Below, piece by piece: positions 1 through 64,000 of a DNA stretch of 64,000 nucleotides (within the stretch, counting starts at the first letter, position 1; each line of letters starts with the position of its first letter). Location of the stretch: assembly GCA_964556685.1 (NCBI GenBank), contig CAZKWX010000002.1, forward strand, positions 10,541 to 74,540. The letters are read 5' to 3'. The notes under the pieces were generated by a model. The model was not told the DNA's origin, made no database searches, and worked only from the letters and a program-made list of their open reading frames with translations. This DNA comes from an uncultured Bdellovibrionales bacterium. GTDB taxonomy: Bacteria > Patescibacteriota > Minisyncoccia > Moranbacterales > DUUL01. The position numbers and the translations under genes were made by a program.

Positions 1-170
1 TAGTAGTAAAAGCGAATAAGAAACCTAAATTTTCAACTCGAAAAATAAATCGGTGTTGGAAATGTGGAAGAAAGCGTGGTTACATGCGAGAGTTTGATTT
101 GTGCCGAATTTGTTTTCGAGAACTGGCGACGAAAGGAAAAATCCCTGGAGTGCGTCGGTCAAGTTGGTAG
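1..170 (+). CDS. rpsZ: ribosomal protein S14 type Z, 5'-truncated by window edge
   Basis: Frame 3 reads ...[54 protein letters not shown]. The CxxC...CxxC zinc ribbon and the C-terminal ...SSW are typical of S14 type Z. Stop TAG at 168-170. Confidence 0.75.
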
Positions 171-175
171 TTTAG

Positions 176-276
176 TAGAATTATGAATTAAGAATTATGA
201 ATTAAGAATGGGAATGCGGAATACAGAATCTGGAAATAAATTCCAAATTCAAAATTCCAAATTCGCAATTCAGTAA
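176..276. repeat. AT-rich imperfect palindromic intercistronic repeat, copy A (S14-L6 spacer)
   Basis: A 31-bp block gaattaagaattatgaattaagaatgggaat is identical to the block at 847-877. It is followed by aattccaaattc-type repeats that are roughly the reverse complement of the first half. Confidence 0.7.
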
Positions 277-280
277 AAAT

Positions 281-826
281 ATGTCTCGTATTGGAAAACA
301 ACCTATTGAAATCCCAGACGGAGTGACGGTCAAGCTAGACGGTCAGGATTTGGAAGTGAAAGGACCAAAGGGAAGTTTGAAAATGGAAGTGAGCTTTGAA
401 GTGGAAGTGAAAGTGGGTGAAAAAGAAATCGAAGTGAGCAAAGTCGGCAAGACCAAAAATGCGCCGGCCCTTTGGGGAACCACTCGAGCGCTGATTCAAA
501 ATATGATTGTTGGTGTGACTGATGGTTTTGAAAAAGAACTTGAATTGCACGGAGTGGGCTACAAAATGGCAGTGCAAGGAAAAAAGTTGGCACTCAATTT
601 AGGATTTTCTCATCCAATTGATTTGGACATTCCTGAAGGGCTGGAAGTCAAAATTGAGAAAGAAAAGTTGACTGCTTCTGGAATTGACAAGCAGGCGGTG
701 GGAGAGTTCGCTGCCAAGATCAGAGTTTTGCGACCAGTGGAACCATATAAAGGAAAAGGATTTCGATATGTAGGTGAATATTTTGTTAAGAAAGAAGGAA
801 AACGGGCGGTTGGAGAAGAAGCGTAA
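281..826 (+). CDS. rplF: 50S ribosomal protein L6
   Basis: MSRIGKQPIEIPDGVTVKLDGQDLEVKGPKGSL... is a typical L6 N-terminus. The gene sits in a spc-operon context. Confidence 0.95.
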   Translation: MSRIGKQPIEIPDGVTVKLDGQDLEVKGPKGSLKMEVSFEVEVKVGEKEIEVSKVGKTKNAPALWGTTRALIQNMIVGVTDGFEKELELHGVGYKMAVQGKKLALNLGFSHPIDLDIPEGLEVKIEKEKLTASGIDKQAVGEFAAKIRVLRPVEPYKGKGFRYVGEYFVKKEGKRAVGEEA

Positions 827-829
827 TCA

Positions 830-931
830 AGAGGAATTAGGAATTAAGAATTATGAATTAAGAATGGGAATCTGGAAGAATGAATGAGGAATCTAATTCC
901 AACTTCAAAACTCCAAATTCCAAATTCAATA
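830..931. repeat. AT-rich imperfect palindromic intercistronic repeat, copy B (L6-L18 spacer)
   Basis: Shares the 31-bp block and the aattccaaattc motifs with 176-276. Confidence 0.7.
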
Positions 932-934
932 CCG

Positions 935-1285
935 ATGACGAAAGAGAGTAGAAACAAATTGAGACTGCATCGCAAAAGGCGAGTACGGGCAAAAGTCAGA
1001 GGAACGGCAAAAAAGCCGCGGCTTTGTGTTTTCAAAAGCTCACGATCAGTTTATGCTCAAGTGATTGATGATGAAAAAGGGAAAACGATAGTTGCGGCAG
1101 ATTCGAGAAAAGTTAAAGATGTCAAAGATGGTGTTGATGCAGCGAAGAAAACTGGTGAATTGGTTGCCAAAGAAGCGAGAAAGAAGAAGATCAAAAACAT
1201 GGTTTTTGATCGAGGAGGATATAAGTATCATGGAAAAGTGAAGGCTTTGGCAGAAGGAGCCAGAGAAGGAGGACTCGAATTCTAA
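935..1285 (+). CDS. rplR: 50S ribosomal protein L18
   Basis: MTKESRNKLRLHRKRRVRAKVRGTAKKPRLCVFKSSRSVYAQVIDDEKGKTIVAADS... is an L18 signature. The ATG at 935 is chosen over the ORF-track start at 884, which lies inside the repeat spacer. Confidence 0.9.
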   Translation: MTKESRNKLRLHRKRRVRAKVRGTAKKPRLCVFKSSRSVYAQVIDDEKGKTIVAADSRKVKDVKDGVDAAKKTGELVAKEARKKKIKNMVFDRGGYKYHGKVKALAEGAREGGLEF

Positions 1286-1336
1286 TTATCAATTATCAAT
1301 TTCCAATTATCAATTTGGAATAATGCACACAATACA

Positions 1337-1942
1337 ATGGTTAAGCAGGAAAAAAACAAGAATTTTAAAGGTCGGAGATTCAGGAGAAGGGAAAAGCCTG
1401 AATATGAACAGAAAATGATTGATTTGGCTCGAGTAACTCGAGTGGTTAAGGGTGGGCGAAGATTTTCTTTTCGAGCAGCTGTGGTGATTGGGAACCGGAA
1501 AGGGAAGGTCGGCTTCGGAGTTTCAAAGGGAGCTGATGTTTCTGTGGCCATTGGAAAAGCCTTTGCTAATGCCAAGAAAAATATCATTATGGTCAAAAGA
1601 GCTAATACCACAGTGGCCTATGAAGTGCGTCAGAAATATGGAGCAGCTAGAGTGATGATCAAACCGGCCAAAGAAGGACGAGGAATCGTGGCCGGCGGAG
1701 CCATGCGAGCAGTGGTTGAATTGGCTGGGATCAAGGACATTGTGGCTAAATCATTTGGAACGGCAAACAAGATCAACGTAGCTCGGGCAACGATTGCGGC
1801 ACTCAATGAATTCAATGAGCCGACAACTAAACAAGGGAAAGCGAAGGAAAATAATAATGGAGACAAAGCTGAGAAAACTACGAATAAAGAAACCGTAAAA
1901 AATAAGAAAGCAAGCAATAAAAAGAAAAGCGGTAACAAATAA
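1337..1942 (+). CDS. rpsE: 30S ribosomal protein S5 with Lys-rich C-terminal extension
   Basis: ...RVTRVVKGGRRFSFRAAVVIGNRKGKVGFGVSKGADVSVAIGKAF... is the S5 core. About 40 extra K/N-rich residues lie at the C-terminus. Confidence 0.93.
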   Translation: MVKQEKNKNFKGRRFRRREKPEYEQKMIDLARVTRVVKGGRRFSFRAAVVIGNRKGKVGFGVSKGADVSVAIGKAFANAKKNIIMVKRANTTVAYEVRQKYGAARVMIKPAKEGRGIVAGGAMRAVVELAGIKDIVAKSFGTANKINVARATIAALNEFNEPTTKQGKAKENNNGDKAEKTTNKETVKNKKASNKKKSGNK

Positions 1943-2039
1943 GTCGAAATTATATTATTATTGAAATTAATTTATCTCTACGAAATACGGATGTTTTACG
2001 AATATACGAATAGTTAAAAATTCTAAACCCTAATATCTA

Positions 2040-2160
2040 AATCCTAGACAAATCCAAATTTTCTAAACTCTAAATCTAAAATATTTTGAATTTTGAGCAT
2101 TGAGATTTTGAGATTATTTAGAAATTAGGGATTAGAATTTAGGATTTCTATTAATACATT
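2040..2160. repeat. long imperfect palindrome in the S5-L15 spacer, where rpmD/L30 would normally sit
   Basis: ctaaaccctaatatctaaatcctagacaaatcc ... ggatttctattaat/ttagggattagaatttaggatttc arms are approximate reverse complements around a centre near 2095. Confidence 0.6.
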
Positions 2161-2187
2161 GGTATTCAACGAATAATTAACAAACAA

Positions 2188-2613
2188 ATGCAGATTCATA
2201 GTTTAAAATCCAGAAAACTTAAGTCCAAGAAGAGGGTTGGCCGAGGTGGCAAGAGAGGCACCTATAGTGGCAAGGGAATGAAAGGACAAAAATCTCGCAG
2301 TGGCTATTCCAAGCGAGCGACTTTTGAAGGTGGCCGAACAACTTTGGTGGCGCAAACCAAAAAGGCTCGAGGGTTCACTTCAAAAAAAGATCAGGTTCAG
2401 GTGGTAAATTTGGAAGAAATCCAAAAAAAATATAAGAGTGGGGAAGAGGTTTCGCCCAAGACCTTGGGGGAAAAGAATATCGTCAAGAAAAGTCATCTTC
2501 CGATAAAGATTTTGTCGGTTGGAAAATTGGCAAAAAAGGTTATACTTAAAGACGTGGCCTATTCGAAAGAGGCGAAGAAGAAGGTGGAGAAGGCGGGAGG
2601 AGAAGTTCGCTAA
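2188..2613 (+). CDS. rplO: 50S ribosomal protein L15
   Basis: MQIHSLKSRKLKSKKRVGRGGKRGTYSGKGMKGQKSRSG... is an L15 signature. Confidence 0.93.
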   Translation: MQIHSLKSRKLKSKKRVGRGGKRGTYSGKGMKGQKSRSGYSKRATFEGGRTTLVAQTKKARGFTSKKDQVQVVNLEEIQKKYKSGEEVSPKTLGEKNIVKKSHLPIKILSVGKLAKKVILKDVAYSKEAKKKVEKAGGEVR

Positions 2614-2707
2614 CGCGACAGTATCAGGTATTGTGTATCATGTATTAGGTATAAATTTCCGAATACCTAATGCTGGATACTTGATACATAATACGTATTC
2701 GTACTCT

Positions 2708-3212
2708 AAAATTTAGCAAGTGAGATTTGGGAGAATATAAAAAATATCAATCAATCACTAAGAGGAGGTTTCTCATGGCAGATGAAACACATTCGCTTCA
2801 AGTAATGATCTATGGAGGTGCGCTTGATGGATTTTTTTCCTTGATTGCGAAAACAATGAAAACTCTTGATGATCCACGAGAAAAACACCACAATGATTCT
2901 TTGGGATATATTTCTTCACGAATTGCACAATTTTTGAAAGAAAAATTCGAAAGAGCTCTCATTGAGAACGGTTATTTTGAAAATGAAGTTTCCGGAAAGA
3001 TTGATGAAGTAATGGATTTTTTCAGGAGAATCGAGAATGTGGAAAAGTAACAAAAAAGGAAATTTGAAAGAAGTGAGCAGGTCTCGATGAACGCATCTGA
3101 AAACCTGCTCCCTAAATCTCACTGGCTAAATTGCATGTCATCCTCGCGAATGCGGGGATCCATTAGGTCAGGGAGTATCGAACAAATAGATTCCCGCCTT
3201 CGCGGGAATGAC
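2708..3212 (+). other. repeat-bounded cassette 1: IR-L (2708-2732), small ORF, IR-R (3110-3132), conserved hairpin H1 (3137-3212)
   Basis: aaaatttagcaagtgagatttggga at 2708 is inverted relative to ccctaaatctcactggctaaatt at 3110. H1 arms are gtcatcctcgcgaatgcgggga and ttcccgccttcgcgggaatgac. The whole architecture repeats at 3230-4075. Confidence 0.6.
2775..3050 (+). CDS. hypothetical small protein (91 aa) inside cassette 1
   Basis: AGGAGG Shine-Dalgarno at 2762-2767, 7 nt upstream of ATG 2775. No recognisable family. The longer ORF-track start at 2727 lacks an RBS. Confidence 0.5.
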   Translation: MADETHSLQVMIYGGALDGFFSLIAKTMKTLDDPREKHHNDSLGYISSRIAQFLKEKFERALIENGYFENEVSGKIDEVMDFFRRIENVEK

Positions 3213-3283
3213 AAATGTAATGTTCATTTAAAATTTAGCAAGTGAGATTTGGGAATCTTTGAAAATGGGAAAGGAGTACAAAA

Positions 3284-3574
3284 ATGAAAGAAATTATAGA
3301 ACTTTTATTAAAATGTATGGCTGTTATAGAGTTGTTTTCAACGACCAGATCGATACTTCAAGACAGTCAGAGCAGTCAAATGTTGGATTTTTTCCAGGAA
3401 GACTTGGACCGACTGAACTGGTTGTTCATAGATTTAAGATTGGACTCAGATACCAAACAGACAGAAATTGAAAGATTTAAAAGAACATTAGGAAATGACG
3501 TGGAAGAGCTTGTAAAAATTGTAAACTTCTTAAAGACAGATGGAACTAGGAGACTAATAATTTCCTTGAACTAA
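3284..3574 (+). CDS. hypothetical small helical protein (96 aa), paralog of 3614..3916
   Basis: AAAGGAG RBS 7 nt upstream. The N-terminus EIIELLLKCMAVIELFS resembles EVEILMKCAVAILISYC of the next ORF. Confidence 0.5.
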   Translation: MKEIIELLLKCMAVIELFSTTRSILQDSQSSQMLDFFQEDLDRLNWLFIDLRLDSDTKQTEIERFKRTLGNDVEELVKIVNFLKTDGTRRLIISLN

Positions 3575-3613
3575 GCCAATAGAGGAATTACAGGTTATAG
3601 AGAGGTGTTAGTT

Positions 3614-3916
3614 ATGACAAAAGAGGTTGAAATTCTAATGAAGTGCGCTGTGGCTATTCTAATAAGCTATTGTGGCATAGCTGATTTAAACCTAACAACG
3701 ATAGAGTATTATCAAGCAGTGAATGATATTCTTAAGAAAATTGATTCTGCGTTGATTCGACTCGGTACATCTCTAGATGATGAATTACCGAAAGTAAGAG
3801 AAATAAGTGTTGAAGAATTCTTAAGTGTTGAAGAATATTGTAGATATATAGACGTATTGAATGATCCAGCAATGTTTGAAAAATTCATATCGGTTGTCGC
3901 TGGACCAGTAAATTAA
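3614..3916 (+). CDS. hypothetical small helical protein (100 aa), paralog of 3284..3574
   Basis: AGAGAGG RBS followed by ATG 3614. The ORF track used GTG 3605, which is too close to the RBS. Confidence 0.5.
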   Translation: MTKEVEILMKCAVAILISYCGIADLNLTTIEYYQAVNDILKKIDSALIRLGTSLDDELPKVREISVEEFLSVEEYCRYIDVLNDPAMFEKFISVVAGPVN

Positions 3917-4124
3917 TTTGGGGGATGAAAGGAAATAAAATTTCTAGTCCTCCCCAAATCTCACTGGCTAAATTAAATGTCATTCTTGTGTCGCATCGAG
4001 TGCGGCATAAACTACAGCGGGGATCCATTGGGCTGAGGCATCAAGCTAATAGATTCCCGCCTGCGCGGGAATGACAAACAGGGAAATACAAAATATAAAA
4101 TACTAGCTACTAGCTACTAATCTC

Positions 4125-5396
4125 GTGTGGGATAAATTAACTCAAATATTCAAAGTCAAAGACCTGCGGAACAAGATTTTCTTCATTTTGGGAATCTTGA
4201 TTATTTTTCGTTTGGCGGCTAACATTCCCATTCCTGGAGTAGATGCTTCACAGCTAAAGTCCTTTTTTGAAAACAATCAACTGTTTGGTTTCTTGGATCT
4301 TTTTTCTGGGGGTGGTTTGAAAAATATCTCTATTGTGATGTTGGGAGTGGGACCATATATTACTTCTTCGATCATCATGCAATTGATGACGATGATCTCA
4401 CCTCGCATGGAGCAGCTCTATAAGGAAGAAGGAGAAGCAGGACGACAGAAATTTAACATGTGGACACGGTATCTAACTGTGCCACTGGCCATGATGCAAA
4501 CCTTTGCCATGATCACGCTCTTCAAAAATTCAGGACTTTTGGGAAGTTTGGTGACGTTTGATTATGTGGTCATCATCGGTACAGCTACTGCTGGAACGAT
4601 TTTCCTCATGTGGCTGGGTGAATTGATCACCGAAAAAGGAATCGGCAACGGAGTTTCACTGATCATTTTTGCCGGAATTGTGGCAGCGTTGCCGAGCACA
4701 GTCCAACAGCTGATTGCCACCTGGGATTCATCTCAATTGCTGACCTATCTGGCTTTTGCTGCGCTGGGTTTAATCACAGTTGCGGGAATTGTGGTGGTCA
4801 ACGAAGGACAGAGAAATATCCCCATTTCGTTTGCACGAAGAATTAGAGGAGGGAAGACCAGCGGGGGAAGCAGCTCTCATCTGCCACTGCGGGTGAACCA
4901 AGCCGGAGTGATTCCCATCATCTTTGCCATGTCAATCATGCTTTTCCCAGGAGTGATCGCCAATTTCTTTGCTGGCTCTTCCAACGAAGTAATTGCCGGT
5001 GCCGCTGGTTGGGTAGCTGATGTTTTTGCCAATCAATTATTCTATGGATTGATCTATTTCTTCTTGGTTGTAGCTTTCACCTATTTCTACACCGCGGTGA
5101 CCTTTGATCCCAAAAGTGTGTCAGAAAATCTTCAACGTCAGGGAGGATTCGTCCCTGGCATTCGTCCAGGCATGCCGACCATGGAATACTTGAATTATAT
5201 TGTAAATCGGATTACACTGTCTGGCGCGCTATTTTTGGGTTTGGTAGCCGTTTTGCCTTTTATTGTTCAAGGATTCACTGGAGTGCGAGCGCTCACCATT
5301 GGGGGAACAGGAATTTTGATTGTGGTTTCGGTGGTGATTGAAACGATGAAACAAATCGAAGCACAGTTGGTGATGAGGGATTACGAGGGCTTTTAG
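4125..5396 (+). CDS. secY: preprotein translocase subunit SecY (GTG start)
   Basis: Multi-pass membrane protein with ...GGGLKNISIVMLGVGPYITSSIIMQLMT... SecY motifs. Position after L15 matches the conserved spc order. Confidence 0.95.
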   Translation: MWDKLTQIFKVKDLRNKIFFILGILIIFRLAANIPIPGVDASQLKSFFENNQLFGFLDLFSGGGLKNISIVMLGVGPYITSSIIMQLMTMISPRMEQLYKEEGEAGRQKFNMWTRYLTVPLAMMQTFAMITLFKNSGLLGSLVTFDYVVIIGTATAGTIFLMWLGELITEKGIGNGVSLIIFAGIVAALPSTVQQLIATWDSSQLLTYLAFAALGLITVAGIVVVNEGQRNIPISFARRIRGGKTSGGSSSHLPLRVNQAGVIPIIFAMSIMLFPGVIANFFAGSSNEVIAGAAGWVADVFANQLFYGLIYFFLVVAFTYFYTAVTFDPKSVSENLQRQGGFVPGIRPGMPTMEYLNYIVNRITLSGALFLGLVAVLPFIVQGFTGVRALTIGGTGILIVVSVVIETMKQIEAQLVMRDYEGF

Positions 5397-5551
5397 CCCA
5401 ATTAGTAATTACTAATTATGAATTACTAATTAAATAAGCGAGCGTTGTCCGCCTTCGCTCCGATTGCTCGGAGCTGCGAAGGACAGGTGCCGTGGTTATT
5501 ACCTCAGTCCCGCGGAGCGGGATTTCGTTACGCTCAACCTTCAAAACATAC

Positions 5552-5622
5552 GCGGGATTCGTATAGTGGTAGTACATCAGCCTTCCAAGCTGACGGCGCC
5601 AGTTCGATTCTGGTATCCCGCT
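5552..5622 (+). tRNA. tRNA-Gly (anticodon UCC)
   Basis: Cloverleaf read by hand. The acceptor stem is gcgggat/atcccgc. The T-arm is ccag-ttcgatt-ctgg. The anticodon stem is tcagc/gctga with loop cTTCCaa, giving anticodon UCC. The discriminator is T and CCA is not encoded. Confidence 0.8.
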
Positions 5623-5670
5623 CAGGATTAAGAAGTAATAAATTACTTTTTAATTACTTCTTGTAAAAAC

Positions 5671-5847
5671 ATGGGCAGAAGAAAAATCGAAGAAAAAAAC
5701 ATAAGAAAATTGTCTCAGGTTGGTGAGGGAAGCTTAGCGATTACAATTCCGATTGAATTGATCCGAAAGCTTGGTTGGAGGCGGAAACAAAAGGTGGTTG
5801 TTTCAGAAAAAGGAGGGAAGATTATTATTGAGGACTGGAAGGGGTAG
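5671..5847 (+). CDS. AbrB/MazE/SpoVT-family DNA-binding protein (58 aa), antitoxin-like
   Basis: MGRRKIEEKNIRKLSQVGEGSLAITIPIELIRKLGWRRKQKVVVSEKGGKIIIEDWKG matches the swapped-hairpin AbrB fold pattern. It is below the ORF-track size cutoff. Confidence 0.55.
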   Translation: MGRRKIEEKNIRKLSQVGEGSLAITIPIELIRKLGWRRKQKVVVSEKGGKIIIEDWKG

Positions 5848-5984
5848 AAGTTATCAATGGTCAGTGATCAATGATCAATTATTTTTCAATGACCAGTGAT
5901 CAATTGACTGCTGATTCAAACTGGAAAACTTTTTATGGAGAATCATTTCTGGGAGATGGGCTTAAATCTTATTTAACAGGGTAA

Positions 5985-6248
5985 ATGGATCTATTAATCA
6001 AAATCGAACATCCCAATATCACTTTAGAACTGAACGAAAAAAAAGAAAACATTGACAGGGAAGAGTGGACTGATGAAAATGACATGTCGACAAAGCTCTT
6101 AGCAGCTATTGACAAACTTTGCTCACGGAATAAAATAGAGATACAACAAATTGATAAAGTGAAAGTTGAATCTGATCATGAATCTTTCACATCAACAAGA
6201 ATAGCCAAAGCCGTTTCAAAGACGGTCGGTTGTTGTCTAGATGCTTGA
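5985..6248 (+). CDS. hypothetical protein (87 aa)
   Basis: Open frame only. No motif recognised. Confidence 0.35.
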   Translation: MDLLIKIEHPNITLELNEKKENIDREEWTDENDMSTKLLAAIDKLCSRNKIEIQQIDKVKVESDHESFTSTRIAKAVSKTVGCCLDA

Positions 6249-6278
6249 CATTTTTTTTGATTTGTGTACAATAAACAA
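6245..6278 (+). promoter_or_regulatory. candidate sigma70-like promoter (TTGACA, 16 nt spacer, TACAAT)
   Basis: ttgacattttttttgatttgtgtacaat. It overlaps the stop of the upstream ORF, about 370 nt upstream of rpoB. Confidence 0.3.
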
Positions 6279-6502
6279 CGTTTGATACTGAATTCTTCAA
6301 GATATATACAACTTAGAAGGGGTGCAAAAAAAGGCCAATATTACTTGGTCTCAAATTAATTCGCTATTATTTTTCTTCTCCACATTTCAATGCCAGAGAG
6401 AAGTCAAGAGTAACAAAAAAATATTTTTTGGATCAGCTTCGCTGGTTGTTTTTTGTTTTTTTAGAAGGGAATGAAGTCGCTAAAAAGCGAGGTCTGATAA
6501 TT

Positions 6503-6596
6503 GACGAAAGTAACGCTATTTTTTACGCATAAGTTTGCCTCTGGATAGATTTTTGAAGGTGCAAACTTGGCGAAAAAATAGCATTGCTCCTGTCTC
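6503..6596 (+). promoter_or_regulatory. conserved structured leader element, copy 1 (upstream of rpoB)
   Basis: The core attttttacgcataagtttgcctctggatagatttttgaaggtgcaaacttggcgaaaaaata is near-identical to 10125-10189. It contains the hairpin acgcataagtttgc ... gcaaacttggcg. Confidence 0.65.
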
Positions 6597-6643
6597 GCTT
6601 GCAACGACCGATAAAAAAGCAACGTCTAAAACATACAATTTTC

Positions 6644-9600
6644 ATGAAAACCGCCCAGAAAAACCTAAAAGTTCGATCAGCTTTCAGTTCACAATCGAGC
6701 CTTTCCAAGAGAAAGTTTTTTTCCAAGCAGTCAATGGTTTCTTTGCCGAATTTGATTGAGCCGCAAATGAAATCATATGAGTGGTTCATGGAAGAGGGAT
6801 TGAGAGAAATTCTTGATGAGGTATCACCGATAGAAGACTTCACAGGAAAAGAAATGGAACTTTCGTTCGGCGAGTATTATTTGGATGAACCAAAATATGA
6901 CGAAACCACAGCCAAAGAAAAAAATATTTCCTTTGATGCGCCGCTCCGAGTCAACGCTTCCCTGCTGATCAAGAAAACTGGGGAAGTGCGCGAGCAAGAA
7001 ATCTTCTTGACTGACTTCCCTTTGATGACAGACCGAGGAACTTTTATTATCAACGGCGTTGAACGTGTGGTGGTTTCTCAATTAATTCGCTCTCCGGGCG
7101 TATTTTTTACAGCTGATTATCAAAAAGGGCGAAAGCTGTTTGGAGCGAAGGTGATTCCTAATAGAGGAGCTTGGCTTGAAATTGAGACTGATATGGACGG
7201 TGCTATTTGGGCCAAAATCGATCGCAAAAGAAAAGTGCCAATCACAAGTCTTTTGCGTGTTTTTGGTTTGGAAAAAGACAGCAAAATTCTGAAGACTTTC
7301 AAGAAAGTTGATTCGGGAGAGACGTCTCACATCAGAGAAACGCTAGAAAAAGATCCAGCCAAAACTCAAGGAGAAGCTTATAAAGAAATCTATAAGCGTT
7401 TGCGACCGGGAGATTTGGCCACCGAAGAGAATGCCAAGCAGATGGTTGACTCAGTTTTCTTTAACTATGAACGCTATGACTTTGGAAAAGTGGGGCGCTA
7501 TCGGCTGAACATGCGATTGGGAATGGACAAAGACGAAAAGAAAGAAGAAAACCGATTGTTGGGACAAGATGAGTTGATCAAGATTATTGAAGAAATTGTT
7601 CAACTTAACAATAATCCAATGTCCAAGCCGGATGATATTGACCACTTGGGCAATCGAAGACTGAGAGGCGTGGGAGAATTGGTGCAAGCCAAAGTGCGAG
7701 TGGGATTGGCTCGAATGGTGCGAAACATCAAAGATCGCATGAGCACTTGTGAAGTGGAAACGGTGGTGCATGGTCAATTGATCAATCCCCGACCAGTTTC
7801 AGCTTCAATCAAAGAATTTTTTGCTTCATCTCAGCTTTCTCAGTTCATGGACCAAGTGAATCCTTTGGCTGAGTTGGAGCACAAACGTAGACTTTCTGCC
7901 ATGGGACCAGGTGGATTGACTCGAGAACGAGCCGGATTCGAGGTGCGTGACGTGCACACTTCTCACTATGGAAGAATTTGCCCGGTGCAAACTCCGGAAG
8001 GACCCAACATTGGTCTGGTGGGTCATTTGGCTTGCTATGCCAGTGTCAACGACTATGGTTTTGTGGAGACACCCTATCGAGTAGTTACCAAAGAAATTGA
8101 AAAAACTGAAAAAAATAAAGCCGTAGGAAGAATCATGGCAGAAACTGTCAAAGATAGTTCAGGAAAAATTTTGATAAGCAAAGGAGAAAAAACCACTGAA
8201 AAAACAGCTGGTCGGATTCGAAGATCAGCCAAAAAGAAAATCAAAGTAGTCCCCTTCGTGACCAAAGAAATTCAGTATCTTGATGCCACCGTTGAAGAAA
8301 AGAAAAACATTGCTCACGCTGGAATTGAAATTGACGAAGATGGAAATTTAACTGGGTCAATTGTTGAAGCCAGAGTACATGGTGAAGCTTCTACTATTGA
8401 TGCCAATGATTTGGACCACGTAGATGTATCAGCCAAGCAATGCATTTCAGTGGCCACAGCCCTGATCCCGTTTTTGGAACACGATGACGCCAACCGAGCG
8501 CTGATGGGATCAAACATGCAACGACAAGCTGTTTCTTGTGTGAAACCCCAAGCTCCTTTGGTGGGAACAGGATTGGAAGACAAAGCTGCTTCTGACTCGG
8601 GTCAAGTTGTGTTGGCTAAGGAAGATGGTCAAGTGGTTGAGGTTGATGCTGATCACATTGTCATCAAGGAAGCTGGCGGAAAAGGAAAAAAGGCCAATCG
8701 AAGAACCTATGCCCTTCAATCTTTTGCTAAATCCAATGCTTTCACCAGCATGAATCAAGTGCCCCGAGTGAAAAAGGGGCAAAAGATTAAACAAGGAGGC
8801 CTGCTAGCGGATGGAGCTTCGACTGATCACGGAGAATTGGCGCTGGGGCAAAATGCGTTAGTAGCCTTTATGCCTTGGGGAGGTTATAACTATGAAGACG
8901 CCATTATTATTTCTGAAAAATTACTTCATCAAGACTCCTATAGCTCAATTCACATTGAAGACTTTTCGATTGACGTACGTGACACAAAATTGGGCCCAGA
9001 AGTGGTGACGCGAGACATTCCCAACATTGGTGAAGACCGGCTGAAGAACTTGGACGAAACAGGAATCATTCGGATTGGGGCAGAAGTTTCTTCAGGCGAC
9101 ATTTTGATTGGAAAAGTAACTCTCAAAGGAGAAGGCGATTTGACCGCTGAAGAACGATTGCTCAGAGCGATTTTTGGTGAAAAATCTCGTGATGTGAAGG
9201 ACACTTCTTTATATCTTCCTCATGGAAAGAGCGGGAAAGTGGTTGACATCAAGATCTTTTCTCGAGAGCAAGGCGACAAACTTCCCGCCGGAGTGATTCA
9301 ACAAATTCAGATCTCTGTGGCCCAGCTACGGAAAATTTCAGTCGGTGACAAGTTGGCTGGACGCCATGGAAACAAGGGAGTTATTTCCAAAATTGCTCCA
9401 GTTGAGGATATGCCCTATTTGCCGGATGGAAGTGCGGTGGATGTGATCCTTACGCCGTTGGGTGTGCCCTCGCGTATGAATATTGGACAAATTTTTGAAA
9501 CTCATTTAGGTTGGGCCGCTGCTCAATTGGGATATAAAGCAGCCTCGCCATCACTTAGTGGTGTTTCAGAACAAGAAGTGAAAGATGAACTCAAAAAAGC

Positions 9601-10069
9601 CGGACTTCCTGAACACGGAAAAATTCAGCTGAGAAATGGACAAACCGGCCAACCATTCAGTGAAGAAACCATGGTGGGATATATGTATATTATGAAATTG
9701 AACCACTTGGTGGAAGACAAAATTCACATGCGATCCATTGGTCCATATTCTTTGATTACCCAACAGCCCTTGGGAGGAAAAGCTCAGTTTGGCGGACAGC
9801 GATTTGGAGAAATGGAGGTCTGGGCGCTGGAAGGTCACGGTGCAGCCCACACGCTGCAAGAAATGCTGACCATTAAGTCAGATGATGTTTTAGGTCGATC
9901 GCGGGCCTATGAGTCGATCATCAAGGGTGAGTCAATCAAGCCTCCAACAATTCCAGCGGCTTTCCATGTGCTGGTCAACGAGCTAAAAGCGTTGGCGCTA
10001 GATGTAAAATTGCTCAACGAAAAAGGAGAAGAGGCTCAGCCAGAGGGACCATCAGACGAGAAAAAATAG
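6644..10069 (+). CDS. rpoB: DNA-directed RNA polymerase subunit beta
   Basis: ...RKFFSKQSMVSLPNLIEPQMKSYEWF... N-terminus. Also ...GDKLAGRHGNKGVISKI... and NMQRQAV motifs. A lineage-specific insertion lies around aa 500-600. Confidence 0.95.
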   Translation: MKTAQKNLKVRSAFSSQSSLSKRKFFSKQSMVSLPNLIEPQMKSYEWFMEEGLREILDEVSPIEDFTGKEMELSFGEYYLDEPKYDETTAKEKNISFDAPLRVNASLLIKKTGEVREQEIFLTDFPLMTDRGTFIINGVERVVVSQLIRSPGVFFTADYQKGRKLFGAKVIPNRGAWLEIETDMDGAIWAKIDRKRKVPITSLLRVFGLEKDSKILKTFKKVDSGETSHIRETLEKDPAKTQGEAYKEIYKRLRPGDLATEENAKQMVDSVFFNYERYDFGKVGRYRLNMRLGMDKDEKKEENRLLGQDELIKIIEEIVQLNNNPMSKPDDIDHLGNRRLRGVGELVQAKVRVGLARMVRNIKDRMSTCEVETVVHGQLINPRPVSASIKEFFASSQLSQFMDQVNPLAELEHKRRLSAMGPGGLTRERAGFEVRDVHTSHYGRICPVQTPEGPNIGLVGHLACYASVNDYGFVETPYRVVTKEIEKTEKNKAVGRIMAETVKDSSGKILISKGEKTTEKTAGRIRRSAKKKIKVVPFVTKEIQYLDATVEEKKNIAHAGIEIDEDGNLTGSIVEARVHGEASTIDANDLDHVDVSAKQCISVATALIPFLEHDDANRALMGSNMQRQAVSCVKPQAPLVGTGLEDKAASDSGQVVLAKEDGQVVEVDADHIVIKEAGGKGKKANRRTYALQSFAKSNAFTSMNQVPRVKKGQKIKQGGLLADGASTDHGELALGQNALVAFMPWGGYNYEDAIIISEKLLHQDSYSSIHIEDFSIDVRDTKLGPEVVTRDIPNIGEDRLKNLDETGIIRIGAEVSSGDILIGKVTLKGEGDLTAEERLLRAIFGEKSRDVKDTSLYLPHGKSGKVVDIKIFSREQGDKLPAGVIQQIQISVAQLRKISVGDKLAGRHGNKGVISKIAPVEDMPYLPDGSAVDVILTPLGVPSRMNIGQIFETHLGWAAAQLGYKAASPSLSGVSEQEVKDELKKAGLPEHGKIQLRNGQTGQPFSEETMVGYMYIMKLNHLVEDKIHMRSIGPYSLITQQPLGGKAQFGGQRFGEMEVWALEGHGAAHTLQEMLTIKSDDVLGRSRAYESIIKGESIKPPTIPAAFHVLVNELKALALDVKLLNEKGEEAQPEGPSDEKK

Positions 10070-10112
10070 GATTTAGATTGCTAGAATAATTGTAATCATT
10101 ACGATAAAAATC

Positions 10113-10203
10113 GACAAAGGCAGTATTATTTTCACGCATAAGTTTGCTTCGGGATTGAGTCTTGAAGGTGCAAACTTGGCGAGAAAATAACACCGCCTTT
10201 GTC
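10113..10203 (+). promoter_or_regulatory. conserved structured leader element, copy 2 (upstream of rpoC)
   Basis: Same core as copy 1. In addition it is enclosed by the outer inverted repeat gacaaaggc (10113) / gcctttgtc (10195). Confidence 0.65.
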
Positions 10204-10244
10204 TCCAAGAATGTATTTTATACAAAATACCTAACACTAACCCT

Positions 10245-13200
10245 ATGCAACAAGAAGGTATCACCAAAATTTCTGATTTTAACGCTGTGCAATTGAAAGT
10301 CGCTTCACCCGATACAATTTTAGATTGGTCCAATGGCGAAATTCTGCGACCTGAAACAATCAACTATCGAACTCAACGTTTTGAAAAGGACGGGCTTTTC
10401 TGTGAAAAGATTTTTGGTCCAGCCAAAGACTGGGAATGTTATTGTGGAAAGTATAAAAGGATTCGTTATAAAGGTATTGTTTGTGACAAATGTGGCGTGG
10501 AAGTGACCAAGTCAATTGTGCGAAGAGAACGTATGGGCCATATTGGTTTGGCCGTGCCAGTCTCTCACATCTGGTTTTTGAGAGGCGTGCCCTCAAGAAT
10601 TGGATTGACTTTGGACATGTCGATACAGGAACTGGAAAAAGTGATCTATTTTGCCGGTTATATTATTATTTCTGTCGACGAGGAAGCTCGAAAAGAGTCA
10701 CTCAAGAGTTTGGAGAAAGAAAAAAAAGTCGCACTGAAAGAAGCTGAAAGCACAGCAGAAAAGGAAAGAATCAAAAAAACTTTTCAGGAATCCAAAGACG
10801 GACTTCGCGGTCTGGCCGAAAAGCAAACGCTTTCAGAAGTGGATTATCACAAAGTTTCAATGAAATTTGGTCACGTTTTTGAAGCTTCCATTGGAGCTGA
10901 AGCAATTGAAAAGCTGCTCAAAGAAGTTGATTTGAAAAAAGAAATCAGAAAGATCAAAGATAAAATGGAAAAAGGCAAAGGAGCGGACAAGAAAAGGCTA
11001 GCTAAACGACTCAAGCTGATGTCTGGATTTGTTAAGTCAGGAATTAATCCAAGCTGGCTGATGCTCAGAGTGGTGCCAGTGATTCCTCCTGATTTGCGAC
11101 CAATGGTGCAACTCAATGGAGGTCGTTTTGCTACATCTGACCTCAATGACCTTTATCGAAGAATTATCAATCGAAACAATCGATTGAAAAAACTGATTGA
11201 ATTGGGCGCTCCAGAAGTTATTCAAAGAAATGAGAAAAGAATGCTTCAGGAAGCGGTGGACGCATTGATTGACAACAATGCTCGAAGAAGTCAGGCCCAA
11301 GTGGCGGCTTCCACTGGACAGCGAAGAGCTCTCAAATCTGTCTCTGATATGCTCAAAGGAAAGCAGGGACGTTTTCGACAAAACCTTTTGGGTAAACGCG
11401 TTGACTATTCCGGTCGAAGTGTGATTGTAGTAGGGCCAGAATTGAAACTTCACCAGTGCGGAATTCCTAAGAAAATGGCTTTGGAATTGTTCAAGCCTTT
11501 CATTATCAATAAGTTGATTGAAGGAGAACATGCTCACAATGTTCGAACAGCCGGTCGGATGGTGGATGCGGAAAAGGAAGAGGCCTATGAAATGTTGGAT
11601 GACATCATTGATCATCACTATGTGTTGCTCAATCGTGCCCCGACTCTTCACCGACTCTCTATTCAAGCTTTTCAGCCGGTGCTGATTGAGGGGAAAGCTA
11701 TCCGAATTCATCCTTTAGTATGTTCAGCTTTTAATGCTGACTTCGATGGTGACCAAATGGCGGTTCATGTTCCGCTGACTAGGAAGGCGCGATTGGAAAG
11801 CGCTGAGTTAATGCTTTCTTCTAGGAACTTGCTCAAGCCTGCCAGTGGTGATCCAATCACAGTTCCATCTCAAGACATTGTGTTGGGAGTATACTACATG
11901 ACCAAAGCGATTGATGGTCTCAAAGGAGAAGGAAAAGCCTTCGGAAACATTGATGAAATAATTGGAGCCTATCAAATGGAGCTGATTGATTTGCGTGCCA
12001 AGATCAGGCTATATCGGAACAGCAAGGAAGTTGAAACTACAGCTGGTCGAGCACTTTTGAATGACATTTTGCCTGAAAAAATGCGCTACATCAACGAAGA
12101 GATGACCAAGGGAAGTCTCAAAAAATTGGTAGCGGAATTTTTACAAACAGGTGGAACTGAAAAAGCAGCCATTTTCGTTGATAAACTGAAAGCTCTTGGA
12201 TTCAAATATATTACTCGATCTGGAATCAGTTTGGGTATGGATGATTTCGAAGAGCCTAAAGACAAACATAAGATTTTTGAAGAAGCTGACAAACAAGTGG
12301 AAGAAATTCATAATCAATACGATGCCGGACTTTTGACTGACGAAGAACGAAAAACACGCGTAATTGAAATTTGGAATGAAACTAAGAATAAAGTTACTGA
12401 AGAGGTAAAACGGGCAATTAATCCTGGAGGACCAATTCATGCCATGATCCATTCCAAAGCTCGCGGTTCTGAGGCAGTGGTGGTGCAAATGTCTGGAATG
12501 AAAGGATTGGTGGCGGGTCCAACTGGTGAAACAATTGAACTTCCAATCAAAGGATCTTTGAAAGGTGGCTATAATGTTTTGGAATATTTCAGCTCAACTC
12601 ACGGTGCTCGAAAAGGTATGGCTGACACGGCTTTGAGAACAGCGACTGCTGGATATCTTACTCGAAGGTTGGTGGATGTGAGTCAGGATGTAGTGATTCG
12701 AGAAGAAGATTGCAAAGACAAAGAAGGTGCCTATATTTATCGACAAGACTCAGAGCAAATTGGACAAAGTTTCACTGATCGAATCGAAGGTCGAGTAGTA
12801 GTCGAAGATGTGATGTTGCCTCACGGCAAAAAACCACTGGTTGGAAAAGGAGAGATGATTTCTATTGAGCAAGCTGCAATGATTGAGGAAAAAGAAGTTG
12901 AAAAGATTAAGATCAGAAACTTGGTGACTTGCAAAACCAAACGAGGAATTTGCCAGAAATGCTATGGAAAAGATTTGGGACGCAATGACACAGTGGCCCT
13001 TGGTCAAGCGGTGGGAATTGTGGCCGCTCAAGCGATTGGTGAGCCAGGAACACAGCTGACCATGCGTACCTTCCACATTGGCGGTGTGGCCGGAACTGAC
13101 ATTACTCAGGGTCTTCCTCGAGTAGATGAAATCTTCGAAGCCCGAAGCCCGAAAGGTGAAGCGGTGGTGGCTGAATTTGATGGAAAAGTTGAAGAAGTGG

Positions 13201-13841
13201 AAGAAAATACTAAGCAGAAGATTATCAAAATTTCCAAGCCGCCTCAAGGTCGATCAAAGAAAATTGACATCAAGGAATATACAATTCCAGCTGTGATGAA
13301 TGTTAAAGTTAACAAAGGAGATTTGATTTCTCAAGGAGATGTGCTCTCTGAAGGACATATCGATTTGAAAAAGCTGTTCAAGATTAGTGGTCGGGAAGCT
13401 GTGCAGCGATATATCATTCGTGAAGTTCAAGAAATTTATCAAACTCAGGGAGAGGGGATTGATGATAAACACATTGAAATCATCATTCGACAAATGATTT
13501 CTCGGGTGACCATTTCAGAGCCAGGCGACACGGAGTTCCTTAACGGTGACATTGTAGAATATGAAAAATTCATGGAAGTTAATGAAGAGACCAAGAAAAC
13601 TAATAAGCAAGAAGCAGTGGGTGAACGGATGGTTTTGGGAATTTCAAAAGTGGCTCTTTCGACTGACAGTTTCCTTTCTGCCGCTTCTTTTCAAGAAACC
13701 GCTCGAGTTTTGATTGATGCTTCAACTCAAGGCAAAGTGGATCACCTAAGAGGGTTGAAAGAAAATGTGATTATTGGAAAGCTGATCCCGGCTGGAACTG
13801 GCTATGCAAGATCAACTGTTTTGGAGTCAAAAAAAGAATAG
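10245..13841 (+). CDS. rpoC: DNA-directed RNA polymerase subunit beta'
   Basis: Zinc-binding CxxC...CxxC near the N-terminus (CEKIFGP...CYCGKY...CDKCGVEVT) and the NADFDGDQMAVHVPL catalytic motif. Confidence 0.95.
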   Translation: MQQEGITKISDFNAVQLKVASPDTILDWSNGEILRPETINYRTQRFEKDGLFCEKIFGPAKDWECYCGKYKRIRYKGIVCDKCGVEVTKSIVRRERMGHIGLAVPVSHIWFLRGVPSRIGLTLDMSIQELEKVIYFAGYIIISVDEEARKESLKSLEKEKKVALKEAESTAEKERIKKTFQESKDGLRGLAEKQTLSEVDYHKVSMKFGHVFEASIGAEAIEKLLKEVDLKKEIRKIKDKMEKGKGADKKRLAKRLKLMSGFVKSGINPSWLMLRVVPVIPPDLRPMVQLNGGRFATSDLNDLYRRIINRNNRLKKLIELGAPEVIQRNEKRMLQEAVDALIDNNARRSQAQVAASTGQRRALKSVSDMLKGKQGRFRQNLLGKRVDYSGRSVIVVGPELKLHQCGIPKKMALELFKPFIINKLIEGEHAHNVRTAGRMVDAEKEEAYEMLDDIIDHHYVLLNRAPTLHRLSIQAFQPVLIEGKAIRIHPLVCSAFNADFDGDQMAVHVPLTRKARLESAELMLSSRNLLKPASGDPITVPSQDIVLGVYYMTKAIDGLKGEGKAFGNIDEIIGAYQMELIDLRAKIRLYRNSKEVETTAGRALLNDILPEKMRYINEEMTKGSLKKLVAEFLQTGGTEKAAIFVDKLKALGFKYITRSGISLGMDDFEEPKDKHKIFEEADKQVEEIHNQYDAGLLTDEERKTRVIEIWNETKNKVTEEVKRAINPGGPIHAMIHSKARGSEAVVVQMSGMKGLVAGPTGETIELPIKGSLKGGYNVLEYFSSTHGARKGMADTALRTATAGYLTRRLVDVSQDVVIREEDCKDKEGAYIYRQDSEQIGQSFTDRIEGRVVVEDVMLPHGKKPLVGKGEMISIEQAAMIEEKEVEKIKIRNLVTCKTKRGICQKCYGKDLGRNDTVALGQAVGIVAAQAIGEPGTQLTMRTFHIGGVAGTDITQGLPRVDEIFEARSPKGEAVVAEFDGKVEEVEENTKQKIIKISKPPQGRSKKIDIKEYTIPAVMNVKVNKGDLISQGDVLSEGHIDLKKLFKISGREAVQRYIIREVQEIYQTQGEGIDDKHIEIIIRQMISRVTISEPGDTEFLNGDIVEYEKFMEVNEETKKTNKQEAVGERMVLGISKVALSTDSFLSAASFQETARVLIDASTQGKVDHLRGLKENVIIGKLIPAGTGYARSTVLESKKE

Positions 13842-13857
13842 AAAATTTCTTATAACA

Positions 13858-13953
13858 AAAAATCCCGCATCGGCGGGGTTTTTTGTTGTAGTCAACCACC
13901 CCTGCGATCCCGCTTGGCGGGATCTTTCCCCTCCTTTCCAAGGAGGGGATTAA
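13858..13953. terminator. bidirectional terminator cluster between convergent rpoC and rpsT
   Basis: aaaaaatcccgcatcggcggggttttttg is a hairpin plus T-run for the + strand. Further hairpins are gatcccgcttggcgggatc and cccctcctttccaaggagggg. Confidence 0.6.
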
Positions 13954-13962
13954 GGGGAGGTC

Positions 13963-14238
13963 CTATTTCTTTTTTGTGTCCATTTTCTTAATCTTGTTAA
14001 CTAGACGGGATTTTTTTCGAGCGGCAGCGTTCTTTTTGATTACTTTAGCCTTAGCAGCCTTATCGAGAGCTTTTTGTGCTTCCTTGAAAGTTTCCTGGGC
14101 TTCTTTTTTCTTTCCTGCTTTGGTCAAATCTTCAACTTTTCGAACAGCAGCGCGAAACGCTTTTTTATAGGCGTTGTTTCGCGAAGTGTTCTTGGCAGTC
14201 ACTTTGATGTATTTCTTGGCTGATTTGGTGTTTGGCAT
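13963..14238 (-). CDS. rpsT: 30S ribosomal protein S20
   Basis: MPNTKSAKKYIKVTAKNTSRNNAYKKAFRAAVRKVEDLTKAGKKKEA... is a typical S20. Confidence 0.92.
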   Translation of the reverse strand: MPNTKSAKKYIKVTAKNTSRNNAYKKAFRAAVRKVEDLTKAGKKKEAQETFKEAQKALDKAAKAKVIKKNAAARKKSRLVNKIKKMDTKKK

Positions 14239-14605
14239 TTCTCTACTAATTATGAATTTCGTACGAATATACGAATGTACGAATATCGCATAAAATATAG
14301 AATAAGTTATAGAATCTATTTAAAACTATCAATCAATCTAGCATGGACTAGCGAATTTGTAAAGCGCATAGCGCTGGTATTACGTATAAAGTATTAGGTA
14401 TTATGTATACAATGAATTAGCGAGATTTAATATTTTCCTTTATACTTAATGTGTGTTTGGACTGATGAAATAATCATTTTTTTGCTGAATTTCGAAACCT
14501 TATTATTCTTCAAGCTGGTTTCTCAATTGTTGCTCAAAAATAATTATTCCATCAGCGTTGAGTTTTTATACTTAATACATGATACGTTATACATAATACA
14601 TAGCA

Positions 14606-15175
14606 ATGATTGGCAAACTGAAAGGGAAAATTGATTTAATTTATGATGGATACGTCATTATAGACGTAAGCGGTGTTGGCTATCGAGTTTTTATGACGGA
14701 TGTTTCGTTGGGGAAAATTGCTAAGAAAGACGAAATAAAGTTATTCATACATACTAACGTGCGAGAAGATCACATCACGCTTTATGGTTTTGAAAAAGCC
14801 GATGAATTGGAAATATTTGAACTATTGCTTTCCATTTCAGGTGTGGGACCCAAAGCCGGCTTAGGAATTCTTTCCATTGCCACTCCGGCTACAATCAAAA
14901 ATGCTATTTTGAAAGAAGATTCAACGATATTAACCAAAGTTTCTGGGATTGGGAAGAAAACCGCCGAAAGAGTTATTCTGGAACTGAGAAATAAAATTGA
15001 AGATCTTCCCATCAAGGATAAAAAAGAGGCTCAAACGGGCCAAGATGTGGTCGAAGCACTAATGGGCATGGGCTATTCTGCTGCTGAAGCCCGAGAAGCG
15101 CTCAGAGCAGTTCCCAAGGATGTGGACGATGAATCAGAAAAAATTAAATTTGCCTTGAAGGCCATGAAGAAGTAA
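14606..15175 (+). CDS. ruvA: Holliday junction branch migration protein RuvA
   Basis: MIGKLKGKIDLIYDGYVIIDVSGVGYRVFMT... OB-fold N-terminus. HhH motifs GVGPKAGLGIL and SGIGKKTAERVI. Confidence 0.9.
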   Translation: MIGKLKGKIDLIYDGYVIIDVSGVGYRVFMTDVSLGKIAKKDEIKLFIHTNVREDHITLYGFEKADELEIFELLLSISGVGPKAGLGILSIATPATIKNAILKEDSTILTKVSGIGKKTAERVILELRNKIEDLPIKDKKEAQTGQDVVEALMGMGYSAAEAREALRAVPKDVDDESEKIKFALKAMKK

Positions 15176-15231
15176 AATAGTATCTAGTATCCTGTATTAT
15201 GTATGAATTCGTCTAAGGGCGATTTTTTTGT

Positions 15232-15273
15232 TTGAAAAATAATAGGCGACTTTCATGATAGGAGAGTCGCCTG
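15232..15273 (-). terminator. rho-independent terminator for the minus-strand ORF ending at 15253
   Basis: ggcgact (15245-15251) pairs with agtcgcc (15266-15272). On the minus strand the hairpin is followed by tattattttt. Confidence 0.45.
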
Positions 15274-15477
15274 AAGGTTGGTTAGTTGAAGTTTTTCAAA
15301 CCTATTCCTCATCCTGAGAACACTTGCGAAATGATGCCCTGTCATTCGACGGATTTCCTTTACAATTTCGGCATGGCGAATTCCCGCCTTGATAAGATCG
15401 GGATGCATAGCTGCACCAGGAACAAGTCTGTGTTTTGATTGGTTTTTTTTCTGAATTTTGAAACATTTTTCCTCCAA
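15253..15477 (-). CDS. hypothetical small protein; possibly the C-terminal remnant of a frameshifted gene (overlapping ORFs to 15666)
   Basis: The open frame has its own terminator. Three overlapping minus-strand ORFs (15253-15477, 15360-15593, 15481-15666) in different frames suggest a degraded locus. Confidence 0.3.
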   Translation of the reverse strand: MEEKCFKIQKKNQSKHRLVPGAAMHPDLIKAGIRHAEIVKEIRRMTGHHFASVLRMRNRFEKLQLTNLQATLLS

Positions 15478-15789
15478 GTGTTACCGACTATAGTACTCCA
15501 ATCTGTGATTAAGTTTTTCTTTCCAAGAAAGAGATTCCCACCAATGCCTACTAATCTCCCAGGGCTTAATGAGGTTAACATAACCATCACCAAGTTTACA
15601 CAGAAATATCAAAACCTGAAGACCAATGAAAAACCAACATGTTCCAAGAAAAAATTTTTCAAACATTTAATCTTCCTCCTTTATTGGTTAATTATTGTTC
15701 AAATCTGATTTTAAAAGACCTATGAATCTTATTTACTATTTGAAAATATTTAAATTCTTTTTATTTTTTTACGCAACGTTAATTAAGAT

Positions 15790-16239
15790 TCAAGAATTTT
15801 CTGGTGGCTTATTGCCATGCCTATCTCGATATTTTAATAAGTTTGACTGGCTAACTAAGCTGATAGAGTCTAAGTCAATATCTTGCAAGTTGACCCACTT
15901 AATTTCATCAATTTTATGTGGTTCCATTACTTTCGGTTCGCCAGATACATATTTAGCCACATATGATGGCGCTACCCAATGTTGTTTCTCGTCTGGTATG
16001 AGATGATCAGCCACCTCGATGAGTTCAAGCACCTCAATGTCAATATCAAACTCTTCTTTAATCTCACGCTTAAGTCCATCTTCACATTTTTCATTAAAAT
16101 TCAACGAACCACCAGGGAATTCCCATTTGCCTTTTTCATTTCTTGCATCGCGACCTCTTTTAGCAAGTAGAATCTTACCTTCATTATTAAAGACAATGGC
16201 TCCAACTCCGACACCAATGTAATCTACTCCTTTTAGCAT
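15790..16239 (-). CDS. NUDIX hydrolase (MutT-like)
   Basis: Nudix box GGSLNFNEKCEDGLKREIKEEFDI (Gx5Ex7REUxEExGU pattern). Confidence 0.85.
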   Translation of the reverse strand: MLKGVDYIGVGVGAIVFNNEGKILLAKRGRDARNEKGKWEFPGGSLNFNEKCEDGLKREIKEEFDIDIEVLELIEVADHLIPDEKQHWVAPSYVAKYVSGEPKVMEPHKIDEIKWVNLQDIDLDSISLVSQSNLLKYRDRHGNKPPENS

Positions 16240-16370
16240 AAATGTAGTTTAGCGTATAAAAAATTTATAAATTTTAGCTAGCATTTTAAAATGTCTGAAA
16301 ATATGCTAATTTTATTTAAGAAGCGGTATTTTCATTATAGCAGTGCAAAAGTGGTTTAAGCAACAATTTT

Positions 16371-17483
16371 ATGAATGATCTGGAGAAATTTTTAGCAGAA
16401 AATACAGTTGATGGAGGTTTTTTGCAATCGGAACACTGGGCCAAGTTTAAAAAAGAAACGGGTGCAGGGGTTTTTGAGTTTGGAGATAATAAAAGTTTCC
16501 GAGCGCTGGTGATTGAGCACAAGCTTCCATTAGTGGGGAAGTATTGGTTTGTGCCACGCGGCCCCATAGTCTCGGCTAAAGCCGAGAAAATCCGAAATTC
16601 GAAATTCGAAGCTCCAAATAAATCCGAAATTTTAAATTCCAAATTGGAAAAAGAATTACATAATGTATTAAGTAAAGTATTATATAAGGCAAAAGAGAAT
16701 AAGATTGGGTGGATTAGAGTTGAAACGCAGAGGGGAAAGGATCTAAGAAAAATAAAAAATACAATCGAGAAGGTTAAAACTGAAAATCCCCCTCAGTCCC
16801 CCTTTTCCAAAGGGGGAGGAAAAATAGTGAAGGCGAAGAAGAATCATCAGCCGGCGCAAGTGATTATAATGGACTTAGCTGGAAGCGAGGAAGAAATTTT
16901 GAAAGACATGAAGTCGAAGACTCGCTATAACATCAGACTGAGCCAGAAAAAGGGCGTGGAAGTTTTTGAGACTAGAAAAAAAGAAGACATTGAAGTTTTC
17001 TGCGATTTGTTGGAAGAAACGGCCAAACGAGAAAAGATCACCAATCATCCCCGAAGACACTACCATGACTTGTTAAATAAAATAGACAAAAATTTTACAA
17101 AATTATACATAGCAAAATATGAAGAAAAAATTCTCTCTGGCGCAATAGTCAGTTATTATGGAAACGTAGCCGCCTATCTTCACGGAGCATCAAGTGATGA
17201 GCATCGGAACGTTATGTCGCCGTTTGATTTGCATTGGAAGATTATTCAAGATTCTAAGGCCAGAGGTTTTGAAAAATACGATCTCGGCGGAGTAAAACTA
17301 ATAGAAAAAGAAGACAAGTGGACACCAAAGGAAGGATCCTGGCAAGGCATCAGCCGGTTTAAGCTGGGATTTTGTCCCAAGTGCCAGCCAGTCGAATTTC
17401 CAGGCTGTTGGGATGTTATTTTGAATCTAGCTAAATATAGGCTGTATAAAATTCTGCAAGCGATCAAAGATTTGAGAAAGTAA
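16371..17483 (+). CDS. FemAB-family peptidoglycan interpeptide-bridge aminoacyltransferase (FemX/MurM-like) with a low-complexity insertion
   Basis: ...KTRYNIRLSQKKGVEVFET... and ...YYGNVAAYLHGASSDEHRNVMSPFDLHWKIIQDSKARGFEKYDLGG... are FemAB family motifs. Residues about 70-160 are a low-complexity insertion. Confidence 0.75.
   Translation: MNDLEKFLAENTVDGGFLQSEHWAKFKKETGAGVFEFGDNKSFRALVIEHKLPLVGKYWFVPRGPIVSAKAEKIRNSKFEAPNKSEILNSKLEKELHNVLSKVLYKAKENKIGWIRVETQRGKDLRKIKNTIEKVKTENPPQSPFSKGGGKIVKAKKNHQPAQVIIMDLAGSEEEILKDMKSKTRYNIRLSQKKGVEVFETRKKEDIEVFCDLLEETAKREKITNHPRRHYHDLLNKIDKNFTKLYIAKYEEKILSGAIVSYYGNVAAYLHGASSDEHRNVMSPFDLHWKIIQDSKARGFEKYDLGGVKLIEKEDKWTPKEGSWQGISRFKLGFCPKCQPVEFPGCWDVILNLAKYRLYKILQAIKDLRK
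16588..16650. repeat. in-frame simple repeat (gaaattc / aaattcc units) inside the FemAB CDS
   Basis: tccgaaattcgaaattcgaagctccaaataaatccgaaattttaaattccaaattgg encodes IRNSKFEAPNKSEILNSKLE. Confidence 0.8.
16786..16812. repeat. poly-C/poly-G hairpin palindrome inside the FemAB CDS
   Basis: ccccctcagtcccccttttccaaagggggagg forms ccccc-ttt/aaa-ggggg and encodes PPQSPFSKGGG in frame. Confidence 0.7.
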
Positions 17484-17637
17484 GATATCTTCCAACTGTT
17501 ATTTCGACCAAAGTGAATCCAAAGAATAAGCGTAGTGGAGAAATCTCATGAATGTCGACAAGATCCCTCCACTTCGCTGTGCTTCGGTCGGGATGACAGA
17601 AAGAAGCAGGATGATATTTAAGAGTAAGGTAAAAAAT

Positions 17638-19074
17638 ATGAAAGATCTGATCCCGCAAAAATTGAAGAATGTTTATCATCTTTTCCGCTCAATGCTAGCA
17701 GTGGTTTGGTTTCGGTTTCCGGCTAGGAAGATCAAGGTAATTGGAGTGACGGGAACTAATGGAAAAACTACAGTGGTGCAGATGGCGGCCGGAATTTTGG
17801 AGGAAGCTGGTTACAAGGTAGCTGTTTCTTCAACTATTAATTTCAAGATCGGGAAGGAAGAATGGGTGAATAGAACAAAATTCACTACACTTTCCGGTTG
17901 GCACACTCAAAGGTTCATTCGAAAAGCGGTTAATGCCGGATGTGATTATTTGGTTTTGGAAGTGGCTTCGCATGCATTGGACCAAAACAGGTTGTGGGGA
18001 ATAGACTTCGATGTAGCGGTGATCACTAATGTGACTCGGGAACATTTAGACTATCACAAGACGATGGAAGAGTATCGAGAGGCGAAGAAAAAAATATTTA
18101 AGATGCTGAAACCAAAAGGCGTGGCGGTGGTTAATTTGGATATGAGTAAACCGGAAGAATTTATTGAGGTAAGTGAAGGGGCTAAAGTCTATGGGTACAG
18201 CCTGAAGAAAGCGATAGGTAAAAAAATAACAAGCAACAAATTACAAGTTCCAAATAAATTACAAATGATAAAAGCTGAAAATATTAAATTAAATTTAAAT
18301 GAAACCGGTTTTCGGGTTGATGATATTGATTTTAATTTGAATCTTTCTGGTGACTTCAATATCGAGAACGCATTGGCGGCGGTTTGTGTTGGGCTATCGC
18401 AAGGAATAAATTTGGAAACTGCTAGTGCGGCGCTGAGCAAAATAGAAAAGATTCCCGGTCGAATGGATTATGTGGAAAATGATCGAGGGTTGAAGATAAT
18501 TATTGATTATGCACTGACACCGGACTCGATGGAGAAGCTAGGAAAGTTGATTTCCGATTTGCTATTGTCAATTTCCAATTTAAATAGAGGCAAAAGTAAA
18601 AGTTTATACAATCGTAAATCGCAGATAATAAATCGTAAATTGATCTGGGTTTTTGGAGCTTGTGGAGAAAGAGACAGAGGGAAGAGGCCGATTATGGGAG
18701 AAATTGTTTCAAGATATGCTGACTATGTGATTGTTACAAATGAAGATCCCTATGGAGAAGAGCCAGAGAGGATTATCAATGAAGTGTTTTCCGGTGTAGT
18801 TAATAAAAAAGTAAGTGGCAGTTTACCCAATTATCAATTATCAATGATCAATGATCAATCAGCAGATGAAAATAAATCGAAAGTGATGGTGGAAGGAAAA
18901 AATGCTTTTAGGATAATGGATCGGGAAGAGGCAATAAAAAAAGCGCTCGAATTGGCGCAAGAGGGTGATATCATTTTGATAACTGGCAAAGGAGCAGAGG
19001 AAATTATGGCAGTGGGCAAAAAAAGAATCAGATGGAACGACCGAAGAGTGGTAGAAGAATTATTGAAGGTCTAG
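17638..19074 (+). CDS. murE: Mur ligase, probably UDP-MurNAc-tripeptide ligase (MurE-type), with three low-complexity insertions
   Basis: IKVIGVTGTNGKTTV is the P-loop. ...LVLEVASHALDQNRL... and ...DYALTPDSMEKL... fit the Mur ligase family. The ATG at 17638 is preferred over 17548. The choice of MurE over other Mur ligases is tentative. Confidence 0.8.
   Translation: MKDLIPQKLKNVYHLFRSMLAVVWFRFPARKIKVIGVTGTNGKTTVVQMAAGILEEAGYKVAVSSTINFKIGKEEWVNRTKFTTLSGWHTQRFIRKAVNAGCDYLVLEVASHALDQNRLWGIDFDVAVITNVTREHLDYHKTMEEYREAKKKIFKMLKPKGVAVVNLDMSKPEEFIEVSEGAKVYGYSLKKAIGKKITSNKLQVPNKLQMIKAENIKLNLNETGFRVDDIDFNLNLSGDFNIENALAAVCVGLSQGINLETASAALSKIEKIPGRMDYVENDRGLKIIIDYALTPDSMEKLGKLISDLLLSISNLNRGKSKSLYNRKSQIINRKLIWVFGACGERDRGKRPIMGEIVSRYADYVIVTNEDPYGEEPERIINEVFSGVVNKKVSGSLPNYQLSMINDQSADENKSKVMVEGKNAFRIMDREEAIKKALELAQEGDIILITGKGAEEIMAVGKKRIRWNDRRVVEELLKV
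18233..18268. repeat. in-frame simple repeat in the Mur ligase; shares the 17-mer caaattacaagttccaaa with lepA 38493-38509
   Basis: caacaaattacaagttccaaataaattacaaatg encodes SNKLQVPNKLQM. The same 17-mer occurs inside lepA. Confidence 0.8.
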
Positions 19075-19288
19075 CAAGAAAATTTAACCCGTATTACTAC
19101 AGTATACTAGTAAACTGTAGTAATATAGGAAAAACAGGTTTAAGTTACAAACTCAAACCTACGAAGTCTAGTACGAGTTATTTCTCCAGTATTCCAGTAT
19201 ACTGGAGAGTACAAAAAAACAGACTCAACTGTAAGAGATTGAATCTGCTGTAAGACTCATACATAATGACTATGAGAAAATAACTGAT

Positions 19289-19741
19289 TTACAAACGTCC
19301 TGACAAAACGTCACTGAAAAGATAGATAAAAAACACAGTTAGAACTGCTCCGTAAAAAATGCCAACAATAACTTCACTCCATCGATGGCCAACGCGCTCT
19401 TTGAGTCGAGGATATTTCTCAGTGTCAATCTTCAAAGTTTGAATTAACATATTCAAATATCTTCCTTGATCTCCAAGGTGCATTCTGATTCGGAGGGCAT
19501 CATCAAGGATGACCAGAGCAAAAACTAGTGCGAAAGCAAATATGGCCGAATTAATTCCTTTCATGTAACCGACGACGATAGCCAGAGAAATTACCAGAGC
19601 GCTGTGCATCGAGGGCATGTGTCCGTGAGTGAAAAAGTAGCTCCAATCTAATCCATGCTTGATTGAAAAAATCACAAATTTGGTTATTTGTGTGATGATT
19701 CCAACAAGAAGGGGGATAAAAACAATGGCTAAATGTTCCAT
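19289..19741 (-). CDS. divergent PAP2 / DUF212 (acid phosphatase-vanadium haloperoxidase related) membrane protein
   Basis: GHMPSMHSA motif and four predicted TM helices. Confidence 0.75.
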   Translation of the reverse strand: MEHLAIVFIPLLVGIITQITKFVIFSIKHGLDWSYFFTHGHMPSMHSALVISLAIVVGYMKGINSAIFAFALVFALVILDDALRIRMHLGDQGRYLNMLIQTLKIDTEKYPRLKERVGHRWSEVIVGIFYGAVLTVFFIYLFSDVLSGRL

Positions 19742-20162
19742 TTTTTGTTTTATCCTACTTCGTCTCGAAAATTCGGGACTACGAAGGACAGGCTAATCAA
19801 TCTAGTATTCTACAGCTTGCTGTGGAATGAGAAACTAGGGCCTGTTAAGGATTAACGCCTACTTACTTATGGTCTAATTATAAAACAAAATTAGGCATTC
19901 ATCAACTTGAATTATCTAAAATTGCGTGATAGCATAAGTTACTGTAAGAGCTTTAAGTAAAAGAATAAATAATTAAATAAAATAAATTCAAATGAAAGTT
20001 CCAATCGGGAATAGTCCGCAAGGATCACCAGCAAGAAGTCCACAGGGCCAACCAAAAGGAAGTGGAATTTCAAGTTTTAGAAAACCTGTGCAAGAAGCGG
20101 GAACCGGTGCTGCGCCCACTCCAATGGCACCTCCAAAAAAGAGAAAAGAAAACACCAGAGCG

Positions 20163-22637
20163 ATGAAGATCATTGATTTGATTACCAAGGTCTCCATCTA
20201 TCTGACAGTGTTTTTGCTACCCTTATTTTTCTTGCCTAACGTGCCTAGCGTTTTGGATCTCAACAAACAAGCTTTGTTGGTGATTGTCGTGGGTATTGGT
20301 TTTCTGGCTTGGGTGGGGAAAATGGCCTGGAGAAACGAAATCAGGTTTCGTAGCAATTTTATCCTCATTCCAGTAGTGGTATTGTTGTTCATATTTGGTT
20401 TAAGCGCCGTTTTTTCAAATTATCGAGAACAGAGTTTTTGGGGATATTTCGGGGGAGAGAGCGAAGCTTTCATCACTCTGCTATTCATGGTCGCGCTTTT
20501 TGTCCTAATTTTCAATAACATCAAAAACAAAAAAGACGCGGTGAAGTTGATTCTGACATTTTTGGTCAGTGGTTTCCTCGTGTCTTTATATGGACTGCTG
20601 CAACTCTATCAAGTCTATGCTGTGCCAAATGATGCTTTCAAAAATCCATTTTTCAACAGCGTTGGATCGGTCTATATCTTCAGTGTCTATGTGGGAGCAT
20701 TGTTCCTGCTCACGGTTTCAATGTTTTTGAGCGACATTTCAAAGATACTCAAGATTGCTTTAATTGTGCTTTCAATCTTTTTCTTCTTTGTCTTGATGCT
20801 GATTAATTTTAAGATTGTTTGGTGGATTATCCTCTTTATGTTGGCCCTGCTTTTGGGAATCACAATCATTCGAGGCAAGAAATCTGAGAGCCAAGCAAGG
20901 GTTTTGCCAATGGTCTATTTGGTTCTAGCACTGCTCATGGTGCTGCGCAGCCAGCCGATTATTCGAATGGATTTGCCGGTGGAAGTGCTGCTTAATCACA
21001 AAACTTCAGCCTCAATTGCCTTTAGTTCGCTCAAAGAGAACCCGCTTTTGGGAAGCGGACCAACTACTTTTGTGTCTGTTTATAAGGCTTTTCGACCCGA
21101 TAATCTAGGTGATTTCTGGTCAGTTAATTTTAACGGAGCCAGCAGCTATTTCTTCACGCTGATGTCCACCACGGGAGTTTTGGGAACCCTGGCATTCTTG
21201 TTCTTGGTGGGAATTGGAATTATCTATTTTGTTAGGAACTTACTCAAAGCTGTTGCAGCTAAGGGAGAAGAAACTGAGGGGGACTATATCGCCATTGGAG
21301 CAGGATTGGTTTGGTTATTTACCACTATTATCCTGTTCACCTATATGGCCAATATGACCATTTTGATGCTCTGGTGGTTTAGCTTTGCACTGTTCTTGTC
21401 ATTCTCATTCTTCGATCCGAGAATGAGAGACAAGGAATTTGTCACCACCTCAGCTACTCCTCGATCATCACTGCTTTTGTCATTTGTGTTCGTGTTGATT
21501 ATCATTGGATTTGTAGCAGCGATCTATCTTCAAAGTCAAAAATACATTGCCGCCGCTCACTTCAACAAAGCCCTAGTGCTTGATGCCCAAGGAGAAGAAA
21601 TTCAAAGAGTAACTGATAGAGTGAACAAAGCCCTGGAACTTGATCCCAATCGGGATGTCTATTTTCGAAATATGTCAGTGGCACTGTTTGCTTTGGCTAA
21701 CCAGCGGGTAGCCGAAAAAGGTCAAGATCTGACTGCCGAAGATTCAAACTATGTTAGTAGTATGATCAGTGGATCACTTCAGTCAGCTGATCGATCAAGG
21801 CTTTTGGATGACAGCAATTCAGATAATCACTTGGCCGTAGCTCAGATTTATGAAGGAGTCTTGATTACCATGGAAGGAGCGGATGAAAATGCAATCAAGA
21901 ACTATGAAGAAGCCGTTAAATATGATCCAAATAATCCGGCTCTTTATCAACGATTAGCTAACATTTATATAACCTTAGCAGATGTGGCGGCTGCTCAAGC
22001 TCAGGCTCAAAGCCAAGATCAAAGCACTGAATTGCCAGAGGAGAGCAAACAATATTTAGCGCTAGCTCGAGAAAACATCAACAAAGCCCTGGAAATTAAA
22101 CCAGACTTCATATCAGCTCACTTAGCGCTAGTGGGAGTGCATGAAAGAGAGGGAAACATGGATAAAGCCATTGAAAAAGAACTGGAAAACAAAGCTATGT
22201 TCCCGCGAGATCCAGGCATGGCCTTCCGAGTGGGCTTGCTCTATTACAAGGACGAACAATTTAGCAAGGCGCAAGAGGAATTTGAGTATGCGCTTTCATT
22301 GGATGAAAACTTTGCTAATGCGCTCTATTTCCTTGGTCTTTCCTTAGATCAGCAAGGAGACAAGCAAGCAGCGTTGGTAAGGTTTGAAAAAGTGGCCGAG
22401 CTTAATCCGGACAATGAAGAGGTAAAAAAAGTAATTGACAACCTGAAAAATGGACGAGATGCACTCGATGGAATAGGACCAGAAACTCAACAAGGGCAAA
22501 GCGCTCAAGGCGAGGCAACCGAAGAACAGCCTAGCATTAATCCTGATGTGGAACAGCAAGAGATTCCTGAAGAGGCAACACCAAGCCCAGAGGAAGTGAA
22601 TCCGCCAGAAGAGCAGCAACCTGCCGAGGAGCAATAA
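20163..22637 (+). CDS. O-antigen ligase (Wzy_C)-like polytopic membrane protein with C-terminal TPR repeats
   Basis: About 12 TM segments, with ...LGSGPTTFVSVYKAF... and a Wzy_C-like loop. The C-terminal 300 aa contain TPR-like repeats (YEEAVKYDPNNPALYQRLANIY..., ALSLDENFANALYFLGLSL...). An alternative upstream start is at 19992. Confidence 0.75.
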   Translation: MKIIDLITKVSIYLTVFLLPLFFLPNVPSVLDLNKQALLVIVVGIGFLAWVGKMAWRNEIRFRSNFILIPVVVLLFIFGLSAVFSNYREQSFWGYFGGESEAFITLLFMVALFVLIFNNIKNKKDAVKLILTFLVSGFLVSLYGLLQLYQVYAVPNDAFKNPFFNSVGSVYIFSVYVGALFLLTVSMFLSDISKILKIALIVLSIFFFFVLMLINFKIVWWIILFMLALLLGITIIRGKKSESQARVLPMVYLVLALLMVLRSQPIIRMDLPVEVLLNHKTSASIAFSSLKENPLLGSGPTTFVSVYKAFRPDNLGDFWSVNFNGASSYFFTLMSTTGVLGTLAFLFLVGIGIIYFVRNLLKAVAAKGEETEGDYIAIGAGLVWLFTTIILFTYMANMTILMLWWFSFALFLSFSFFDPRMRDKEFVTTSATPRSSLLLSFVFVLIIIGFVAAIYLQSQKYIAAAHFNKALVLDAQGEEIQRVTDRVNKALELDPNRDVYFRNMSVALFALANQRVAEKGQDLTAEDSNYVSSMISGSLQSADRSRLLDDSNSDNHLAVAQIYEGVLITMEGADENAIKNYEEAVKYDPNNPALYQRLANIYITLADVAAAQAQAQSQDQSTELPEESKQYLALARENINKALEIKPDFISAHLALVGVHEREGNMDKAIEKELENKAMFPRDPGMAFRVGLLYYKDEQFSKAQEEFEYALSLDENFANALYFLGLSLDQQGDKQAALVRFEKVAELNPDNEEVKKVIDNLKNGRDALDGIGPETQQGQSAQGEATEEQPSINPDVEQQEIPEEATPSPEEVNPPEEQQPAEEQ

Positions 22638-22660
22638 TAATCAAATAGGTTCTTCAAATA

Positions 22661-22692
22661 AAAAGGCGTCCCAAGTGGGGCGTCTTTTGTTG
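22661..22692 (+). terminator. rho-independent terminator
   Basis: aaaaaggcgtcccaagtggggcgtcttttg. Confidence 0.6.
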
Positions 22693-22696
22693 TATA

Positions 22697-22734
22697 AAAA
22701 CTACCATTAAAACTACCATTTAAATGGTAGTTTT
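22697..22734. repeat. direct repeat aaaactaccatt x2, merging into the 26-bp perfect palindrome aaaactaccatttaaatggtagtttt
   Basis: Read directly from the sequence. Lies between convergent genes. Confidence 0.85.
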
Positions 22735-22903
22735 TAAAAGTGATAATGAGATTAGTGATTTGCTTGCCACTGAAAATCTCCCTGAAAAATATGACTCATA
22801 AATTCGTCTATATTCTTGAACAAAGCTTATCCGCTTCGCTCCACTTTATAAAGGGGGAAAGAGGGAGTTTTGTAGATTGGATAAACCTAGGTCAAAATAT
22901 GGG

Positions 22904-24046
22904 CTATAGCAAATTTCGTAATATTTTCTCTCTTCTCTTCTTTTCTTCCCAAGAAATCGGATCACCCAGTTTTTCGGCCGCTGTCTCTGGTCGGGGAGAG
23001 TATTTATTAATATAAGCGTCAGCGAATTTGACTTTCTTGAAAACCTTCACAGTTTCTTGGAATTCTTTTTCGGTTTCAGTAGGGAAGCCGACGATGACAT
23101 CGGTGGTAATTTTTACGTTAGGGATTCGAGTGCGGATTTTTTTAATTAAACTCAGATAATGTTTTTGAGTATATGGACGATTCATGTTTTTAAGAACTTT
23201 ATTAGAACCTGATTGAATGGGTAGATGAATTTTGTTGGGAGTGTTGTCATGCTTAATAATGACTTCAATTAGTTCATCAGAAAAATCTTTGGGATGGGAG
23301 GTGAGGAAATGGAATTTGATAGACGGGAAAGCTGTGGCAAGGTGGTCTAGTAAAATGGGGAAGGTGATAGTCTTTTGAGAATTTTGAATTTTGAATTTTG
23401 AATTTTGACTTTCAATTCCCAATTCCAAATTCCCAATTCTAAATTCATAACTATTCACATTTTGCCCCAAAAGCAGAACTACTTTACAGCCATTTTTCAC
23501 AGCTTTTTCTAGCTCATGAAATACTTCATGAGGAGGACGGGATTTTTCTCGGCCACGGACATAGGGAACCACGCAATAGGAACAGAAATTGTTGCAGCCG
23601 ATCATTATGGGAACTAATACTTTTCTCTTGCTTTTGTATTTGGGCATTATTTTCAGATAGTCACAATTATTACCTTTCAACTTTTTTGTATTATGTATTG
23701 AGTATTTTGTATTATGTATGGTTTTAAAATTCAGATTAAATAATTTATTTATTGATATGAATAGGTCTGCTTTATTTTTTAATTTTCTCTGCACATCTTT
23801 GCGATGGGCGACGCAGCCGGTGACGATGATGAATGTATCCTGATTCTTTTTTCGAAGATTGTGAATCTGACCATAGACTCGATCTTCGGCTGTTTGACGC
23901 ACTCCGCAAGTGTTAAAAATTACCAAATCAGATTGATTGATGTTTTTTGTAAGTTTTAGATTATTATTCTCTATGAAAGCAGCCACTCGCTCACTATCCG
24001 AAAAATTCATCTGACAGCCAAAAGTTTTTATGTAATATGTTTTCAT
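22904..24046 (-). CDS. MiaB/RimO-family radical SAM methylthiotransferase with low-complexity insertions
   Basis: The MTTase N-terminus is MKTYYIKTFGCQMNFSDSE...NTCGVR. The radical SAM motif is IGCNNFCSYCVVPY. There are two insertions, at 23378-23452 and 23683-23722. Confidence 0.85.
   Translation of the reverse strand: MKTYYIKTFGCQMNFSDSERVAAFIENNNLKLTKNINQSDLVIFNTCGVRQTAEDRVYGQIHNLRKKNQDTFIIVTGCVAHRKDVQRKLKNKADLFISINKLFNLNFKTIHNTKYSIHNTKKLKGNNCDYLKIMPKYKSKRKVLVPIMIGCNNFCSYCVVPYVRGREKSRPPHEVFHELEKAVKNGCKVVLLLGQNVNSYEFRIGNLELGIESQNSKFKIQNSQKTITFPILLDHLATAFPSIKFHFLTSHPKDFSDELIEVIIKHDNTPNKIHLPIQSGSNKVLKNMNRPYTQKHYLSLIKKIRTRIPNVKITTDVIVGFPTETEKEFQETVKVFKKVKFADAYINKYSPRPETAAEKLGDPISWEEKKRREKILRNLL
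23378..23452. repeat. in-frame simple repeat (aattttg / aattccc units) in the MiaB-like CDS
   Basis: gaattttgaattttgaattttgactttcaattcccaattccaaattcccaattctaaattc encodes ...LGIESQNSKFKIQNSQ... on the minus strand. Confidence 0.8.
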
Positions 24047-24286
24047 AAGAAAAGTTCACTTACCCCGCCCAGATTTGCGTAGCAAATCATGTGCGGGGTC
24101 TGACAACCGAAAGTTTTGATATAATAGGTTTTTGGTAACATAGGGCGTTGGCAGTAAGTTAGGTCTTATGCTGTATGCGTTTAGGCAAATTTTTTCCAAA
24201 TCTGTTTTAATCTTAATAATAATTTCTTTCAAAATCTTACTAAATAGCATAGAATAAGATTATCGGATTATTAACACTAAGTCAAA

Positions 24287-25072
24287 ATGAAACATATACT
24301 CAAAGAAGAAGAAATTATCGATATAGTAGAGGAAGAAAACAACGGATCATTGCCAGTTTTTTATTCAAAAGGTTGGGGAGAGTCATCGAAAACTACTAGG
24401 CCATTGTTTGAAAAACTTTCACAACATCGAAGAATTTTATCCTTTCTTCATCCACGAGAAATTAGAAAAACTGATTTTTCTGAAGATTTGGTAAGAAAAT
24501 TTTCGAAGGTTGTTCTGCAGAAAGCTTTTTGCATTTTAGAAGTCTTGGAAAGGAAAGGAACAGATAAAGTTGATGCGATTGGGTATTCTGAAGGTGGATT
24601 GATCTTGGCTGTGGCGGTTTATCTTCAACCAGAAAGGTTTAATCGAATAATCATGATTACTCCTATTGGGATTTTGGGAAGGACTCCATATCACAAGTTC
24701 GCTTGGGGTTTTTATAAAAATATAAAGCAAAATCAGGTTGATTTAAAGATGCAAAATGGAAGAGAAGAGTTGATTAAAATAACCAGTAAAGAATTTATTA
24801 AATATGTGAAAAAGAATCTTTCACTTTCATTTCGTGAAGCTCGGGCAATGGCTAGAGCAGATCTTCTGGAAATCATTAAAGGGTGGAATAAAGACCACTC
24901 GGAAGTGGTCTTTATAGCTAGCAAACAAGATAAGCTGTTTGATGTAGAGAAAATTAGAAGTCGACTGAAAAAGGAGAGCCTTGGTCCACTTTCCGAACTT
25001 GAGGGCATCCACACTGAATTGAAGCTCAATGATGGATATCAAAGGAAGGTGGTTGATATATTGAATCAGTGA
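24287..25072 (+). CDS. hypothetical alpha/beta-hydrolase-fold protein
   Basis: GYSEGG nucleophile-elbow (GxSxG) motif. Otherwise unassigned. Confidence 0.45.
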   Translation: MKHILKEEEIIDIVEEENNGSLPVFYSKGWGESSKTTRPLFEKLSQHRRILSFLHPREIRKTDFSEDLVRKFSKVVLQKAFCILEVLERKGTDKVDAIGYSEGGLILAVAVYLQPERFNRIIMITPIGILGRTPYHKFAWGFYKNIKQNQVDLKMQNGREELIKITSKEFIKYVKKNLSLSFREARAMARADLLEIIKGWNKDHSEVVFIASKQDKLFDVEKIRSRLKKESLGPLSELEGIHTELKLNDGYQRKVVDILNQ

Positions 25073-25158
25073 AGGCGATATATCGAAGTAACATTCTAAT
25101 ATTCTCAAGAACGTTAGAATGTTACTAGCTTATTAGGGATTGCATGAGCTACTCAAAA

Positions 25159-26988
25159 CTAAGCTTTTTCTTCGATTTCTTTTTTCACTCTTTCAATAAA
25201 GTTGGCTACTTTCATTACATTTTGCTTCTTGCCTTCCCTTTCCCGCACAGCAACCGCATCATCTTTTTCTTCTTTTTCTCCCACCACTAAAATGTAGGGA
25301 GTTTTTTGTTTGGTAGCGTTGGCAATGCGTTTGCCCAGTGACTCATCGGCATCATCCAGTTCTACTCGAATATCATTCTCTTTGAGTTGATCATGAACTG
25401 ATCTGGCATACTTAGCATATTTTTTTGAAATCGGTAAAATAACTGCTTGGACAGGAGAAAGCCAGACGGGGAATGCTCCGGCATAATGCTCGATCAAAAT
25501 TCCAACAAAGCGTTGAATTGACCCCATGATTGTTCGGTGGATCATAGCTGGTCGTTTAGCCTCTCCGCCCTTGTCAATATATTCCAAATTATATCTTTCA
25601 GGCATTGAAAAATCTAATTGAACAGTGCCGCACTGCCAAGAACGACCAAGAGAATCTTTGATGTGAAAATCAATTTTTGGTCCGTAGAAGGCGCCGTCAC
25701 CTTCATTGATTTTATATTCTAGTTTCAGATTTTTTAATGCTCGCTCTAGAGCTTTTTCTGACTTATCCCACATTTTACTTGAGCCAAGAAATTTCTCCGG
25801 CCTGGTAGAAAGTTCAATATGCACATCGGAGAAATTGAAGAATTTGTAAAATTCCAGTATTAGAGTGATAACATCTTTAATTTCTTTCTCTATCTGGTCA
25901 TCACGAGCGAAAATATGAGCATCGTCTTGACGAAAAGCTCTTACTCGAAATAAACCGCTCAAAGTGCCAGAAGGCTCGTGTCGATGTACTTCACCCTTTT
26001 CGGCATATTTCAAAGGGAATTCTCGATAAGAATGAAGATGGGTGTTGTAGATAATAATAGTGCCTGGGCAATTCATCGGTTTGATTGCATAAACCTCATC
26101 ATCTATCTTGGTGAAATACATATTGTCCTTGTAATGATCCCAATGGCCTGATTTGTGCCACATTTCTTCGGATAGCATGATGGGAGTAGACAGGGTTTGA
26201 TAGCCGGCTTTATTGAGCAACTTATCATAAGGTTTCATCAGTGCATCTCGCAGATCCATTCCTTTCGGATGCCAGAAAGCAAAACCACGACCCTCGTTAT
26301 GAAAACTGAACAAATCCAGCTCCTTGCCAATCTTTCGATGATCACGCTTTTGAGCCTCTTCCAACATGAACAAATATTGCTTTAATTCTTTCTTAGTCTT
26401 AAAAGCTGTGCCATAAATTCTTTGAAGCTGTTCACGCTTTTCATCGCCTCTCCAATAGGCACCGGAAATTTTGGTTAGTTTCATTGCATCGGGTTTGATT
26501 TCACCAGTTGATTCCAAGTGAGGGCCAGAGCAGAGATCAACAAAAGGTCCGCTCTTATAAACCATCACCCGTCCTTCGTTCCGCTTCGCGGAACTACGGA
26601 GGGCAGGCTTCTTTTTCTTCTGTTCCTTAGCGATATCATTTATAAGTTCAACCTTGTATGGCTGCTTGGCTTTCTCGAAGTGTTTGATGGCATCTTCAAA
26701 AGACATCATCTTTTTTTCAAAAGGATGATTGGCGGCGATGATAGCCTTCATTTTTTCTTCCAAAAGGGGAAGATCCTCAGGAATGAGAGTGCGGGGAAGC
26801 TCGAAATCATAATAGAATCCATCATCAATTGCCGGACCAATGGCAAATTTGGCTTCAGGAAACATTTCCAAAACCGCCGCGGCCAGCACATGAGAGGTAC
26901 TATGGCGCAAGACGTCTAGTTTGCTAGTTTTCTTGTTTTCTGCCTGCTCCGAGGGAGCAAGGCGACTTTTCGGGGGTTGTTTTGACAT
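25159..26988 (-). CDS. thrS: threonyl-tRNA synthetase lacking the N-terminal TGS domain
   Basis: N2 editing-domain motifs LRHSTSHVLAAAV...GPAIDDGFYYDF, class II core motifs (FRVRAFRQDDAHIF), and a C-terminal anticodon-binding domain. Only about 27 aa precede the N2 domain. Confidence 0.9.
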   Translation of the reverse strand: MSKQPPKSRLAPSEQAENKKTSKLDVLRHSTSHVLAAAVLEMFPEAKFAIGPAIDDGFYYDFELPRTLIPEDLPLLEEKMKAIIAANHPFEKKMMSFEDAIKHFEKAKQPYKVELINDIAKEQKKKKPALRSSAKRNEGRVMVYKSGPFVDLCSGPHLESTGEIKPDAMKLTKISGAYWRGDEKREQLQRIYGTAFKTKKELKQYLFMLEEAQKRDHRKIGKELDLFSFHNEGRGFAFWHPKGMDLRDALMKPYDKLLNKAGYQTLSTPIMLSEEMWHKSGHWDHYKDNMYFTKIDDEVYAIKPMNCPGTIIIYNTHLHSYREFPLKYAEKGEVHRHEPSGTLSGLFRVRAFRQDDAHIFARDDQIEKEIKDVITLILEFYKFFNFSDVHIELSTRPEKFLGSSKMWDKSEKALERALKNLKLEYKINEGDGAFYGPKIDFHIKDSLGRSWQCGTVQLDFSMPERYNLEYIDKGGEAKRPAMIHRTIMGSIQRFVGILIEHYAGAFPVWLSPVQAVILPISKKYAKYARSVHDQLKENDIRVELDDADESLGKRIANATKQKTPYILVVGEKEEKDDAVAVREREGKKQNVMKVANFIERVKKEIEEKA

Positions 26989-27133
26989 AGTTGTGAATAA
27001 GTTAGTATTAAATGAGTTAAATTAAGGTTCTTTTGACATTTGAATACGAATGTGATTAGATTGATGATCAAAGAGTTCTTAAAGGCTAGAGTGGATTATC
27101 TTCCCATGTATCTAAGAGAATAGGAGGTAGGTC

Positions 27134-27565
27134 ATGCAAGAGGTAACAGTTATAATTCCTCATGGTTGTTGTCCGGGAATGCCAGGCAAATTTGTATTAA
27201 AACAAGATAGCAGGGGAAACGTTATTCTTCCTCCGAAAACAACGGGTACTTGCACCGGATGTCGCAAGGAAGATATAGGGACTGCCTTTGGAATTGAGTC
27301 CAAGGATGGCGAGATGGCCTCAATCCTCAATATGTTTGGCTGTCCCTTTTGTGGCAAAGGTAGAATGACAATGAGACTACTCATTAAGCATCCTAGGGCC
27401 ATGGAAGGCAAAGATAATTCTTCTGCGGCTGACGTTAAAATCGAATTCCTTGTTCAGGGCGAAGGGGGCAATGACGACCGAATCTCTTGTGACAACTGCA
27501 ATATGGAGTTAGTTGTTTCTGAGACGGGCTCTGTCCTTTTAAGTTGCCCTTGGCAAGAAGACTAA
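27134..27565 (+). CDS. hypothetical Cys-rich small protein (143 aa; CCPG, CTGC, CPFC, CDNC pairs)
   Basis: Strong RBS taggagg upstream. Four CxxC-like pairs suggest Zn-ribbon(s). Local GC is somewhat higher than in the flanks. Confidence 0.55.
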   Translation: MQEVTVIIPHGCCPGMPGKFVLKQDSRGNVILPPKTTGTCTGCRKEDIGTAFGIESKDGEMASILNMFGCPFCGKGRMTMRLLIKHPRAMEGKDNSSAADVKIEFLVQGEGGNDDRISCDNCNMELVVSETGSVLLSCPWQED

Positions 27566-27622
27566 GTGAGGAATGTAAGGGCAATATTCACTTACTCAAA
27601 AACCTCATCTCATAACCTATTC

Positions 27623-27652
27623 GCAGGCGCCCAACTGGGCGTCTTTGCATTT
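27623..27652 (+). terminator. rho-independent terminator
   Basis: aggcgcccaactgggcgtctttgcattt. Confidence 0.55.
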
Positions 27653-28174
27653 ACTAGATGCAGGAATAGATTCTGAGACGAGGCTTCTTTTGAACGTTAG
27701 TACGGACGTTATAACGTACGTACTAACGAAGCTCGCGGTTCCACTCAGGTTTTTCGCCCCTCCCTTTACAAAGGGAGGTTGGGAGGGTTTTTCATTAAAA
27801 GTATAGACCGAAAACTCCCTCATTCCCCCTTTAAAAAGGGGGAGGCAAAACACTCTCTGATTGTTTTTGGCTTAGTCCCTTGTTTTTGACTGTAGCGACG
27901 TATATAAGCGTCGCCTACATTGCGTGTACACATTGTGCGCGCATATATCGAGTACATTTGCAAGCTAGGGAAGTGAACGTGGCAGTGCCACGTTCCTACG
28001 TATTTGGTAGACACATCAATCACCAAGAGAACTAAAGTTTATTATATTAGTTTGTAGAAAAATGTCAAATCCTATTAAGTCTGAATGACAAAGCTCAAAT
28101 GCCAAATCAAATCCAAAATCCAAATAGAAATTACTTAATTTAGCATTGATTTGTTATTTTTGATTTAAAATTTG

Positions 28175-31100
28175 TCATTCTATGGATACATTTTCTTTCC
28201 CGACTATATTTCTGATTTTGTCGACTACTACTTCGTCATAGTCAATCTGATGAGGTGTTTCTAACTTTGAACCATTATCTTCGGTGGTCAAATAGACTCG
28301 GCATTTGCCTTTTTCAGCGCTGCAGACCACTTGAGATATTTTTTCTAAAACATCATTGCCGCATTGGTCACCAATGCAAACGGTAATGTTTTTTTTGATC
28401 GGTTGATTGATATTATTACTAATAGACGTGTTAAAATTATTTGTATTATTCATACCAAACCCCCCCTTAGTCCCCCCCTTGGTAAGGGGGGGAGAATTAC
28501 GAGTGAGTAATTCTCGGGGGGATCTGTCTGATTCAGAATTTTTATATTTTTGTAATTCTTCCTTATCAACAATAAAACCATCCTCGCAAAGCAGTTTCCA
28601 TTCGCCCTCTTTTTCAGAAAGTCTTCCTTTGGCCAAAATGACTTTTTCTTCTTGCCAAACATCTGGATCTTTTTCAAGAGTCTTGGGGAAGACTAGGCCT
28701 TCTATTTTTCCAACTCCATCTTCAATGACAGCAAAATACATCAGCTGATTGTTTCGAGTGTAGACTTTTTGAATTTTTGTAATGATTCCACCGATGGTCA
28801 CTGTTTGATTGGTGTGATCGCGAGTGATGCTTCGGATGGGCAGAGCTTTAGCTGAAAAATAATCCTGATAGCCGCGCAGTGGATGGTCAGAGACATAAAG
28901 CCCTAAAAGCTCTTTTTCCCAGGAAAGCCTTTGATTTTTTGAAGCTGGGGGAACATCCTTGAGGGTGATTTCAGGAGATTGAATAGTCTGTTCTCCGCCC
29001 ATGGCGAAAATGGAAGACTGGCCGTTGGACGAATTTTTCTGAAAATCTTTAGAGTGAGCTAGTAGTGTTTCTATATTTTGAATCACTTTGTTTCGATTGC
29101 CATCAACAATGCTGTCCAGCGCGCCTGATTTGGCTAAAGACTCAATAGATTTTTTGTTAAGATCTTTGTCTTGAATTCGTTCAATCAGGTTAATAATGTC
29201 TTTGTAGGGACCATCTTTCTTGCGCTGCTCAATGATTTCTTCAGCAATGTGAGCGCCTACACCCTTGATGGCTTCGAGGCCAAAACGAATTTTTGGCTGA
29301 TCAGTTTGAGCCGTTTCAGCAATTACTGCGAAATCTCGAAAACTTTCGTTCACGTCGGGAGCGAGAACTTCAATGCCTATACCGCGAACTTCTTCAATTT
29401 CAATGGCAATCCGATCAATGTCGTCTTTGTCAGAGTTGAGCAAAGCAGCCATGAATTGAGCCGGATAGTGAGCTTTAAGATAGGCGGTTTGATAGCCGAT
29501 CAGGGCATAGCAAGCAGCGTGAGAACGATTAAAACCATAACCGGCAAAAGGTTCGACAAAAGAAAAAACTTTTTCAGCCAGTTTTCGATCCACTCCATTT
29601 TTCACACAGCCATCAATAAATTTGGCTTTCTCCTCCTGAATCAATTCATGAATCTTCTTTCCCATAGCTTTTCGCAGCACGTCTGCTTCTCCGGGAGAAA
29701 ATCCAGCCAATTCTCGAGCAATCTGCATCACCTGCTCTTGATAGACTGCCACGCCATAGGTCTTTTCCAAGATGGGTTTGAGTTTGGGGTGAAGATAGGT
29801 GGCTTTCTTGCGACCATGTTTTCCAGCAATGAAATCAGGAATCCACTCCATCGGTCCGGGTCGATAGAGAGCTACCATAGCAATGACGTCTTCAAAAGTG
29901 GTGGGTTTGAGTTGGCGCAGATTTCTTTTCATGCCGCCAGATTCCAGCTGGAACACGCCAGTGGTGTCTCCTCGTTGCAGCAACTGATAGGTGTCTAAAT
30001 CATCCAGAGGGATAGTTTCAATGTTAATCTTTTTACCAGTAGTTTTTTCGACAATTTTCAGAGTGTTTTCAATAATAGTAAGATTTTTTAATCCCAAAAA
30101 GTCCATTTTCAAAAGTCCAATTTTCTCCACATAGGAAGTCTTGGAGGAGGCACTATATTGCGTGACAATAATTTGTTCTTCTGAGCCTTTGCGTCCAGCC
30201 ATATATTGAAGGGGAGTGTAGCTGACAACTGGCTCTTTGGTGATCACCACTCCACAGGCATGCACTGAAGCATGACGCGCTACTCCTTCAAGTCGCAACG
30301 CAGCGTCGATAACATTTTTAGCATCTTCATTAGTATTATATTCATTAATTAACTCCTTAGAGCTTTCCAATGCATCCTTGAGCTTGGTGAACATGGGAAC
30401 CGTTTTGGCTAATTTGTCGCAATAGGAATATTCCACTCCTAAAACCCTTCCAGCATCACGAATGGCAGCTCGAGCGGCCATGGTTCCAAAGGTAATGATC
30501 TGGGCCACGTGGTCATTGCCATATTTTTTTCGCACATAGTCTAAAACTTCATCTCTTCGATGATCAGCAAAGTCAATGTCAACATCCGGCATGGAGATTC
30601 GATCGGGATTCAAAAATCGCTCAAAAAGCAGTTCGTATTTAATGGGATCGATATCAGTGGTGTTGGTCAAATATGAAACAAAACTGCCAGCGGCGCTTCC
30701 TCGGCCAGGACCCACAATGATGCCAGAATCTTTGGCCCAGTTGATGAAATCTTGAACGATCAGGAAATAGGAAGAGAAGCCCATTTTCTCAAGCACGCCT
30801 AGCTCATATTCAAGTCTTTCCTGGTGTTCTTTGGTGTAACCTTCTTTGTCCGGGTATCTTTTTTCAATGCCTTCCTGGCAGAGTTTTCTCAAATATGAAT
30901 CAGGGGTGAAGCCGTCAGGAACACTGAAATGGGGGAGCAGAATTTCTCCAAATTTTATTTTCACGTCACATTGCTTGGCGATCTTTTGAGTGTTTTCAAT
31001 AGCTTCGGGAGTCTCCTTGAAAAACTCGATCATCTCCTCGGGGCTTTTCAAATAGAGGGCTGAATCAGCCATGGACAATCGATTAGTGTCGGCCACTTTT

Positions 31101-31852
31101 TTGTTGGTTTGAATGCAAACTAAAATGTCCTGAACAGAATTGTCGTCAGGATTGACATAATGAATGTCAGCGGTAGCGACCAAAGGAATACCAGTTTCTT
31201 TCGAAATTTGTTTCAATCCCTCATTAGCAATTTTTTGTTTTTCTAGGTTGGGCTGATGGTGCAATTCAAGATAGTAGTTTCCTTTGCCAAAAATTTCCTG
31301 ATAGTCTAGCGCCTTTTCCTTGGCCGCATCCAGCTTTTTGGAAATAATCAGTTGAGCTGGCTCTCCTTGAATGCAACCACTCATGCCAATGAGGCCCTCA
31401 GAATATTTTTTAAGCAATTCCATGTCCACTCGAGGCTTGTAATAATAACCCTGAAGGTGAGCCTCAGTCACCAATTTCATGAGATTCTTGTAGCCCTGAT
31501 TGTTTTTAGCTATCAGGGTCAGGTGATAGCGCTCGTCATCAATGTTAGGCCGCTTGTTGTGCATCCCGTTGGGAGCAACATACATTTCACAGCCAATGAT
31601 TGGTTTAATGCCGCGTTTGGTGGCTTTTTCATAAAACTCAATCACGCCATACATGGTGCCATGGTCAGTGATGGCGATGGAATCCATGCCTAACTCCTCG
31701 ACCTTGTCGAGAATATCATCAATTTTTCCCAGACCATCTAGGAGGCTATAGTGAGTGTGAACATGAAGATGAGTAAACCGAGCTGGTTTACTTGTTTCTT
31801 GCCCTGCGGAAGCAGGGCTTCTTTGCAGGGTTTGATTTTCTGATTTTGGCAT
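28175..31852 (-). CDS. dnaE: DNA polymerase III alpha subunit (DnaE-type) with a Cys-containing C-terminal extension
   Basis: PHP domain HLHVHTHYSLLDG..., polymerase core motifs, and an OB fold. The last ~120 aa are unusual: they include the NSPPLTKGGTKGGFG hairpin-derived segment and a CIGDQCGN...CSAEKGKC cluster. Confidence 0.93.
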   Translation of the reverse strand: MPKSENQTLQRSPASAGQETSKPARFTHLHVHTHYSLLDGLGKIDDILDKVEELGMDSIAITDHGTMYGVIEFYEKATKRGIKPIIGCEMYVAPNGMHNKRPNIDDERYHLTLIAKNNQGYKNLMKLVTEAHLQGYYYKPRVDMELLKKYSEGLIGMSGCIQGEPAQLIISKKLDAAKEKALDYQEIFGKGNYYLELHHQPNLEKQKIANEGLKQISKETGIPLVATADIHYVNPDDNSVQDILVCIQTNKKVADTNRLSMADSALYLKSPEEMIEFFKETPEAIENTQKIAKQCDVKIKFGEILLPHFSVPDGFTPDSYLRKLCQEGIEKRYPDKEGYTKEHQERLEYELGVLEKMGFSSYFLIVQDFINWAKDSGIIVGPGRGSAAGSFVSYLTNTTDIDPIKYELLFERFLNPDRISMPDVDIDFADHRRDEVLDYVRKKYGNDHVAQIITFGTMAARAAIRDAGRVLGVEYSYCDKLAKTVPMFTKLKDALESSKELINEYNTNEDAKNVIDAALRLEGVARHASVHACGVVITKEPVVSYTPLQYMAGRKGSEEQIIVTQYSASSKTSYVEKIGLLKMDFLGLKNLTIIENTLKIVEKTTGKKINIETIPLDDLDTYQLLQRGDTTGVFQLESGGMKRNLRQLKPTTFEDVIAMVALYRPGPMEWIPDFIAGKHGRKKATYLHPKLKPILEKTYGVAVYQEQVMQIARELAGFSPGEADVLRKAMGKKIHELIQEEKAKFIDGCVKNGVDRKLAEKVFSFVEPFAGYGFNRSHAACYALIGYQTAYLKAHYPAQFMAALLNSDKDDIDRIAIEIEEVRGIGIEVLAPDVNESFRDFAVIAETAQTDQPKIRFGLEAIKGVGAHIAEEIIEQRKKDGPYKDIINLIERIQDKDLNKKSIESLAKSGALDSIVDGNRNKVIQNIETLLAHSKDFQKNSSNGQSSIFAMGGEQTIQSPEITLKDVPPASKNQRLSWEKELLGLYVSDHPLRGYQDYFSAKALPIRSITRDHTNQTVTIGGIITKIQKVYTRNNQLMYFAVIEDGVGKIEGLVFPKTLEKDPDVWQEEKVILAKGRLSEKEGEWKLLCEDGFIVDKEELQKYKNSESDRSPRELLTRNSPPLTKGGTKGGFGMNNTNNFNTSISNNINQPIKKNITVCIGDQCGNDVLEKISQVVCSAEKGKCRVYLTTEDNGSKLETPHQIDYDEVVVDKIRNIVGKENVSIE
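28459..28524. repeat. two adjacent palindromic hairpins inside the dnaE CDS
   Basis: ccccccttagtccccccttggtaagggggggag, then gagaattac-gagtga-gtaattctc with a perfect 9-bp stem. Confidence 0.75.
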
Positions 31853-32063
31853 TGTGGTGAAAATGGGAAACGCGAAGTTTATTTACTTGGGTATTATACA
31901 GGTTAAAAGGATAAATTTCAATTTGACTTGGGTCAAAAAATTTGGGAGAGATATAACACGTATTATTTAGTAATTGATTTTAGTACCTAAAGATGTTAGG
32001 TTAGATGGGTAGGTAAAAAGTGCAAAGTTTAAAATTACAGATTAAAATTTAACACTTGATAAA

Positions 32064-32324
32064 ATGAGCGGAAAAGACAAAGAAATTACACTCGAGAGCA
32101 ACATTATGGAGGTGGTGCAGACGAATCCAAAAACAGCTGAAGTTTTTATGAAACACGGGCTTCCTTGTGTGGGCTGTGCTGCATCTCGATTTGAAAAAAT
32201 ATCTGATGTTGTCGCAGAGTTCGGAGTGGATGAAGAAGAATTAGTGAAAGAGCTGAACGAAGCTGTGGATCCCACTTCGTCCCGTCAAGGCGGAACTACG
32301 AAGGACAATGCAAAGAAAGCATGA
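32064..32324 (+). CDS. DUF1858 (hybrid-cluster-protein-associated redox disulfide domain) small protein
   Basis: ITLESNIMEVVQTNPKTAEVFMKHGLPCVGCAASRFEKISDVVAEFGVDEEELVKELN matches the DUF1858 pattern, including the CxxC. Confidence 0.65.
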   Translation: MSGKDKEITLESNIMEVVQTNPKTAEVFMKHGLPCVGCAASRFEKISDVVAEFGVDEEELVKELNEAVDPTSSRQGGTTKDNAKKA

Positions 32325-32398
32325 TTCGAGAAAATGTGATATAATCATTTTAAGGGGAAAATCCCTGCAGGCGCGGGGATTGTATTTTGGTTAACCAT

Positions 32399-34018
32399 AT
32401 GATTAGACGTCTCACCAACCATTTCGTCAATGGCGAAAAAGTTTCTGAATCGATCACTCGATCAGCAGCTTTGATTGCGGTGATGGGAATTGCCAGCCGA
32501 TTTTTGGGTTTGATTCGGGATAGAATTTTAGCATCAAAGTTTGGTGCTGGTGATGTGCTGGACGCCTATTATGCTGCTTTCAAAACTCCTGATTTGATCT
32601 ATGGACTTTTGGTTCTGGGAGCAATTTCAGCTGCCTTTGTCCCGATTTTCACTTCACTGATTTCTAAAAACGATGAAAAAACAGCTTGGCGATTGGTCAA
32701 TATTTTGATTTCAGTGGGAGTGATTGTTTTGGGAGCAGTCTCAGTGATTCTGTTTATTCTTGCTCCGCAAGTGATTGACGTTTTGACTTTTGGATATAGC
32801 GATGAGAAGAAAGAGCTGGTGACTCAATTGACTCGAGTGATGCTGCTTTCTCCAATCATCTTGGGAATTTCAGGAGTGATGGGAGGAGTACTCAATTCTT
32901 TTAAAAAATTCTTCTTCTATTCATTAGCGCCAATTATGTATAACGTGGGAATCATATTTGGTGCTTTATTTTTGATTAAACCGTTTGGGCCAATGGGATT
33001 GGCCCTGGGTGTCGTTTTAGGTGCGTTGCTTCATTTGGCGATTCAAGTGCCAGAAGTGGTGCGCTCCGGCTTCAGTTTCCAATGGATTGCTGATTTCAAG
33101 GATAAATATCTCAAAAAAGTTATTTTACTGATGATTCCACGAGCGCTCGGAATTGCAGTGGCGCAAATCAACTTGATCGTTGTCACGGTGCTGGCCTCAA
33201 CATTGGCGGCAGGAAGTTTGGCTGTTTTCACCTTTGCTGACAATCTTCAAAGCGTGCCGCTGGGAATTTTTGGAATTTCTTTTGCTATAGCCGCTTTTCC
33301 CACACTGTCATCTCTTTGGGCCAAAGGAGAAAAAGAACAGTTCATCACTCGTTTCACCAACACTTTGAGAAAGGTGATGTTTTTCATCATTCCGGCCTCA
33401 GCGCTCATTTTTGTTCTACGTGCACAGATTGTGCGTGTGGTGCTGGGAACCGGTCAATTTGACTGGGAAGACACGTTGCTCACTCTTTCGGCTCTTGGAG
33501 TGTTCACTTTTTCTCTTTGGGCTCAAGGTGCCATTCCGCTGCTGGCCCGCGCTTTCTATTCGATGCAAAACACTCTCATTCCATTTTTAATAGGTCTTTT
33601 TTCCAGTGCGGTTAATGTCACTTTGGCGCTACTGCTGATCGACGAGCACGGCATCATTGGTTTGGTTTGGGCCTTTAGTATTGCCGCCATAGTCAATGCC
33701 ACGTTGCTCTTCGTGGTGTTGCGAACAAAAGTAGGTGAAATGAAAGGACGAGGATTTTTGAAAATGATTGGTAAAGTGTTAGTGGCCACAGTGATCATGA
33801 TTACAGTGACGCAGGTCATCAAAAACACAATTAGTGCCGATCCTTTTGGAGAAGACAGAACATTCTTGGGAGTTTTCACTCAGATGATGGTGGCTTTAGT
33901 AGGTGGGTTATTCACCTATATCGTTATGGGCAAGATTCTTAACATTGAAGAAATGCATCACTTTGTAGCCGTGGCGAAAAGGAAAATGTCGAATAGGAGT
34001 AAGCTTCCTAAGAGCTAA
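32399..34018 (+). CDS. murJ: lipid II flippase MurJ/MviN
   Basis: ...RFLGLIRDRILASKFGAGDVLDAYYAAFKTPDLIYGL... MurJ N-terminus, with about 14 TM helices. Confidence 0.9.
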   Translation: MIRRLTNHFVNGEKVSESITRSAALIAVMGIASRFLGLIRDRILASKFGAGDVLDAYYAAFKTPDLIYGLLVLGAISAAFVPIFTSLISKNDEKTAWRLVNILISVGVIVLGAVSVILFILAPQVIDVLTFGYSDEKKELVTQLTRVMLLSPIILGISGVMGGVLNSFKKFFFYSLAPIMYNVGIIFGALFLIKPFGPMGLALGVVLGALLHLAIQVPEVVRSGFSFQWIADFKDKYLKKVILLMIPRALGIAVAQINLIVVTVLASTLAAGSLAVFTFADNLQSVPLGIFGISFAIAAFPTLSSLWAKGEKEQFITRFTNTLRKVMFFIIPASALIFVLRAQIVRVVLGTGQFDWEDTLLTLSALGVFTFSLWAQGAIPLLARAFYSMQNTLIPFLIGLFSSAVNVTLALLLIDEHGIIGLVWAFSIAAIVNATLLFVVLRTKVGEMKGRGFLKMIGKVLVATVIMITVTQVIKNTISADPFGEDRTFLGVFTQMMVALVGGLFTYIVMGKILNIEEMHHFVAVAKRKMSNRSKLPKS

Positions 34019-34044
34019 TTAAGTTTCTTATAGATTAGGATGAT

Positions 34045-34075
34045 AAAAAACCGGCACTTGGCCGGGTTTTTATTT
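34045..34075 (+). terminator. rho-independent terminator
   Basis: aaaaaaccggcacttggccgggtttttattt. Confidence 0.65.
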
Positions 34076-34150
34076 AAAGTCATATTTAAAGTCATCCATA
34101 GAGTATTCTATGGTATATACTAACGTATATACGTTTTTTGACTAGTACAA

Positions 34151-34188
34151 ACAAAAAACTCAGCTCTTCTGACCGGAGCTGAGTTTTA
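34151..34188. terminator. bidirectional hairpin terminator flanked by an A-run and a T-run
   Basis: aaaaaactcagctcttctgaccggagctgagtttt. Confidence 0.55.
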
Positions 34189-34209
34189 AGTTATCTAATT
34201 CAAAATTTT

Positions 34210-35757
34210 CTACGGTCCTCTTTCGTGCCAGCCTGGACTGCAAGCCGTCATGTTACACTCATAGGGATTATCTTCAATCCTCACGCAGTATTCATTCTGA
34301 TAGAGACCGAATTGTTGTCCGCCGTCACAAATTGCATTGCAGGCTGATAAATCGACATTTCCTCTATCTTTGCTATAAACTTTGCAAAAAGCTTGTACTT
34401 GAGCTGATTCAATAACGCTATCACTTTTTGAATTTTGACAGGTAATGCTATAGGTATAGATGTTGGGAATATCGATGTTAATAACATCTGTTCTATCACC
34501 GTTGCTGCTATTGTCAACGATGAAATCGTTGGGATTATATCCGCTCCAATTAGCTCCAACTGAACAGCTATCCACATTCTCAGCATTCCAGACGAGAGTG
34601 GTGCTGACGGGAAAACTGGCAATGCTTTCTTCTTCAAAGTTAGCTGGGATTGCCAACAGGCTCAAATTGATTTCAGCAAAGTCGGCTGAACAAGACGTAT
34701 CGGTTCCACCCCCATCTCCCAAACAATCCCAAGTCCAGCCAGTTGGATTATCAACCAGATTAGCCAACGTTCCGGCAGAACATAGAAGGGAAGTGTCGCC
34801 TGGTAGGGTATATATTTCTTGTCCGTCATAGGCAACATTACATTCACCATCAGTCACTGGATCAGCTACTTCAACAATCCAAGTCACTGAAGTAGAACCA
34901 AGCTTCATGGTGTTTCCCCAAGTGCCATTGACTCTTGGATCATAGCCCTTATTCATGTTGCCACAATCACCGCCACCACCGGGATTCATGCTTTCTTCAC
35001 TGGGTGACCAAAAAACCCAGGTCAGAGCATGGCTATGGATGTTCCAATTATTATTACATCGATCAACACCGAGAATTTCTGTCCGAGCAACACTGCTATC
35101 TCGGCACCCGCCGCAATATTCATTGCCAGGATCATAGCCATCGCACATTTTGCATTCAAACCTTCGATAGGGCCAACCATCAGCATGACCTCTTCTGACA
35201 GATGCCACTGACCAGATGCGCGAGTTTGTTTTACTAATATCAGCGGTCAGAGTTACTGTGCCGGGATTGTTAGCAGTGCAACTCATTCCCGAGCAGCTGA
35301 CAACTCCGCTGTCGCTGGAACTTAGAGAAACTGATGGTTTGACAGCAGTCCAATAGACATAACCGCGGAGATTTCCATCGATATATAATTCTTGTCCATC
35401 TTTAATGTCGCTAAAACACTGGTTGTTGATTGAACTGCACCATTTTCCATAGGGCGTGTCGAAGCTTGCCCCAGTGCCATTATAAAAAGGCTTCTCTGGG
35501 TCATAGGAGAAATTGATCACTTCTCCTGGAGCAATTGATGTTCCACCCGACGTCATTTCAACACTATGCATGACTGACAAATTTCCGTTGGCAACGGTTG
35601 TCGATGCCCCGCCATCAGAGAAATCATGAGTATAGTTTTTACTGACAGTTGAAGTTCTGGCCTCAAATGCATAAACAGCAGAGCATGAAAAGAAAAGCCC
35701 AACCATTAAGGACAACAGTATCCAGCTTTTGTTCTTTTTTAAAATACCTGCATCCAT
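34210..35757 (-). CDS. secreted Cys/Gly-rich protein of unknown function (signal peptide)
   Basis: N-terminal KKNKSWILLSLMVGLFFSCSAVYAFE signal. About 30 Cys, and many G/N/D/S/T residues. No family recognised. Confidence 0.6.
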   Translation of the reverse strand: MDAGILKKNKSWILLSLMVGLFFSCSAVYAFEARTSTVSKNYTHDFSDGGASTTVANGNLSVMHSVEMTSGGTSIAPGEVINFSYDPEKPFYNGTGASFDTPYGKWCSSINNQCFSDIKDGQELYIDGNLRGYVYWTAVKPSVSLSSSDSGVVSCSGMSCTANNPGTVTLTADISKTNSRIWSVASVRRGHADGWPYRRFECKMCDGYDPGNEYCGGCRDSSVARTEILGVDRCNNNWNIHSHALTWVFWSPSEESMNPGGGGDCGNMNKGYDPRVNGTWGNTMKLGSTSVTWIVEVADPVTDGECNVAYDGQEIYTLPGDTSLLCSAGTLANLVDNPTGWTWDCLGDGGGTDTSCSADFAEINLSLLAIPANFEEESIASFPVSTTLVWNAENVDSCSVGANWSGYNPNDFIVDNSSNGDRTDVINIDIPNIYTYSITCQNSKSDSVIESAQVQAFCKVYSKDRGNVDLSACNAICDGGQQFGLYQNEYCVRIEDNPYECNMTACSPGWHERGP

Positions 35758-35773
35758 TAATTTGTTTGAATAT

Positions 35774-37132
35774 TTAGAACTGTTCTGATTTAGGTTTTCT
35801 CAACAATATCCAGACGATAAATATAAGAATTAAAGCGAAAGAAGCAATCAAAATCAATGTTATCGAGGAAGAACTAGCTAAAGAGCTAACTAAAGCTTTT
35901 TCAGATTGACAGCTTTCTAGTTGTTTGCAGTCATAGGTCACTTCGTATTCATCAACCCTCTTTCCGTTTTTGTCATACAGCTGCGTTTTGAGCTTGAGGT
36001 AGTCCAAATTTTCTTTGGCTTGGAGATCTTTTTTTGCAGCCATCATGGAACTAGTAATTTTTCCCTCGTAGGATAAATCGTCAATTTTGTTGCCTCCTCT
36101 TCCAAAAAGCGAAACCTCGATCTTACCCAAAGTGTCCAACGCGGAAGTGTTGTGAAAGCAAGAAAAGAGAGTGAAGACCTCATCTTTTTTAAGAGGAAAA
36201 CTAGTTATGGCCGGATAGTTCATTCGAGGTCTCTCTTGATCGCTGGCCATCCGAATGTTCACAATCGATTTTTGATTTTCTGATGCGGCAGTAATTTTCA
36301 AATAATAGACTGATTCATTCATGTCGGGAATGACATAGGCCAGTTTCTCAGTTGAGTTAGCTGGAATGACAATCGTTTCAGTTCTTTGATCCGCCAGATC
36401 GGTCTGATCTAAACTGTCCCAATAATATAATTGATAGGTCACTAACACTCCCTTGTCCACATCAGCCGTATTTTCAATTGGTTGAATGACAGAAACTTCT
36501 TTATGCGGTTTCATCAAAGGCCAATTGCCAATGTGCTTGTAGGATTTTCCATTAATCTGAGTTTCATCTCGCTTAAAAGAAACATAAGAAACGTTATCGC
36601 TGATTATTTCGAAATCATCGCCTCCGACAATTATTTCATTAGTGAAGGGAAGTCCACCCAGATTAAATTTCTTGCCGACTGAGAAAAAGAAATCGGCCTT
36701 GTATGTTCCGGCAGAAAGGCCCTCTGGTACTGACCAGTCAAATTGAACCTCTCTCTCTTCATTGGCGTCCAAAGCAACTTTGTTTTTGGCAAAAAATTCA
36801 TCAACCACATAATGGCCCTCTTTCAGATAATTGTCATTATAGCGGGAAACTCTGACGAAGATATAGCCATCGATAACGGGATAATCATTTTGATTGATCA
36901 ATGATCCATTGAATTTGACCACTTCGCCTGCCCCGTAAGAATCTTTTTCTGTTCCAGCGCTGACTTGGACGCTTTGAAATTTGTAGTAATCAAAACAGTC
37001 AGTCACCGATCCATTGGTACTGACTTTCTTTACACTAGGAGAAGATGTATTTTGGCTGATTTGTTTAACCAGAACTATTAGCAACACAAAAAATAACGCG
37101 AAAACAGCGGTGCTGATAAGGATTCTTTTCAT
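35774..37132 (-). CDS. surface protein of unknown function: N-terminal signal/TM plus C-terminal TM anchor
   Basis: MKRILISTAVFALFFVLLIVLV at the N-terminus. SSSITLILIASFALILIFIVWILLRKPK at the C-terminus. Co-oriented with 34210..35757 and 17 nt upstream of it. Confidence 0.6.
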   Translation of the reverse strand: MKRILISTAVFALFFVLLIVLVKQISQNTSSPSVKKVSTNGSVTDCFDYYKFQSVQVSAGTEKDSYGAGEVVKFNGSLINQNDYPVIDGYIFVRVSRYNDNYLKEGHYVVDEFFAKNKVALDANEEREVQFDWSVPEGLSAGTYKADFFFSVGKKFNLGGLPFTNEIIVGGDDFEIISDNVSYVSFKRDETQINGKSYKHIGNWPLMKPHKEVSVIQPIENTADVDKGVLVTYQLYYWDSLDQTDLADQRTETIVIPANSTEKLAYVIPDMNESVYYLKITAASENQKSIVNIRMASDQERPRMNYPAITSFPLKKDEVFTLFSCFHNTSALDTLGKIEVSLFGRGGNKIDDLSYEGKITSSMMAAKKDLQAKENLDYLKLKTQLYDKNGKRVDEYEVTYDCKQLESCQSEKALVSSLASSSSITLILIASFALILIFIVWILLRKPKSEQF

Positions 37133-37432
37133 TTTTGTTTTTATCGGTTATTTATATAATTATAAATAAATTTTAAAAAGTACGCAAGGAATATTTTTTT
37201 ATAACGAAATGTGTTGAATACTTGAATTATATGGGATATGACCTAAACTAAATAAATGGGATGATTGGGGATTATAAGCTATGAATTAAGATTTAAGAAT
37301 AAGTTTTTAAGAATGGAGAATATACGTAACTTTTGCCCCGTAAAATTTCGCTTAAGCGAAATCACGGGGTAAATATTATTGCTCACTCTGAAAAATCGCT
37401 TCGCTCATTCGGGGCAGGCATTGATCACTACT

Positions 37433-39811
37433 ATGAATAATATTAGAAACTTTTGTATTATTGCACATATTGATCATGGGAAGTCGACACTAGCCGATCG
37501 GCTTTTGGAGTTAACTGGGACGATGGAAAAACGGCAGATGAAGGAACAGGTTTTGGATACGATGGACTTGGAACAGGAGAGAGGCATCACTATCAAGCTC
37601 CAGCCTGTTACTATGACCTATCGGCCATCGCAGATCAATGCAGATGTAACGCGGATAAGTGCGGATAAAGAAAAAAGCAAAGTGGAGGGTGGCTTATTAT
37701 ATAAGGAGTTAACTTACAAAGTAAGAGGACTATTCTTTGACGTTTATAATAATCTGGGACCAGGGCACAAGGAAAGTGTTTACGGCAATGCTCTCGAAGA
37801 GGAATTTTTGAAAGCTAATCTTAGTTTTGATAAAGAAAAGATAATAGACATTTTATATGGGGACAAAAAGGTTGGCACCTATCGTCCAGACTTTGTTGTT
37901 AATGAAAAGATAATTATTGAATTGAAGGCTTTGCCTTTCATTGGCAAAGCAGAAAAAAAACAGACCTGGCATTATTTGAAGGGGTCTCAATATAGACTGG
38001 CACTTCTGGTCAATTTCGGCAAAACAGAATTACAAGTTGAAAGAATAATCTATGATGAAGCTCGTGATAAAAAAATCATCCGCAAAAATCAGCGTTCAAA
38101 TCTGCAAAAATACGCATATCAGCTCAATTTGATAGATACTCCAGGACATGTTGATTTTAGTTATGAAGTTTCACGATCACTAGCAGCAGTGGAAGGGGCG
38201 ATTCTTTTGGTTGATGCGACGCAGGGTGTGCAAGCTCAAACATTGGCTAATTTGTATCAGGCGATAGATCAGGGACTGACAATTATTTCAGTGGTGAACA
38301 AAATTGATCTTCCCAATGCAAATGTGGAAAAGACCAAGAAGGAAATAGTTAATATTCTGGATTACAAAGAAGAAGATGTCATCTGCGCATCTGGAAAAAC
38401 GGGTGAGGGAGCAGAGGAAATTTTGCAGGCGATTGTAGAAAGGATCCCATGCCCGCAATCGCCTTTGGCGAATGCGGGAATTTCCAAGTTACAAATTACA
38501 AGTTCCAAACAAAAACCAAATTCGAAGTCTGAAATTCAGAATTCTGAAAAAATGCCACTTCGTGCTTTGATTTTCGACAGTAAATATGATTCATACAAAG
38601 GCGTTTTAGCATATGTGCGAATTGTTGACGGGCAAGTGCAAGCAGAAGATGACATTTATTTGATGGCCGGCCAAAAAGATGCTCATGTAATCGAAGTGGG
38701 GAAGTTTTCACCAGAGCTGATAAAAAAAGACAAATTAAAAGCTGGTGATATTGGCTATATCGCCACTGGGCTCAAGTCAGTGGAACAGTGTAAAGTTGGA
38801 GACACCGTGACAATGATCAATGATCAATATTCAATATCCAATGAAAAAATAAAAGATAATAAGATCAAGCCGCTTCCGGGTTACAAGGAGGTTCGGCCGA
38901 TGGTCTATGCCAGTTTCTATCCCACTGAGGGAGAAGACTATAATCAATTTCGTGATGCGCTGAACAAATTGAAGCTCAATGATGCAGCGTTGGCTTTTGA
39001 AGGAGAAAGTTCGGTGGCTTTGGGAAGAGGATTTCGCATTGGATTTTTGGGACTGCTTCATTTAGAAATTATCAGGGAACGGCTATCGCGAGAGTTTGGT
39101 TTCGAGCCAGTGATCACAACTCCATCAGTGGTTTATGAAATAGAAAAATCAGATAAATCAACCGAGAAAATATTCTCCGCAGTGGAAATGCCGGATGCCA
39201 ATCACATCAAAAAAATCAAAGAGCCTTTTGTCAAATTGGACATCATCACTCCATCAGAATATATGGGCAAAGTGATGGAGCTGATTCAGGATACCACGCG
39301 GGCAAAATACATTGCCACGGAATACATCGACGATGATCGAGTCATGCTTTCCTATGATGCACCGCTCAGCGAAGTGATCATCAATCTTCACGATGGCATC
39401 AAATCGGCTTCTAGCGGGTTCGCTTCCTTTTCATATGAGTCGACTAAATATCGAGCTTCAGATCTAGTGCGGATGGATGTCTATGTGGCGGAAGAAAAAG
39501 TGGAAGCTTTTTCTCAGATTGTGCCCAAAGAAAATGTTACCAAGGAGGGAGCTCGAGTGGTCAGGAAACTCAAAGACGTGATTCCGCGGCAAAACTTTTT
39601 GGTCAAACTTCAAGCAGCGGTGGGTGGCAAGTTTGTGGCTCGGGAAAATATTTCGGCCTATCGAAAAGATGTGACGGCCAAACTCTATGGCGGCGATGTC
39701 ACTCGCAAGCGCAAGCTGTTGAAAAAACAAAAGAAAGGGAAGAAAAGGATGAAGGGGGCAGGAAAAGTGGATATTCCCCAAAAAGCATTTTTGGAGGTGC
39801 TGAAGAGATAG
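37433..39811 (+). CDS. lepA: elongation factor 4 (LepA) carrying a nested GxxExxY PD-(D/E)xK domain and a low-complexity insertion
   Basis: G1 is [11 protein letters not shown]3 is [10 protein letters not shown]. The C-terminus [23 protein letters not shown] is typical of LepA. The length is 792 aa versus about 600 for typical LepA. Confidence 0.93.
37622..38113 (+). other. in-frame GxxExxY-family (PD-(D/E)xK nuclease fold) domain nested between the G2 and G3 motifs of LepA
   Basis: [45 protein letters not shown]...[19 protein letters not shown]...[18 protein letters not shown]. It contains GxxExxY, PD and ExK motifs in the family-typical order. Confidence 0.8.
38481..38545. repeat. in-frame simple repeat (acaaattacaag / aaattc units) in lepA
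   Basis: tttccaagttacaaattacaagttccaaacaaaaaccaaattcgaagtctgaaattcagaattctg encodes [23 protein letters not shown]. Confidence 0.8.
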
Positions 39812-40577
39812 CGCGCTAGTATCAGGTATTTTGTATTAAGTATTGTGTATGACGTATATACGTCCGTATATACGTTGGTATGTACTACGAAATGGCTCCT
39901 CATGGCGCTGTTTTTATTTTGAAAAACAAAAACCTAGACCTCACTACCATATAACCTTATATGGTAAAATTGGTTTTTTGGACTAAAAAAGGGAGATCCA
40001 ACGTTTCTGATAGTTAGATTCTCCCATTATTGGCCGTCCACTGTCGGTCAAGAACAAAAATTCAAGCTATGAATGAAAAGGGCGGGTCTTAAAGCTTATA
40101 TACTGGCAGGGACAACCCTTTCTGTTCATAAGCGAGGTTCCCGTAGGCGAGCCCCACCTCCGAAATTGCTGAAAGCAGATTTCCCTTACTCGATTTTTTG
40201 TAAAATCACGACAGTTTCTGGGAAGATAGTCGCCTAGGAGTATTATCACATTATTACTCCCTTACTTGTAAGCTCAGGACGTTGACTTTCAGTGATATAG
40301 TCCTTTCCCACAGATCGGTCGATCTATCTTCGTTGGTGCTGATCTTCCATGGACGTAATAGGTAATCGATTTTACACATGTTCCTACTACTGAAGCAATA
40401 ATTTAACAGCCTGGACATACTGTTAAAATGCCTCTATTACCAGCACCGAAAGCTTATATTCAATTAAGTACTACCTGTATTTAAGCACTTTTAGGATGTC
40501 TTGTCAATGTTTATGAAAATTGGCCTAAAAACTGCAAGTTTGGCTATTTTTTGCTATAATTACATCGAATAGACTTA

Positions 40578-42074
40578 ATGATACAAAAAGACATGGGAAC
40601 AGCAGAAACATTTCCTTCCTTTGTGATGAGATCGGAAAAAAAACCGAAAAAGGAACAAAGAAAAAAGAAAAATGAAGGTATAACTCGGAGAGATTTTGTT
40701 AAACAGGCTACTGCAGGAACTGTGGTGTTAGGCTCGGGAGTAATAGGCGGAGTAATGATAAAAAAAAGCAATGAATCAATACGGAATGCAGCAGAATCAG
40801 TTGTTGAAGAACCAACTTCTCAGCAGGTACAGATCGAAGAACAGAATAAACAAGTGGTTGAGCAGACTGTTGGGAAAACGATAGAAGAACAAATAGCGAC
40901 TGGTGAAGAAGTCGTTCTCAATCGAGCAACGAAGCAGGCAATTTATGAAAAATGGTTGGAAAGTCACAGTGAAGGCGGGGACAATCGCTGGGGGATGGAA
41001 CAAGCCTTGAAAAACATGCAGCCGTGGATTGCCGAAATGAAAATGGCTTTCAAAAAAGTTGCTCGAGACACGGGGGTTGCAATTCCAGAGGAGTATGTCT
41101 ATCTGACAATTCCTGAATCATATTTCAAAATGGATGCTCGATCGACGGCTCAAGCGGTGGGACCCTATCAATTCACTGAAGGGACAGCCACAAAGAAAAA
41201 GATTGGTTTGAAAATACATGAAGGGGTCTATGACGAAAAGAGAGATCCAGTTTTGAGTGCGGTGGCTTGTGCCAAACATCTGGCCGCTAGCTTCAAAGAT
41301 TTTAATGAAGATTGGGAGTTGGCTCTGGCAGATTACAATGGCAGCTATACCAATCAGTATACGAAAGAGATTGAGAAGAAAAAGCGGAATTATGACCACT
41401 ATCTTGCTTGGCGAGAAAAGAGGCTGAATGATTTTCTAGAAAAAAAAGAATACACCCACAAAGTTGCTTCCGGAGAGCTTCTTTCAAAAATAGCTAAGCA
41501 CTATGGAATAAGTATAGACGAAATCGAGGCGGTCAACTTGGGGCTTGTTCGAGACAAGATCAAAGAGGGCCAAGTTTTGAAATTGCCCAATGTTTTGTCA
41601 GTGAAAATGAAAAAGTTACAAGATTCTTTGGAAAATTTGAACTATCCGGAAAAATTTTTAGCGATTTTAGAAGTGATGAAAAAGGACAAGATGGCAGAGA
41701 AGTATCCGCCTAGGAAAATGAAATATCAGGTAATTGAAGTGCCAATGTCAAATACTACTCGATTCGTTCATGTTGTTAGAAAAGGAGAAACATTGTCAGG
41801 CATGGTTCGTAATATAAAAAAGACCTATCCTGGCATAAAAAAATCAAACAGTGCACTGTTGAAATCGATTCAACAGCAGAATGATATAAAAAATCCCAGA
41901 CTAATCAAACCAGGAGACAAGTTGCAGATCGATCTTCCTGTCAAAAGCGGCATGTCATTAGCCCAGATAGCAGAGAAAAGAAAAATTGACCTTGCGAAAT
42001 TGAAAGCAATGAATCCAGCTGTGGTGAATGGACGTGCTTCGCTTCCAAAAGTCGAAGTCAGGATTTCAGCGTAA
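40578..42074 (+). CDS. lytic transglycosylase (SLT domain) with two C-terminal LysM domains and a Tat-like signal
   Basis: The twin-arginine motif is TRRDFVKQATAGTVVLG. The SLT catalytic region is ESYFKMDARSTAQAVGPYQFTEGTA...ALADYNGS. There are two LysM-like segments (VASGELLSKIAKHYGISIDEI...; VVRKGETLSGMVRNI...). Confidence 0.75.
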   Translation: MIQKDMGTAETFPSFVMRSEKKPKKEQRKKKNEGITRRDFVKQATAGTVVLGSGVIGGVMIKKSNESIRNAAESVVEEPTSQQVQIEEQNKQVVEQTVGKTIEEQIATGEEVVLNRATKQAIYEKWLESHSEGGDNRWGMEQALKNMQPWIAEMKMAFKKVARDTGVAIPEEYVYLTIPESYFKMDARSTAQAVGPYQFTEGTATKKKIGLKIHEGVYDEKRDPVLSAVACAKHLAASFKDFNEDWELALADYNGSYTNQYTKEIEKKKRNYDHYLAWREKRLNDFLEKKEYTHKVASGELLSKIAKHYGISIDEIEAVNLGLVRDKIKEGQVLKLPNVLSVKMKKLQDSLENLNYPEKFLAILEVMKKDKMAEKYPPRKMKYQVIEVPMSNTTRFVHVVRKGETLSGMVRNIKKTYPGIKKSNSALLKSIQQQNDIKNPRLIKPGDKLQIDLPVKSGMSLAQIAEKRKIDLAKLKAMNPAVVNGRASLPKVEVRISA

Positions 42075-42223
42075 GCATTCTTTATTATTTAGAAATCAAT
42101 TAGCACTACAATACACTGATATATCAATATATTGAAGTGAAGTGAAGGGAGTGGTAGTAGGTATGAATAGTCAACCAAAATTAAAAAACGACAGAACCTG
42201 TTGATTATTGGTAGTGTCGTTTT

Positions 42224-43573
42224 TCAGAAATCTCCTTCCTCGAGCTTTTTAGAGAGCAACTCGATTTGCTCTTTTTTTGATGGATCTGTTCTTATTGCTT
42301 TCTTAACTGAGTTGATGGCATAAAGAGCGGTAGCATGGTAGCGGTTAAAATGCTTAGCAATCACTGTTAATGGAGCATCAGTGAACTCGCGAGCCAGATA
42401 CATTGCAATTTGACGAGGCCAAACAATACCTTGCTTTCTAGTTCTAGCCTCAATTTCGCTTACACTGATCCCGAAAGCCTTACAAACCACTTTCTTGATA
42501 ACATTGATGGTAATTTTCTTTCGACGGGTGCCTATAATTTTTACGACTTCAGATGCCAGGGCCAGGTTAATATCGCAACCTAATAGCGAACTGTGCGCAA
42601 TAACACTAATCAAACTACCCTTTAGTTCGCGCATATCCATGGGAAAGGAATCGGCCAATAATTCTAAAACTTCCTCGGGTATTCTTTGTCCGTCAAGGTT
42701 TTTTCTAAGAATTCGGACTCTGGAGTTAAAACGCGGAGGTTCCATGTTCGAAATCATGGTTTGCGAAAACCTAGATCGCAGTTCATCGCTGAGTTTGGGT
42801 ATGTCCTGAGGAGCGAAGCGACTTGAAAGGATGATCTTTCTCTTATTTTCGGTTAAAAAGTCGAGAACCCTAGCGATTTCTATTTGAGTTCTTTCTTTCC
42901 CACCGAGGAAATGGACATCTTCCATGAGTAAAATATCGCATCTCTCGAGATAGCCCTTTTTGAATTGCTCCAGTGAGTCGGAACGAATTGCACGAACTAA
43001 CTCCTCGCTGAATTCACTGGCAGTGATCAGGCGTATCCGCGCTCCTGGATTATTGGTTGAGATACTATGGCCTGCTGCATATGTCAAATGAGATTTTCCT
43101 AGGCCGGTTTTTGATAGCAGAAAAACAGGCGCCTTGATGATTGATTTTTTGGAAGCCACTGAACGAGCAGCTTGAGATGCAAGCCTATTACGATCATCCT
43201 CAACAAAACCGTCGAATGTCATATTTGTTTTGACCAATCTTGCAGTAACATGACTAGCGAAACTTGGTAATTGTTTTTGGATTCCTGGTCGATGTTCACA
43301 ACTTTTACCCTTAGGTTTTTCACTTTCGGTTACCGGAACCACACTCATCGTATATTTTAAAAATCGCGATGAATTATTCGATGCTTCGTTTACTGCTCCT
43401 TTAATTGCTTCTGAGTGTTGACTAAGTAATTGGCGACATACTTCATTACGGCATGAAAGGTGCATAGTGTCACCATCAATTAATTCCACCTTGATTGAAT
43501 TCAACCATCTTTCTGGTAGGCGCTCTTGAAGCGCCCGATCTAACCTTTTCTGGACGCTTTCTAAGTCGTTCAT
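42224..43573 (-). CDS. dnaA: chromosomal replication initiator DnaA
   Basis: Walker A is SKTGLGKSHL. DILLMEDVHFLGGKERTQIEIARVLDF is a DnaA-specific sensor/box segment. The domain IV HTH is RQIAMYLAREFTDAPLTVIAKHFN. The ATG at 43573 is preceded by AAAGGAGG, and upstream ORF-track codons lack an RBS. Confidence 0.88.
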   Translation of the reverse strand: MNDLESVQKRLDRALQERLPERWLNSIKVELIDGDTMHLSCRNEVCRQLLSQHSEAIKGAVNEASNNSSRFLKYTMSVVPVTESEKPKGKSCEHRPGIQKQLPSFASHVTARLVKTNMTFDGFVEDDRNRLASQAARSVASKKSIIKAPVFLLSKTGLGKSHLTYAAGHSISTNNPGARIRLITASEFSEELVRAIRSDSLEQFKKGYLERCDILLMEDVHFLGGKERTQIEIARVLDFLTENKRKIILSSRFAPQDIPKLSDELRSRFSQTMISNMEPPRFNSRVRILRKNLDGQRIPEEVLELLADSFPMDMRELKGSLISVIAHSSLLGCDINLALASEVVKIIGTRRKKITINVIKKVVCKAFGISVSEIEARTRKQGIVWPRQIAMYLAREFTDAPLTVIAKHFNRYHATALYAINSVKKAIRTDPSKKEQIELLSKKLEEGDF

Positions 43574-43755
43574 GAGTGCCTCCTTTTCAGAGATTTCTTT
43601 TTTATTTTGATTTAAGGTACTGAAAAAATACAATAAGGCCAGAATTGACCTTTTAATAAGGTAGCGTAAAAACAACAAAAAATCAACTAAAATTGTTGAT
43701 TTTTTGTCTATAAAAATTTTTAGGCCGCACACGGAATTGTTTCTCCATGGCGAGC

Positions 43756-44298
43756 CTAAGTGATAATCTTTTTTTTGCGAAAATACATTCGAATCACTAA
43801 ATGAATGTTTTCAAATGTCGCATTCCGAATGCAAACCCGAGGGGGATCTTTCGCGGTTGGTTCAGCTCCGCTGATGCATTTGCTTAGCAATAGAGCATCA
43901 GCAGGACTGGGAGTGTAGGCTACCAGTCCAAAGAATGTCATTCCTTTCTCTTTACTTCGGCTCGAAAAGCTTCTGATAGCCAAGGGGAAGCCTATGTCCA
44001 TTGCATTAAGGGCCTCCTCTTTTTCCCTGATCTTAACGACAGTTATTTCTTTAAGGCCATGCATGGCAAGCTCGATAGCTGCCGGGAAGCTAGCTAAAAA
44101 ATATCCTTTTCTCTCTTCAAAATTACCTCGGATGTGCTCAATTTTTTTAGGTTTTTTCAGTTTGCTCATGTCTGTCATCACATCTGCGATGACCTTTTTC
44201 AGCGCCACAACCCTCTCTTGCCTGGTCGGTAGCTTACTAATCTCTTTCAACCCTCTTGTTTTGGAAGAGGGTTTGTGAGTAGATTGTCTTTTTTTCAT
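43756..44298 (-). CDS. hypothetical protein (180 aa), same strand as and upstream of dnaA
   Basis: Open frame with a basic N-terminus. No motif recognised. Confidence 0.45.
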   Translation of the reverse strand: MKKRQSTHKPSSKTRGLKEISKLPTRQERVVALKKVIADVMTDMSKLKKPKKIEHIRGNFEERKGYFLASFPAAIELAMHGLKEITVVKIREKEEALNAMDIGFPLAIRSFSSRSKEKGMTFFGLVAYTPSPADALLLSKCISGAEPTAKDPPRVCIRNATFENIHLVIRMYFRKKKIIT

Positions 44299-44435
44299 AA
44301 CCCCCTCCTTTGGTCTTTATTACATAAAAAACAGGAAAATACCCTCTTGTTTTTTAGTACAATTCGGGGGTAAAAAAATTTAATTAGAAGAAACAAGGCC
44401 GGCAATTACGCGTTTATGCATATACCGGCCTAGTG

Positions 44436-45425
44436 CTAACTGGTCCCCCAACGTTCTGGATATTTTTGGGTGTAAGGTTTATAATTTGGTTCTTCTGCGC
44501 TTACCACCCTCTTTTTCTTTTTTTGCCTCATTTTCTCTTTATTTATCCTCGCTTTCTCTCTATTCAGTATGTCGAGAAGGAACCAAAGATCATCTTTTAA
44601 GTGATCTTCTATTGCCATAGGTTCAGCCTCGACTCTTAGGTCAATAATTTCAAATCTATCCTTGAGTTTTAAAGCTTTTTCAAGCAAAGTGTTAATCGGA
44701 AAATTAATTTGAAGGTGATCATGGGTTGTTATTTTAATCAACAAAGGATCGAAAGGGAAGAAAAAATCATATACTCCGTTAGCTTTTTTGTCGAGAACGC
44801 TAATTGGAATCCAGACGTCACAGTCACTCCCTGATCCGAAAACAACAACGCCAGATATCGCTTTAAAACAACGCGTCATCATTTCCTGTCCTAAGGGGAT
44901 GTTGATAAAAGCTATTTTGACGGGGCCACTAGGTTCTTCTACGGCTGTTAAAGTATCCTCAGCGTCTTCCATTGGTGGCAATGCAGCAAAAACCTTCTCT
45001 GACCACTTATTTTCTTCAACTAAATTGGTATCAAGAAGTTTTTCAGCCACTTTATCGATCTTAGCGTGATCAAGGTGCTGAATTAGAGAATAGCGAGCAT
45101 CTTCGAGGTTTAGTAGGGTATGTGAACAATCAAACACTTTACGAATGAACTCCAAAAAAGAGGAAAATTCCTCGAGAACATACAGCTCATTGGGAACATA
45201 CACATCACACCCCCATGAAAAGCAGGCGATTATCACTTCACGTCTTTTCATGTGAAACTCAACCTTTGTCTTTGCATATTTCTCCCAATCCTTTTTACAC
45301 GTTAGCTTTTTATCAAGTCCTATATTCTTGTTTTCATCGAGAAACTTCTTTTCGAACCTCGCCAAAGCAAAAGTATAAACGAAGCCCACGATTACCAAGT
45401 TGAACTTTTCAAGGTGCTTTGCCAT
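44436..45425 (-). CDS. hypothetical protein (~329 aa)
   Basis: Open frame. The start at M17 (MAKHLEK...) is preferred over 45473. No confident family. Confidence 0.45.
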   Translation of the reverse strand: MAKHLEKFNLVIVGFVYTFALARFEKKFLDENKNIGLDKKLTCKKDWEKYAKTKVEFHMKRREVIIACFSWGCDVYVPNELYVLEEFSSFLEFIRKVFDCSHTLLNLEDARYSLIQHLDHAKIDKVAEKLLDTNLVEENKWSEKVFAALPPMEDAEDTLTAVEEPSGPVKIAFINIPLGQEMMTRCFKAISGVVVFGSGSDCDVWIPISVLDKKANGVYDFFFPFDPLLIKITTHDHLQINFPINTLLEKALKLKDRFEIIDLRVEAEPMAIEDHLKDDLWFLLDILNREKARINKEKMRQKKKKRVVSAEEPNYKPYTQKYPERWGTS

Positions 45426-45566
45426 CACAGGCCTCCTTTTTTGCGGATTTAAAATTATGTAATTATACATCAAACTATATTTTTGTCAATGGTGTAAATA
45501 ATCTTGCTTTAAACTACAATGAAATAAGTATCTTCTGACTATTTACTACGTTTGAAGAAACAATTT

Positions 45567-46790
45567 ATGAAAATTTTAACCATTGCTGCAACACCGTTTT
45601 TTTCAAGCCGAGGCAGTCACATTCGGATATATAACGAAGCGAAATATCTCCAAAAAATGGGAGCGGAGGTTTTGATTTGTGCCTATCACAATGGAGAAGA
45701 CGTTGAAAGCCTGAATATTTCAAGAATTTCTGATGTAAGTTGGTATAAAAAAACCTCGCCAGGATTTTCCTGGGGAAAGATTTGGTGCGATCTAAAGCTG
45801 ATAACGTTGGTCAGAAAGGAAATAAAAAAGTTTCAACCTGATGTGATCCATGCGCATTTATTTGAGAGTTTAGGGACAGGATGGGTGGCTGGACTGGCGA
45901 TCGGTTTCCGAAACCGGGTACTCGGTTTTGGAAACCAAAGGAAGATTCCAATTGTTTTGGACTTGCAAGGGGATTTGAAAAAAGAGTTTGAGAGTTACAA
46001 CAAGAAAAACAGCTTGGCTAAAATTTTTTTTGTGGCGATGTCGAAGTGGCTGATCAATAAAGCTGATGCCATGGTGGTCAGCAGCGAGAACGCACTAGAA
46101 TCGGCCAAAGAAAATTACAAAAATCCGGACGAAATAATGGTGATTAAAGATGGGATCGATTTGGAAATGTTTAGAGACACAAAAGAGACTGAAGAAAATT
46201 CAGAAGTTAATAAAATAAAAACTTGGCAGGGAAGTGATAAGTTATTGGTTTATACTGGAGGTTTGGAAAATAGCAAGGGTGTCGGTGAATTACTTAATAC
46301 TTTTAATACTGGGGATACAAACGGATGGAAGTTGTTGCTGTTTGGCCAAGGAGCGGATCGACGTAAGTACGTACGTATGTACGTACCTGGGAACGTACAT
46401 GATGTTAAAGAAAATTATCCATACAACAATGAAAGAATCTGGTTTAGTAGTGAAAGTGGATATTTTTCTTTACCAAATTATTTGCGATTGACTGATGCGG
46501 CTATCGATCCTAAAAGAGATTCAACAGAGAGCAGCGGAAAACTGGTTAACTACATGGCAGCGGGATTGCCAATAATTTGTTTTGATAATGATTTCAATCG
46601 AAGTGTGTTGAGGGACCAGGGAATTTATATAAACGAAATGGGTCAGCTGAGTGACGCTTTGAAAAAAGCCGAAGCTAGTGATAGAATAAATTATGATCTG
46701 GAAAAGAATAGCGAAGAGAAAGAAGCAGAAAAACTCTTTGAGATTATAGGAAGGATAACCAGCGCCAACAACCAACCCGTGGCCAATTAA
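45567..46790 (+). CDS. glycosyltransferase family 4
   Basis: GT-B fold, with GT4 C-terminal motifs (...KLVNYMAAGLPIICFDN...). Contains the in-frame gtacgtacgtatgtacgtac repeat at 46358-46392. Confidence 0.8.
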   Translation: MKILTIAATPFFSSRGSHIRIYNEAKYLQKMGAEVLICAYHNGEDVESLNISRISDVSWYKKTSPGFSWGKIWCDLKLITLVRKEIKKFQPDVIHAHLFESLGTGWVAGLAIGFRNRVLGFGNQRKIPIVLDLQGDLKKEFESYNKKNSLAKIFFVAMSKWLINKADAMVVSSENALESAKENYKNPDEIMVIKDGIDLEMFRDTKETEENSEVNKIKTWQGSDKLLVYTGGLENSKGVGELLNTFNTGDTNGWKLLLFGQGADRRKYVRMYVPGNVHDVKENYPYNNERIWFSSESGYFSLPNYLRLTDAAIDPKRDSTESSGKLVNYMAAGLPIICFDNDFNRSVLRDQGIYINEMGQLSDALKKAEASDRINYDLEKNSEEKEAEKLFEIIGRITSANNQPVAN

Positions 46791-46980
46791 TGAGTTAACG
46801 TTGTAAAGTATGAAACATCCTTTTTTCCTTAGTGTAAGATGGAGATTAAGAAAGATTAATTCAGAATAGTAGTAGAGACCGGCCAATCCATTTAACTCTC
46901 CGAGCAAAGCTCATTCGCTTTGTTCCACTCTTACCAAAAGAGGGGGAAGCGAATCTTCTAGACAATAAAAATAGCAAAAA

Positions 46981-48174
46981 ATGAAATTGATTCTAGCCAG
47001 AATTGGAAAATCATGGAATGCCATCAAAAGAGAGGGCATTTTTCGGGGCGGTAAGAGAATATCAGTCTCTTTTTTTAGGTTATTCAAAAGAGTTGGCTCA
47101 GGCGATATTCTTTTTATCACCGGAGGTGTGGGAGACAGTGCTCGCTATCGAACCCACAATGTGGCAGAGGAATTGAGCTTGAAAGGTTTTCAATGCTCAA
47201 CCACAGTTCAAGACAATCCATTCTTGATAAAGTATGTCGATAAATTTAAGATTTTTGTTTTTCATCGAACTATTTATACAGAAAGAATAGGAAAATTTAT
47301 TAAAGAATTAAAACATCTAGAAAGAGAAATAATTTTTGACACAGATGATCTGGTTTTTGATGCCAAGTATTTTAAACAGATGGACTATCAGGAAAATATT
47401 AATCAGTTAGAGAAGAAAGTGTATGAAGGCGGGGGGATTGGCAAAGAAATAATCGAAGATCCTTATGTGAAAGTTTGTACAACTACTACGGCATATCTGG
47501 CTGAGGAACTAAAAAAATACAACAAGCAAGTTTTTATTGTTCCTAATCGGTTAGATCAAAAAGAAGTCGAATGGGCTGACAAGATATTACAGAAAAAAGA
47601 AGAGAAGAAGGATGACAAAATTCGATTAGGTTATTTTTCGGGAACAATTAGCCATAACAAAGATTTTGCTACGATTACTAAAGCTTTGATGCAAGTGATG
47701 GAAAAACATGGGAATGTGGAACTGTTTTTGGTGGGTCCCTTGGATTTAGAAAATAAACTAATAGCCAAGTATCAAGATCGAATAGTCCAACTACCATTCG
47801 TGCCGAGAAAGGAACACTATGAAAATATTTCCAAAGTAGATATCAATTTATCTCCTTTAGAAAAAGATAATCCATTTTGTATCGCCAAGAGTGAATTAAA
47901 ATTCTTTGAAGCAGGCATTTTGAAAGTTCCGACTATGGCGGTGGACAATCAAACATTGCGGGGAGCGGTTGATGATGGAGTAGACGGATTTTTGGCAGCT
48001 AGCACGGAAGAGTGGGTGGAAAAACTAGAAAGGTTAATTAATGATGGGGAGTTGCGAAAAAGCATGGGAGAAAAAGCTCGAGAAAAAACACTGCAGAAAT
48101 ACGCCACTCAAAATGCCAACAATGAAGAATATTACAATTATTTACGTGATCGGATAAAACAAATTAGTGATTGA
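46981..48174 (+). CDS. glycosyltransferase (GT-B, group 1-like C-terminal domain)
   Basis: ...FFEAGILKVPTMAVDNQTLRGAVDDGVDGFLAASTEEWVEKLERLINDGELRKSMGEKAREK... is a typical GT1/GT4 C-terminal region. Confidence 0.7.
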   Translation: MKLILARIGKSWNAIKREGIFRGGKRISVSFFRLFKRVGSGDILFITGGVGDSARYRTHNVAEELSLKGFQCSTTVQDNPFLIKYVDKFKIFVFHRTIYTERIGKFIKELKHLEREIIFDTDDLVFDAKYFKQMDYQENINQLEKKVYEGGGIGKEIIEDPYVKVCTTTTAYLAEELKKYNKQVFIVPNRLDQKEVEWADKILQKKEEKKDDKIRLGYFSGTISHNKDFATITKALMQVMEKHGNVELFLVGPLDLENKLIAKYQDRIVQLPFVPRKEHYENISKVDINLSPLEKDNPFCIAKSELKFFEAGILKVPTMAVDNQTLRGAVDDGVDGFLAASTEEWVEKLERLINDGELRKSMGEKAREKTLQKYATQNANNEEYYNYLRDRIKQISD

Positions 48175-49438
48175 AATCATCAAGAAAAATGCTTTTGCAA
48201 GAAATAGCTTGATTTTATTCATTGGCACCATGATTGCCAATGTTTTGAATTATATTTTCCACTTGGTGGTAGGGCGAATGGTGAGTGTACCAATGTATGG
48301 AGAAATTGAATCGTTGCTTTCTTTGGTGCACATTGTTTCAGTTCCTGGACTAACCTTGACCTTAGTAGCAACAAAATATGCCGCTGGAACAAAAGCAGAC
48401 GATGATCCAGCTGGAAGTCGAGCGATTCTAAAATATATGAGCAAAAAACTGCTGCTCTACGGAACGCCTATTTTTGTCTTAGCCCTGTTTCTCGTTCCTT
48501 TTGTGGGAGATTTTCTTAAAATTGAAAGCAGCTTACCGTTGTTGCTCATTTGGGTATCCATGTTCATTTTGTTTTTCTCTTCAATTAATGTTGGAATCAT
48601 CAATGGTTGGCAAAAGTTTTTTGGTGGTAGTGCGGTTAATATAGCGGGTACATTAGTGAAGCTTGTTGCGGCGGTGGTCTTGATTAAAATTGGTTTCGGA
48701 GTAAATGGTGCAATCGGAGGATACACTCTGAGTGCATTGGCAGTCTATATTGGAACTCTCTTTGTGCTAAAGTTTATTTTCGTTGGAGATAGCAGTAAAA
48801 AGAATGAAAAAAACTTTGTCGATTTTGGATCATTGAAAAAATATATCTTGCCGGCCTTTATTGCTACCTTAGCTGTTGCCATGTTAGGAAACGTAGACAT
48901 GGTGATGGCCAAGCATCAACTTGACCTCCAACAAGCCGGGTATTATGGAGCGCTAACGATTATGTCAAAAGCTATTTTCTTTGCCACCGGTGCGATAGCC
49001 ACGGTATTATTTGCGATGTCCTCAGAAGAAAGCTATAAGAAAGCTGATACGCTGAAAATTTTTCGGTATTCCATTATTCTAACCTTTTTAGTAACTTTCT
49101 TTTCAGCTATTTTTTATGGTCTTTTCCCAGAGTTTGTGATTAATATTTTTTTTGGAGAAAAATATCTTTTGACGGCAGATCTATTAATCTGGTTTGCTAT
49201 CATGGCATCACTCTATGCTTTCGCTAATCTTTTCATTCAATATCTGCTGTCAATTCACAAAACCGAAACGGTTTGGACCTTTTTAATTTTGTCAATTCTT
49301 GGGGCAACAGCACTCTTCTTTTGGGGAAAAAGCATTCGTGATATAATTCTGATAGTTTCGATTACTCAAATCGTGGTAATATTAGTTGGGTTGATGTATA
49401 TTTTTGGTAAGAAAAACACGAGAACTACTTTTAATTGA
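48167..49438 (+). CDS. Wzx-like oligosaccharide flippase (MOP superfamily); GTG start overlapping the upstream stop
   Basis: About 12 TM helices. The N-terminal ...NSLILFIGTMIANVLNYIFHLVVGRM... fits the polysaccharide biosynthesis protein family. Confidence 0.75.
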   Translation: MIEIIKKNAFARNSLILFIGTMIANVLNYIFHLVVGRMVSVPMYGEIESLLSLVHIVSVPGLTLTLVATKYAAGTKADDDPAGSRAILKYMSKKLLLYGTPIFVLALFLVPFVGDFLKIESSLPLLLIWVSMFILFFSSINVGIINGWQKFFGGSAVNIAGTLVKLVAAVVLIKIGFGVNGAIGGYTLSALAVYIGTLFVLKFIFVGDSSKKNEKNFVDFGSLKKYILPAFIATLAVAMLGNVDMVMAKHQLDLQQAGYYGALTIMSKAIFFATGAIATVLFAMSSEESYKKADTLKIFRYSIILTFLVTFFSAIFYGLFPEFVINIFFGEKYLLTADLLIWFAIMASLYAFANLFIQYLLSIHKTETVWTFLILSILGATALFFWGKSIRDIILIVSITQIVVILVGLMYIFGKKNTRTTFN

Positions 49439-49557
49439 TGTACTGCAGATTATTCAGCAAAAGTAGTATCATTTTTATGCATATGTTGCTCAAGATCGTA
49501 TTTAAAAGGTGCAACATGCGCAAAAAATAATACTACTTTCGCTTCATTATTTATCCT

Positions 49558-50508
49558 ATGAAGAAAATATCCATTATTATCCCGGTCTATAACGAGGAAA
49601 AAAATATTCCCTTGATTATTCAAGAAATCAGGAAGGTTTTTGACGGATTGAGTTATAACTTCGAAATTATTTTTATCAACGATGGTTCCCGAGATGGAAG
49701 TATTTTGGAAATTAAAAAGGCAGCCGAAAAAGACAGGAGAATAAGGGGACTTGATTTTTCTAAAAATTTTGGCAAAGAAGTAGCTACTTCTGCTGGCTGT
49801 CATTATGCCAGAGGTGATGCAGCGATCATCATGGATGGCGATCTTCAGCATCCTCCAGAATTAATTCCAGAATTGCTCACCAAGTGGGAAGAAGGATACG
49901 AAGTGATCTATACCGTTAGAAAGGAAAATCGGGGAGCTGGCTTTTTTAAAAAGTTTACCTCGACGTGCTATTGGTGGCTGTTGGGTAAAATTTCATCGGT
50001 TAAAACCGAACCGCACTCAACTGACTACCGCTTGCTGGATAGAAAAGTTCTAAAGGAATTCAAACAATTTTCTGAGCGAGGAAGAATCTTTCGGGGGATT
50101 GTTGATTGGATGGGCTTCAAGCGAATAAAGGTGGAATTTGTGGCACTCGAACGTCAGAGCGGACAGGCTGGCTATGATTATAGAAAGTTATTTAATTTGG
50201 CAATTAACAGCTTGACTGCTTTCTCTCTTTTGCCTCTTAAAGTTATGGGTTTCACTGGTGTCATCATTTCATTTTTTAGTGGAATAATGTTAATTATTAT
50301 GTTTATCACTCGCTGGTTTATTGATGAGACTATCTTTTCTTCACAAGCTTTTATTGTAGTGATCAACACAGCGTTAATTGGTCTAGTAATGGTTGGTCAA
50401 GGCTTCATTGCTCTCTACATTGCGCGTATTCATAATGAAGTGGTCAATCGTCCGCTCTACATAATTAGAAATAAAATTAATATTTCAGAGGAAGAACAAA
50501 ATGTCTAG
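49558..50508 (+). CDS. GT2 polyprenyl-phosphate glycosyltransferase (GtrB/DPM1-like) with C-terminal TM helices
   Basis: ISIIIPVYNEEKNI...FINDGSRDGS...IMDGDLQHPPE motifs. Confidence 0.88.
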   Translation: MKKISIIIPVYNEEKNIPLIIQEIRKVFDGLSYNFEIIFINDGSRDGSILEIKKAAEKDRRIRGLDFSKNFGKEVATSAGCHYARGDAAIIMDGDLQHPPELIPELLTKWEEGYEVIYTVRKENRGAGFFKKFTSTCYWWLLGKISSVKTEPHSTDYRLLDRKVLKEFKQFSERGRIFRGIVDWMGFKRIKVEFVALERQSGQAGYDYRKLFNLAINSLTAFSLLPLKVMGFTGVIISFFSGIMLIIMFITRWFIDETIFSSQAFIVVINTALIGLVMVGQGFIALYIARIHNEVVNRPLYIIRNKINISEEEQNV

Positions 50509-51517
50509 TTCGGGAAACAAGATTATGTTTTCAATCGTTATCCCCATCATGGAAGTTAACGATTATTTGATTGAGACATGCAAAAAATTTCGTGGGCTCC
50601 ACAATCAAAACTTTGAAGTGATTGTGGTGGCGAATAAAATTAATGAGGTTGAAAAATGGGAGAGAGAACTACAGGTTAGAATTATTCCTCTCGGTGATGT
50701 CAGCCCGGCAATTAAGCGAGACAAGGGTGTCGAAGAAGCTCGAGGCGGTTATATTGCTTTTGTTGATGACGATGCCTATCCTGATTCAGATTGGCTAGAT
50801 GTGGCTGAAAAATATCTTGAACAAGAAAATATATCAATTATCGGTGGACCGCAATTAACTCCCTCAAGCGATGGGTTTTGGCAAAAAGCATCAGGAGCAA
50901 TGTTTCTTTCGCCGCTTTCTGGGGCAGCAGTTATTCGTTTTTGGCCAGGGAAAAAAGTCAAAAAAATCTGTGATTGGCCGACAGTTAATTTTTTTATTAA
51001 AAGAGAAGATTTTCAGGCAGTAGGAGGATTCGATAATGAGTATTGGCCAGGAGAAGATACTAAGCTCTGTTTGGACGTGATTAAAAAATTGAAAAAGAAA
51101 CTACTCTATATTCCTGAATTAGTTGTCTATCATCATCGGCGAGCAAGCCTGAAAAAACACTTGAAGCAAACCGGCAACTATGGTTTGCACCGTGGTTATT
51201 TTGCCAAAAGATTTCCTGAGACTTCTGCTCGATTAGTTGATTTATATTTTGTACCCTCGCTTTTCATTTTATTTTTAGTTCTTGGTTTCTTTGGATCATT
51301 CTTTTCGGAAGTTATTAAAAGTCTTTATATTTTTGGGCTGATAGTTTATGCCATAGTCGTGCTGTTATCAACTTTAGTTGTTTGGCAAAGAACAAAAAAT
51401 TTTTTGATCAGCTTGGCATCTGTTCCATATCTAGTACTTTTTCACATTTGGTATGGGATCAGGTTTATTCAGGGCTATGTTTTTACGAGGGATTTAAAGA
51501 GTCGACTCGGACGATAA
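50501..51517 (+). CDS. glycosyltransferase family 2 with C-terminal membrane segments
   Basis: FSIVIPIME... and FVDDDAYP (DxD) motifs. Confidence 0.8.
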   Translation: MSSSGNKIMFSIVIPIMEVNDYLIETCKKFRGLHNQNFEVIVVANKINEVEKWERELQVRIIPLGDVSPAIKRDKGVEEARGGYIAFVDDDAYPDSDWLDVAEKYLEQENISIIGGPQLTPSSDGFWQKASGAMFLSPLSGAAVIRFWPGKKVKKICDWPTVNFFIKREDFQAVGGFDNEYWPGEDTKLCLDVIKKLKKKLLYIPELVVYHHRRASLKKHLKQTGNYGLHRGYFAKRFPETSARLVDLYFVPSLFILFLVLGFFGSFFSEVIKSLYIFGLIVYAIVVLLSTLVVWQRTKNFLISLASVPYLVLFHIWYGIRFIQGYVFTRDLKSRLGR

Positions 51518-51690
51518 AAAGGTATTAAAACAAAAATTTGAAATGAAAATTAACTCGGATGTATTTTTTCATAAAAAAATATTTTTAAAGTCATAAAGGA
51601 TAAAATATTTTTTGAAAAAATTACATCCTCAAACAGTAATTTTCATTTAAATTCTTGTTTTATAACGCCATCTAAATCTAAGAAAAAGAA

Positions 51691-53190
51691 TTGAAAATCG
51701 CCATATCATATCCACCATTGAAATCTGAAAAAGGAACAGCCTGCTTGAGTCAGAATCGACAGTTTCAATGGTTTAACACACCCACTTACATCTATCCGGT
51801 TATTCCGGCTTATGCTGCGTCGCTTTTGAGGGATAAAGGTCATGAGGTGTTGTGGGACGATGCAATCACTCAGAAACTTTCATATGAGCAGTGGCTAGAG
51901 CGGATAAAAAAAGAACAACCAGACATCATTGCTATTGAAACAAAAACTCCAGTTGTCGAAGAGCACTGGAAAATTATAGACGATTTAAAAAATTCGAAAT
52001 TCGAAATTCGAAATTCGAAATTCATCTTAATGGGCGATCATGTGACGGCTCTCTCAAAAGAATCTATGGAGAAATCGAAAGTAGATTTTGTGTTAGCGAG
52101 TGGAGATTATGATTTTATGCTGCTAAATCTGGTTAATTATTTAGAAGGTAGGGCTGAGTTGGAAGGTGGTTGGTGGCTGAAAGATAAAGCGGGGAATATT
52201 ATCAACTCAGGACTATCTGATTTATCTCGACACAACCTCGATGCTCTTCCTTTGATTGACCGGGAATTAACTCGGTGGAAAGATTATGCTTTTGACAATG
52301 GCAATTTCAAATATACACCCGGAGCCTATTTGATGAGCGGACGGGATTGTTGGTGGGGAAGATGCACCTTTTGTTCTTGGACAACTTTCTTCCCGGGCAA
52401 TCAATTTCGCACCATGAGTGCCAGCAAAGCGCTCGAGGAAGTGGATAATCTCATTCGACTGGGTGTCAAGGAAATCATGGAAGACTCAGGGAGTTTGCCG
52501 ATTGGAAAGTGGCTAGATGAATTTTGCAGAGGAATGATTGATCGAGGTTATAATAAAAAGGTGACTATCAGCTGTAACATGAGAATCAATGGCATCAGGA
52601 AGAAAGAAACCTGGGAGCTAATGAAGGAAGCCGGTTTTCGGTTTATTCTTTTTGGTCTGGAGTCGGCTAACCAAAAAACTTTAGACAAAATAGACAAAAA
52701 TCTTAAAGTCGAAGAAATTAAACCAAACTTGAGAATCTGCAAGGAGGCAGGACTGGAACCTCACATCACAGCCATGGTGGGTTATCCATGGGAAACTAAA
52801 GAAGATGCCCAAAGAACAATTGATTTGGCTAAAGGTTTATTCAAGAAGGGATACGTTGACACTTTGCAGGCGACGATCCTTATCCCCTATCCCGGAACAC
52901 CGCTTCATGCTTATTGTAAAGATAATAATTTGCTACGTTTCAATGACTATGCTCGTTTTGATCAAAGGGAACAGGTGATGAAATCTCCCTTGACCACCAC
53001 TGATGTTCAAAAAATGGCTCAAGGTTTATACGCATCGTTTGCCAGCCCTCAGTTTATTTGGCGAAAAATTTCTTCCATTCGGAATTTCGATGATGTAAAA
53101 TTTATTTGGATGGCTGGGTGGAAATGGCTGGGGAAGATGATAGATTTTTCGAGTAAAAAAAAGGTACCTTCCCCGCCAAAGGCGGACTAA
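51691..53190 (+). CDS. B12-binding domain / radical SAM protein (class B-like); TTG start
   Basis: N-terminal B12-binding-like domain (...PDIIAIETKT...ILMGDHVTA...). The Cys cluster is CWWGRCTFC. A simple-repeat insertion lies at 51988-52027. Confidence 0.7.
   Translation: MKIAISYPPLKSEKGTACLSQNRQFQWFNTPTYIYPVIPAYAASLLRDKGHEVLWDDAITQKLSYEQWLERIKKEQPDIIAIETKTPVVEEHWKIIDDLKNSKFEIRNSKFILMGDHVTALSKESMEKSKVDFVLASGDYDFMLLNLVNYLEGRAELEGGWWLKDKAGNIINSGLSDLSRHNLDALPLIDRELTRWKDYAFDNGNFKYTPGAYLMSGRDCWWGRCTFCSWTTFFPGNQFRTMSASKALEEVDNLIRLGVKEIMEDSGSLPIGKWLDEFCRGMIDRGYNKKVTISCNMRINGIRKKETWELMKEAGFRFILFGLESANQKTLDKIDKNLKVEEIKPNLRICKEAGLEPHITAMVGYPWETKEDAQRTIDLAKGLFKKGYVDTLQATILIPYPGTPLHAYCKDNNLLRFNDYARFDQREQVMKSPLTTTDVQKMAQGLYASFASPQFIWRKISSIRNFDDVKFIWMAGWKWLGKMIDFSSKKKVPSPPKAD
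51988..52027. repeat. in-frame tandem heptamer (gaaattc x4.5) in the rSAM CDS
   Basis: aaaaattcgaaattcgaaattcgaaattcgaaattcatc encodes KNSKFEIRNSKFI. Confidence 0.85.
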
Positions 53191-53269
53191 AGTAAGATAC
53201 TCATCAGAATAGTTATCTGATAAACAAAAAAGCGCTTGCAAGCGCTTTTTAAGTTGCTTGATATAAATT

Positions 53270-55006
53270 TTATTTGTTGGTCTCAGACATTATTAATTGT
53301 TCAATTTCACGAAGCCTCTGATCCGCTGGGTTTATCTTGATTGCTTCTCTGATCGATTCCAAGGCCTTTTCTACATTACCAGTTTCGAGGTATATGGCAG
53401 TTAAATTTTGATATGTTTGCCAAAGACTTGGATCAATCTCGACAGCTTTTTCATAGCTTTTAACGGCTTCTTCGTACTGCTTATTTTTTTGATAGGTATT
53501 CCCGATGTTATGGTAGGCAGCAGCGTAACCGGGATTTATTTCAATAGCTTTTTGAAACTCCTCGATTCCTTTTTCTAAATTACCCTGTCGAACATGCATG
53601 TCACCCAAATTATTATGAATAACAAAGCCGGAAGGGGATGTCTCAGCAGTAGCGATCCAAAGAGTATCTTGATTTTGCCAGTTCTGATTACGTATAATGG
53701 TGCGAACCGAAAGAGCAACAATGGCAATTGCTAGAATAATATATAAACCTTGCATGTAAGCCTTGTTAGTTCGCTCGCTTTTTTCAAGAAGCCAGTTGAA
53801 ACCTATCGCGACTACAGCGAAAATTCCAATTGATCCTAAGTAGACATAACGTTCGGCAATAATCCAAGACACCCCAAAGGGCATAAGGGTGGGAAGCAGG
53901 GTAACAAGGAAAAACAATAGCCAAAAAAAGATCCACTTGCTCTTTTTCCAAGCATAGACAATTCCGGCAACAAAAATCAGGAAAGCAAACAATATGATCG
54001 CGAACTGACCTTTTGAAAATACCAGCTCGGTGTGATAGAAAGAAAGATTTTGCGGCCAGACCATCAGTTTCAGATAGTTTGTGATTGCAATGGGGACTTG
54101 AATGAAAGGATTCACCGGATCGATCTTTTCATAATTAGTTGTCTCCAGGCCACTTGATCTTTGTCCGATTTTGCTCAGGAAAAAAATAACAGAAAGGACT
54201 CCGATAATGGCATAGGGTGACCATTTTTTCCAAGTTTGCTTGAGAGTGCCCTGAGAGAATTCATAAAGAGGAAAGATCAGGAAAACTACCGCTGCGTTAG
54301 TTGAAGATAGTAAGGCTAGTCCGAAGAAAATAAGCGACCAGCTATAATACTTTCTGTTGTCCTTAGCCAAAAGGTAGGTGAGAAAAGAAAGCAGAAAGAA
54401 GAAACTGTAATGACTATAGGGACCACCCGAGATCCAGGTAACCGCTTCAGTCAAAATAGGATGAACGGCAAAGATCGCAGCTGCGAAGATTGCAATTCTT
54501 TTGTTGAAAAGATAGCCAAGAAGAGTGAAGAGAGCCAAGGTGCTTCCCAAGTGGAAAAGAACATTTGGTAGTCTGAAAAATGCGGGATTTAGACCTCCTA
54601 TTTTAAAGGCCGAATATCTCAAAAAGGATCCAAAATAGCCGCTGAAAGATCCTTCAAAAATAGCGCTGAAACTGCCAATCCTTTCGTTTTGGCTGATGCC
54701 AAAAATATCATCGGAAACAAATTCATTGTTCAATGAATTAAAATAACAAAAAACAACTAGACCAAAAAGTAAAAGAAAATAGTATTTGTTTTGTACAATA
54801 AATTTTTTTAAAAGAAAAGGCTTTTTTCTAGATGTGTTGAGATTACGCTTGACGTATCTTTCATATTTTTCTTTTCGCCAACGCTTTTTCAAATATTTAA
54901 GAACATCATCCTCGGAGACATTCAGGTGACGAGCAATTTCTTCCAATGGTTGCTGTCTTATTTTTTTTCTAATATAATTTTTATCCGAAGTAGAGAAAGT
55001 GTTCAT
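53270..55006 (-). CDS. polytopic membrane protein (GT-C / PMT-ArnT-like) with C-terminal TPR repeats
   Basis: About 11 TM helices after a basic N-terminal segment. A first-loop acidic motif is NEFVSDD. The C-terminal ~180 aa contain TPR repeats (...GNLEKGIEEFQKAIEINPGYAAAYHNIGNTYQ...). Confidence 0.65.
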   Translation of the reverse strand: MNTFSTSDKNYIRKKIRQQPLEEIARHLNVSEDDVLKYLKKRWRKEKYERYVKRNLNTSRKKPFLLKKFIVQNKYYFLLLFGLVVFCYFNSLNNEFVSDDIFGISQNERIGSFSAIFEGSFSGYFGSFLRYSAFKIGGLNPAFFRLPNVLFHLGSTLALFTLLGYLFNKRIAIFAAAIFAVHPILTEAVTWISGGPYSHYSFFFLLSFLTYLLAKDNRKYYSWSLIFFGLALLSSTNAAVVFLIFPLYEFSQGTLKQTWKKWSPYAIIGVLSVIFFLSKIGQRSSGLETTNYEKIDPVNPFIQVPIAITNYLKLMVWPQNLSFYHTELVFSKGQFAIILFAFLIFVAGIVYAWKKSKWIFFWLLFFLVTLLPTLMPFGVSWIIAERYVYLGSIGIFAVVAIGFNWLLEKSERTNKAYMQGLYIILAIAIVALSVRTIIRNQNWQNQDTLWIATAETSPSGFVIHNNLGDMHVRQGNLEKGIEEFQKAIEINPGYAAAYHNIGNTYQKNKQYEEAVKSYEKAVEIDPSLWQTYQNLTAIYLETGNVEKALESIREAIKINPADQRLREIEQLIMSETNK

Positions 55007-55089
55007 TTGATTTTTCTTATGCCAGTTTTGATTTTTTCATTTTTAGTTCTATAATTAAATAATACTATTTCATTATTAATCTAGCAAAT

Positions 55090-56286
55090 ATGGAAGAAAA
55101 TAGTGTTGGAGAATACAAAAAAAACAAAATCGTTATGGTGAGCAGTTTGCTTCCGGCCACTCACTATTCCCAATATCTATGTTCTTGGCTGAACAGAATT
55201 ATAGGCGAAGACTTAGTTACTTATAGCGACACCAACGAGAAAAATCGGCAAATAGAACATTGCGGTAAAATTAAAACCGTCTGGCGCAAGAATGGATTTT
55301 TTGTTTTTGATATTTTAAGAGAAATCAGAAAAGACAGACCTCAGATTATTCATCTTCAGCACGAACTTAATATGTATGGAGGGACTTTAACGGCACTGGC
55401 ATTTCCTTTTTTAGTTTTGTTATTGAGGATTTTTTCAGGCGCTAAGATCGTGGTGACTATTCACGCCGTAGTCAGAAAAAACTTGATTGATCAAAAATTT
55501 GTCAAACTTTTCAAAAAGCGGAGCACTTTGGTCAACTCCTTTACTTTGAAATCATTTTTTATTTTTCTCAATCGATTGATCGGCTTGGCCGCAAACAAAA
55601 TGATTGTTCACAGCGAATATCTCAAATCGATTTTAGTTGATGACTATGGACTGGCCGGAAAAAAGATTGAAGTTATTCCCTGCGGAGTGGCAGTTGTTCC
55701 CAAGCAAAACAGCCAATTGGAACACCGGCAAAAGTTTTTTCTTTGCTTCGGCTACATGACCCGAAGGAAAGGGATTGATCAAGTGCTGAAAGGTTTTGCT
55801 GAGTTTGTTGAAAAAAATCCTGAGGCTAGTTTTTCTTTGGTTTTGGCGGGTGGAACAATAGAAGGCCAAGAGTTTGCTCGAAAAGAGATAATCGACTATG
55901 CCAACAACTTGAATCTTCAAGATTCTTTTGAATTTAAGGGATTTGTCGACATTGATGAAATAGATCGACTTTTTCAAAATGCCTATGCTATTATTATCCC
56001 AGCAGCAATTTCTATTTCCGCCAGCGGTCCGTTAGCTCATGCGATTGGTTATGGAAAATGTGTTTTGGCTTCCAAAGTGGGCAATTTGAGTGAAGAAATC
56101 ACTGACCGAACGGATGGTTATTTAGTAGAAAAAAAAGGATGGGCCCAAGCCTTTCGGGAAATTGCTGGTGATCGTGATTTGGTGGACAGGATCGAATCAG
56201 GAGCGAGAAAGAAATCCCAAGAACAAAGCTGGGAGAGGGTCAGCCAGCAGCACGTAGCTATCTATGAATCACTGAAAGGAAAGTAG
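55090..56286 (+). CDS. glycosyltransferase family 4
   Basis: ...FLCFGYMTRRKGIDQVLKGF...IIIPAAISISASGPLAHAIGYGKCVLASKVGNLSEEI... GT4 motifs. Confidence 0.85.
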   Translation: MEENSVGEYKKNKIVMVSSLLPATHYSQYLCSWLNRIIGEDLVTYSDTNEKNRQIEHCGKIKTVWRKNGFFVFDILREIRKDRPQIIHLQHELNMYGGTLTALAFPFLVLLLRIFSGAKIVVTIHAVVRKNLIDQKFVKLFKKRSTLVNSFTLKSFFIFLNRLIGLAANKMIVHSEYLKSILVDDYGLAGKKIEVIPCGVAVVPKQNSQLEHRQKFFLCFGYMTRRKGIDQVLKGFAEFVEKNPEASFSLVLAGGTIEGQEFARKEIIDYANNLNLQDSFEFKGFVDIDEIDRLFQNAYAIIIPAAISISASGPLAHAIGYGKCVLASKVGNLSEEITDRTDGYLVEKKGWAQAFREIAGDRDLVDRIESGARKKSQEQSWERVSQQHVAIYESLKGK

Positions 56287-56318
56287 TCCATAACAGAAGT
56301 TACGCAGTCTATGTTTGA

Positions 56319-56396
56319 TTTTCCGCAAGCAAGGTATTTTTGCCAAATGTTCACTCCGTTTCCTAAGGTGTCAAAAATACCTTGCTTGCGGGAAAT
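56319..56396 (+). repeat. long-stem hairpin element, copy 1 (22-bp stem, ~29-nt loop)
   Basis: ttttccgcaagcaaggtatttttg (56319-56342) is the perfect reverse complement of caaaaataccttgcttgcgggaaa (56372-56395). The loop ccaaatgttcactccgtttcctaaggtgt is conserved in copy 2. Confidence 0.85.
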
Positions 56397-56460
56397 TTCT
56401 GTTAAGTGAAATAGGAAAGTGCGCAATCTTTATCTGTAAGATCTGTAAGTTATAATCTCA

Positions 56461-57519
56461 ATGAATAATTTGGAATTATCTGTAATTATAGTTAATTATA
56501 ACGGCAGAGACTATGTCGAGAGGTGTGTTGATTCCATCCTTAGAAGTAATGCAAATAATTTTGAGATCATAGTGGTGGATAACGGTTCTAGCGATGGGAG
56601 TGTCGAATCTCTTAAAAGCAAGTATGCTCGAAGTTCAGACAAGATAGTTTTTCTTGAACTTGAGAAGAATTATGGACCGGCTCGGGCAAGAAATGAAGGC
56701 ACAAAACTGGCCAAGGGAGAGTTTTTGTGTTTCTTGGACAACGATACTGAAGTTGAAAAAAATTGGTCGCAAGCAGCGATTAGCGAATTCAAAAAAGAAG
56801 AAGGGCTAGGAATTATTCAGTGCAAATTGCTTTTAGCCAAAGAAAGAAATAGAATAGATTATGTGGGAGAATATCTTGGACAAAATGGTTTTTTAGTGCA
56901 AAGGGCGATGGCCGGCAAAATTGACCAGGGGCAATATGATCAAGAAGCCCAGATTTTAGCAGCTAAGTCAGCGGGGATGTTTATTCGCAAAAAAGCTTTT
57001 AATGAAGCAGGAGGCTTTGATGAGGATTATTTTATCTACTTGGAAGAGACTGATTTAGGCTGGAGGACTTGGCTGGCCGGATATACTGTCAAGTTTGTCT
57101 TTCAATCAAGGGTCTATCATGAATTCGGAACCAGCACGGTTATTTTGGGTAAAAGCCAGAGCAGTCACAACGCTAAATTTCATGGGTGCAAAAATTACGT
57201 TGCCACCTTAATTAAAAATTTGGGCTTCTGGAACCTTATTAAGATTTTGCCATTGCATGTTCTTTTATGGCTGGGATTAGCCTGGTTCTCCTTACTCAAA
57301 GGCAGACCGAAAGTGTTTCTTTGGATTCACAAAGCCATCGGTTGGAATATTTTAAACTTAACTCGAACATTGGCAAAAAGAAGAGTAATTCAGAATAGGC
57401 GCACATTAACTGACAGAGAATTATTTAAAATTATTTTGCGAAAGAAACCCTTGAGTTATTTTTTTAAGAAAGCTGTCGTTAAACAAAAAATCGGTCAAGC
57501 TAGAAGTTTTAATGATTGA
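56461..57519 (+). CDS. glycosyltransferase family 2
   Basis: LSVIIVNYNGRDYV...VVDNGSSDGS...FLDNDTEV motifs. Confidence 0.85.
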   Translation: MNNLELSVIIVNYNGRDYVERCVDSILRSNANNFEIIVVDNGSSDGSVESLKSKYARSSDKIVFLELEKNYGPARARNEGTKLAKGEFLCFLDNDTEVEKNWSQAAISEFKKEEGLGIIQCKLLLAKERNRIDYVGEYLGQNGFLVQRAMAGKIDQGQYDQEAQILAAKSAGMFIRKKAFNEAGGFDEDYFIYLEETDLGWRTWLAGYTVKFVFQSRVYHEFGTSTVILGKSQSSHNAKFHGCKNYVATLIKNLGFWNLIKILPLHVLLWLGLAWFSLLKGRPKVFLWIHKAIGWNILNLTRTLAKRRVIQNRRTLTDRELFKIILRKKPLSYFFKKAVVKQKIGQARSFND

Positions 57520-57822
57520 TGGGTTATCAGCTTAAAATCCTATCTTAGGTTGAATTCTCCCGCCTTTTAACTAAGTAAAGACCTTAATATCTTTTTCTTT
57601 ATTCCAACACGGTTCAATCACTATCGCTTCGTAAAAATTCTCAGGAACCGCTATCTACTACAGATAACAGTAATTTGTCCGCCAGAATCGCCCTAAAAAT
57701 TTTTACTCACCGACAGTAATTAAACCTTAAATTATTCCAAATCATGCTCAATTTTCAATCGAAAGTAACTCTTCTGGCTCGAAATCGATGGATAATTTAA
57801 ATATCAAACCTCGCAAAATAAA

Positions 57823-58815
57823 ATGAAAGCAGACATTTTTATTCCTACCAGTAATCGTGTCAATGCGTTAAGACAATGCTTGGCAAGCCTGAGTTGTCAA
57901 ACTAATCAGAACTTTCGTTTAATTATTGGAGGACTTGAGAAGAGTGAAAAAACAGAAGAAGTCTTAGCTAATTTTTCCCAACTGGAAATTTGTTATTTTA
58001 TCCAAAAGAAAAAAGGGCTGGTTGAGGCGGCCAATGAAGCTTTGGCTAGAACAGAAAACGAAATATTTATTCGAACCGATGACGATGTTTTTTTTGATCG
58101 AGAATGGCTAGCAAATGTTTTGAAAACGTTTAATGATCATCCCGAAGTTGGCGGAGTGACTGGCCCTACCATTATGAGCCAAGAAGGCTTAAAGTCTAGA
58201 GACTTGACTGCTTATCTAGAGAAGTTTAAAGATAGCAAAAATTTACTTTTAAAATTAATTCGCTATCTTTATTACGATTACTTGTATGAAGGAAAAATTA
58301 ATCAAGTGAGTCGATTCCTTGACAGCGGAGTTTTTACTCTAGGTTCAAATTATAAAAACTGTTTGTCATTAAAAGGATTGGCGGAAGTCAATAATCTGGA
58401 AGCCTGTAATTGGTCAGCTAGAACCGGTATAATAAAAAAAATAGGCGGCTTCGACAAAACTTTCCGAAGAGGTTTGGGCGAATATCACGAAGCTGATGCG
58501 GCGCTCCGAATCAAACAATTGGGTTACCGATTGGTCTTTAATCCGCGAGCAAAGGTCTATCATCGAGTGGAGACTGGCAAAATTAAGAAAGCTCGCCCCG
58601 AGTCGTTTTGGAGAATCCAGAATTTTATCATTTTCTATTTTAGATATTTCAGAATAAAAAGTTCTAAACAGCTTTTAAAGTTTTTAACAAATATCGCCCT
58701 TCAAAACGGGTATTATTTTTTCAGATTTCTAACCACTTTCAGTTTTGATCAGTTGAGTGCGATGCCGGGGACGATAGTCGGATTTGTAAGAGTCTTTTTT
58801 AGAATTAAAATATGA
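57823..58815 (+). CDS. GT2-like glycosyltransferase
   Basis: DIFIPTSNR... and IRTDDDVFF (DxD) motifs. Confidence 0.65.
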   Translation: MKADIFIPTSNRVNALRQCLASLSCQTNQNFRLIIGGLEKSEKTEEVLANFSQLEICYFIQKKKGLVEAANEALARTENEIFIRTDDDVFFDREWLANVLKTFNDHPEVGGVTGPTIMSQEGLKSRDLTAYLEKFKDSKNLLLKLIRYLYYDYLYEGKINQVSRFLDSGVFTLGSNYKNCLSLKGLAEVNNLEACNWSARTGIIKKIGGFDKTFRRGLGEYHEADAALRIKQLGYRLVFNPRAKVYHRVETGKIKKARPESFWRIQNFIIFYFRYFRIKSSKQLLKFLTNIALQNGYYFFRFLTTFSFDQLSAMPGTIVGFVRVFFRIKI

Positions 58816-59612
58816 AGACCAAGAAAACATCATTAACTAGTTTAAAAAAATGTTACTCGCACCCTTCAATAGCACTTTTCAGAGCTATTGAGTTATGGAC
58901 AATCCATGAAAATCTAAAGAATCTTGAATTAAACCAACCTTCATTAGATTTGGGATGTGGAGACGGCAAAATAGCCAAGTTGCTTTTCGATAAAAACTTC
59001 ACCTATGGGGTTGATAATGGGGAAGCGAGAGACGTAGAGGAAGTAATCAAAAAAGGGATTTATCAAAAAGTTTTCTTGGAGAGCGCGGAAAAGATGTCGC
59101 TGTCAAACAATTCGGTGGAATTTGTTTTTAGCAATTGTGTGATTGAGCACATTCCCAATGCTAATGCCGTTCTGACTGAAGTGGCAAGAATCTTGAAGCC
59201 GGGTGGCAAATTTGTATTTACTGTTCCAAGCCATCGCTTTTCCGATTTTCTATATCTAACCGAAAAGTTTGCTTCTTGGGGTCTGGGATTTCTTTCTCAA
59301 TTCTATAAATACAGAAGAAACAAGATGCTCCATCAATTTCACTGCTATAGCGCGCAGGATTGGAAAAGAAAACTGGGCCAGCATGGTTTGAAGATGATAA
59401 AATTTCAATACTATATGCCGCGGGAGGCCTTAATGCTGTGGGATAAAATGGCGCTGGAGATTTTTTTCAGGAAGATTTTGGATAGCGAGGCAGAAAGAAG
59501 GGTGGCAGAAAAATATGAACACGAGATGAAAAAAATCTATGCTGGCTGTGAAACGAACGTTGAAGACGGAGCGGGGCTTTCCATCTATTGTGAAAAACAA
59601 GAATTATCATGA
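58812..59612 (+). CDS. class I SAM-dependent methyltransferase
   Basis: LDLGCGDGKIAKLL (motif I) and ...ARILKPGGKFVFTVP (post II/III) motifs. Confidence 0.85.
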   Translation: MKTKKTSLTSLKKCYSHPSIALFRAIELWTIHENLKNLELNQPSLDLGCGDGKIAKLLFDKNFTYGVDNGEARDVEEVIKKGIYQKVFLESAEKMSLSNNSVEFVFSNCVIEHIPNANAVLTEVARILKPGGKFVFTVPSHRFSDFLYLTEKFASWGLGFLSQFYKYRRNKMLHQFHCYSAQDWKRKLGQHGLKMIKFQYYMPREALMLWDKMALEIFFRKILDSEAERRVAEKYEHEMKKIYAGCETNVEDGAGLSIYCEKQELS

Positions 59613-60577
59613 CAACACATTCACCAAAAATATCAATAGGTATTCCCAATTATAATCGACCTAACCTTTTGATGGCGACCTTAAATTCTGCTGCCAACCA
59701 AACCAAAAGACCTTTCGAAATAGTTGTGGTTGATAACGCTTCAACAAAAGATCTATCTGCAGCGAGAAAGTTAGTAGAAAAAAGAGGTTGGAGTTGGTTT
59801 GATAACCAGCAAAATCTGGGGATGATGGCTAATTTTAACCAAGTTATTCGCAGGGCCAAGGGAGATTATCTCGCTTTAGTTCACAGCGATGACCTAATTT
59901 CGAAATATTTCATTGAAAAAGCCCAACGCTTCATCCTTCAATATCCCGGTTTTAAGATTTACACTACTAATTGTGCCGGTATTAATCATCGAGATCAAGT
60001 GGTTGCTGAATATCGGCTTTTTAACCAAGATAAAATTGTTTCCCGAGTGAAGGGCGCCAGAGATCTTTGGAATCGTGATTATTTCAGTCTTTTTTCAATT
60101 TTGGGTTGTACGATTTATGAAAGGAAGTTTATTCAAGAACATCTCTTCCAGGAAAGTTGGGAGAATGAGGCCGACTTAGACCAAGCGTTGAGAATTCTTG
60201 CGCAAGAGGATGTGATGTATGTCAACGAGGCGATATATTATACTCGAATTCATGCGGGACAAGCTTCTGCCCAAAACAAATTCGACCAAGAACAGCTGGA
60301 AAAATACATTTGTAACAGGCTGCTAATCCATCAGGAATATCAGTCAGCTTTTGCTATCGTTCCGAAATTTGTAGAAAAAATTAAAGCGATTCACTTAGCT
60401 CAACTACTGGGCAAATATAAGTATCGGCTAGCGGCAGCGCGATCTTTATTGGGAATCAAATCACAGAGGGAATTATTTGGTTTATTTTTACTTTGGCCGG
60501 GTATGGCGGCAAGAGCTTTGATTAGGAAATTCAACTTCCGAAGACGCAGAAGAGAGGTTGAAAGAAATTTAAACTAA
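59609..60577 (+). CDS. glycosyltransferase family 2
   Basis: ISIGIPNYNRPNLL...VVVDNASTKD...VHSDDLI motifs. Confidence 0.85.
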   Translation: MTTHSPKISIGIPNYNRPNLLMATLNSAANQTKRPFEIVVVDNASTKDLSAARKLVEKRGWSWFDNQQNLGMMANFNQVIRRAKGDYLALVHSDDLISKYFIEKAQRFILQYPGFKIYTTNCAGINHRDQVVAEYRLFNQDKIVSRVKGARDLWNRDYFSLFSILGCTIYERKFIQEHLFQESWENEADLDQALRILAQEDVMYVNEAIYYTRIHAGQASAQNKFDQEQLEKYICNRLLIHQEYQSAFAIVPKFVEKIKAIHLAQLLGKYKYRLAAARSLLGIKSQRELFGLFLLWPGMAARALIRKFNFRRRRREVERNLN

Positions 60578-60698
60578 GACTATTATAAGAAGGCGATTAG
60601 AAAAGTATAAAAACGTTAATCTGGTGATCATCAAATACATTTCAAAAACAGCTTCGTAGCACTTTGAATTATCTTTGAATTAAAACCAAGCCATAAAA

Positions 60699-61196
60699 AT
60701 GCTACTACTCAGTGAAATAATTCATTTTTCAACCGCTCTCCTGATAGGTTTTCTCATTTCTCGCAGATGGGGCAAGCCCAAATTAGTCTATCCGGCAGCT
60801 ATTTTTGGAGCTTTCTTGGTGGACATCGATCATCTGGTTGATTATTTTTTAGCTTTTGGTTTTGATTTCAATTTAATTCAGTTTCTGTCTGGTTATCATT
60901 TTTTAATCAGTGACAAGCTTTACATCCCGCTTCATGGATGGGAAGTAGTTTTATTATTCTTGCTCTTCTTTTGGTGGTTCACTAAAAAGAAAAGCAACAC
61001 GGCTAAAATAATTTTTCTCATTCTTAGCATCAGTCTCTTCACTCATTTAGTGGAGGACGTATTCACTAATCGAGGGTTGACGGCTAAAACTTATTCTCTG
61101 GTTTATCGGGCGAGTAATAACTTCGAGATAGAAGAAATAGTAACATCGGAACACTGGGAAAAACATTTAAAAATGAAAGAAGAACTCGCAAAATAA
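60699..61196 (+). CDS. hypothetical integral membrane protein, possibly a DUF457/YdjM-like metal-dependent hydrolase
   Basis: Four TM segments. A conserved-looking LVDIDHLVD motif. Confidence 0.45.
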   Translation: MLLLSEIIHFSTALLIGFLISRRWGKPKLVYPAAIFGAFLVDIDHLVDYFLAFGFDFNLIQFLSGYHFLISDKLYIPLHGWEVVLLFLLFFWWFTKKKSNTAKIIFLILSISLFTHLVEDVFTNRGLTAKTYSLVYRASNNFEIEEIVTSEHWEKHLKMKEELAK

Positions 61197-61239
61197 AAAA
61201 TTACAAGGGTTGCGCACCTCCCCGCTTAACTTAACGGAA

Positions 61240-61318
61240 ATTTCCCGCAAGCAAAGCATTTTTGCCAAACGTTCACTTCGTTTCCTAAGGTGTCAAAAAT
61301 ACCTTACTTGCGGGAAAT
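61240..61318 (+). repeat. long-stem hairpin element, copy 2
   Basis: atttcccgcaagcaaagcatttttg ... caaaaataccttacttgcgggaaat. Same loop as copy 1. The stem has 3 mismatches. Confidence 0.85.
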
Positions 61319-61354
61319 TAGATACGGATTGGATAATTTCTAAACGTTACAAAA

Positions 61355-62395
61355 TTGGAAAAGAAAAATTTGCCCACTATTAGTGTTTGCATGGCTACGC
61401 TCAACGCGGAGCGGGTTTTGGGCGAGTGCCTGAAACGGCTGTTTGATCAAGATTATCCACAAGAAAAAATTGAACTTATAGTGGGTGATGGTGGATCAAC
61501 TGATAGAACCAAAAAAATTGTGGAGAACTGTGGCGGTCGAGTTTTTCACAATTCACTCAAAACCGCTGAATCGGGAAAGGCAGTGGCAGTTAAACAGGCT
61601 AGCAATGAATTGGTTTTAATTCTTGATTCTGATAATTATCTTCCTGATCGGAGCTGGCTATGGAAAATGGTTGAGCCTTTTGAAGATCCTGAGATAAAAC
61701 TAACCGAGCCAATCAAATATACTTGGAGGAAGGAGGGCGGTTACATCGAACGCTATAGTGCTCTGATCGGCATGAATGATCCGATCTGTCTTTTTCTGGG
61801 AAATTATGATCGGTGGAATTATCTAACTCGAAAATGGACGGAAGTTCCTCACCGATCTGAAGAAAAAGATGGCTATCTGAAAATAATTCTAACGGAAAAA
61901 GGGATTCCAACCGTGGGGGCTAACGGTACAATCTTTCGTCATTCATTGTTGCAAAGCCTGGAGATAGGTAAATATCTTTTTGATGTCGATATGATTGTCA
62001 AAGAAATTACTGATAGGGGCGAAATCAAGATCGCTAAAGTTAAAGTCGGCATCATTCACACTTTTTGTGAAAGCGATTGGCGAAAGTTTGTTCGTAAGCA
62101 ACAGCGAAGAATTAAAGACTATATTTTTCACAAAAAAAACAAATCGCGGGCTTTTGATTGGGATAAATTTGAATTAGGCGGAGAATCTTCGTTAGGACTA
62201 GTAAAATTTGTATTATCAACAGTTTTAATCTTTCCTCTTTTATTTCAAATCCTTGTAGGCTATGTCCGCAAACCCGATCAAGCCTGGTTATTTCATTTGC
62301 CAGCTTGCTGGATTACTCTAATAGTTTATAGTTGGGGGAAGGCAGTTGGTATTTTTAGTCAAGAAGAAATGAATCGAGATAACTGGAAACAATAA
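61355..62395 (+). CDS. glycosyltransferase family 2; TTG start
   Basis: ISVCMATLNAERVL...VGDGGSTDRT...ILDSDNYL motifs. Confidence 0.75.
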   Translation: MEKKNLPTISVCMATLNAERVLGECLKRLFDQDYPQEKIELIVGDGGSTDRTKKIVENCGGRVFHNSLKTAESGKAVAVKQASNELVLILDSDNYLPDRSWLWKMVEPFEDPEIKLTEPIKYTWRKEGGYIERYSALIGMNDPICLFLGNYDRWNYLTRKWTEVPHRSEEKDGYLKIILTEKGIPTVGANGTIFRHSLLQSLEIGKYLFDVDMIVKEITDRGEIKIAKVKVGIIHTFCESDWRKFVRKQQRRIKDYIFHKKNKSRAFDWDKFELGGESSLGLVKFVLSTVLIFPLLFQILVGYVRKPDQAWLFHLPACWITLIVYSWGKAVGIFSQEEMNRDNWKQ

Positions 62396-62412
62396 AAAAT
62401 AATTTTAAAAAA

Positions 62413-63411
62413 ATGAAGAAAAAAACGGCTTTAATCACCGGAATTATCGGTCAAGACGGACCCTATTTGGCTAAATTGCTTTTAAAGAAAAACTATGAGG
62501 TCTATGGTTTAATCCGGCGTTACACCAATCCCAATTTTTCCAATCTTGATTATTTGGGAATTACCAATGACGTTGAATATGTCAATGGCGATATGACCGA
62601 TGAGGGATCATTGATGAATATTGTTAAAACGATTCAGCCTGACGAAGTCTATAATTTGGCTGCTCAATCATTTGTAGGAACCTCTTGGGACCAGGCTAAG
62701 GTGACTACTGAAATCAATTCGATGGGCGTTTTGTATTTGCTTAACGCAATTAAGGACCATTGCCCAAGGGCCAAATTTTATCAAGCTTCCACCAGTGAGA
62801 TGTTTGGCAACAGTTCAAACAAGAACGGCATTCAAACTGAAGAAACTCCTTTCCATCCACGCAGCCCTTATGCCATTTCCAAACTCTATGCTCACTGGAT
62901 GACAGTCAATTTCAAAGAAAGCTATGGCATGTTTTGCGCCAGTGGAATTCTTTTTAATCACGAATCACCTATTCGGGGGAAAGAATTTGTTACTCGAAAG
63001 ATTACCGACGGGGTAGCGCGGATAAAGCTAGGGTTAGAAAACAAAATAAAGCTAGGCAATCTGGACAGCAAACGAGACTGGGGTTTTGCTGGTGACTATG
63101 TGGATGCTATGTGGTTGATGCTTCAGCAAAAAGAACCTGATAACTATATTATTTCAACTGGCAAAACCCATTCTATTCGAGACTTTCTTGATGAAGCTTT
63201 TGGATATATTGGAATAAAAAGTTGGAAAAAACATGTCAGCATCGATCCTCGTTTCAAACGACCAGCCGAACTTTTTGTGCTCAAAGGCAGGTCCACTAAA
63301 GCTCGAAGGAAATTAGGTTGGAGACCTAAAACCACCTTTAAGCAATTGGTGGCGATGATGATGGAAGCGGATCTGAAACGAGTGGAGGAGGAAATCAAGA
63401 AAGAAAAATGA
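62413..63411 (+). CDS. gmd: GDP-mannose 4,6-dehydratase
   Basis: ALITGIIGQDGPYLAKLLL...YNLAAQSFVG...ASTSEMFG...YAISKLYAHWMTVNFKESYGMFCASGILFNHESPIRG are Gmd/SDR-extended signatures. Confidence 0.95.
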   Translation: MKKKTALITGIIGQDGPYLAKLLLKKNYEVYGLIRRYTNPNFSNLDYLGITNDVEYVNGDMTDEGSLMNIVKTIQPDEVYNLAAQSFVGTSWDQAKVTTEINSMGVLYLLNAIKDHCPRAKFYQASTSEMFGNSSNKNGIQTEETPFHPRSPYAISKLYAHWMTVNFKESYGMFCASGILFNHESPIRGKEFVTRKITDGVARIKLGLENKIKLGNLDSKRDWGFAGDYVDAMWLMLQQKEPDNYIISTGKTHSIRDFLDEAFGYIGIKSWKKHVSIDPRFKRPAELFVLKGRSTKARRKLGWRPKTTFKQLVAMMMEADLKRVEEEIKKEK

Positions 63412-64000
63412 GCAATAAAGCAGACCAAAAAGATATAATAATTTTTCTCAATGCGTTTTGGAACAATGGCCAAGGAATGAGCGGGGGCGATCAAATGCTG
63501 ATTCAAATTTTTAAAAGAATTCGGGGACATTTTGGTTCGGTGAAATGTTATACAAGTATTGATGGCAGGGAAGTGATCGAGGCTGAAGTCGATAATGTGG
63601 GTTTTAGTGTCTCGCCGAAAATATTTGATCAATTTCCTCTGATAATAAACTACCTATTGAGGACATTTCGAGCGCTGGGTGTTGTTTTTAAAAAGGGCAC
63701 AGATAGCATCTATGGCGGATCAGATTTTTTCCCGGACGCAGCGCCCGCTTTTTTGTATAAATTATTTCATCCTCAAGTTAGGTGGGTTCAGTGTATTTTC
63801 CACATATACCCCAATTGGAAGACCCGGCCGGGCAGTAAAACAAAAAATTTTATTGCTCAATATCTTCAGAAATTTTCTTTGCTGATGATCAAAAAAGCAG
63901 ATATTATTATTAATATCAATTACCAAGTTCGAGAAGATTTAATCAAGCGAGGCTTTGACGGTGATAAAATTGTAGTTAACCCACCGGGCATAAAGTTTGA
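63408..64000 (+). CDS. probable glycosyltransferase (GT4-like N-terminal domain), 3'-truncated by window edge
   Basis: The ATG at 63408 overlaps the gmd stop. The frame is open to the end of the window (MSNKADQKDIIIFLNAFWNNGQGMSGGDQML...). The assignment is tentative. Confidence 0.45.
   Translation, partial: MSNKADQKDIIIFLNAFWNNGQGMSGGDQMLIQIFKRIRGHFGSVKCYTSIDGREVIEAEVDNVGFSVSPKIFDQFPLIINYLLRTFRALGVVFKKGTDSIYGGSDFFPDAAPAFLYKLFHPQVRWVQCIFHIYPNWKTRPGSKTKNFIAQYLQKFSLLMIKKADIIININYQVREDLIKRGFDGDKIVVNPPGIKF

Follow-up and report, generated by a model that had tools for sequence, protein, structure and literature searches.

REP, BIME and REPIN elements are inverted palindromic doublets that form long hairpins between the cistrons of operons, where their established role is in mRNA stabilisation and differential expression. 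In Neisseria, the NIME unit (dRS3-RS-dRS3) consists of two inverted ATTCCC-N8-GGGAAT repeats flanking an RS element of 19-214 bp (PMC11893778; PMC1797815). Palindromes of the SRM/dRS3 type are recognised by Ssn GIY-YIG single-stranded DNA (ssDNA) nucleases, and the cut that SsnA makes in ssDNA lies 3 nt upstream of the NTS; linkage of ssnA to SRMs is not obligatory, since only 71% of ssnA loci have SRMs nearby (PMC11893778). Here we describe an insert in the ribosomal operon of a member of Candidatus Moraniibacteriota (a candidate phylum; Patescibacteria, CPR), in which two doublets of this kind are each accompanied by a 22-nt inverted repeat that has not been described for NIMEs.

The window, i.e. 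the whole stretch of DNA that was analysed, comprises 64 kb. Within it, an insert of ~1.4 kb (2707-4078) with three orphan genes on board sits between rplO and secY. The initial annotation had proposed two repeat-bounded modules of small ORFs at this junction, and all elements were found where it had placed them. Each of the two modules runs from a left 22-nt repeat (IRL) through its orphan ORF(s) to an inverted copy of the repeat (IRR) and a hairpin (H):

2188-2613, plus strand: rplO (ribosomal protein L15), the left flank, from the ORF list and with Pfam Ribosomal_L27A on an identical product
2621-2694, plus strand: spacer hairpin 3' of rplO with 32-nt arms (RNA -27.1 kcal/mol, z -4.39)
2710-2731, plus strand: IRL1, the left 22-nt repeat of module 1
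2775-3050, plus strand: ORF91, 91 aa, Shine-Dalgarno sequence AGGAGGT
3111-3132, plus strand: IRR1, the inverted 22-nt copy, which stops 3 nt short of the NTS-type H1 arm
about 3136-3213, no strand assigned: H1, an inverted NTS/SRM (dRS3-type) palindrome doublet
3232-3253, plus strand: IRL2, the left repeat of module 2
3284-3574, plus strand: ORF96, 96 aa, Shine-Dalgarno sequence AAGGAG
3614-3916, plus strand: ORF100, 100 aa, Shine-Dalgarno sequence GAGGTG
3953-3974, plus strand: IRR2, the inverted 22-nt repeat closing module 2, 95% complementary to IRL1 and IRL2
about 3978-4076, no strand assigned: H2, the second NTS-type doublet
4125-5396, plus strand: secY, the right flank of the insert

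The hairpin directly 3' of rplO (2621-2694) belongs to a repeat family different from that of the modules, with partial copies at 14565-14585 and 39818-39836. It is the usual intercistronic punctuation of the host and lies outside the repeated modules.

Mis-assembly was ruled out, because independent Logan contigs from other sequencing runs reproduce the arrangement. Contigs L001, L085 and L002 lead from L15 through ORF91 into H1, and contig L004 leads from H1 through ORF96, ORF100 and H2 into secY, all at 99.9-100% identity and in runs from three SRA accession series. Spurious ORFs spanning the junctions of the insert were used as a probe for variant arrangements, and none is on record. The ORFs of module 2 were found on 1-2 contigs as compared to 5-8 for neighbouring genes, a scarcity that could mean presence/absence polymorphism, i.e. 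mobility. In four runs, Logan contigs begin at 4048, a graph branch within the right arm of H2. Forks of the assembly graph within H arms were seen in several runs, which is what a dispersed repeat should produce.

The 22-nt inverted repeat has the sequence AATTTAGCMAGTGAGATTTRGG. Together with their flanks, IRL1 and IRL2 are identical over 26 nt (2707-2732 and 3229-3254), and the IRR copies are 91-95% complementary to IRL. Such a match was obtained from none of 100 shuffled sequences, and none is expected by chance. The left and right versions are distinct (A versus C at position 9), and this distinction is conserved in both modules. IRR1 and IRR2 differ from each other by a single T/C exchange that keeps a pair, G-U or G-C, on the plus strand only. 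Outside H, the modules share homology only in short stretches of 26 and 31 nt, and conservation runs without a break from IRR into H (3108-3144 versus 3950-3986). IRR1, H1 and IRL2 jointly form one composite hairpin of 143 nt with an RNA folding energy of -66.8 kcal/mol (z -7.45), and in a fold of the whole transcript IRL1 pairs with IRR2 (p = 0.91) and IRR1 with IRL2 (p = 0.87). The copies at the two edges of the insert are half-sites whose missing halves have left no detectable remnant: neither a third IRL before secY nor an IRR-H before IRL1 was found above the level of shuffled sequences. This observation runs against a punctuation view of the repeats.

Across every collection searched, the 22-nt repeat was confined to this locus. 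No further copy was present in the window or the 9.4 kb beyond it (73 kb of genome), in 80 related secY loci, in 895 kb of relatives, or in GTDB species-representative genomes, JGI metagenomes and IMG/VR viral contigs. These genome, metagenome and viral collections were searched with exact and relaxed criteria, and the nine matches of the relaxed search were rejected as single, unpaired chance matches. Neither is there a target-site duplication, as module 1 is flanked by TAA/GCA and module 2 by TAA/AAA with no consistent direct repeat.

To classify the H hairpins, we scanned the window with the published SRM motif (PMC11893778) written as the regular expression HGTCWYN(0-2)YYVSBRHN(0-5)WNVSBRGN(0-2)RNCYNB. 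Exactly three matches were obtained, namely the left arm (3136-3163, plus) and right arm (3186-3213, minus) of H1, which enclose a spacer of ~22 nt, and the intact right arm of H2 (4049-4076, minus); the left arm of H2 is broken by an extra hairpin of ~23 nt. Each arm is a GC-rich palindrome. The arm sequence, TGTCATTCCCGCG(A/C)AGGCGGGAATCTAT, is an exact fit to the degenerate SRM and mismatches the 28-nt NTS (CGTCATTCCCGCGMAVGCGGGAATCYRG) at its first and last base only. The right arms of H1 and H2 are exact dRS3 sequences, while the H1 left arm has a variant form, ATCCTC...GGGGAT, that does not fit the strict dRS3 pattern. The spacer length of H lies within the range of the NIME RS element. 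On sequence grounds, the cores of both hairpins belong to the widespread NTS/dRS3 (SRM) family as ordinary representatives, arranged in its NIME-like doublet form. The proposal that H represents a new attC-like site thus had to be abandoned, as three of its four arms belong to this described palindrome family. Folded individually, H1 reached -21.1 kcal/mol as ssDNA (z -3.75) and H2 reached -46.5 kcal/mol as RNA (z -4.7).

The family also occurs elsewhere. An exact 24-mer of the H arm occurs in more than 120 viral-contig stretches, and H1 matches PLSDB plasmid-collection records of Legionella and Azospirillum over ~80 nt; Neisseria and Photobacterium records of that collection also match the NTS/dRS3 palindrome. 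Related Patescibacteria (L008, L012, L025 and L040) hold matches to the family without the 22-nt repeat; L012 carries the same doublet as H, and doublets of other organisms align with H. All NTS copies in the 73 kb known for this genome lie inside the 1.4-kb insert, and the relatives hold 3 in 757 kb. This confinement implies that the hairpins either arrived together with the insert or were drawn to it, as opposed to being general punctuation of the host. The scarcity of module 2 on contigs likewise counts against the punctuation view. Rfam yielded sub-threshold matches only and no known RNA family fits the insert; a match to Francisella FtrB is accounted for by an NTS-like palindrome contained in the FtrB sRNA. 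The left-arm variant GTCATCCTCGCGAATGCGGGGATC did not hold up as a lineage marker, since high-GC viral contigs contain it too.

The three ORFs encode acidic orphans. ORF91 is helical and host-like in codon usage, and its structure model is all-helical at low confidence (pLDDT 63). ORF96 has atypical codons and low GC, and turned up on a single Logan contig and, in shorter form, as an NCBI gene call; ORF100 is a helical-bundle protein. Shine-Dalgarno matches of 6 nt or more precede 3/3 insert ORFs but only 2/41 host genes, leaving 39/41 host genes without such a sequence. The GC content of the insert is 0.34-0.35 compared to a host mean of 0.40, and ORF96 and ORF100 have a codon log-likelihood of 0.07 compared to 0.27 ± 0.08 for host genes. 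Taken together, the Shine-Dalgarno sites, the lower GC and the atypical codons of ORF96 and ORF100 point to a foreign origin.

Consistent with the initial annotation, the proteins fall into no recognisable family, and the cargo of the two modules is unrelated. ORF91 and ORF96 retrieved only themselves among 5.8 billion clusters, as did ORF100 among 1.84 billion representatives (full HMMER); no homologue was found by phmmer among all 5,555 ORFs of the 80 related loci, and Pfam, PHROGs and PADLOC returned nothing significant. Paralogy was not supported for any pair of the three ORFs. For ORF96 and ORF100, which had been described as paralogues, the likeness covers 15 N-terminal residues only (BLASTP E 0.03), and 123 of 3000 shuffled sequences score as well. 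The suggestion of immunity or toxin-antitoxin proteins likewise found no support. The annotation had further reasoned that repeats unique to this locus, together with the same ORFs being ordinary conserved genes in relatives, would indicate a lineage-specific operon extension. The first of these holds in the collections searched and the second does not, because the ORFs have no homologue at all.

Comparison with relatives indicates that the insertion is genuine and specific to this lineage. In the closest available relative (L005, SecY 75% identical), the empty site is represented by a spacer of only ~60 nt between rplO and secY. The near-universal adjacency of the two genes, on which the initial annotation had built, is broken in some members of this lineage: unrelated ORFs occupy the junction in other Moraniibacteriota (216-223 aa in L017, 79 aa in L010), and different genes lie upstream in L006, L019 and L020. 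Differing short gene sets between the same flanks are also the hallmark of the minimal mobile elements of Neisseria; these are exchanged by transformation, whereas the sets at rplO-secY are known from sequence alone.

Hairpins between cistrons are common in this genome. Long stable hairpins occur in 4/5 of the other cistron spacers that were folded (z -4 to -7.7), the exception being the L6-L18 spacer (z -0.42, not significant). Inverted repeats of 27-32 nt bracket rplN, map and a TrpR-like gene in relatives. Gene-flanking inverted repeats arise trivially in this lineage, because hairpins of the same family occupy successive spacers. In L006, a GIY-YIG insertion bounded by 20-nt inverted repeats lies in the 16S gene. 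Such CPR rRNA intervening sequences resemble our insert in that an ORF is enclosed by inverted repeats forming a stem in the transcript. They differ in location: with protein genes on both sides of our insert, function does not depend on RNA excision.

In the 64-kb window we saw no integrase, Xer recombinase, transposase or other tyrosine recombinase, judging from Pfam searches on about 16 selected ORFs and inspection by eye of the other translations of at least 120 aa, with small intergenic ORFs listed. A motif scan and ORF inspection of the window also gave no single-domain GIY-YIG (cd10448), ssnA-like gene. The initial annotation had likened the modules to integron cassettes and pdif/Xer modules, and had suggested looking for a cognate recombinase. 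Common to all are small, promoterless-looking ORFs in one orientation, with an imperfect palindrome ending each module, and inverted sites alternate along the array as in pdif. The likeness ends there: no IntI gene was seen in the window and the insert lacks R''/R' boxes (RYYYAAC/GTTRRRY), as H starts with (T)GTCAT and ends with ATGAC(A) with no GTTRRRY at the 3' boundary; nor was there a Xer gene in the window or a XerC-6-XerD (ATAA-N6-TTAT) core in the insert. As had already been recognised, the repeats thus conform to neither the attC R-box nor the dif consensus.

Further described systems share features with the insert. Like a NIME, H has two inverted arms around a short variable spacer and, as in NIME arrays, adjoins variable, probably acquired genes; the host, however, is an AT-rich member of the Patescibacteria in which the motif is rare and no ssnA was seen nearby. 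REP-type doublets share the long hairpin between cistrons and differ in that no RAYT transposase was seen and the H family is NTS, not enterobacterial or pseudomonad REP. Terminal inverted repeats of 22 bp recall Correia elements and MITEs, and the 143-nt IRR-H-IRL has the size and shape of a MITE. IRL-cargo-IRR resembles the transposase-less cassettes bounded by IS ends (MIC, tIS), from which it is set apart, as from MITEs, by the missing target-site duplication, the absence of a second locus in the searched collections and the absence of a matching IS or transposase.

We tentatively favour a horizontally acquired insert that was built by recombination and carries REP/NIME-like hairpin punctuation. 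The apparent cassette boundaries would then be intercistronic hairpins, with the complete composite hairpin (IRR1-H1-IRL2) between genes and two half-sites, IRL1 at the left edge and IRR2-H2 at the right edge, which could close a 22-bp stem around the insert. The mosaic would have arisen through recombination involving the repeats, as in NIME arrays and minimal mobile elements, probably without an integron, Xer or transposase system. On the read-through transcript of the ribosomal operon the hairpins may act in cis, as the other spacer hairpins presumably do, and might process, stabilise or insulate it such that three foreign cistrons are tolerated upstream of an essential gene. RNA pairing alone would not account for the 26-nt identity of IRL1 and IRL2 next to unrelated cargo, which suggests shared ancestry, sequence-specific recognition or recent recombination.

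The well-matched 22-bp ends with their distinct left and right versions in both modules would also suit two non-autonomous elements with passenger genes (MIC, tIS or MITE-like), lying side by side, each beside an NTS doublet and mobilised at its IRL/IRR ends in trans by a transposase encoded elsewhere. The unrelated, foreign-looking cargo and the under-representation of module 2 in other assemblies agree with such elements. We nevertheless consider them unlikely, since neither module has a target-site duplication, the repeat has no other copy in 73 kb of the genome, the relatives or the public collections searched, and no transposase was seen in the window; moreover, the contiguous IRR-H block fits block duplication better than two independent insertions. 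A tandem duplication or template switch could instead have copied spacer repeats around one foreign three-gene fragment, leaving a neutral relic with young, functionless repeats. Uniqueness of the repeat, homology confined to the short blocks plus H, and left and right versions common to both modules, implying common descent of the boundaries, would follow from this scenario. It is less probable again, as a duplication of boundaries that leaves the genes out needs several ad hoc steps, the near-identity across three accession series indicates stable maintenance, and the stability of the composite hairpin is far beyond chance.

The register of the junctions raises the question of whether IRL-cargo-IRR was inserted at, or mobilised via, single-strand breaks made by an Ssn-type GIY-YIG nuclease beside NTS hairpins, in which case the doublet would serve a novel type of cassette as its functional recombination signal. 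In both modules, exactly 3 nt separate the end of IRR from the plus-strand NTS arm that follows (3132|3133 and 3974|3975), and 2/3 nucleotides between IRR and the arm differ across the modules despite conserved flanks. In addition, the insert holds every NTS copy of the known 73 kb, the lineage has single-domain GIY-YIG genes (L006), and the linear order equals a circular permutation of a circle with two complete IRR-H-IRL hairpins. Set against this, the window has no ssnA-like gene, the register of the cut is carried over from the enzyme of Neisseria, and Ssn is known for restricting transformation, not for catalysing insertion. The coincidence itself is worth roughly 1 in 20, because the modules are not independent if IRR-H was duplicated as a block. 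We give such capture only a slim chance, and rate no higher the general proposition that IRL-cargo-IRR-NTS modules are recombinase-independent gene cassettes with the NTS doublet as capture or excision signal. A new gene-cassette system is not demonstrated by this locus, which is a curious mosaic insert. Least probable of all, in our estimate, is that the four alternating 22-bp sites are cores at which a tyrosine or serine recombinase inverts, deletes or exchanges segments, as in pdif modules, invertons or shufflons. The alternating orientation resembles pdif arrays, the repeat has a weak internal dyad (AAATTT-N8-AGATTT), and a module could be lost between the direct repeats IRL1/IRL2 or IRR1/IRR2, in line with the scarcity of module 2. 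Yet no recombinase was seen in the 64 kb, the ATAA-N6-TTAT core is missing, the dyad spans only 6 bp in an AT-rich genome, all ORF91 contigs have the same orientation relative to rplO, and the difference between IRL and IRR in what would be the central region should prevent the two from recombining.

Our findings extend the NTS/dRS3 (Ssn-related) hairpin family to Patescibacteria, with every known copy in this genome on a small foreign-looking insert in a highly conserved operon junction. Considered along with the unrelated insertions of relatives, rplO-secY looks like a place where reduced-genome bacteria tolerate the arrival of novel genes, and hairpin repeats would seem to accompany these genes. 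As a simple marker of recent acquisitions in such genomes, Shine-Dalgarno-led insert genes stand out from an almost Shine-Dalgarno-free host. If the cut-site coincidence were meaningful, the Ssn/NTS system would gain a role in gene capture. Were the modules cassettes, a hairpin-specific ssDNA GIY-YIG nuclease would play for them the role of IntI at attC, and foreign genes would be placed under ribosomal-operon read-through in a CPR bacterium. For now, this locus is one isolated example, and it looks immobile.

A tRNA-Gly-linked island 3' of secY was also considered and rejected, as it is without an att-like repeat. A scan for sigma-70 promoters gave no qualifying site in IRL. At the right edge of the insert, a hybrid promoter, ATGACA-17-TATAAA at 4071-4099, is possible, in which the H2 arm would provide the -35 element.

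The insert at 2707-4078 between rplO and secY is present as the initial annotation described it, with its repeats, ORFs and hairpins at confirmed coordinates. It consists of two modules, filled by three ORFs on one strand of 91, 96 and 100 aa (ORF91 in module 1, ORF96 and ORF100 in module 2). Each module begins with a left repeat (IRL) and ends with its inverted copy (IRR), which is followed by a hairpin (H).

Features of the insert and its flanks
2613: end of rplO, left flank of the insert
2710-2731 and 3232-3253: IRL1 and IRL2, 22-nt repeat AATTTAGCAAGTGAGATTTGGG
3111-3132 and 3953-3974: IRR1 and IRR2, inverted form of the 22-nt repeat, 91-95% complementary
~3136-3213: H1, imperfect hairpin, 3-5 nt after IRR1
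~3978-4076: H2, imperfect hairpin, 3-5 nt after IRR2
4125: start of secY, right flank of the insert

The identity of IRL1 and IRL2 extends to 26 nt when their flanks are counted, and no such copies of the repeat are expected by chance. Both halves of the arrangement were recovered at 99.9-100% identity in Logan assemblies of other sequencing runs, so the insert is not an assembly artefact. Judging from its SecY relatives (top match 75% identical), the host belongs to Candidatus Moraniibacteriota (Patescibacteria/CPR).

The 22-nt repeat, of which further copies elsewhere had been envisaged, is unique to this locus across all collections searched: none was found in the rest of the window, in the 9.4 kb past its end, in 80 related secY loci, in species-representative genomes, in JGI metagenomes (exact and relaxed patterns) or in IMG/VR. 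Position 9 is A in the left and C in the right version in both modules, so the module boundaries share ancestry. Homology between the modules is limited to 26 nt on the left and to 31 nt plus H on the right, and neither a third IRL nor an IRR-H upstream of the insert has left a detectable remnant. Folding the entire 2600-4130 transcript yields the pairings IRL1:IRR2 (p 0.91) and IRR1:IRL2 (p 0.87); IRR1-H1-IRL2 forms a single 143-nt hairpin of -66.8 kcal/mol (z -7.45).

Searching the literature with the core of H, we arrived at the Ssn family, described in 2025 (PMC11893778). In Neisseria, the dRS3 palindrome ATTCCC-N8-GGGAAT usually lies within a 28-nt 'NTS', CGTCATTCCCGCGMAVGCGGGAATCYRG, and NTS-related SRM motifs occur across phyla in association with single-domain GIY-YIG nucleases; enzymes of the Ssn family bind ssDNA at the hairpin, cutting 3 nt upstream (PMC11893778). 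The H arms read (T)GTCATTCCCGCG(A/C)AGGCGGGAATCTAT, and the degenerate SRM pattern of that study (PMC11893778) has exactly three matches in the 64-kb window, namely both H1 arms and the right H2 arm; the left H2 arm is broken up by an additional hairpin of ~23 nt. More than 120 stretches of viral contigs contain the exact right-arm 24-mer, frequently in inverted pairs spaced 55-85 nt. When the whole insert was compared by blastn with phage and plasmid records, H alone matched; its matches lie in Legionella, Azospirillum, Neisseria gonorrhoeae, Photobacterium and one Microcystis phage. Four related Patescibacteria carry the H motif without the 22-nt repeat: L012 has the full doublet, in the same arm variants, and L008, L025 and L040 have single H-type arms. 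Moreover, contigs from several runs start or end within the H arms (3186/3215 and 4048), and the sole contig reading through H2 has a SNP in the arm, as a dispersed repeat would behave in a de Bruijn graph. Taken together, the pattern matches, wide occurrence and graph behavior identify H as a doublet of the known NTS/dRS3 type, here in a host and a combination that are new, and not as the attC-like hairpin proposed earlier; the doublet resembles a NIME unit standing alone (PMC1797815). The right H2 arm also holds ATGACA 17 nt upstream of TATAAA (4071-4099), a candidate hybrid promoter for secY.

For none of the three ORFs did we find a family or a homolog, in agreement with the initial annotation. 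Its view of ORF96 and ORF100 as paralogs did not hold up: pairwise similarity among the three is not significant, and the likeness of these two is confined to 15 N-terminal residues (p ~0.04). The ORFs are likely real genes, as they are tiled on one strand in DNA of 34% GC, each has a strong, correctly spaced Shine-Dalgarno site, and the single-sequence model of ORF100 is a confident helical bundle (pLDDT 83), for which no specific structural relative was found. A comparable Shine-Dalgarno site precedes 2 of the 41 host genes in the window. Together with a GC content below that of the host and the atypical codon usage of ORF96 and ORF100, this contrast gives the insert the signature of foreign DNA. 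In a 15-billion-protein collection, the exact ORF96 and ORF100 products occur on 1-2 contigs, versus 5-8 for L15, ORF91, SecY and the downstream small ORFs, reflecting either polymorphism in the natural population or poor assembly between repeats.

The host genome is nearly devoid of Shine-Dalgarno sites (35 of 41 window genes without a match, 2 with at least 6 nt). Both exceptions are family-less and may also be recent acquisitions: 27134-27565 (+), 143 aa and Cys-rich, and 43756-44298 (-), 180 aa, adjoining dnaA.

The rplO-secY spacer measures 50-350 nt in most relatives, and in the closest relative it is empty, at ~60 nt. The near-universal L15-SecY adjacency invoked earlier is less sacrosanct in this group. 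Unrelated, family-less ORFs lie directly upstream of secY in L017 (5315-5986, 216-223 aa), L010 (5707-5946, a 79-aa membrane ORF) and L019 and L020 (~5260-5910, 206-210 aa), the last two with gyrB in place of rplO, and L006 has other genes there. Gene content at the junction appears to have changed repeatedly in Moraniibacteriota. Downstream of secY lie tRNA-Gly(TCC) (5552-5623), with no att-like repeat of its end found, a MazE/AbrB-like 58-aa ORF (5671-5847) and an 87-aa orphan (5985-6248); rpoB-rpoC come next, and the usual adk-map-infA genes do not follow secY.

Hairpins are common in the spacers examined in this host.

Spacer hairpins in the window
172-282, 2010-2155, 2614-2700, 10100-10215, 56318-56396 and 61239-61319: spacer hairpins of several sequence families

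Of five other spacers that were folded, four (upstream of rplF, rpsE-rplO, rplO-IRL1 and rpoB-rpoC) form long hairpins of significant stability (z -4 to -7.7); the L6-L18 spacer does not (z -0.42). The 56.3-kb and 61.2-kb pair, detected solely by their inverted repeats, belong to a single family (ATTTYCCGCAAGCAARG...). These hairpins look like systematic operon punctuation. In relatives, spacer hairpins that share a family with each other leave rplN (L014, 1908-2371), map (L055, 8069-8929) and a TrpR-like gene (L007, 8159-8771) between inverted repeats of 27-32 nt with at most 2 mismatches, so 'repeat-bounded genes' are partly a by-product of such punctuation in this lineage. In L006, additionally, the 16S rRNA gene contains close to its 5' end (12444-12753) an insertion bounded by a 20-nt inverted repeat; its product is a single-domain GIY-YIG protein of 86 aa (Pfam E 9e-17), equal in size and architecture to Ssn nucleases; stem-enclosed ORF insertions and Ssn-sized nucleases thus both exist in the group.

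We tentatively favor a three-gene block that would have been acquired horizontally, with REP/NIME-like hairpin punctuation as its boundaries, and assembled through recombination involving its repeats; cis effects of its structured spacers on the operon's read-through transcript might explain why it is tolerated. This reading does not account for the 26-nt IRL identity despite unrelated cargo, the half-sites instead of complete hairpins at the insert edges, the concentration in the insert of all NTS copies known for the genome, and the scarcity of the module-2 ORFs (1-2 contigs versus 5-8 for neighbors), and these four points keep DNA-level rivals alive. TIR cassettes mobilized in trans are unlikely; neither module is flanked by a target-site duplication. 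Genes for an integrase, a transposase, a Xer recombinase or a GIY-YIG protein, including the cognate enzyme sought for the cassettes, were not seen in the window (~16 ORFs scanned against Pfam, the others by eye from translations). A neutral duplication relic is improbable.

Capture directed by NTS and Ssn is less probable still. Both IRRs end exactly 3 nt upstream of a plus-strand NTS arm (3132|3133 and 3974|3975), the very spot at which Neisseria SsnA is published to cut ssDNA, and the 3-nt gap varies in sequence. This coincidence is suggestive, but the two modules may not be independent, which makes it weak evidence. Site-specific recombination modules are the least probable of these readings. 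The insert itself stands as observed, and its earlier interpretation is supported in part. Judged from the window, the locus is neither an integron nor a pdif array, nor is it a proven system of mobile cassettes.

Elsewhere in the window, LepA (EF4; 37379-39811, +) contains an in-frame PD-(D/E)XK nuclease-superfamily domain (residues 109-222) inside its GTPase domain. It belongs to Pfam PDDEXK_3 (E 5e-31), a family whose other known members come from ORFs within intervening sequences of 23S rRNA.

What the first reader, a model, noticed from the sequence alone, without database searches (positions are those of the whole stretch)
16588..16650. Pervasive AT-rich simple-repeat family inserted in-frame into essential genes
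Short units (gaaattc, aaattcc, aattttg, acaaattacaag) that also make up the intergenic spacers of this region appear as in-frame insertions inside several essential or core genes. The spacers concerned are at 176-276, 830-931, 1286-1320 and 23378-23452. The genes affected are the FemAB-family enzyme here, the Mur ligase (18233-18268, 18585-18650, 18824-18860), the MiaB-like enzyme (23378-23452, 23683-23722), lepA (38481-38545) and the radical SAM enzyme (51988-52027).

The insertions encode N/S/K/F/E/I/Q-rich peptides such as NSKFEIRNSKF. An identical 17-mer, caaattacaagttccaaa, is present inside both the Mur ligase and lepA. That argues for propagation of a sequence element rather than independent slippage.

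Heptamer repeats (7 is not a multiple of 3) are nonetheless maintained in frame, which implies selection on reading frame after insertion.
Basis: seen in the sequence. Interest (0 to 1): 0.55.

Follow-up and report, generated by a model that had tools for sequence, protein, structure and literature searches.

The report
Seven-base repeat arrays inside conserved genes
This Patescibacteria genome and its relatives carry many short arrays of AT-rich 7-base repeats, about 33 bases long, between genes and in frame inside conserved proteins at a few tolerant surface loops; they appear to arise and turn over locally, not by spread of one mobile element.

Summary
The window holds 22 period-7 arrays against about 2 expected by chance. 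None occur at periods 5, 6, 8, 9 or 10. Independent assemblies reproduce them.

In FemX, MurE, MiaB, LepA and a B12-radical-SAM enzyme the arrays are in-frame blocks. Orthologs or solved homologs lack them or carry them in another form.

- In 84 related Patescibacteria loci I found 133 such arrays with more than 40 different 4-base cores.
- They recur at the same few loops of FemX, LepA and the radical-SAM enzyme.
- Relatives differ by whole units.
- Orthologous arrays keep their length but change unit in concert.

This fits local slippage and homogenisation filtered by selection. The filter favours stop-free, frame-preserving, hydrophilic peptides in loops. Some copying also occurs: two 109-base spacer hairpins, a shared 19-mer, and GTAT arrays with a shared flank.

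Three things remain unexplained:
- a sharp length ceiling near 35 bases in coding and non-coding DNA;
- a conserved 4-base core next to 3 variable bases;
- a perfect array that is 36/36 identical between genomes whose surrounding gene is 68% identical.

Verdict: a new variant of a known kind (heptanucleotide simple repeats; Rickettsia-like in-frame inserts).

The parts
167..275 (+). Spacer element 1 upstream of the L6 gene. It consists of (GAATnnn) x9 followed by (ATTCnnn) x5. The arrays proper are at 176-210 and 238-271. It folds as a long imperfect hairpin.
   Evidence: RNA fold -23.1 kcal/mol, z = -3.75, 0 of 200 shuffles as good. It is 81% identical to 823-931 (D5).
823..931 (+). Spacer element 2 upstream of the L18 gene, a copy of element 1. 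Arrays at 829-866 (GAATTAN x5) and 895-927 (AATTCCA-type).
   Evidence: Its fold is not better than shuffles (z = -0.23).
1284..1318 (+). (AATTATC)-type array of 5-6 units. It overlaps the L18 stop codon and ends 19 nt before the S5 start.
2083..2142 (+). Degenerate period-7 arrays (ATTTTGA / TTAGnnn) upstream of the L15 gene.
2621..2655 (+). (GTATnnn) x5, starting 8 nt after the L15 stop. It shares the flank TAACGCGACA with the array at 39819.
   Evidence: D3, D4.
4084..4119 (+). Short period-7 arrays (AAATACA, TACTAGC) ending 6 nt before the SecY ORF start.
5400..5434 (+). (AATTAnT) x5, starting 4 nt after the SecY stop.
5849..5882 (+). (ATCAATG / CAATGAT)-type intergenic array.
14377..14411 (+). 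(GTATnnn) x5, the left arm in the S20-RuvA spacer.
   Evidence: It pairs with 14568-14602 in the minimum-free-energy fold.
14568..14602 (+). (ATACnnn) x5, the right arm, ending 4 nt before the ruvA ATG. Relatives carry GTAT/ATAC (L124) or TAGT/ACTA (L126) arms at the same place.
15180..15207 (+). (GTATnnn) x4, starting 5 nt after the RuvA stop.
   Evidence: D3.
16587..16651 (+). The finding itself. Two tandem ~32-nt modules of AAATTCN-type heptamers, in frame in FemX (aa 73-94), preceded by the small hairpin TCTCGGCTAAAGCCGAGA (16570-16587).
   Evidence: (D2). AlphaFold2 pLDDT is 56-67 for residues 71-90 against a mean of 92.
18223..18260 (+). (nnnACAA)-type array in the MurE-like ligase, encoding ITSNKLQVPNKLQ. 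It contains the 19-mer shared with lepA.
   Evidence: (D2).
18585..18650 (+). Degenerate (AATCGnA) array inside an 18-aa MurE block that syntenic orthologs lack.
   Evidence: (66% matches).
18828..18862 (+). (CAATnAT) x5 in MurE, encoding PNYQLSMINDQS, inside a ~23-aa block absent from L126 and L124.
23373..23446 (-). Hairpin-type pair (GAATTTT) x4-5 plus (AATTCCN) x5, in frame in the MiaB-like enzyme. It adds 17 aa relative to 7mjv. It is shared in diverged form with the ortholog in L126.
   Evidence: (z = -3.1 and -2.7).
23688..23722 (-). (GTATnnn) x5 on the + strand, read as ATAC on the coding strand, in the MiaB linker (IHNTKYSIHNTK). The L126 ortholog has a CAAT/ATTG array at the same position.
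28149..28173 (.). (ATTTnnn) x4-5, 2 nt beyond the stop of the 1225-aa ORF on the minus strand (28175-31852). That ORF was not scanned here; it is taken to be DnaE from the synteny with L126.
   Evidence: gene identity by inference.
37283..37314 (+). Period-14 (GAATTAAGTATTTAA) array upstream of lepA.
38478..38554 (+). ACAA-type and AAATTC-type arrays forming most of a 29-aa block at the junction of the LepA G domain and domain II (aa 362-390).
   Evidence: (D2).
38811..38845 (+). (CAATnnn) x5, corresponding to an 11-aa (33-nt) block in LepA domain II ([11 protein letters not shown]).
39819..39860 (+). (GTATnnn) x6, starting 8 nt after the lepA stop. Its flank TAGCGCGCTA resembles that of the array at 2621. 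The palindrome GACGTATATACGTC follows.
   Evidence: D4.
51989..52026 (+). Perfect (AAATTCG) x4.9 in the B12-binding radical SAM enzyme, encoding NSKFEIRNSKF.
   Evidence: (100% matches). It is 36/36 nt identical in L209 and 34/36 in L208, although the rest of the gene is 68% identical.

Best explanation
The feature is one instance of a lineage-wide class of short heptanucleotide arrays in Patescibacteria (Moranbacteria-like) genomes. The arrays are AT-rich and usually have 3-5 units, with lengths of 7n+4 up to about 33-35 nt.

Inferred mechanism. The arrays are made and kept homogeneous locally. The likely processes are slipped-strand mispairing, or unequal exchange between out-of-register units, during replication or repair. 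Whole ~32-nt modules are occasionally duplicated in tandem, in inverted orientation (which gives hairpins), or at a second site.

Shown by the data. Selection then filters what persists:
- Between genes almost any unit survives, and the arrays fill spacers right up to stop and start codons.
- Inside genes only stop-free versions that keep the reading frame survive.
- These mostly have the A-rich strand as the coding strand, so they encode hydrophilic K/N/S/I/Q-rich peptides.
- They sit only at a few permissive loops and linkers of otherwise conserved proteins.

The FemX block at 16587-16651 is such a loop insert, made of two modules. I infer that it has no enzymatic role. The paired intergenic arrays may in addition act as mRNA hairpins. 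That last step is conjecture.
For: Period 7 is specific and widespread. 84 FemX-bearing Patescibacteria loci (782 kb) hold 133 core arrays at period 7, against 0-22 at periods 5-12. 47 of the 84 loci have at least one.

Units are diverse. There are more than 40 cores, so no single element consensus exists. The repertoire is nevertheless AT-rich: 74% A+T against 60% for the sequences overall. Units from different genomes are alike 4 times more often than random 7-mers, as expected if AT-rich heptamers are slippage-prone.

The same permissive loops are used again and again with unrelated units:
- 45 arrays in three FemX loops.
- Two LepA loops.
- One radical-SAM loop.

Whole-unit differences between relatives at one site:
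- 14 nt (2 units) in L157 against L144.
- About 5 against 2 copies of AAATAC[C/T] in L131 against L134.

Concerted change at orthologous sites with length kept:
- (AATTCAA) x5 against (ATACnAA) x5-6 in L131 against L134.
- AAAATTC against AAAATTT, and ATAC against ATTG, in MiaB of the window against L126.
- AAATTCG against AAATTCA versions in radical-SAM orthologs; the AAATTCA version is inferred from the peptide only.

Selection filter:
- Density is 6.7 per 10 kb in non-coding DNA and 1.7 in coding DNA.
- 85% of intragenic arrays are A-rich on the coding strand, and K, N, S, I and Q make up 60% of residues.
- Intergenic arrays are mostly stop-laden.
- The FemX insert is the only low-confidence stretch of an otherwise confident model.

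The arrays are stable within the population, so they are not switching loci.

Precedent. Heptanucleotides are the most abundant long simple repeats in many prokaryotes, and polymerase slippage was proposed for them (Mrazek 2007, as summarised in PMC4679880).
Against: 1. Length ceiling. Arrays of 29-35 nt are common, but arrays of 36-42 nt are about 8-10 times rarer. This holds in coding DNA (62 against 8) and non-coding DNA (31 against 3). Loci from other phyla show tails of up to 49 units. Simple slippage does not predict this.

2. Core and spacer. Within imperfect arrays the mismatches fall in 3 contiguous columns and leave a 4-nt core intact (p about 1.5e-4).

3. Ultraconservation. The radical-SAM array is 36/36 nt identical between genomes whose gene is otherwise 68% identical. 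12 of 12 codons are identical against 43% elsewhere (p about 4e-5). The rare codons TCG and CGA are retained.

4. Frameshifted intermediates. In an indispensable gene, growth one unit at a time would pass through frameshifted states. Intragenic arrays therefore need multi-unit or whole-module events. No such event was observed directly.

5. Real evidence of copying between sites:
- the 109-nt spacer pair;
- the shared 19-mer;
- GTAT arrays with a shared flank;
- modules duplicated whole;
- modest excess unit sharing within a genome (p = 0.017).

6. No unit-number polymorphism was seen among the three assemblies available.
Confidence: 0.55

Rival explanations
1. A small non-autonomous mobile element, like a MITE, a REP or a Rickettsia palindromic element, is built of heptamer repeats. 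It spreads by copy and paste, and copies that land in frame in tolerant loops survive.
For: - Two 109-nt spacer elements are 81% identical and have a hairpin architecture.
- The MiaB insert has the same two-arm design.
- An identical 19-mer lies in MurE and LepA.
- The GTAT arrays at 2611 and 39809 share a 10-nt non-repeat flank (D4).
- About 15% of arrays have a partner arm with the reverse-complement core within 300 nt, against 5% for a control.
- Whole ~32-nt modules are duplicated with their internal variants.
- Units are shared slightly more within a genome.
- Other small GC-rich palindromes clearly do sit in frame in the same loops of FemX, LepA and the radical SAM enzyme.
Against: - More than 40 unrelated cores exist and there is no family consensus.
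- Most intragenic arrays are solo, with a partner arm for only 6 of 98.
- Unit-number differences and concerted unit changes occur in place.
- No terminal inverted repeats, target-site duplications or transposase were seen.
- Hairpin folds of the FemX, LepA and radical-SAM arrays are no better than shuffles.
Confidence: 0.2
2. The arrays are functional periodic nucleic-acid elements. Examples would be leader or trailer RNA hairpins that tune translation or mRNA stability in a genome without Shine-Dalgarno sites, or binding platforms for a multimeric RNA- or DNA-binding protein. On this view the periodicity and length are under selection and the intragenic copies are tolerated spill-over.
For: - A conserved 4-nt core with 3 variable columns.
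- A sharp length ceiling in coding and non-coding DNA.
- Arms in the ruvA leader covary in three genomes: GTAT:ATAC, GTAT:ATAC and TAGT:ACTA. They end 4-10 nt before the start codon.
- Arrays abut stop and start codons in at least 10 window spacers.
- Most genes lack a Shine-Dalgarno motif, as in the Beggiatoaceae case, where a translational role was proposed (PMC4679880).
- DNA-level ultraconservation of the radical-SAM array.
Against: - Core diversity rules out one sequence-specific binder.
- No Rfam family matches.
- Only 2 of the 8 tested regions fold better than shuffles.
- Orthologous spacers in some relatives lack arrays altogether (L127; 37 of 84 loci).
- Nothing here measures expression.
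Confidence: 0.15
3. Chance low-complexity sequence in an AT-rich genome, or an assembly artefact.
For: The genome is 36-45% G+C, and short-read assemblies can mis-build repeats.
Against: - Excess of 12-fold to several hundred-fold over shuffles, confined to period 7.
- Identical sequence in independent assemblies.
- The ORFs stay intact.
- The same class is present in dozens of related contigs from other samples.
Confidence: 0.01

Closest known systems
Long simple sequence repeats with heptanucleotide units in prokaryotes (Mrazek et al. 2007, as summarised in PMC4679880)
   Same: - Tandem head-to-tail 7-nt units, far longer than chance.
- Heptamers are the dominant unit size.
- Patchy phylogenetic distribution.
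- Slippage proposed as the origin.
- My scan for (GAATTNN) x4 hit Cyanobacteria, Bacteroidota, Ignavibacteria, Acidobacteria and Saccharibacteria.
   Different: - That survey found that mainly units divisible by three occur in coding regions. Here about two thirds of the arrays are inside ORFs of conserved genes.
- Lengths here are capped near 35 nt, whereas other phyla show long tails.
- Many different units occur per genome.
TAACTGA direct repeats of marine Beggiatoaceae, some Cyanobacteria and Bacteroidetes (MacGregor 2015, PMC4679880)
   Same: - 2-6 copies of a heptamer.
- Mostly intergenic, within a few nt of start codons.
- Found inside ribosomal-protein operons.
[quoted passage not shown]
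- Occasional copies inside ORFs at protein peripheries.
   Different: - One fixed unit there, where related heptamers are rarely repeated. Dozens of units here.
- The forward TAACTGA unit has stops in all frames.
- ORF copies there are few and lie at protein ends. Here they are internal loop inserts in housekeeping enzymes.
STRR (short tandemly repeated repetitive) heptamers of heterocystous cyanobacteria (own knowledge; their use for fingerprinting is seen in PMC5088731)
   Same: Tandem heptanucleotide arrays dispersed over the genome, several unit families per genome.
   Different: STRR units are defined G+C-rich consensus sequences, the arrays are mainly intergenic, and they are often longer. 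No STRR consensus occurs here.
Rickettsia palindromic elements (RPE; summarised in PMC10969869)
   Same: - Short repeated DNA is found in frame inside unrelated housekeeping genes.
- The encoded peptide is compatible with the protein fold.
- Some window elements are palindromic: the two spacer elements, the MiaB insert and the GC-rich mini-hairpins in FemX and the 1225-aa ORF taken to be DnaE.
   Different: - RPEs are about 100-150 bp families with a conserved consensus and a conserved peptide.
- The heptamer arrays are about 33 nt, have no shared consensus, are mostly not palindromic, and vary in place by unit number.
Tandem repeats of Borg elements that create disordered protein regions (PMC9879509)
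   Same: - Pervasive, fast-evolving tandem repeats, about half of them in ORFs.
- They arise independently and add low-complexity peptide segments.
   Different: - Borg repeats in ORFs all have unit lengths divisible by three.
- Here the unit is 7 nt, so each unit is read in all three frames and the peptide period is 7 aa per 21 nt.
Phase-variable contingency loci (simple repeats in ORFs of host-adapted pathogens)
   Same: A repeat whose unit length is not a multiple of three lies inside a reading frame.
   Different: - No copy-number variation among assemblies of the same population.
- The genes are housekeeping genes, for which on/off switching would be harmful.
- The arrays are short.

Membership tests
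Heptanucleotide long simple sequence repeats (LSSR) | Head-to-tail tandem copies of a 5-11 nt unit, longer than expected for the genome's composition | tested here: met
   22 period-7 arrays against 1.8 expected. 42 against 0.05 core/array hits, at period 7 only.
Heptanucleotide long simple sequence repeats (LSSR) | Copy number changes by whole units between related genomes (slippage signature) | tested here: met
   14-nt (2-unit) indel in L157 against L144. About 5 against 2 copies in L131 against L134. No variation among three near-identical assemblies.
Heptanucleotide long simple sequence repeats (LSSR) | Length distribution with an open tail, as produced by stepwise slippage | tested here: not met
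   Sharp drop beyond about 35 nt in coding and non-coding DNA. A tail is present in other phyla.
TAACTGA repeats (Beggiatoaceae type) | The unit is TAACTGA | tested here: not met
   The units here are GAATTnn, AAATTCn, GTATnnn, CAATnnn, ACAAnnn and others.
TAACTGA repeats (Beggiatoaceae type) | 2-6 copies lying a few nt upstream of start codons, including inside ribosomal-protein operons, with no Shine-Dalgarno site | tested here: met
   Arrays end 4-19 nt before the L6, L18, S5, SecY and RuvA starts. There is no Shine-Dalgarno motif there.
Cyanobacterial STRR | Defined STRR consensus heptamers | not tested
   No search with STRR consensus sequences was run. The units seen are AT-rich and differ from the G+C-rich STRR units that I recall.
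Rickettsia palindromic elements / MITEs | Dispersed copies that share a family consensus over the whole element (about 100-150 bp) | tested here: inconclusive
   Met only for the spacer pair 167-275 / 823-931 (81%). Not met for the arrays in general, which have more than 40 cores.
Rickettsia palindromic elements / MITEs | Palindromic or terminal-inverted-repeat structure | tested here: inconclusive
   A significant hairpin for spacer 1 and the MiaB insert only. A partner arm exists for 23 of 152 arrays.
Rickettsia palindromic elements / MITEs | In-frame insertion into unrelated conserved genes at structurally tolerant positions | tested here: met
Rickettsia palindromic elements / MITEs | Target-site duplication and a cognate transposase | not tested
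   No systematic search was made. None was noticed at the array borders or among the window ORFs scanned. The rest of the genome was not available.
REP/RAYT system | About 35-nt imperfect palindromes with a conserved 5' tetranucleotide, and a RAYT (Y1 transposase) gene | not testable with these tools
   The whole genome is not available. No IS200/RAYT-like domain was found in the ORFs scanned. The arrays are direct repeats, not palindromes.
Phase-variable contingency locus | Repeat-number variation within a population that switches the reading frame | tested here: not met
   No indels among three assemblies. The 90% protein clusters of FemX and LepA have single members.

The most novel reading that the evidence does not exclude
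The arrays may not be ordinary slippage products. They could be the output of a dedicated, sequence-independent process that writes, and repeatedly rewrites, quantised periodic modules of about 5 x 7, roughly 33 nt, into DNA. One candidate is reiterative templated synthesis by a polymerase or reverse transcriptase.

Alternatively they could be maintained as a periodic structural signal on DNA or RNA.

Either reading would account for four observations:
- the hard length ceiling in both coding and non-coding DNA;
- the 4+3 core and spacer pattern;
- whole-module duplication;
- perfect arrays that stay identical while the surrounding gene diverges to 68% identity.
Probability: 0.12. Interest if true: 0.8.

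Novelty: new variant of a known kind. Interest (0 to 1): 0.55.

Why it matters
Patescibacteria have small genomes, yet their conserved proteins are often longer than the norm, with lineage-specific inserts.

This analysis points to one concrete source of that extra sequence. A repeat process whose unit length is not a multiple of three seeds about 11-residue hydrophilic segments at a few permissive loops of enzymes such as FemX, MurE, MiaB and LepA. Older inserts then evolve as ordinary protein sequence.

Practical consequences:
- These segments inflate alignments, can break short-read assemblies, and can mislead homology models.
- They mark which loops tolerate insertion.

The length ceiling, the concerted evolution and the ultraconserved perfect arrays give testable handles on replication and recombination fidelity in organisms that cannot yet be grown alone.

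If the paired arrays in leaders act as RNA hairpins, they would be a simple, evolvable control element in genomes that largely lack Shine-Dalgarno sites.

Tried and rejected
- Rfam scan of the whole window: only tRNA-Gly.
- Hairpin hypothesis for all arrays: rejected. The FemX, LepA, radical-SAM and spacer-2 folds are no better than shuffles, and only 6 of 98 intragenic arrays have a partner arm.
- One sequence-specific periodic binder, in the manner of HutP or TRAP: rejected because more than 40 different cores are used.
- 'Five units because ORFs only allow steps of three units': rejected as a general explanation. Non-coding arrays show the same ceiling, and TRF shows peaks at 18, 25-27 and 31-33 nt instead of a single mode.
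- My first strict lag-7 detector (mismatch penalty -3) missed most arrays because of the variable 3-nt spacer. An X-drop estimate of array span was unreliable for the same reason.
It showed only that such arrays occur in many phyla and gave no close relatives.
- No close relative exists for dating the FemX insert. The nearest non-self homolog is 54% identical.
- DNA for P0247 could not be fetched, so the AAATTCA version of the radical-SAM array is inferred from the peptide only.
- Literature searches linking Patescibacteria with simple sequence repeats or heptamer arrays found nothing relevant in the held library.
Full report
**What is there**

The window comes from a Patescibacteria (candidate phyla radiation) genome, probably Moranbacteria-like. 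Homologs of its FemX, LepA and radical SAM proteins carry those names.

The stretch 16587-16651 lies in frame in a FemAB-family ORF, 16371-17483. It consists of AAATTCN-type heptamers arranged as two tandem ~32-nt modules.

It is one of many such stretches:
- TRF finds 22 period-7 and 5 period-14 arrays, against 1.8 and 0.8 in shuffles.
- A 4-nt core repeated at least four times at exactly 7-nt spacing occurs 42 times (counted per core and array) against 0.05 expected.
- It never occurs at periods 5, 6, 8, 9 or 10.

**Anatomy**

In register, almost every array is four to six units of a 4-nt core plus three more variable bases. The cores are GAAT/AATT/ATTC, GTAT/ATAC, CAAT and ACAA. In arrays found by TRF, independently of the core search, mismatches fall in three contiguous columns (p about 1.5e-4).

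Intergenic arrays abut ORF ends. They start 2-8 nt after the stops of L15, SecY, RuvA, LepA and the 1225-aa ORF taken to be DnaE. They end 4-19 nt before the starts of L6, L18, S5, SecY and RuvA.

Some arrays are paired with a reverse-complement arm:
- The spacers upstream of L6 and L18 are two copies (81% identical) of a 109-nt element, (GAATnnn) x9 plus (ATTCnnn) x5. The first copy folds far better than shuffles (z = -3.75).
- The ruvA leader has (GTATnnn) x5, then 156 nt, then (nnnATAC) x5.

**The intragenic copies are in-frame extra segments**

- *FemX.* The block after the conserved PRGP motif is absent from the closest homolog. It is the only low-confidence part of an otherwise confident AlphaFold2 model: pLDDT 56-67 against a mean of 92.
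- *MurE.* Blocks of 18 and about 23 aa are missing from two syntenic orthologs.
- *MiaB.* It has 17 extra residues relative to 7mjv. A second array replaces a linker without a change in length.
- *LepA.* Relative to 2ywe it has a 29-aa block at the junction of the G domain and domain II, and an 11-aa (33-nt) block in domain II.
- *Radical SAM enzyme.* It has NSKFEIRNSKF where most of 120 homologs have ELPxSK.

The shared string is 19 nt long: ACAAATTACAAGTTCCAAA, at 18236 and 38491.

The sequence is not an assembly artefact. Three independent assemblies are 99.96-100% identical over 11 kb, with no indels.

**The phenomenon is lineage-wide**

I fetched 84 loci around FemX homologs from metagenomes and from contigs of named homologs.
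- They hold 133 period-7 core arrays, against 0-22 at any other period.
- More than 40 different cores are used.
- About two thirds of the arrays are inside long ORFs. Per base, however, non-coding DNA is four times richer.
- Intragenic arrays are A-rich on the coding strand in 85% of cases and encode K/N/S/I/Q-rich peptides.
- Intergenic arrays mostly contain stop codons on both strands.

The arrays recur at the same few places:
- Three FemX loops hold 45 arrays in about 30 orthologs, with unrelated units.
- Two LepA loops and one radical-SAM loop behave the same way.
- GC-rich mini-palindromes are inserted in frame at those same loops in other lineages.

**Local origin and turnover**

Relatives differ by whole units at one site:
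- L157 against L144: a 14-nt indel within an AATTTTC array.
- L131 against L134: about five against two copies of AAATAC[C/T].

Orthologous arrays keep their length while the unit changes in all copies:
- (AATTCAA) x5 against (ATACnAA) x5-6, between flanks 80-90% identical.
- AAAATTC against AAAATTT, and ATAC against ATTG, in MiaB of the window against L126.

In the ruvA leader the two arms change together: GTAT/ATAC in the window and L124, TAGT/ACTA in L126.

These facts fit generation and homogenisation in place better than the spread of one element. Still, some copying between sites is evident:
- the spacer pair;
- the 19-mer;
- GTAT arrays sharing a non-repeat flank after two stop codons;
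- modules duplicated whole;
- a modest excess of unit sharing within a genome (p = 0.017).

Units come from a restricted AT-rich repertoire shared between genomes.

**What does not fit simple slippage**

- *Length ceiling.* Array lengths peak at about 18, 25-27 and 31-33 nt (7n+4). They fall about eight- to ten-fold beyond 35 nt, in coding and non-coding DNA alike. Loci from other phyla show tails of up to 49 units.
- *Ultraconservation.* The perfect (AAATTCG) x4.9 array of the radical SAM gene is 36/36 nt identical in L209 and 34/36 in L208. The rest of the gene is 68% identical. 12 of 12 codons are identical against 43% elsewhere (p about 4e-5).
- *Frameshifted intermediates.* Growth one unit at a time inside an indispensable gene would pass through frameshifts, so multi-unit or whole-module events are required.

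One possible cause of the ceiling is inference only. Recombinational deletion might set in once the out-of-register homology reaches the minimal length for RecA.

**Comparison with what is known**

The nearest relatives are:
- heptanucleotide long simple repeats and the TAACTGA repeats of Beggiatoaceae, which have 2-6 copies, sit just upstream of start codons, occur in ribosomal-protein operons and lack Shine-Dalgarno sites nearby (PMC4679880);
- cyanobacterial STRR;
- for the in-frame aspect, Rickettsia palindromic elements (PMC10969869) and Borg tandem repeats (PMC9879509).

The differences here are:
- many units instead of one;
- a 7-nt unit inside conserved ORFs, whereas surveys found mostly units divisible by three in coding regions;
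- internal loop positions;
- a hard length cap.

I found no paper in the held library describing this in Patescibacteria.

**Verdict**

The best explanation is locally generated and homogenised heptamer arrays, filtered by selection, with occasional module copying (confidence about 0.55). Rivals are a mobile palindromic element (0.2) and functional periodic RNA or DNA elements (0.15).

This is a new variant of a known kind, of moderate interest.

Noticed in passing
window 37631-38113 (LepA ORF 37379-39811, aa 85-245): An in-frame insertion of about 161 aa carrying a PD-(D/E)XK_3 / GxxExxY nuclease-like domain (PF13366). It sits inside the LepA GTPase domain, between residues 68 and 72 of the 2ywe structure. 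Dozens of Patescibacteria LepA homologs of 740-900 aa have the same fusion, and some are annotated only as 'GxxExxY protein'.
   Followed up: partly
window 13927-13949, 16797-16817, 27759-27778, 27824-27843, 28471-28493: A family of GC-rich mini-hairpins, TCCCC(C)TTT..AAAGGGG(G)A. Three copies are intergenic. Two lie in frame inside FemX (peptide NPPQSPFSKGGG, a second FemX insert) and inside the 1225-aa ORF 28175-31852 (-), taken to be DnaE from synteny only. Related 'NPSPxKGEG' peptides sit in the radical-SAM loop of relatives.
   Followed up: partly
window 17560-17598; also 5447-5485, 19752-19790, 32269-32307: Further short dispersed palindromic repeats. All three independent Logan assemblies end exactly at 17589-17590, inside the repeat gatccctccacttcgctgtgcttcggtcgggatgaca. 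The annotated MurE ATG at 17548 lies just upstream of this repeat, so the ORF runs through it. The real start is probably 17638.
   Followed up: partly
window 56318-56397 and 61240-61319: Two copies (93% identical) of an 80-nt element with 28-nt inverted arms. It is another small repeat family, unrelated to the heptamers.
   Followed up: no
window 6520-6596 and 10129-10205: A 77-nt sequence repeated at 83% identity just upstream of the two large ORFs 6584-10069 and 10245-13841. These match the rpoB and rpoC genes called in the near-identical locus L001. It may be a shared leader or promoter element.
   Followed up: no
window 1975-2012 and 14240-14286: Period-8 TACGAATA arrays with a shared flank (TCTCTAC...), one after the S5 gene and one next to the S20 gene start. 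This is the only recurrent non-heptamer tandem unit in the window.
   Followed up: no
window 2727-4080: About 1.4 kb between the L15 and SecY genes holds three ORFs without any Pfam match and several internal direct and inverted repeats. It looks like foreign or repeat-derived DNA inside the ribosomal-protein operon.
   Followed up: no
whole window (gene starts): Most genes lack a Shine-Dalgarno motif. Their upstream regions are A-rich (for example aaaacaaaaaATG). Low Shine-Dalgarno usage is, to my knowledge, also typical of Cyanobacteria and Bacteroidota, phyla where heptamer arrays are common.
   Followed up: partly
L134, L157, L168, L146 (FemX loops); LepA homologs P0123, P0125, P0160, P0172: In other lineages the same protein loops that carry heptamer arrays carry GC-rich palindromic inserts of 45-100 nt in frame. 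An example is GTCATTCTGAGCGAGCGAAGCGAGTCGAAGAATC-type elements, which give peptides such as PAGRQ and SPSLKRGG. Several repeat classes therefore converge on the same hot spots.
   Followed up: partly
radical-SAM homologs P0258, P0272, P0279, P0289 and others: Many orthologs have a longer loop, ESLKIENWKLKIV. It back-translates to an (AAAATTG)n-like array in which a TGA would be TGG (Trp). This suggests an old heptamer array that has been kept as ordinary protein sequence. It is inferred from peptides only.
   Followed up: no

Follow-up and report, generated by a model that had tools for sequence, protein, structure and literature searches.

Dispersed hairpins in a Patescibacteria genome as probable intrastrand triplex motifs, with two copies translated in frame

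Background

Five short hairpins with a C-rich arm and a G-rich arm are scattered through the 64-kb stretch of Patescibacteria DNA analysed here (the window), and two of them lie inside genes, dnaE and a gene of the FemAB family. The locus raises the question of whether a family of repeats has inserted into coding sequence, as Rickettsia palindromic elements (RPEs) do, or whether runs of proline and glycine codons happen to read as palindromes at the DNA level. The original prediction, made from this DNA alone, favored a new family analogous to RPEs and named the codon runs as the alternative. The likelier answer lies elsewhere, in a class of small repeat whose third arm could fold back onto the hairpin as a triple helix. 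To our knowledge, few small repeats of bacteria are as well conserved as intrastrand triplex motifs, for which no function or means of spread is known.

Results and discussion

Five units, each with a third arm

The window contains five perfect hairpins of the C-arm/G-arm type with a homopyrimidine 5' arm, where about 0.02 would be expected by chance (mean 0.017, maximum 1, in 60 dinucleotide-preserving shuffles). They lie where the original prediction placed them or a few bases away, and its view that they form one dispersed family is borne out. In all five units a G-rich run mirrors the purine arm, with a 3-nt loop between the two. The units are as follows, with loops in lower case and the minus-strand reading given for units on that strand.

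13927..13962, plus strand, copy 1: TCCCCTCCTT-tcc-AAGGAGGGGA-tta-AGGGGAGGTC; perfect hairpin 13927-13949 (stem 10, loop 3); 10 triads (1 mismatch) or 9 without mismatch; intergenic, flanked by the stops of rpoC (13841) and of the convergent rpsT (S20) gene (13963)
16784..16817, minus strand, copy 2: TCCCCCTTT-gga-AAAGGGGGA-ctg-AGGGGGATT; perfect hairpin 16797-16817 (stem 9, loop 3); 1 mismatch at full length, perfect at 9 triads; inside the FemAB-family coding sequence
27759..27790, plus strand, copy 3: CCTCCCTTT-ac-AAAGGGAGG-ttg-GGAGGGTTT; perfect hairpin 27759-27778 (stem 9, loop 2); 9 triads, 0 mismatches; intergenic, with a 143-aa ORF (27134-27565, plus strand) on one side and the dnaE 3' end on the other
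27812..27843, minus strand, copy 4: TCCCCCTTT-tt-AAAGGGGGA-atg-AGGGAGTTT; perfect hairpin 27824-27843 (stem 9, loop 2); 9 triads, 1 mismatch; intergenic, downstream of dnaE
28458..28493, minus strand, copy 5: TCCCCCCCTT-acc-AAGGGGGGGA-cta-AGGGGGGGTT; perfect hairpin 28471-28493 (stem 10, loop 3); 10 triads, 0 mismatches; inside dnaE
28492..28523, plus strand, appendage of copy 5: a perfect 9-bp hairpin (28492-28515), GAGAATTAC-GAGTGA-GTAATTCTC, then GGGGGGAT (28516-28523)

Each unit is 32-36 nt long. The five-copy sequence is no assembly artefact: independent Logan assemblies built from several SRA runs agree base for base for all five copies (copy 1 is identical across 3 independent assemblies and copy 3 across 5), and a single C>A SNP in the dnaE copy is seen in one SRA run. 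The scan covered about 74 kb of the source genome, and the 9.4 kb of right flank beyond the window holds no further copy. Both the mirror-image third arm and the fact that two of the five copies (1 and 3, on the plus strand) are oriented opposite to the other three (2, 4 and 5, on the minus strand) had been overlooked in the original prediction.

Assignment to the triplex-motif class

Under the ITxF definition (PMC4666352), a class II motif has a purine arm of at least 8 nt, a complementary pyrimidine arm 5' of it across a loop 1 of 1-6 nt, and an antiparallel third arm 3' of the purine arm, reached through a loop of 1-6 nt and allowed at most one mismatch, the permitted triads being G.G-C, A.A-T and T.A-T. 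The G/C-rich form of class II additionally has more than 50% G/C in the stem and occurs in excess over scrambled sequence. All five copies conform to an ITxF-like class II rule, with arms of 9-10 nt, a loop 1 of 1-5 nt, third arms of 9-10 triads with no more than one mismatch, and a loop 2 of 3 nt in every copy. Stem G/C is in the G/C-rich range, and the excess is plain: five motifs, against none in 200 dinucleotide shuffles (the shuffles average 0.01 when perfect stems of 6 or more are required).

A third arm held in place by triads should covary with the purine arm as its mirror image. Among the 160 hairpin instances with an interrupted G-run, the mirror/triad code fits the third arm in 71 and a direct-repeat model in 13, all 13 of which have symmetric arms; letter-shuffled flanks, the control for mirror covariation, fit in about 15.5 cases on average (all 556 instances taken together). 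Across the family, then, the third arm mirrors the purine arm and is not a direct copy of it. An attenuator-like reading, with the outer run as a direct copy of the arm and hence an alternative hairpin, was considered and rejected, the outer run being a mirror image. ViennaRNA predicts the hairpin only.

On these features of the sequence, the five sites are probably copies of a small repeat, dispersed in the DNA, of the G/C-rich class II intrastrand triplex motif kind known as BoxC, PIT or TM (Hoyne 2000, as cited in Holder 2015, PMC4666352). So assigned, they belong to a class that is already described, not to a new family analogous to RPEs. For one member of the class, TM_ECO, triplex formation in vitro and a link to local instability have been published; with this E. 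coli relative, triplex was observed with isolated single strands only, and none in duplex DNA or in vivo (PMC4666352).

The likeness to TM_ECO, BoxC and PIT extends from the order of parts (pyrimidine arm, loop 1, purine arm, 3-nt loop 2, mirror G-rich arm) to stems of 9-10 triads, a TTA-like loop 2, dispersion in both orientations with frequent inverted pairs and no linked transposase, and a patchy distribution in close relatives. The sequence itself differs. The TM_ECO consensus, CCCTCNCCC-N3-6-GGGNGAGGG-N3-GGGNGAGGG, has no match in the window, where the arms are not CCCTCNCCC but C5-C7, CCCCTCC or CCTCCC, followed by TT(T) with AAA opposite. The host here is a Patescibacteria genome of about 40% GC, whereas TM_ECO occurs in E. 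coli and other Proteobacteria, and one copy here (copy 5), unlike TM_ECO, is extended by a further hairpin and another G-run. TM_ECO is reported to be always intergenic (PMC4666352), while two of the five copies here are translated in essential genes, so that an intergenic location does not hold for this set. The units also resemble H-DNA in their homopurine/homopyrimidine mirror symmetry and purine-motif triad code; H-DNA, however, needs only a duplex mirror repeat under supercoiling, and the units here place three arms on one strand together with a Watson-Crick hairpin.

Copies translated within dnaE and a FemAB-family gene

Copy 5 lies in dnaE (28175-31852, minus strand), where the insert region reads ...SPRELLTRNSPPLTKGGTKGGFG... 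and the copy is translated in frame as SPPLTKGGTKGG. Copy 2 lies in the FemAB-family gene (16371-17483, plus strand), where the insert region reads ...ENPPQSPFSKGGGK... and the in-frame translation is NPPQSPFSKGG (FemAB residues 139-149). The peptides proposed for the two copies are confirmed, and the additional perfect 9-bp hairpin that had been reported in the dnaE C-terminal region is there as well, at 28492-28515. That the copies are in-frame insertions into coding sequence is upheld by comparison with orthologues, from which both are missing: the dnaE insert is absent from 38 orthologues (identity up to 74%) and the FemAB segment from 23 (identity up to 54%).

With the OB fold mapped, copy 5 falls in the hypervariable linker that leads from it to the C-terminal domain, and the FemAB insert is modeled by AlphaFold as a coil between helix 122-138 and strand 152-154 (pLDDT 83-85). 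At the DNA level, the FemAB copy agrees with 34 nt of a pan-bacterial consensus (below), its AAATCC prefix included. The comparisons support the view that both coding copies are real in-frame insertions specific to the lineage, sited in length-variable loops or linkers. Gain rather than loss, and the exact junctions, are inferred, the nearest orthologues being 54-74% identical and providing no empty site at the DNA level.

Copy 5 and its appendage make up a 66-nt (22-codon) in-frame block at dnaE residues ~1110-1132. The G-run of the appendage (G6 at 28516-21) is able to pair with the outer C-run (28461-28466), which would give a three-way junction; alternatively, in the plus-strand reading, it could serve as a second triad-compatible third arm. 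As single-stranded DNA, this segment has a predicted minimum free energy of -19.8 to -19.9 kcal/mol, approximately, with z-scores of -3.5 and -4.2. The appendage hairpin sequence has no second occurrence in the window or in any fetched locus.

Distribution across bacteria, viruses and plasmids

The consensus, about 35 nt long, is AAATCCCCC-TYAR-TCCCCCTTT-loop-AAAGGGGGA. Sought with a pattern of 22 specified bases, it turned up in many phyla, in at least 120 stretches of genome, and also in 45 viral stretches and in plasmids. The flanking AAATCC is conserved too, though absent from the search pattern, and variants covary according to the triad code across phyla. Copies occur in both orientations and as inverted pairs. 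Loop 2 is 3 nt long in 333 of 413 motifs, mostly TTG, TTA, CTG or CTA. (This preference agrees with TM_ECO type A, which has TTA.) TM_ECO-like units (GGGAGAGGG-TCA-GGGTGAGGG) are present in some of the 8-kb stretches that carry the G5 type, hence in the same non-enterobacterial genomes. The relatives' syntenic loci (82 kb) contain no motif, against five in the 64 kb of the window.

If the assignment is right, the triplex-motif class now extends to Patescibacteria and includes a ~35-nt consensus common to many phyla, viral contigs and plasmids, with triad-code covariation. Full-text searches of the literature returned no relevant match for the DNA strings or the translated peptides, and no match joining Patescibacteria with triplex motifs. 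Two in-frame copies, as in dnaE and the FemAB gene, have not previously been reported for the class; copies can evidently be carried in frame by essential genes, dnaE among them. The consensus could be nearly identical across phyla through convergence on an optimal structure, without common descent or transfer.

Alternative explanations

The units might instead serve as a signal that acts in cis at the RNA or DNA level (a hairpin or terminator at 3' ends, an mRNA stabilizer, more speculatively a Shine-Dalgarno/anti-Shine-Dalgarno decoy, or a small structured RNA like whalefall-1), with the coding copies incidental. We think this unlikely. The three intergenic copies do lie between convergent gene ends (rpoC/rpsT; 143-aa ORF/dnaE), and the arms of copy 1 read CCTCCTT and AAGGAGG, but copies stand in both orientations relative to transcription, no T-tract directly follows the hairpins, and the same intergenic regions lack the element in relatives. 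A terminator scan called none of the five stems, its one terminator-like site nearby (27839-27858) overlapping the edge of copy 4. PIT elements are reported to be without promoter or terminator activity, and purine-motif triplexes are not formed in RNA (PMC4666352). Rfam at gathering thresholds yields tRNA only and no family for these sites; at an E-value threshold it yields sub-threshold noise and whalefall-1 (RF01762), an sRNA family from whale-fall metagenomes with no function in its annotation. The dnaE composite (28470-28523, plus strand) aligns with whalefall-1 over the whole 56-position model and shares its layout of arm, loop, arm, hairpin and G-rich tail, the model's consensus likewise having a pyrimidine arm, a loop, a purine arm, a second hairpin and a triad-compatible tail. 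The match is nevertheless weak, at 19.1 bits against a gathering score of 37, which leaves the composite a non-member, and the copy here is in coding sequence, antisense to the mRNA.

An RPE-type MITE, that is, a non-autonomous transposon served by a trans-acting transposase and preferentially or frequently fused in frame to ORFs, is very unlikely, in spite of a real resemblance. The repeats are scattered palindromes whose presence is specific to the lineage, two of the five lie in frame in essential genes, and coding copies are found in other phyla as well; as with RPEs, in-frame copies are tolerated in unrelated housekeeping genes, and the inserted peptide occupies a loop or linker compatible with the fold (PMC10969869). 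RPEs, however, comprise ten sequence families, each with a conserved peptide, and nearly half of their copies are in ORFs, whereas the motif described here spans many phyla and is depleted from coding positions about 7-fold (elsewhere, among genomes with less than 50% GC, about 9% of motifs fall well within long ORFs, where 63% of random positions do). RPEs are also ~100-150 bp long (PMC10969869), against 32-36 nt, and a triad-coded, mirror-image third arm is foreign to terminal inverted repeats. Direct repeats of 3-6 nt, as left by target-site duplication, were no commoner at 414 motif junctions than in permuted flanks. An all-against-all BLAST of the ORFs within 4 kb on either side of 120 loci found no recurrent transposase or other linked protein, the only recurrent ORF families being response regulators, ABC ATPases and methyltransferases. 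The proposed analogy to RPEs thus survives as far as tolerated in-frame coding copies are concerned, and fails as a claim to a new family, given the small size, the missing target-site duplication, the lack of a linked transposase at the 120 loci, and a class already known. By analogy, the element behaves like RPEs without belonging to that family.

A REP-like element, moved by a Y1 transposase (RAYT / IS200-IS605-type) that recognizes a folded single strand, is likewise quite improbable. Its appeal is that REP and BIME sequences are GC-rich palindromes of 20-40 nt, single or in inverted pairs and mostly extragenic, and that the units here match that size, possess a hairpin with a conserved 3-nt YTR adjoining its foot, occur in both orientations and as inverted pairs, and show a triad covariation suggestive of dependence on a single-strand fold. 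REPs, on the other hand, have no third mirror arm, are tied to RAYTs and are specific to species or lineage, while the consensus here is common to many phyla, two copies are not extragenic, and no RAYT-like ORF recurs near the elements in the 120 loci. The E. coli relatives, moreover, were published with no link to a mobile element (PMC4666352).

Coincidental Pro/Gly codon runs or low-complexity protein, with no repeat element behind them, can be set aside as having next to no probability: both coding copies do fall in low-complexity, length-variable protein regions, but the shuffles above yield almost none of the hairpins and none of the triplex motifs, three non-coding copies have the identical architecture, the residues are missing from every orthologue compared, and the FemAB copy fits a consensus found mostly in intergenic DNA of unrelated phyla, the agreement with this pan-bacterial non-coding consensus extending to positions unconstrained by coding.

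A proposed mode of gain and persistence

Taking the units as intrastrand triplex motifs, each would consist of a pyrimidine arm, a loop of 1-5 nt, a complementary purine arm, a 3-nt loop (YTR) and a mirror G-rich arm. Single-stranded DNA would fold into the hairpin, and the third arm would fill its major groove through G.G-C, A.A-T and T.A-T triads. The copies here would have been gained recently in a Moranbacteria-like lineage, by a route that is not transposase-based and is probably tied to single-stranded DNA at replication or repair. Most coding insertions are presumably lost to selection. Those in dnaE and FemAB would persist as passengers because they are multiples of three, are free of stops in most frames (the element is open in 3-5 of its 6 reading frames), and have a flexible linker and a surface loop as their sites. 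The insert would add a Pro/Gly-rich coil (PPxxPxxKGG) to both proteins, probably with no dedicated protein function. As reported for the E. coli relatives, the coding copies may hinder replication locally or be hot spots of instability.

A more far-reaching reading, which we offer tentatively and regard as rather doubtful, is that the G5-type motif is a single pan-bacterial selfish element, present in phages and plasmids too, which spreads by means of its triple-helical single-strand fold through an undescribed transposase-free mechanism, is currently active in small-genome candidate-phyla bacteria, and remodels essential proteins (the DnaE linker, the FemX loop) by in-frame insertion. A requirement for the fold in propagation would account for the triad covariation across more than 15 phyla. 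Lineages whose coding insertions are fresh lend themselves to studying how the element moves, and whether a potential triplex in the replicase gene is costly.

Translated copies are also encountered elsewhere. For example, coding copies spanned by a Pfam domain were found in a Spirulina DnaB intein and in a DUF2344 protein. A padded 41-column protein profile, an insensitive search that missed even the FemAB protein itself, matched only 23 tiny ORFs (32-71 aa), all free of domains, which shows that, in gene calling, these repeats end up as hypothetical mini-proteins. Odd PPxSPFxKGG segments, and small "hypothetical proteins" in metagenomes, can now be recognized as translated repeats.

Three-arm units in the window

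A scan of the window for perfect hairpins with stems of 8 or more, loops of up to 5 and an all-pyrimidine 5' arm that has four or more C finds exactly five, at 13927-13949, 16797-16817, 27759-27778, 27824-27843 and 28471-28493; in 60 dinucleotide-preserving shuffles the mean number of the same type is 0.017. The original prediction, of poly-C/poly-G hairpins both between genes and in frame within dnaE and FemAB, had located them correctly, and the extra 9-bp hairpin it described beside the dnaE copy is real (28492-28515), as is a G6 run at 28516-21. All five copies are reproduced in independent Logan assemblies from several sequencing runs, and so are no assembly artefact. One independent assembly (L180, SRR29008691) carries C>A at 28477, in the pyrimidine arm of the dnaE motif, which unpairs one stem position and gives the inserted peptide Trp in place of Gly; it could be a true variant or a homopolymer sequencing error.

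Aligned, the five copies form an asymmetric unit: three of them have a second C-run 4 nt upstream of the hairpin, and two have a second G-run 3-4 nt downstream. These are one unit in opposite orientations. The outer run is the mirror image of the adjacent arm and not a direct copy of it (copy 1 has arm AAGGAGGGGA, then TTA, then AGGGGAGG). Both the orientation and the third arm had been overlooked. A class II scan built on the published ITxF criteria requires a pyrimidine arm, a loop of 1-6 nt, a complementary purine arm, a second loop of 1-6 nt, and a third arm antiparallel to the purine arm in G.G, A.A or T.A triads, with at least 8 triads per stem, at most one mismatch and G/C above 50%. 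It returns the five sites and no others in the window, and zero motifs in 200 shuffles. Stems have 9-10 triads, and loop 2 is 3 nt in every unit (TTA, CTG, TTG, ATG, CTA).

Class II triplex motif units in the window and the coding sequences that contain two of them
13927-13962, plus strand, copy 1
16784-16817, minus strand, copy 2
27759-27790, plus strand, copy 3
27812-27843, minus strand, copy 4
28458-28493, minus strand, copy 5
16371-17483, plus strand, FemAB-family transferase, 370 aa, reads ...ENPPQSPFSKGGGK...
28175-31852, minus strand, DNA polymerase III alpha (dnaE), 1225 aa, reads ...SPRELLTRNSPPLTKGGTKGGFG...

Class assignment and distribution

G/C-rich class II intrastrand triplex motifs are described by Holder et al. 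2015 (PMC4666352), where Hoyne et al. 2000 is cited for a class first noted as BoxC and later called PIT elements. In E. coli the motif type is TM_ECO, CCCTCNCCC-N3-6-GGGNGAGGG-N3-GGGNGAGGG, which has 3610 occurrences in 262 proteobacterial genomes, carries TTA or CCG as its second loop and is frequently arranged in inverted pairs. Its isolated single strand forms a stable triplex by CD and NMR; the triplex was undetected in duplex DNA or in vivo, the motif lacks promoter or terminator activity, and it is tied to local sequence instability between strains (PMC4666352). Hundreds of G/C-rich motifs are also reported from cyanobacteria (PMC4666352). Judged by their sequence, the window elements belong to this known class with a new sequence type and host, because they fit its full sequence definition, do not match the TM_ECO consensus, and are of a type (G5) found together with TM_ECO-like units in some 8-kb stretches of several non-enterobacterial genomes.

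The pattern CCCTNANTCCCCCTT-N1-6-AAGGGGGAG (22 specified bases, fitting two window copies) was searched for in a set with a single genome for each GTDB species, where by a rough estimate chance alone would give fewer than one match in total. It occurs in at least 120 genome stretches. Among the matches listed are Gamma- and Betaproteobacteria (Methylococcaceae, Xanthomonadaceae, Acinetobacter, Thiothrix), delta-type lineages, Nitrospirota, Chloroflexota/Dehalococcoidia, Cyanobacteria, Acidobacteriota, Gemmatimonadota, Calditrichota, Bacteroidota and several candidate phyla, including one Parcubacteria MAG. Conservation extends to bases outside the pattern, with consensus aAATCC-CCCT[CT]A[AGT]-TCCCCCTTT-loop-AAAGGGGGAG; the FemAB copy also has the aAATCC prefix. 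The pattern is found as well in Acinetobacter and cyanobacterial plasmids, with no annotated feature over any occurrence, and in 45 IMG/VR viral stretches (L124-L168), some contigs carrying at least three copies; the class II scan counts 127 motifs in 411 kb of IMG/VR loci. TM_ECO, in contrast, is reported to have no link to transposons, phages or plasmids (PMC4666352). New here are the host phylum and the finding that many phyla, viral contigs and plasmids share a nearly identical consensus.

The class II scan counts about 410 motifs over the fetched genome and viral loci; in 333 of 413 the second loop has 3 nt, mostly TTG, TTA, CTG or CTA. In some genomes the motif sits inside longer tandem units with identical spacers (L010 4857-5206; L060 616-1026; L069 5489-5573; L113 minus strand 3063-3210). 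In Pseudoxanthomonas the period is about 137-169 nt; in two MAGs, one delta-type and one from Multivoradales, it is about 56-61 nt. Such arrays could be mistaken for CRISPR arrays. Public gene calls include "hypothetical proteins" of 32-71 aa that are bare motif translations (P0241-P0263, ORFs from a protein profile search; e.g. Desulforhabdus, Geobacteraceae).

Covariation of the third arm

Covariation was scored in 160 hairpins gathered blind to the third arm, in which the G-run is interrupted by A. In 71 of the 160, at least 85% of downstream-arm positions obey the mirror/triad rule. The direct-repeat rule holds in only 13, all with symmetric arms that fit both rules. Opposite A, either A or T is found (GGGAGAGGG then GGGTGAGGG; AAAGAGGGG then GGGGAGATTT). 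This is exactly the purine-motif triad code, and it is the strongest evidence that a putative three-arm fold, or a reader of that fold, constrains the sequence. Polymerase errors yield direct or inverted repeats and are not known to yield mirror repeats.

Copies translated in FemAB and dnaE

Both ORFs read through their copies in frame, as predicted. TM_ECO is reported to be "always located intergenically" (PMC4666352), whereas copies 2 and 5 are translated inside FemAB and dnaE; triplex motif copies translated inside essential genes are new here. The comparison with orthologues that the original prediction called for finds the dnaE segment absent from the 38 closest (65-74% identical) and NPPQSPFSKGG present only in the window protein among 24 aligned FemAB sequences (identity of orthologues up to 54%). 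Coincidental Pro/Gly codon runs are excluded.

At the insert point, a length-variable segment immediately before the conserved KSKKNH motif, most FemAB orthologues are shorter by some 11 residues or more. In the AlphaFold model (mean pLDDT 92.3), residues 139-149 are coil (pLDDT 83-85), predicted to sit between helix 122-138 and strand 152-154. The dnaE insert falls in a hypervariable, low-complexity linker from the OB fold to the C-terminal domain. Relatives keep the gene order (dnaE, thrS, radical-SAM gene, TPR gene, Mur ligase, FemAB, RuvA, S20, rpoC), and their 82 kb of syntenic DNA holds zero triplex motifs even under relaxed rules, so the five copies are specific to the source lineage. 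Three to five of six frames per element are stop-free, and the dnaE block spans 66 nt (22 codons), so no special mechanism is needed for an in-frame copy to persist in a tolerant loop.

Across genomes below 50% GC, 9% of motifs lie deep in long ORFs versus 63% of random positions, a strong depletion. Other coding cases include a Spirulina copy spanned by the Pfam LAGLIDADG domain of a DnaB intein (L078), and motif pairs spanned by a DUF2344 domain in an uncultured bacterium (L120) or within a DUF2064 ORF (L088). FemAB has a second lineage-variable low-complexity segment, AEKIRNSKFEAPNKSEILNSKLEKE, at residues ~71-90 (16581-16640; pLDDT 54-71), where orthologues carry other inserts (e.g. NKSQDPNKSQIPNSK), with LVFGAKRSKQKARLLA-type inserts elsewhere; this suggests further repeat-derived coding insertions in the protein family.

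The dnaE composite

Read on the minus strand, the dnaE unit is an ordinary class II motif. Read on the plus strand, its hairpin leads into a unique 9-bp hairpin and then GGGGGGAT, a run compatible with triads on the purine arm and with Watson-Crick pairing to the outer C-run. The predicted single-stranded fold of either strand is a three-way junction (MFE about -19.8 to -19.9 kcal/mol; z-scores -3.5 and -4.2). Rfam whalefall-1 matches the composite over its full length at 19.1 bits, below the gathering score of 37; by eye, its printed consensus has the same order of arm, loop, arm, hairpin and triad-compatible G-rich tail. The composite resembles whalefall-1 but is not a member.

Origin and role

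A REP/RAYT-like route acting on single-stranded DNA is an unlikely candidate for how the elements spread. The three intergenic copies lie between convergent gene ends, a weak hint of a cis-regulatory role; against such a role stand the occurrence of both orientations, the coding copies, the negative published assays on the E. coli relatives (PMC4666352) and the same sites without the element in relatives. The likeness to Rickettsia palindromic elements originally proposed holds for behaviour; by membership the elements are of the known intrastrand-triplex-motif class. The fetched loci show neither target-site duplications at motif junctions nor an ORF family linked to the motifs, which disfavours a classical MITE like the Rickettsia palindromic elements.

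Other repeats in the window

A second repeat family of about 60 nt has two intergenic copies (3152-3215, 4017-4077), both terminating in the hairpin ATTCCCGCCT[TG]CGCGGGAATGAC. This hairpin may be another small repeat common to several phyla, as a Dehalococcoidales MAG (L015) also has it beside a triplex motif. The intergenic region of copies 3 and 4 contains a near-perfect 34-nt palindrome, CGTTAGTACGGACGTTA|TAACGTACGTACTAACG (27695-27728), and the window has other palindromes in which GTACGTAC or TATACG is abundant (46367-46398, 39854-39885). The core TTCC(C)GCAAGCAA is common to a palindrome at 61224-61257 and an inverted repeat at 56318-56396, whose 28-nt arms are 93% complementary; independent Logan contigs end near 61.3 kb, in line with a repeat there. 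Directly 3' of rpoC is a bidirectional terminator-like hairpin, AAAAAATCCCGC-atcg-GCGGGGTTTTTT (13850-13890), followed by a second, GATCCCGC-ttg-GCGGGATC (13906-13924), that abuts copy 1. Between rpoC and rpsT the window has a spacer of 122 nt, and a relative (L170) one of 73 nt.
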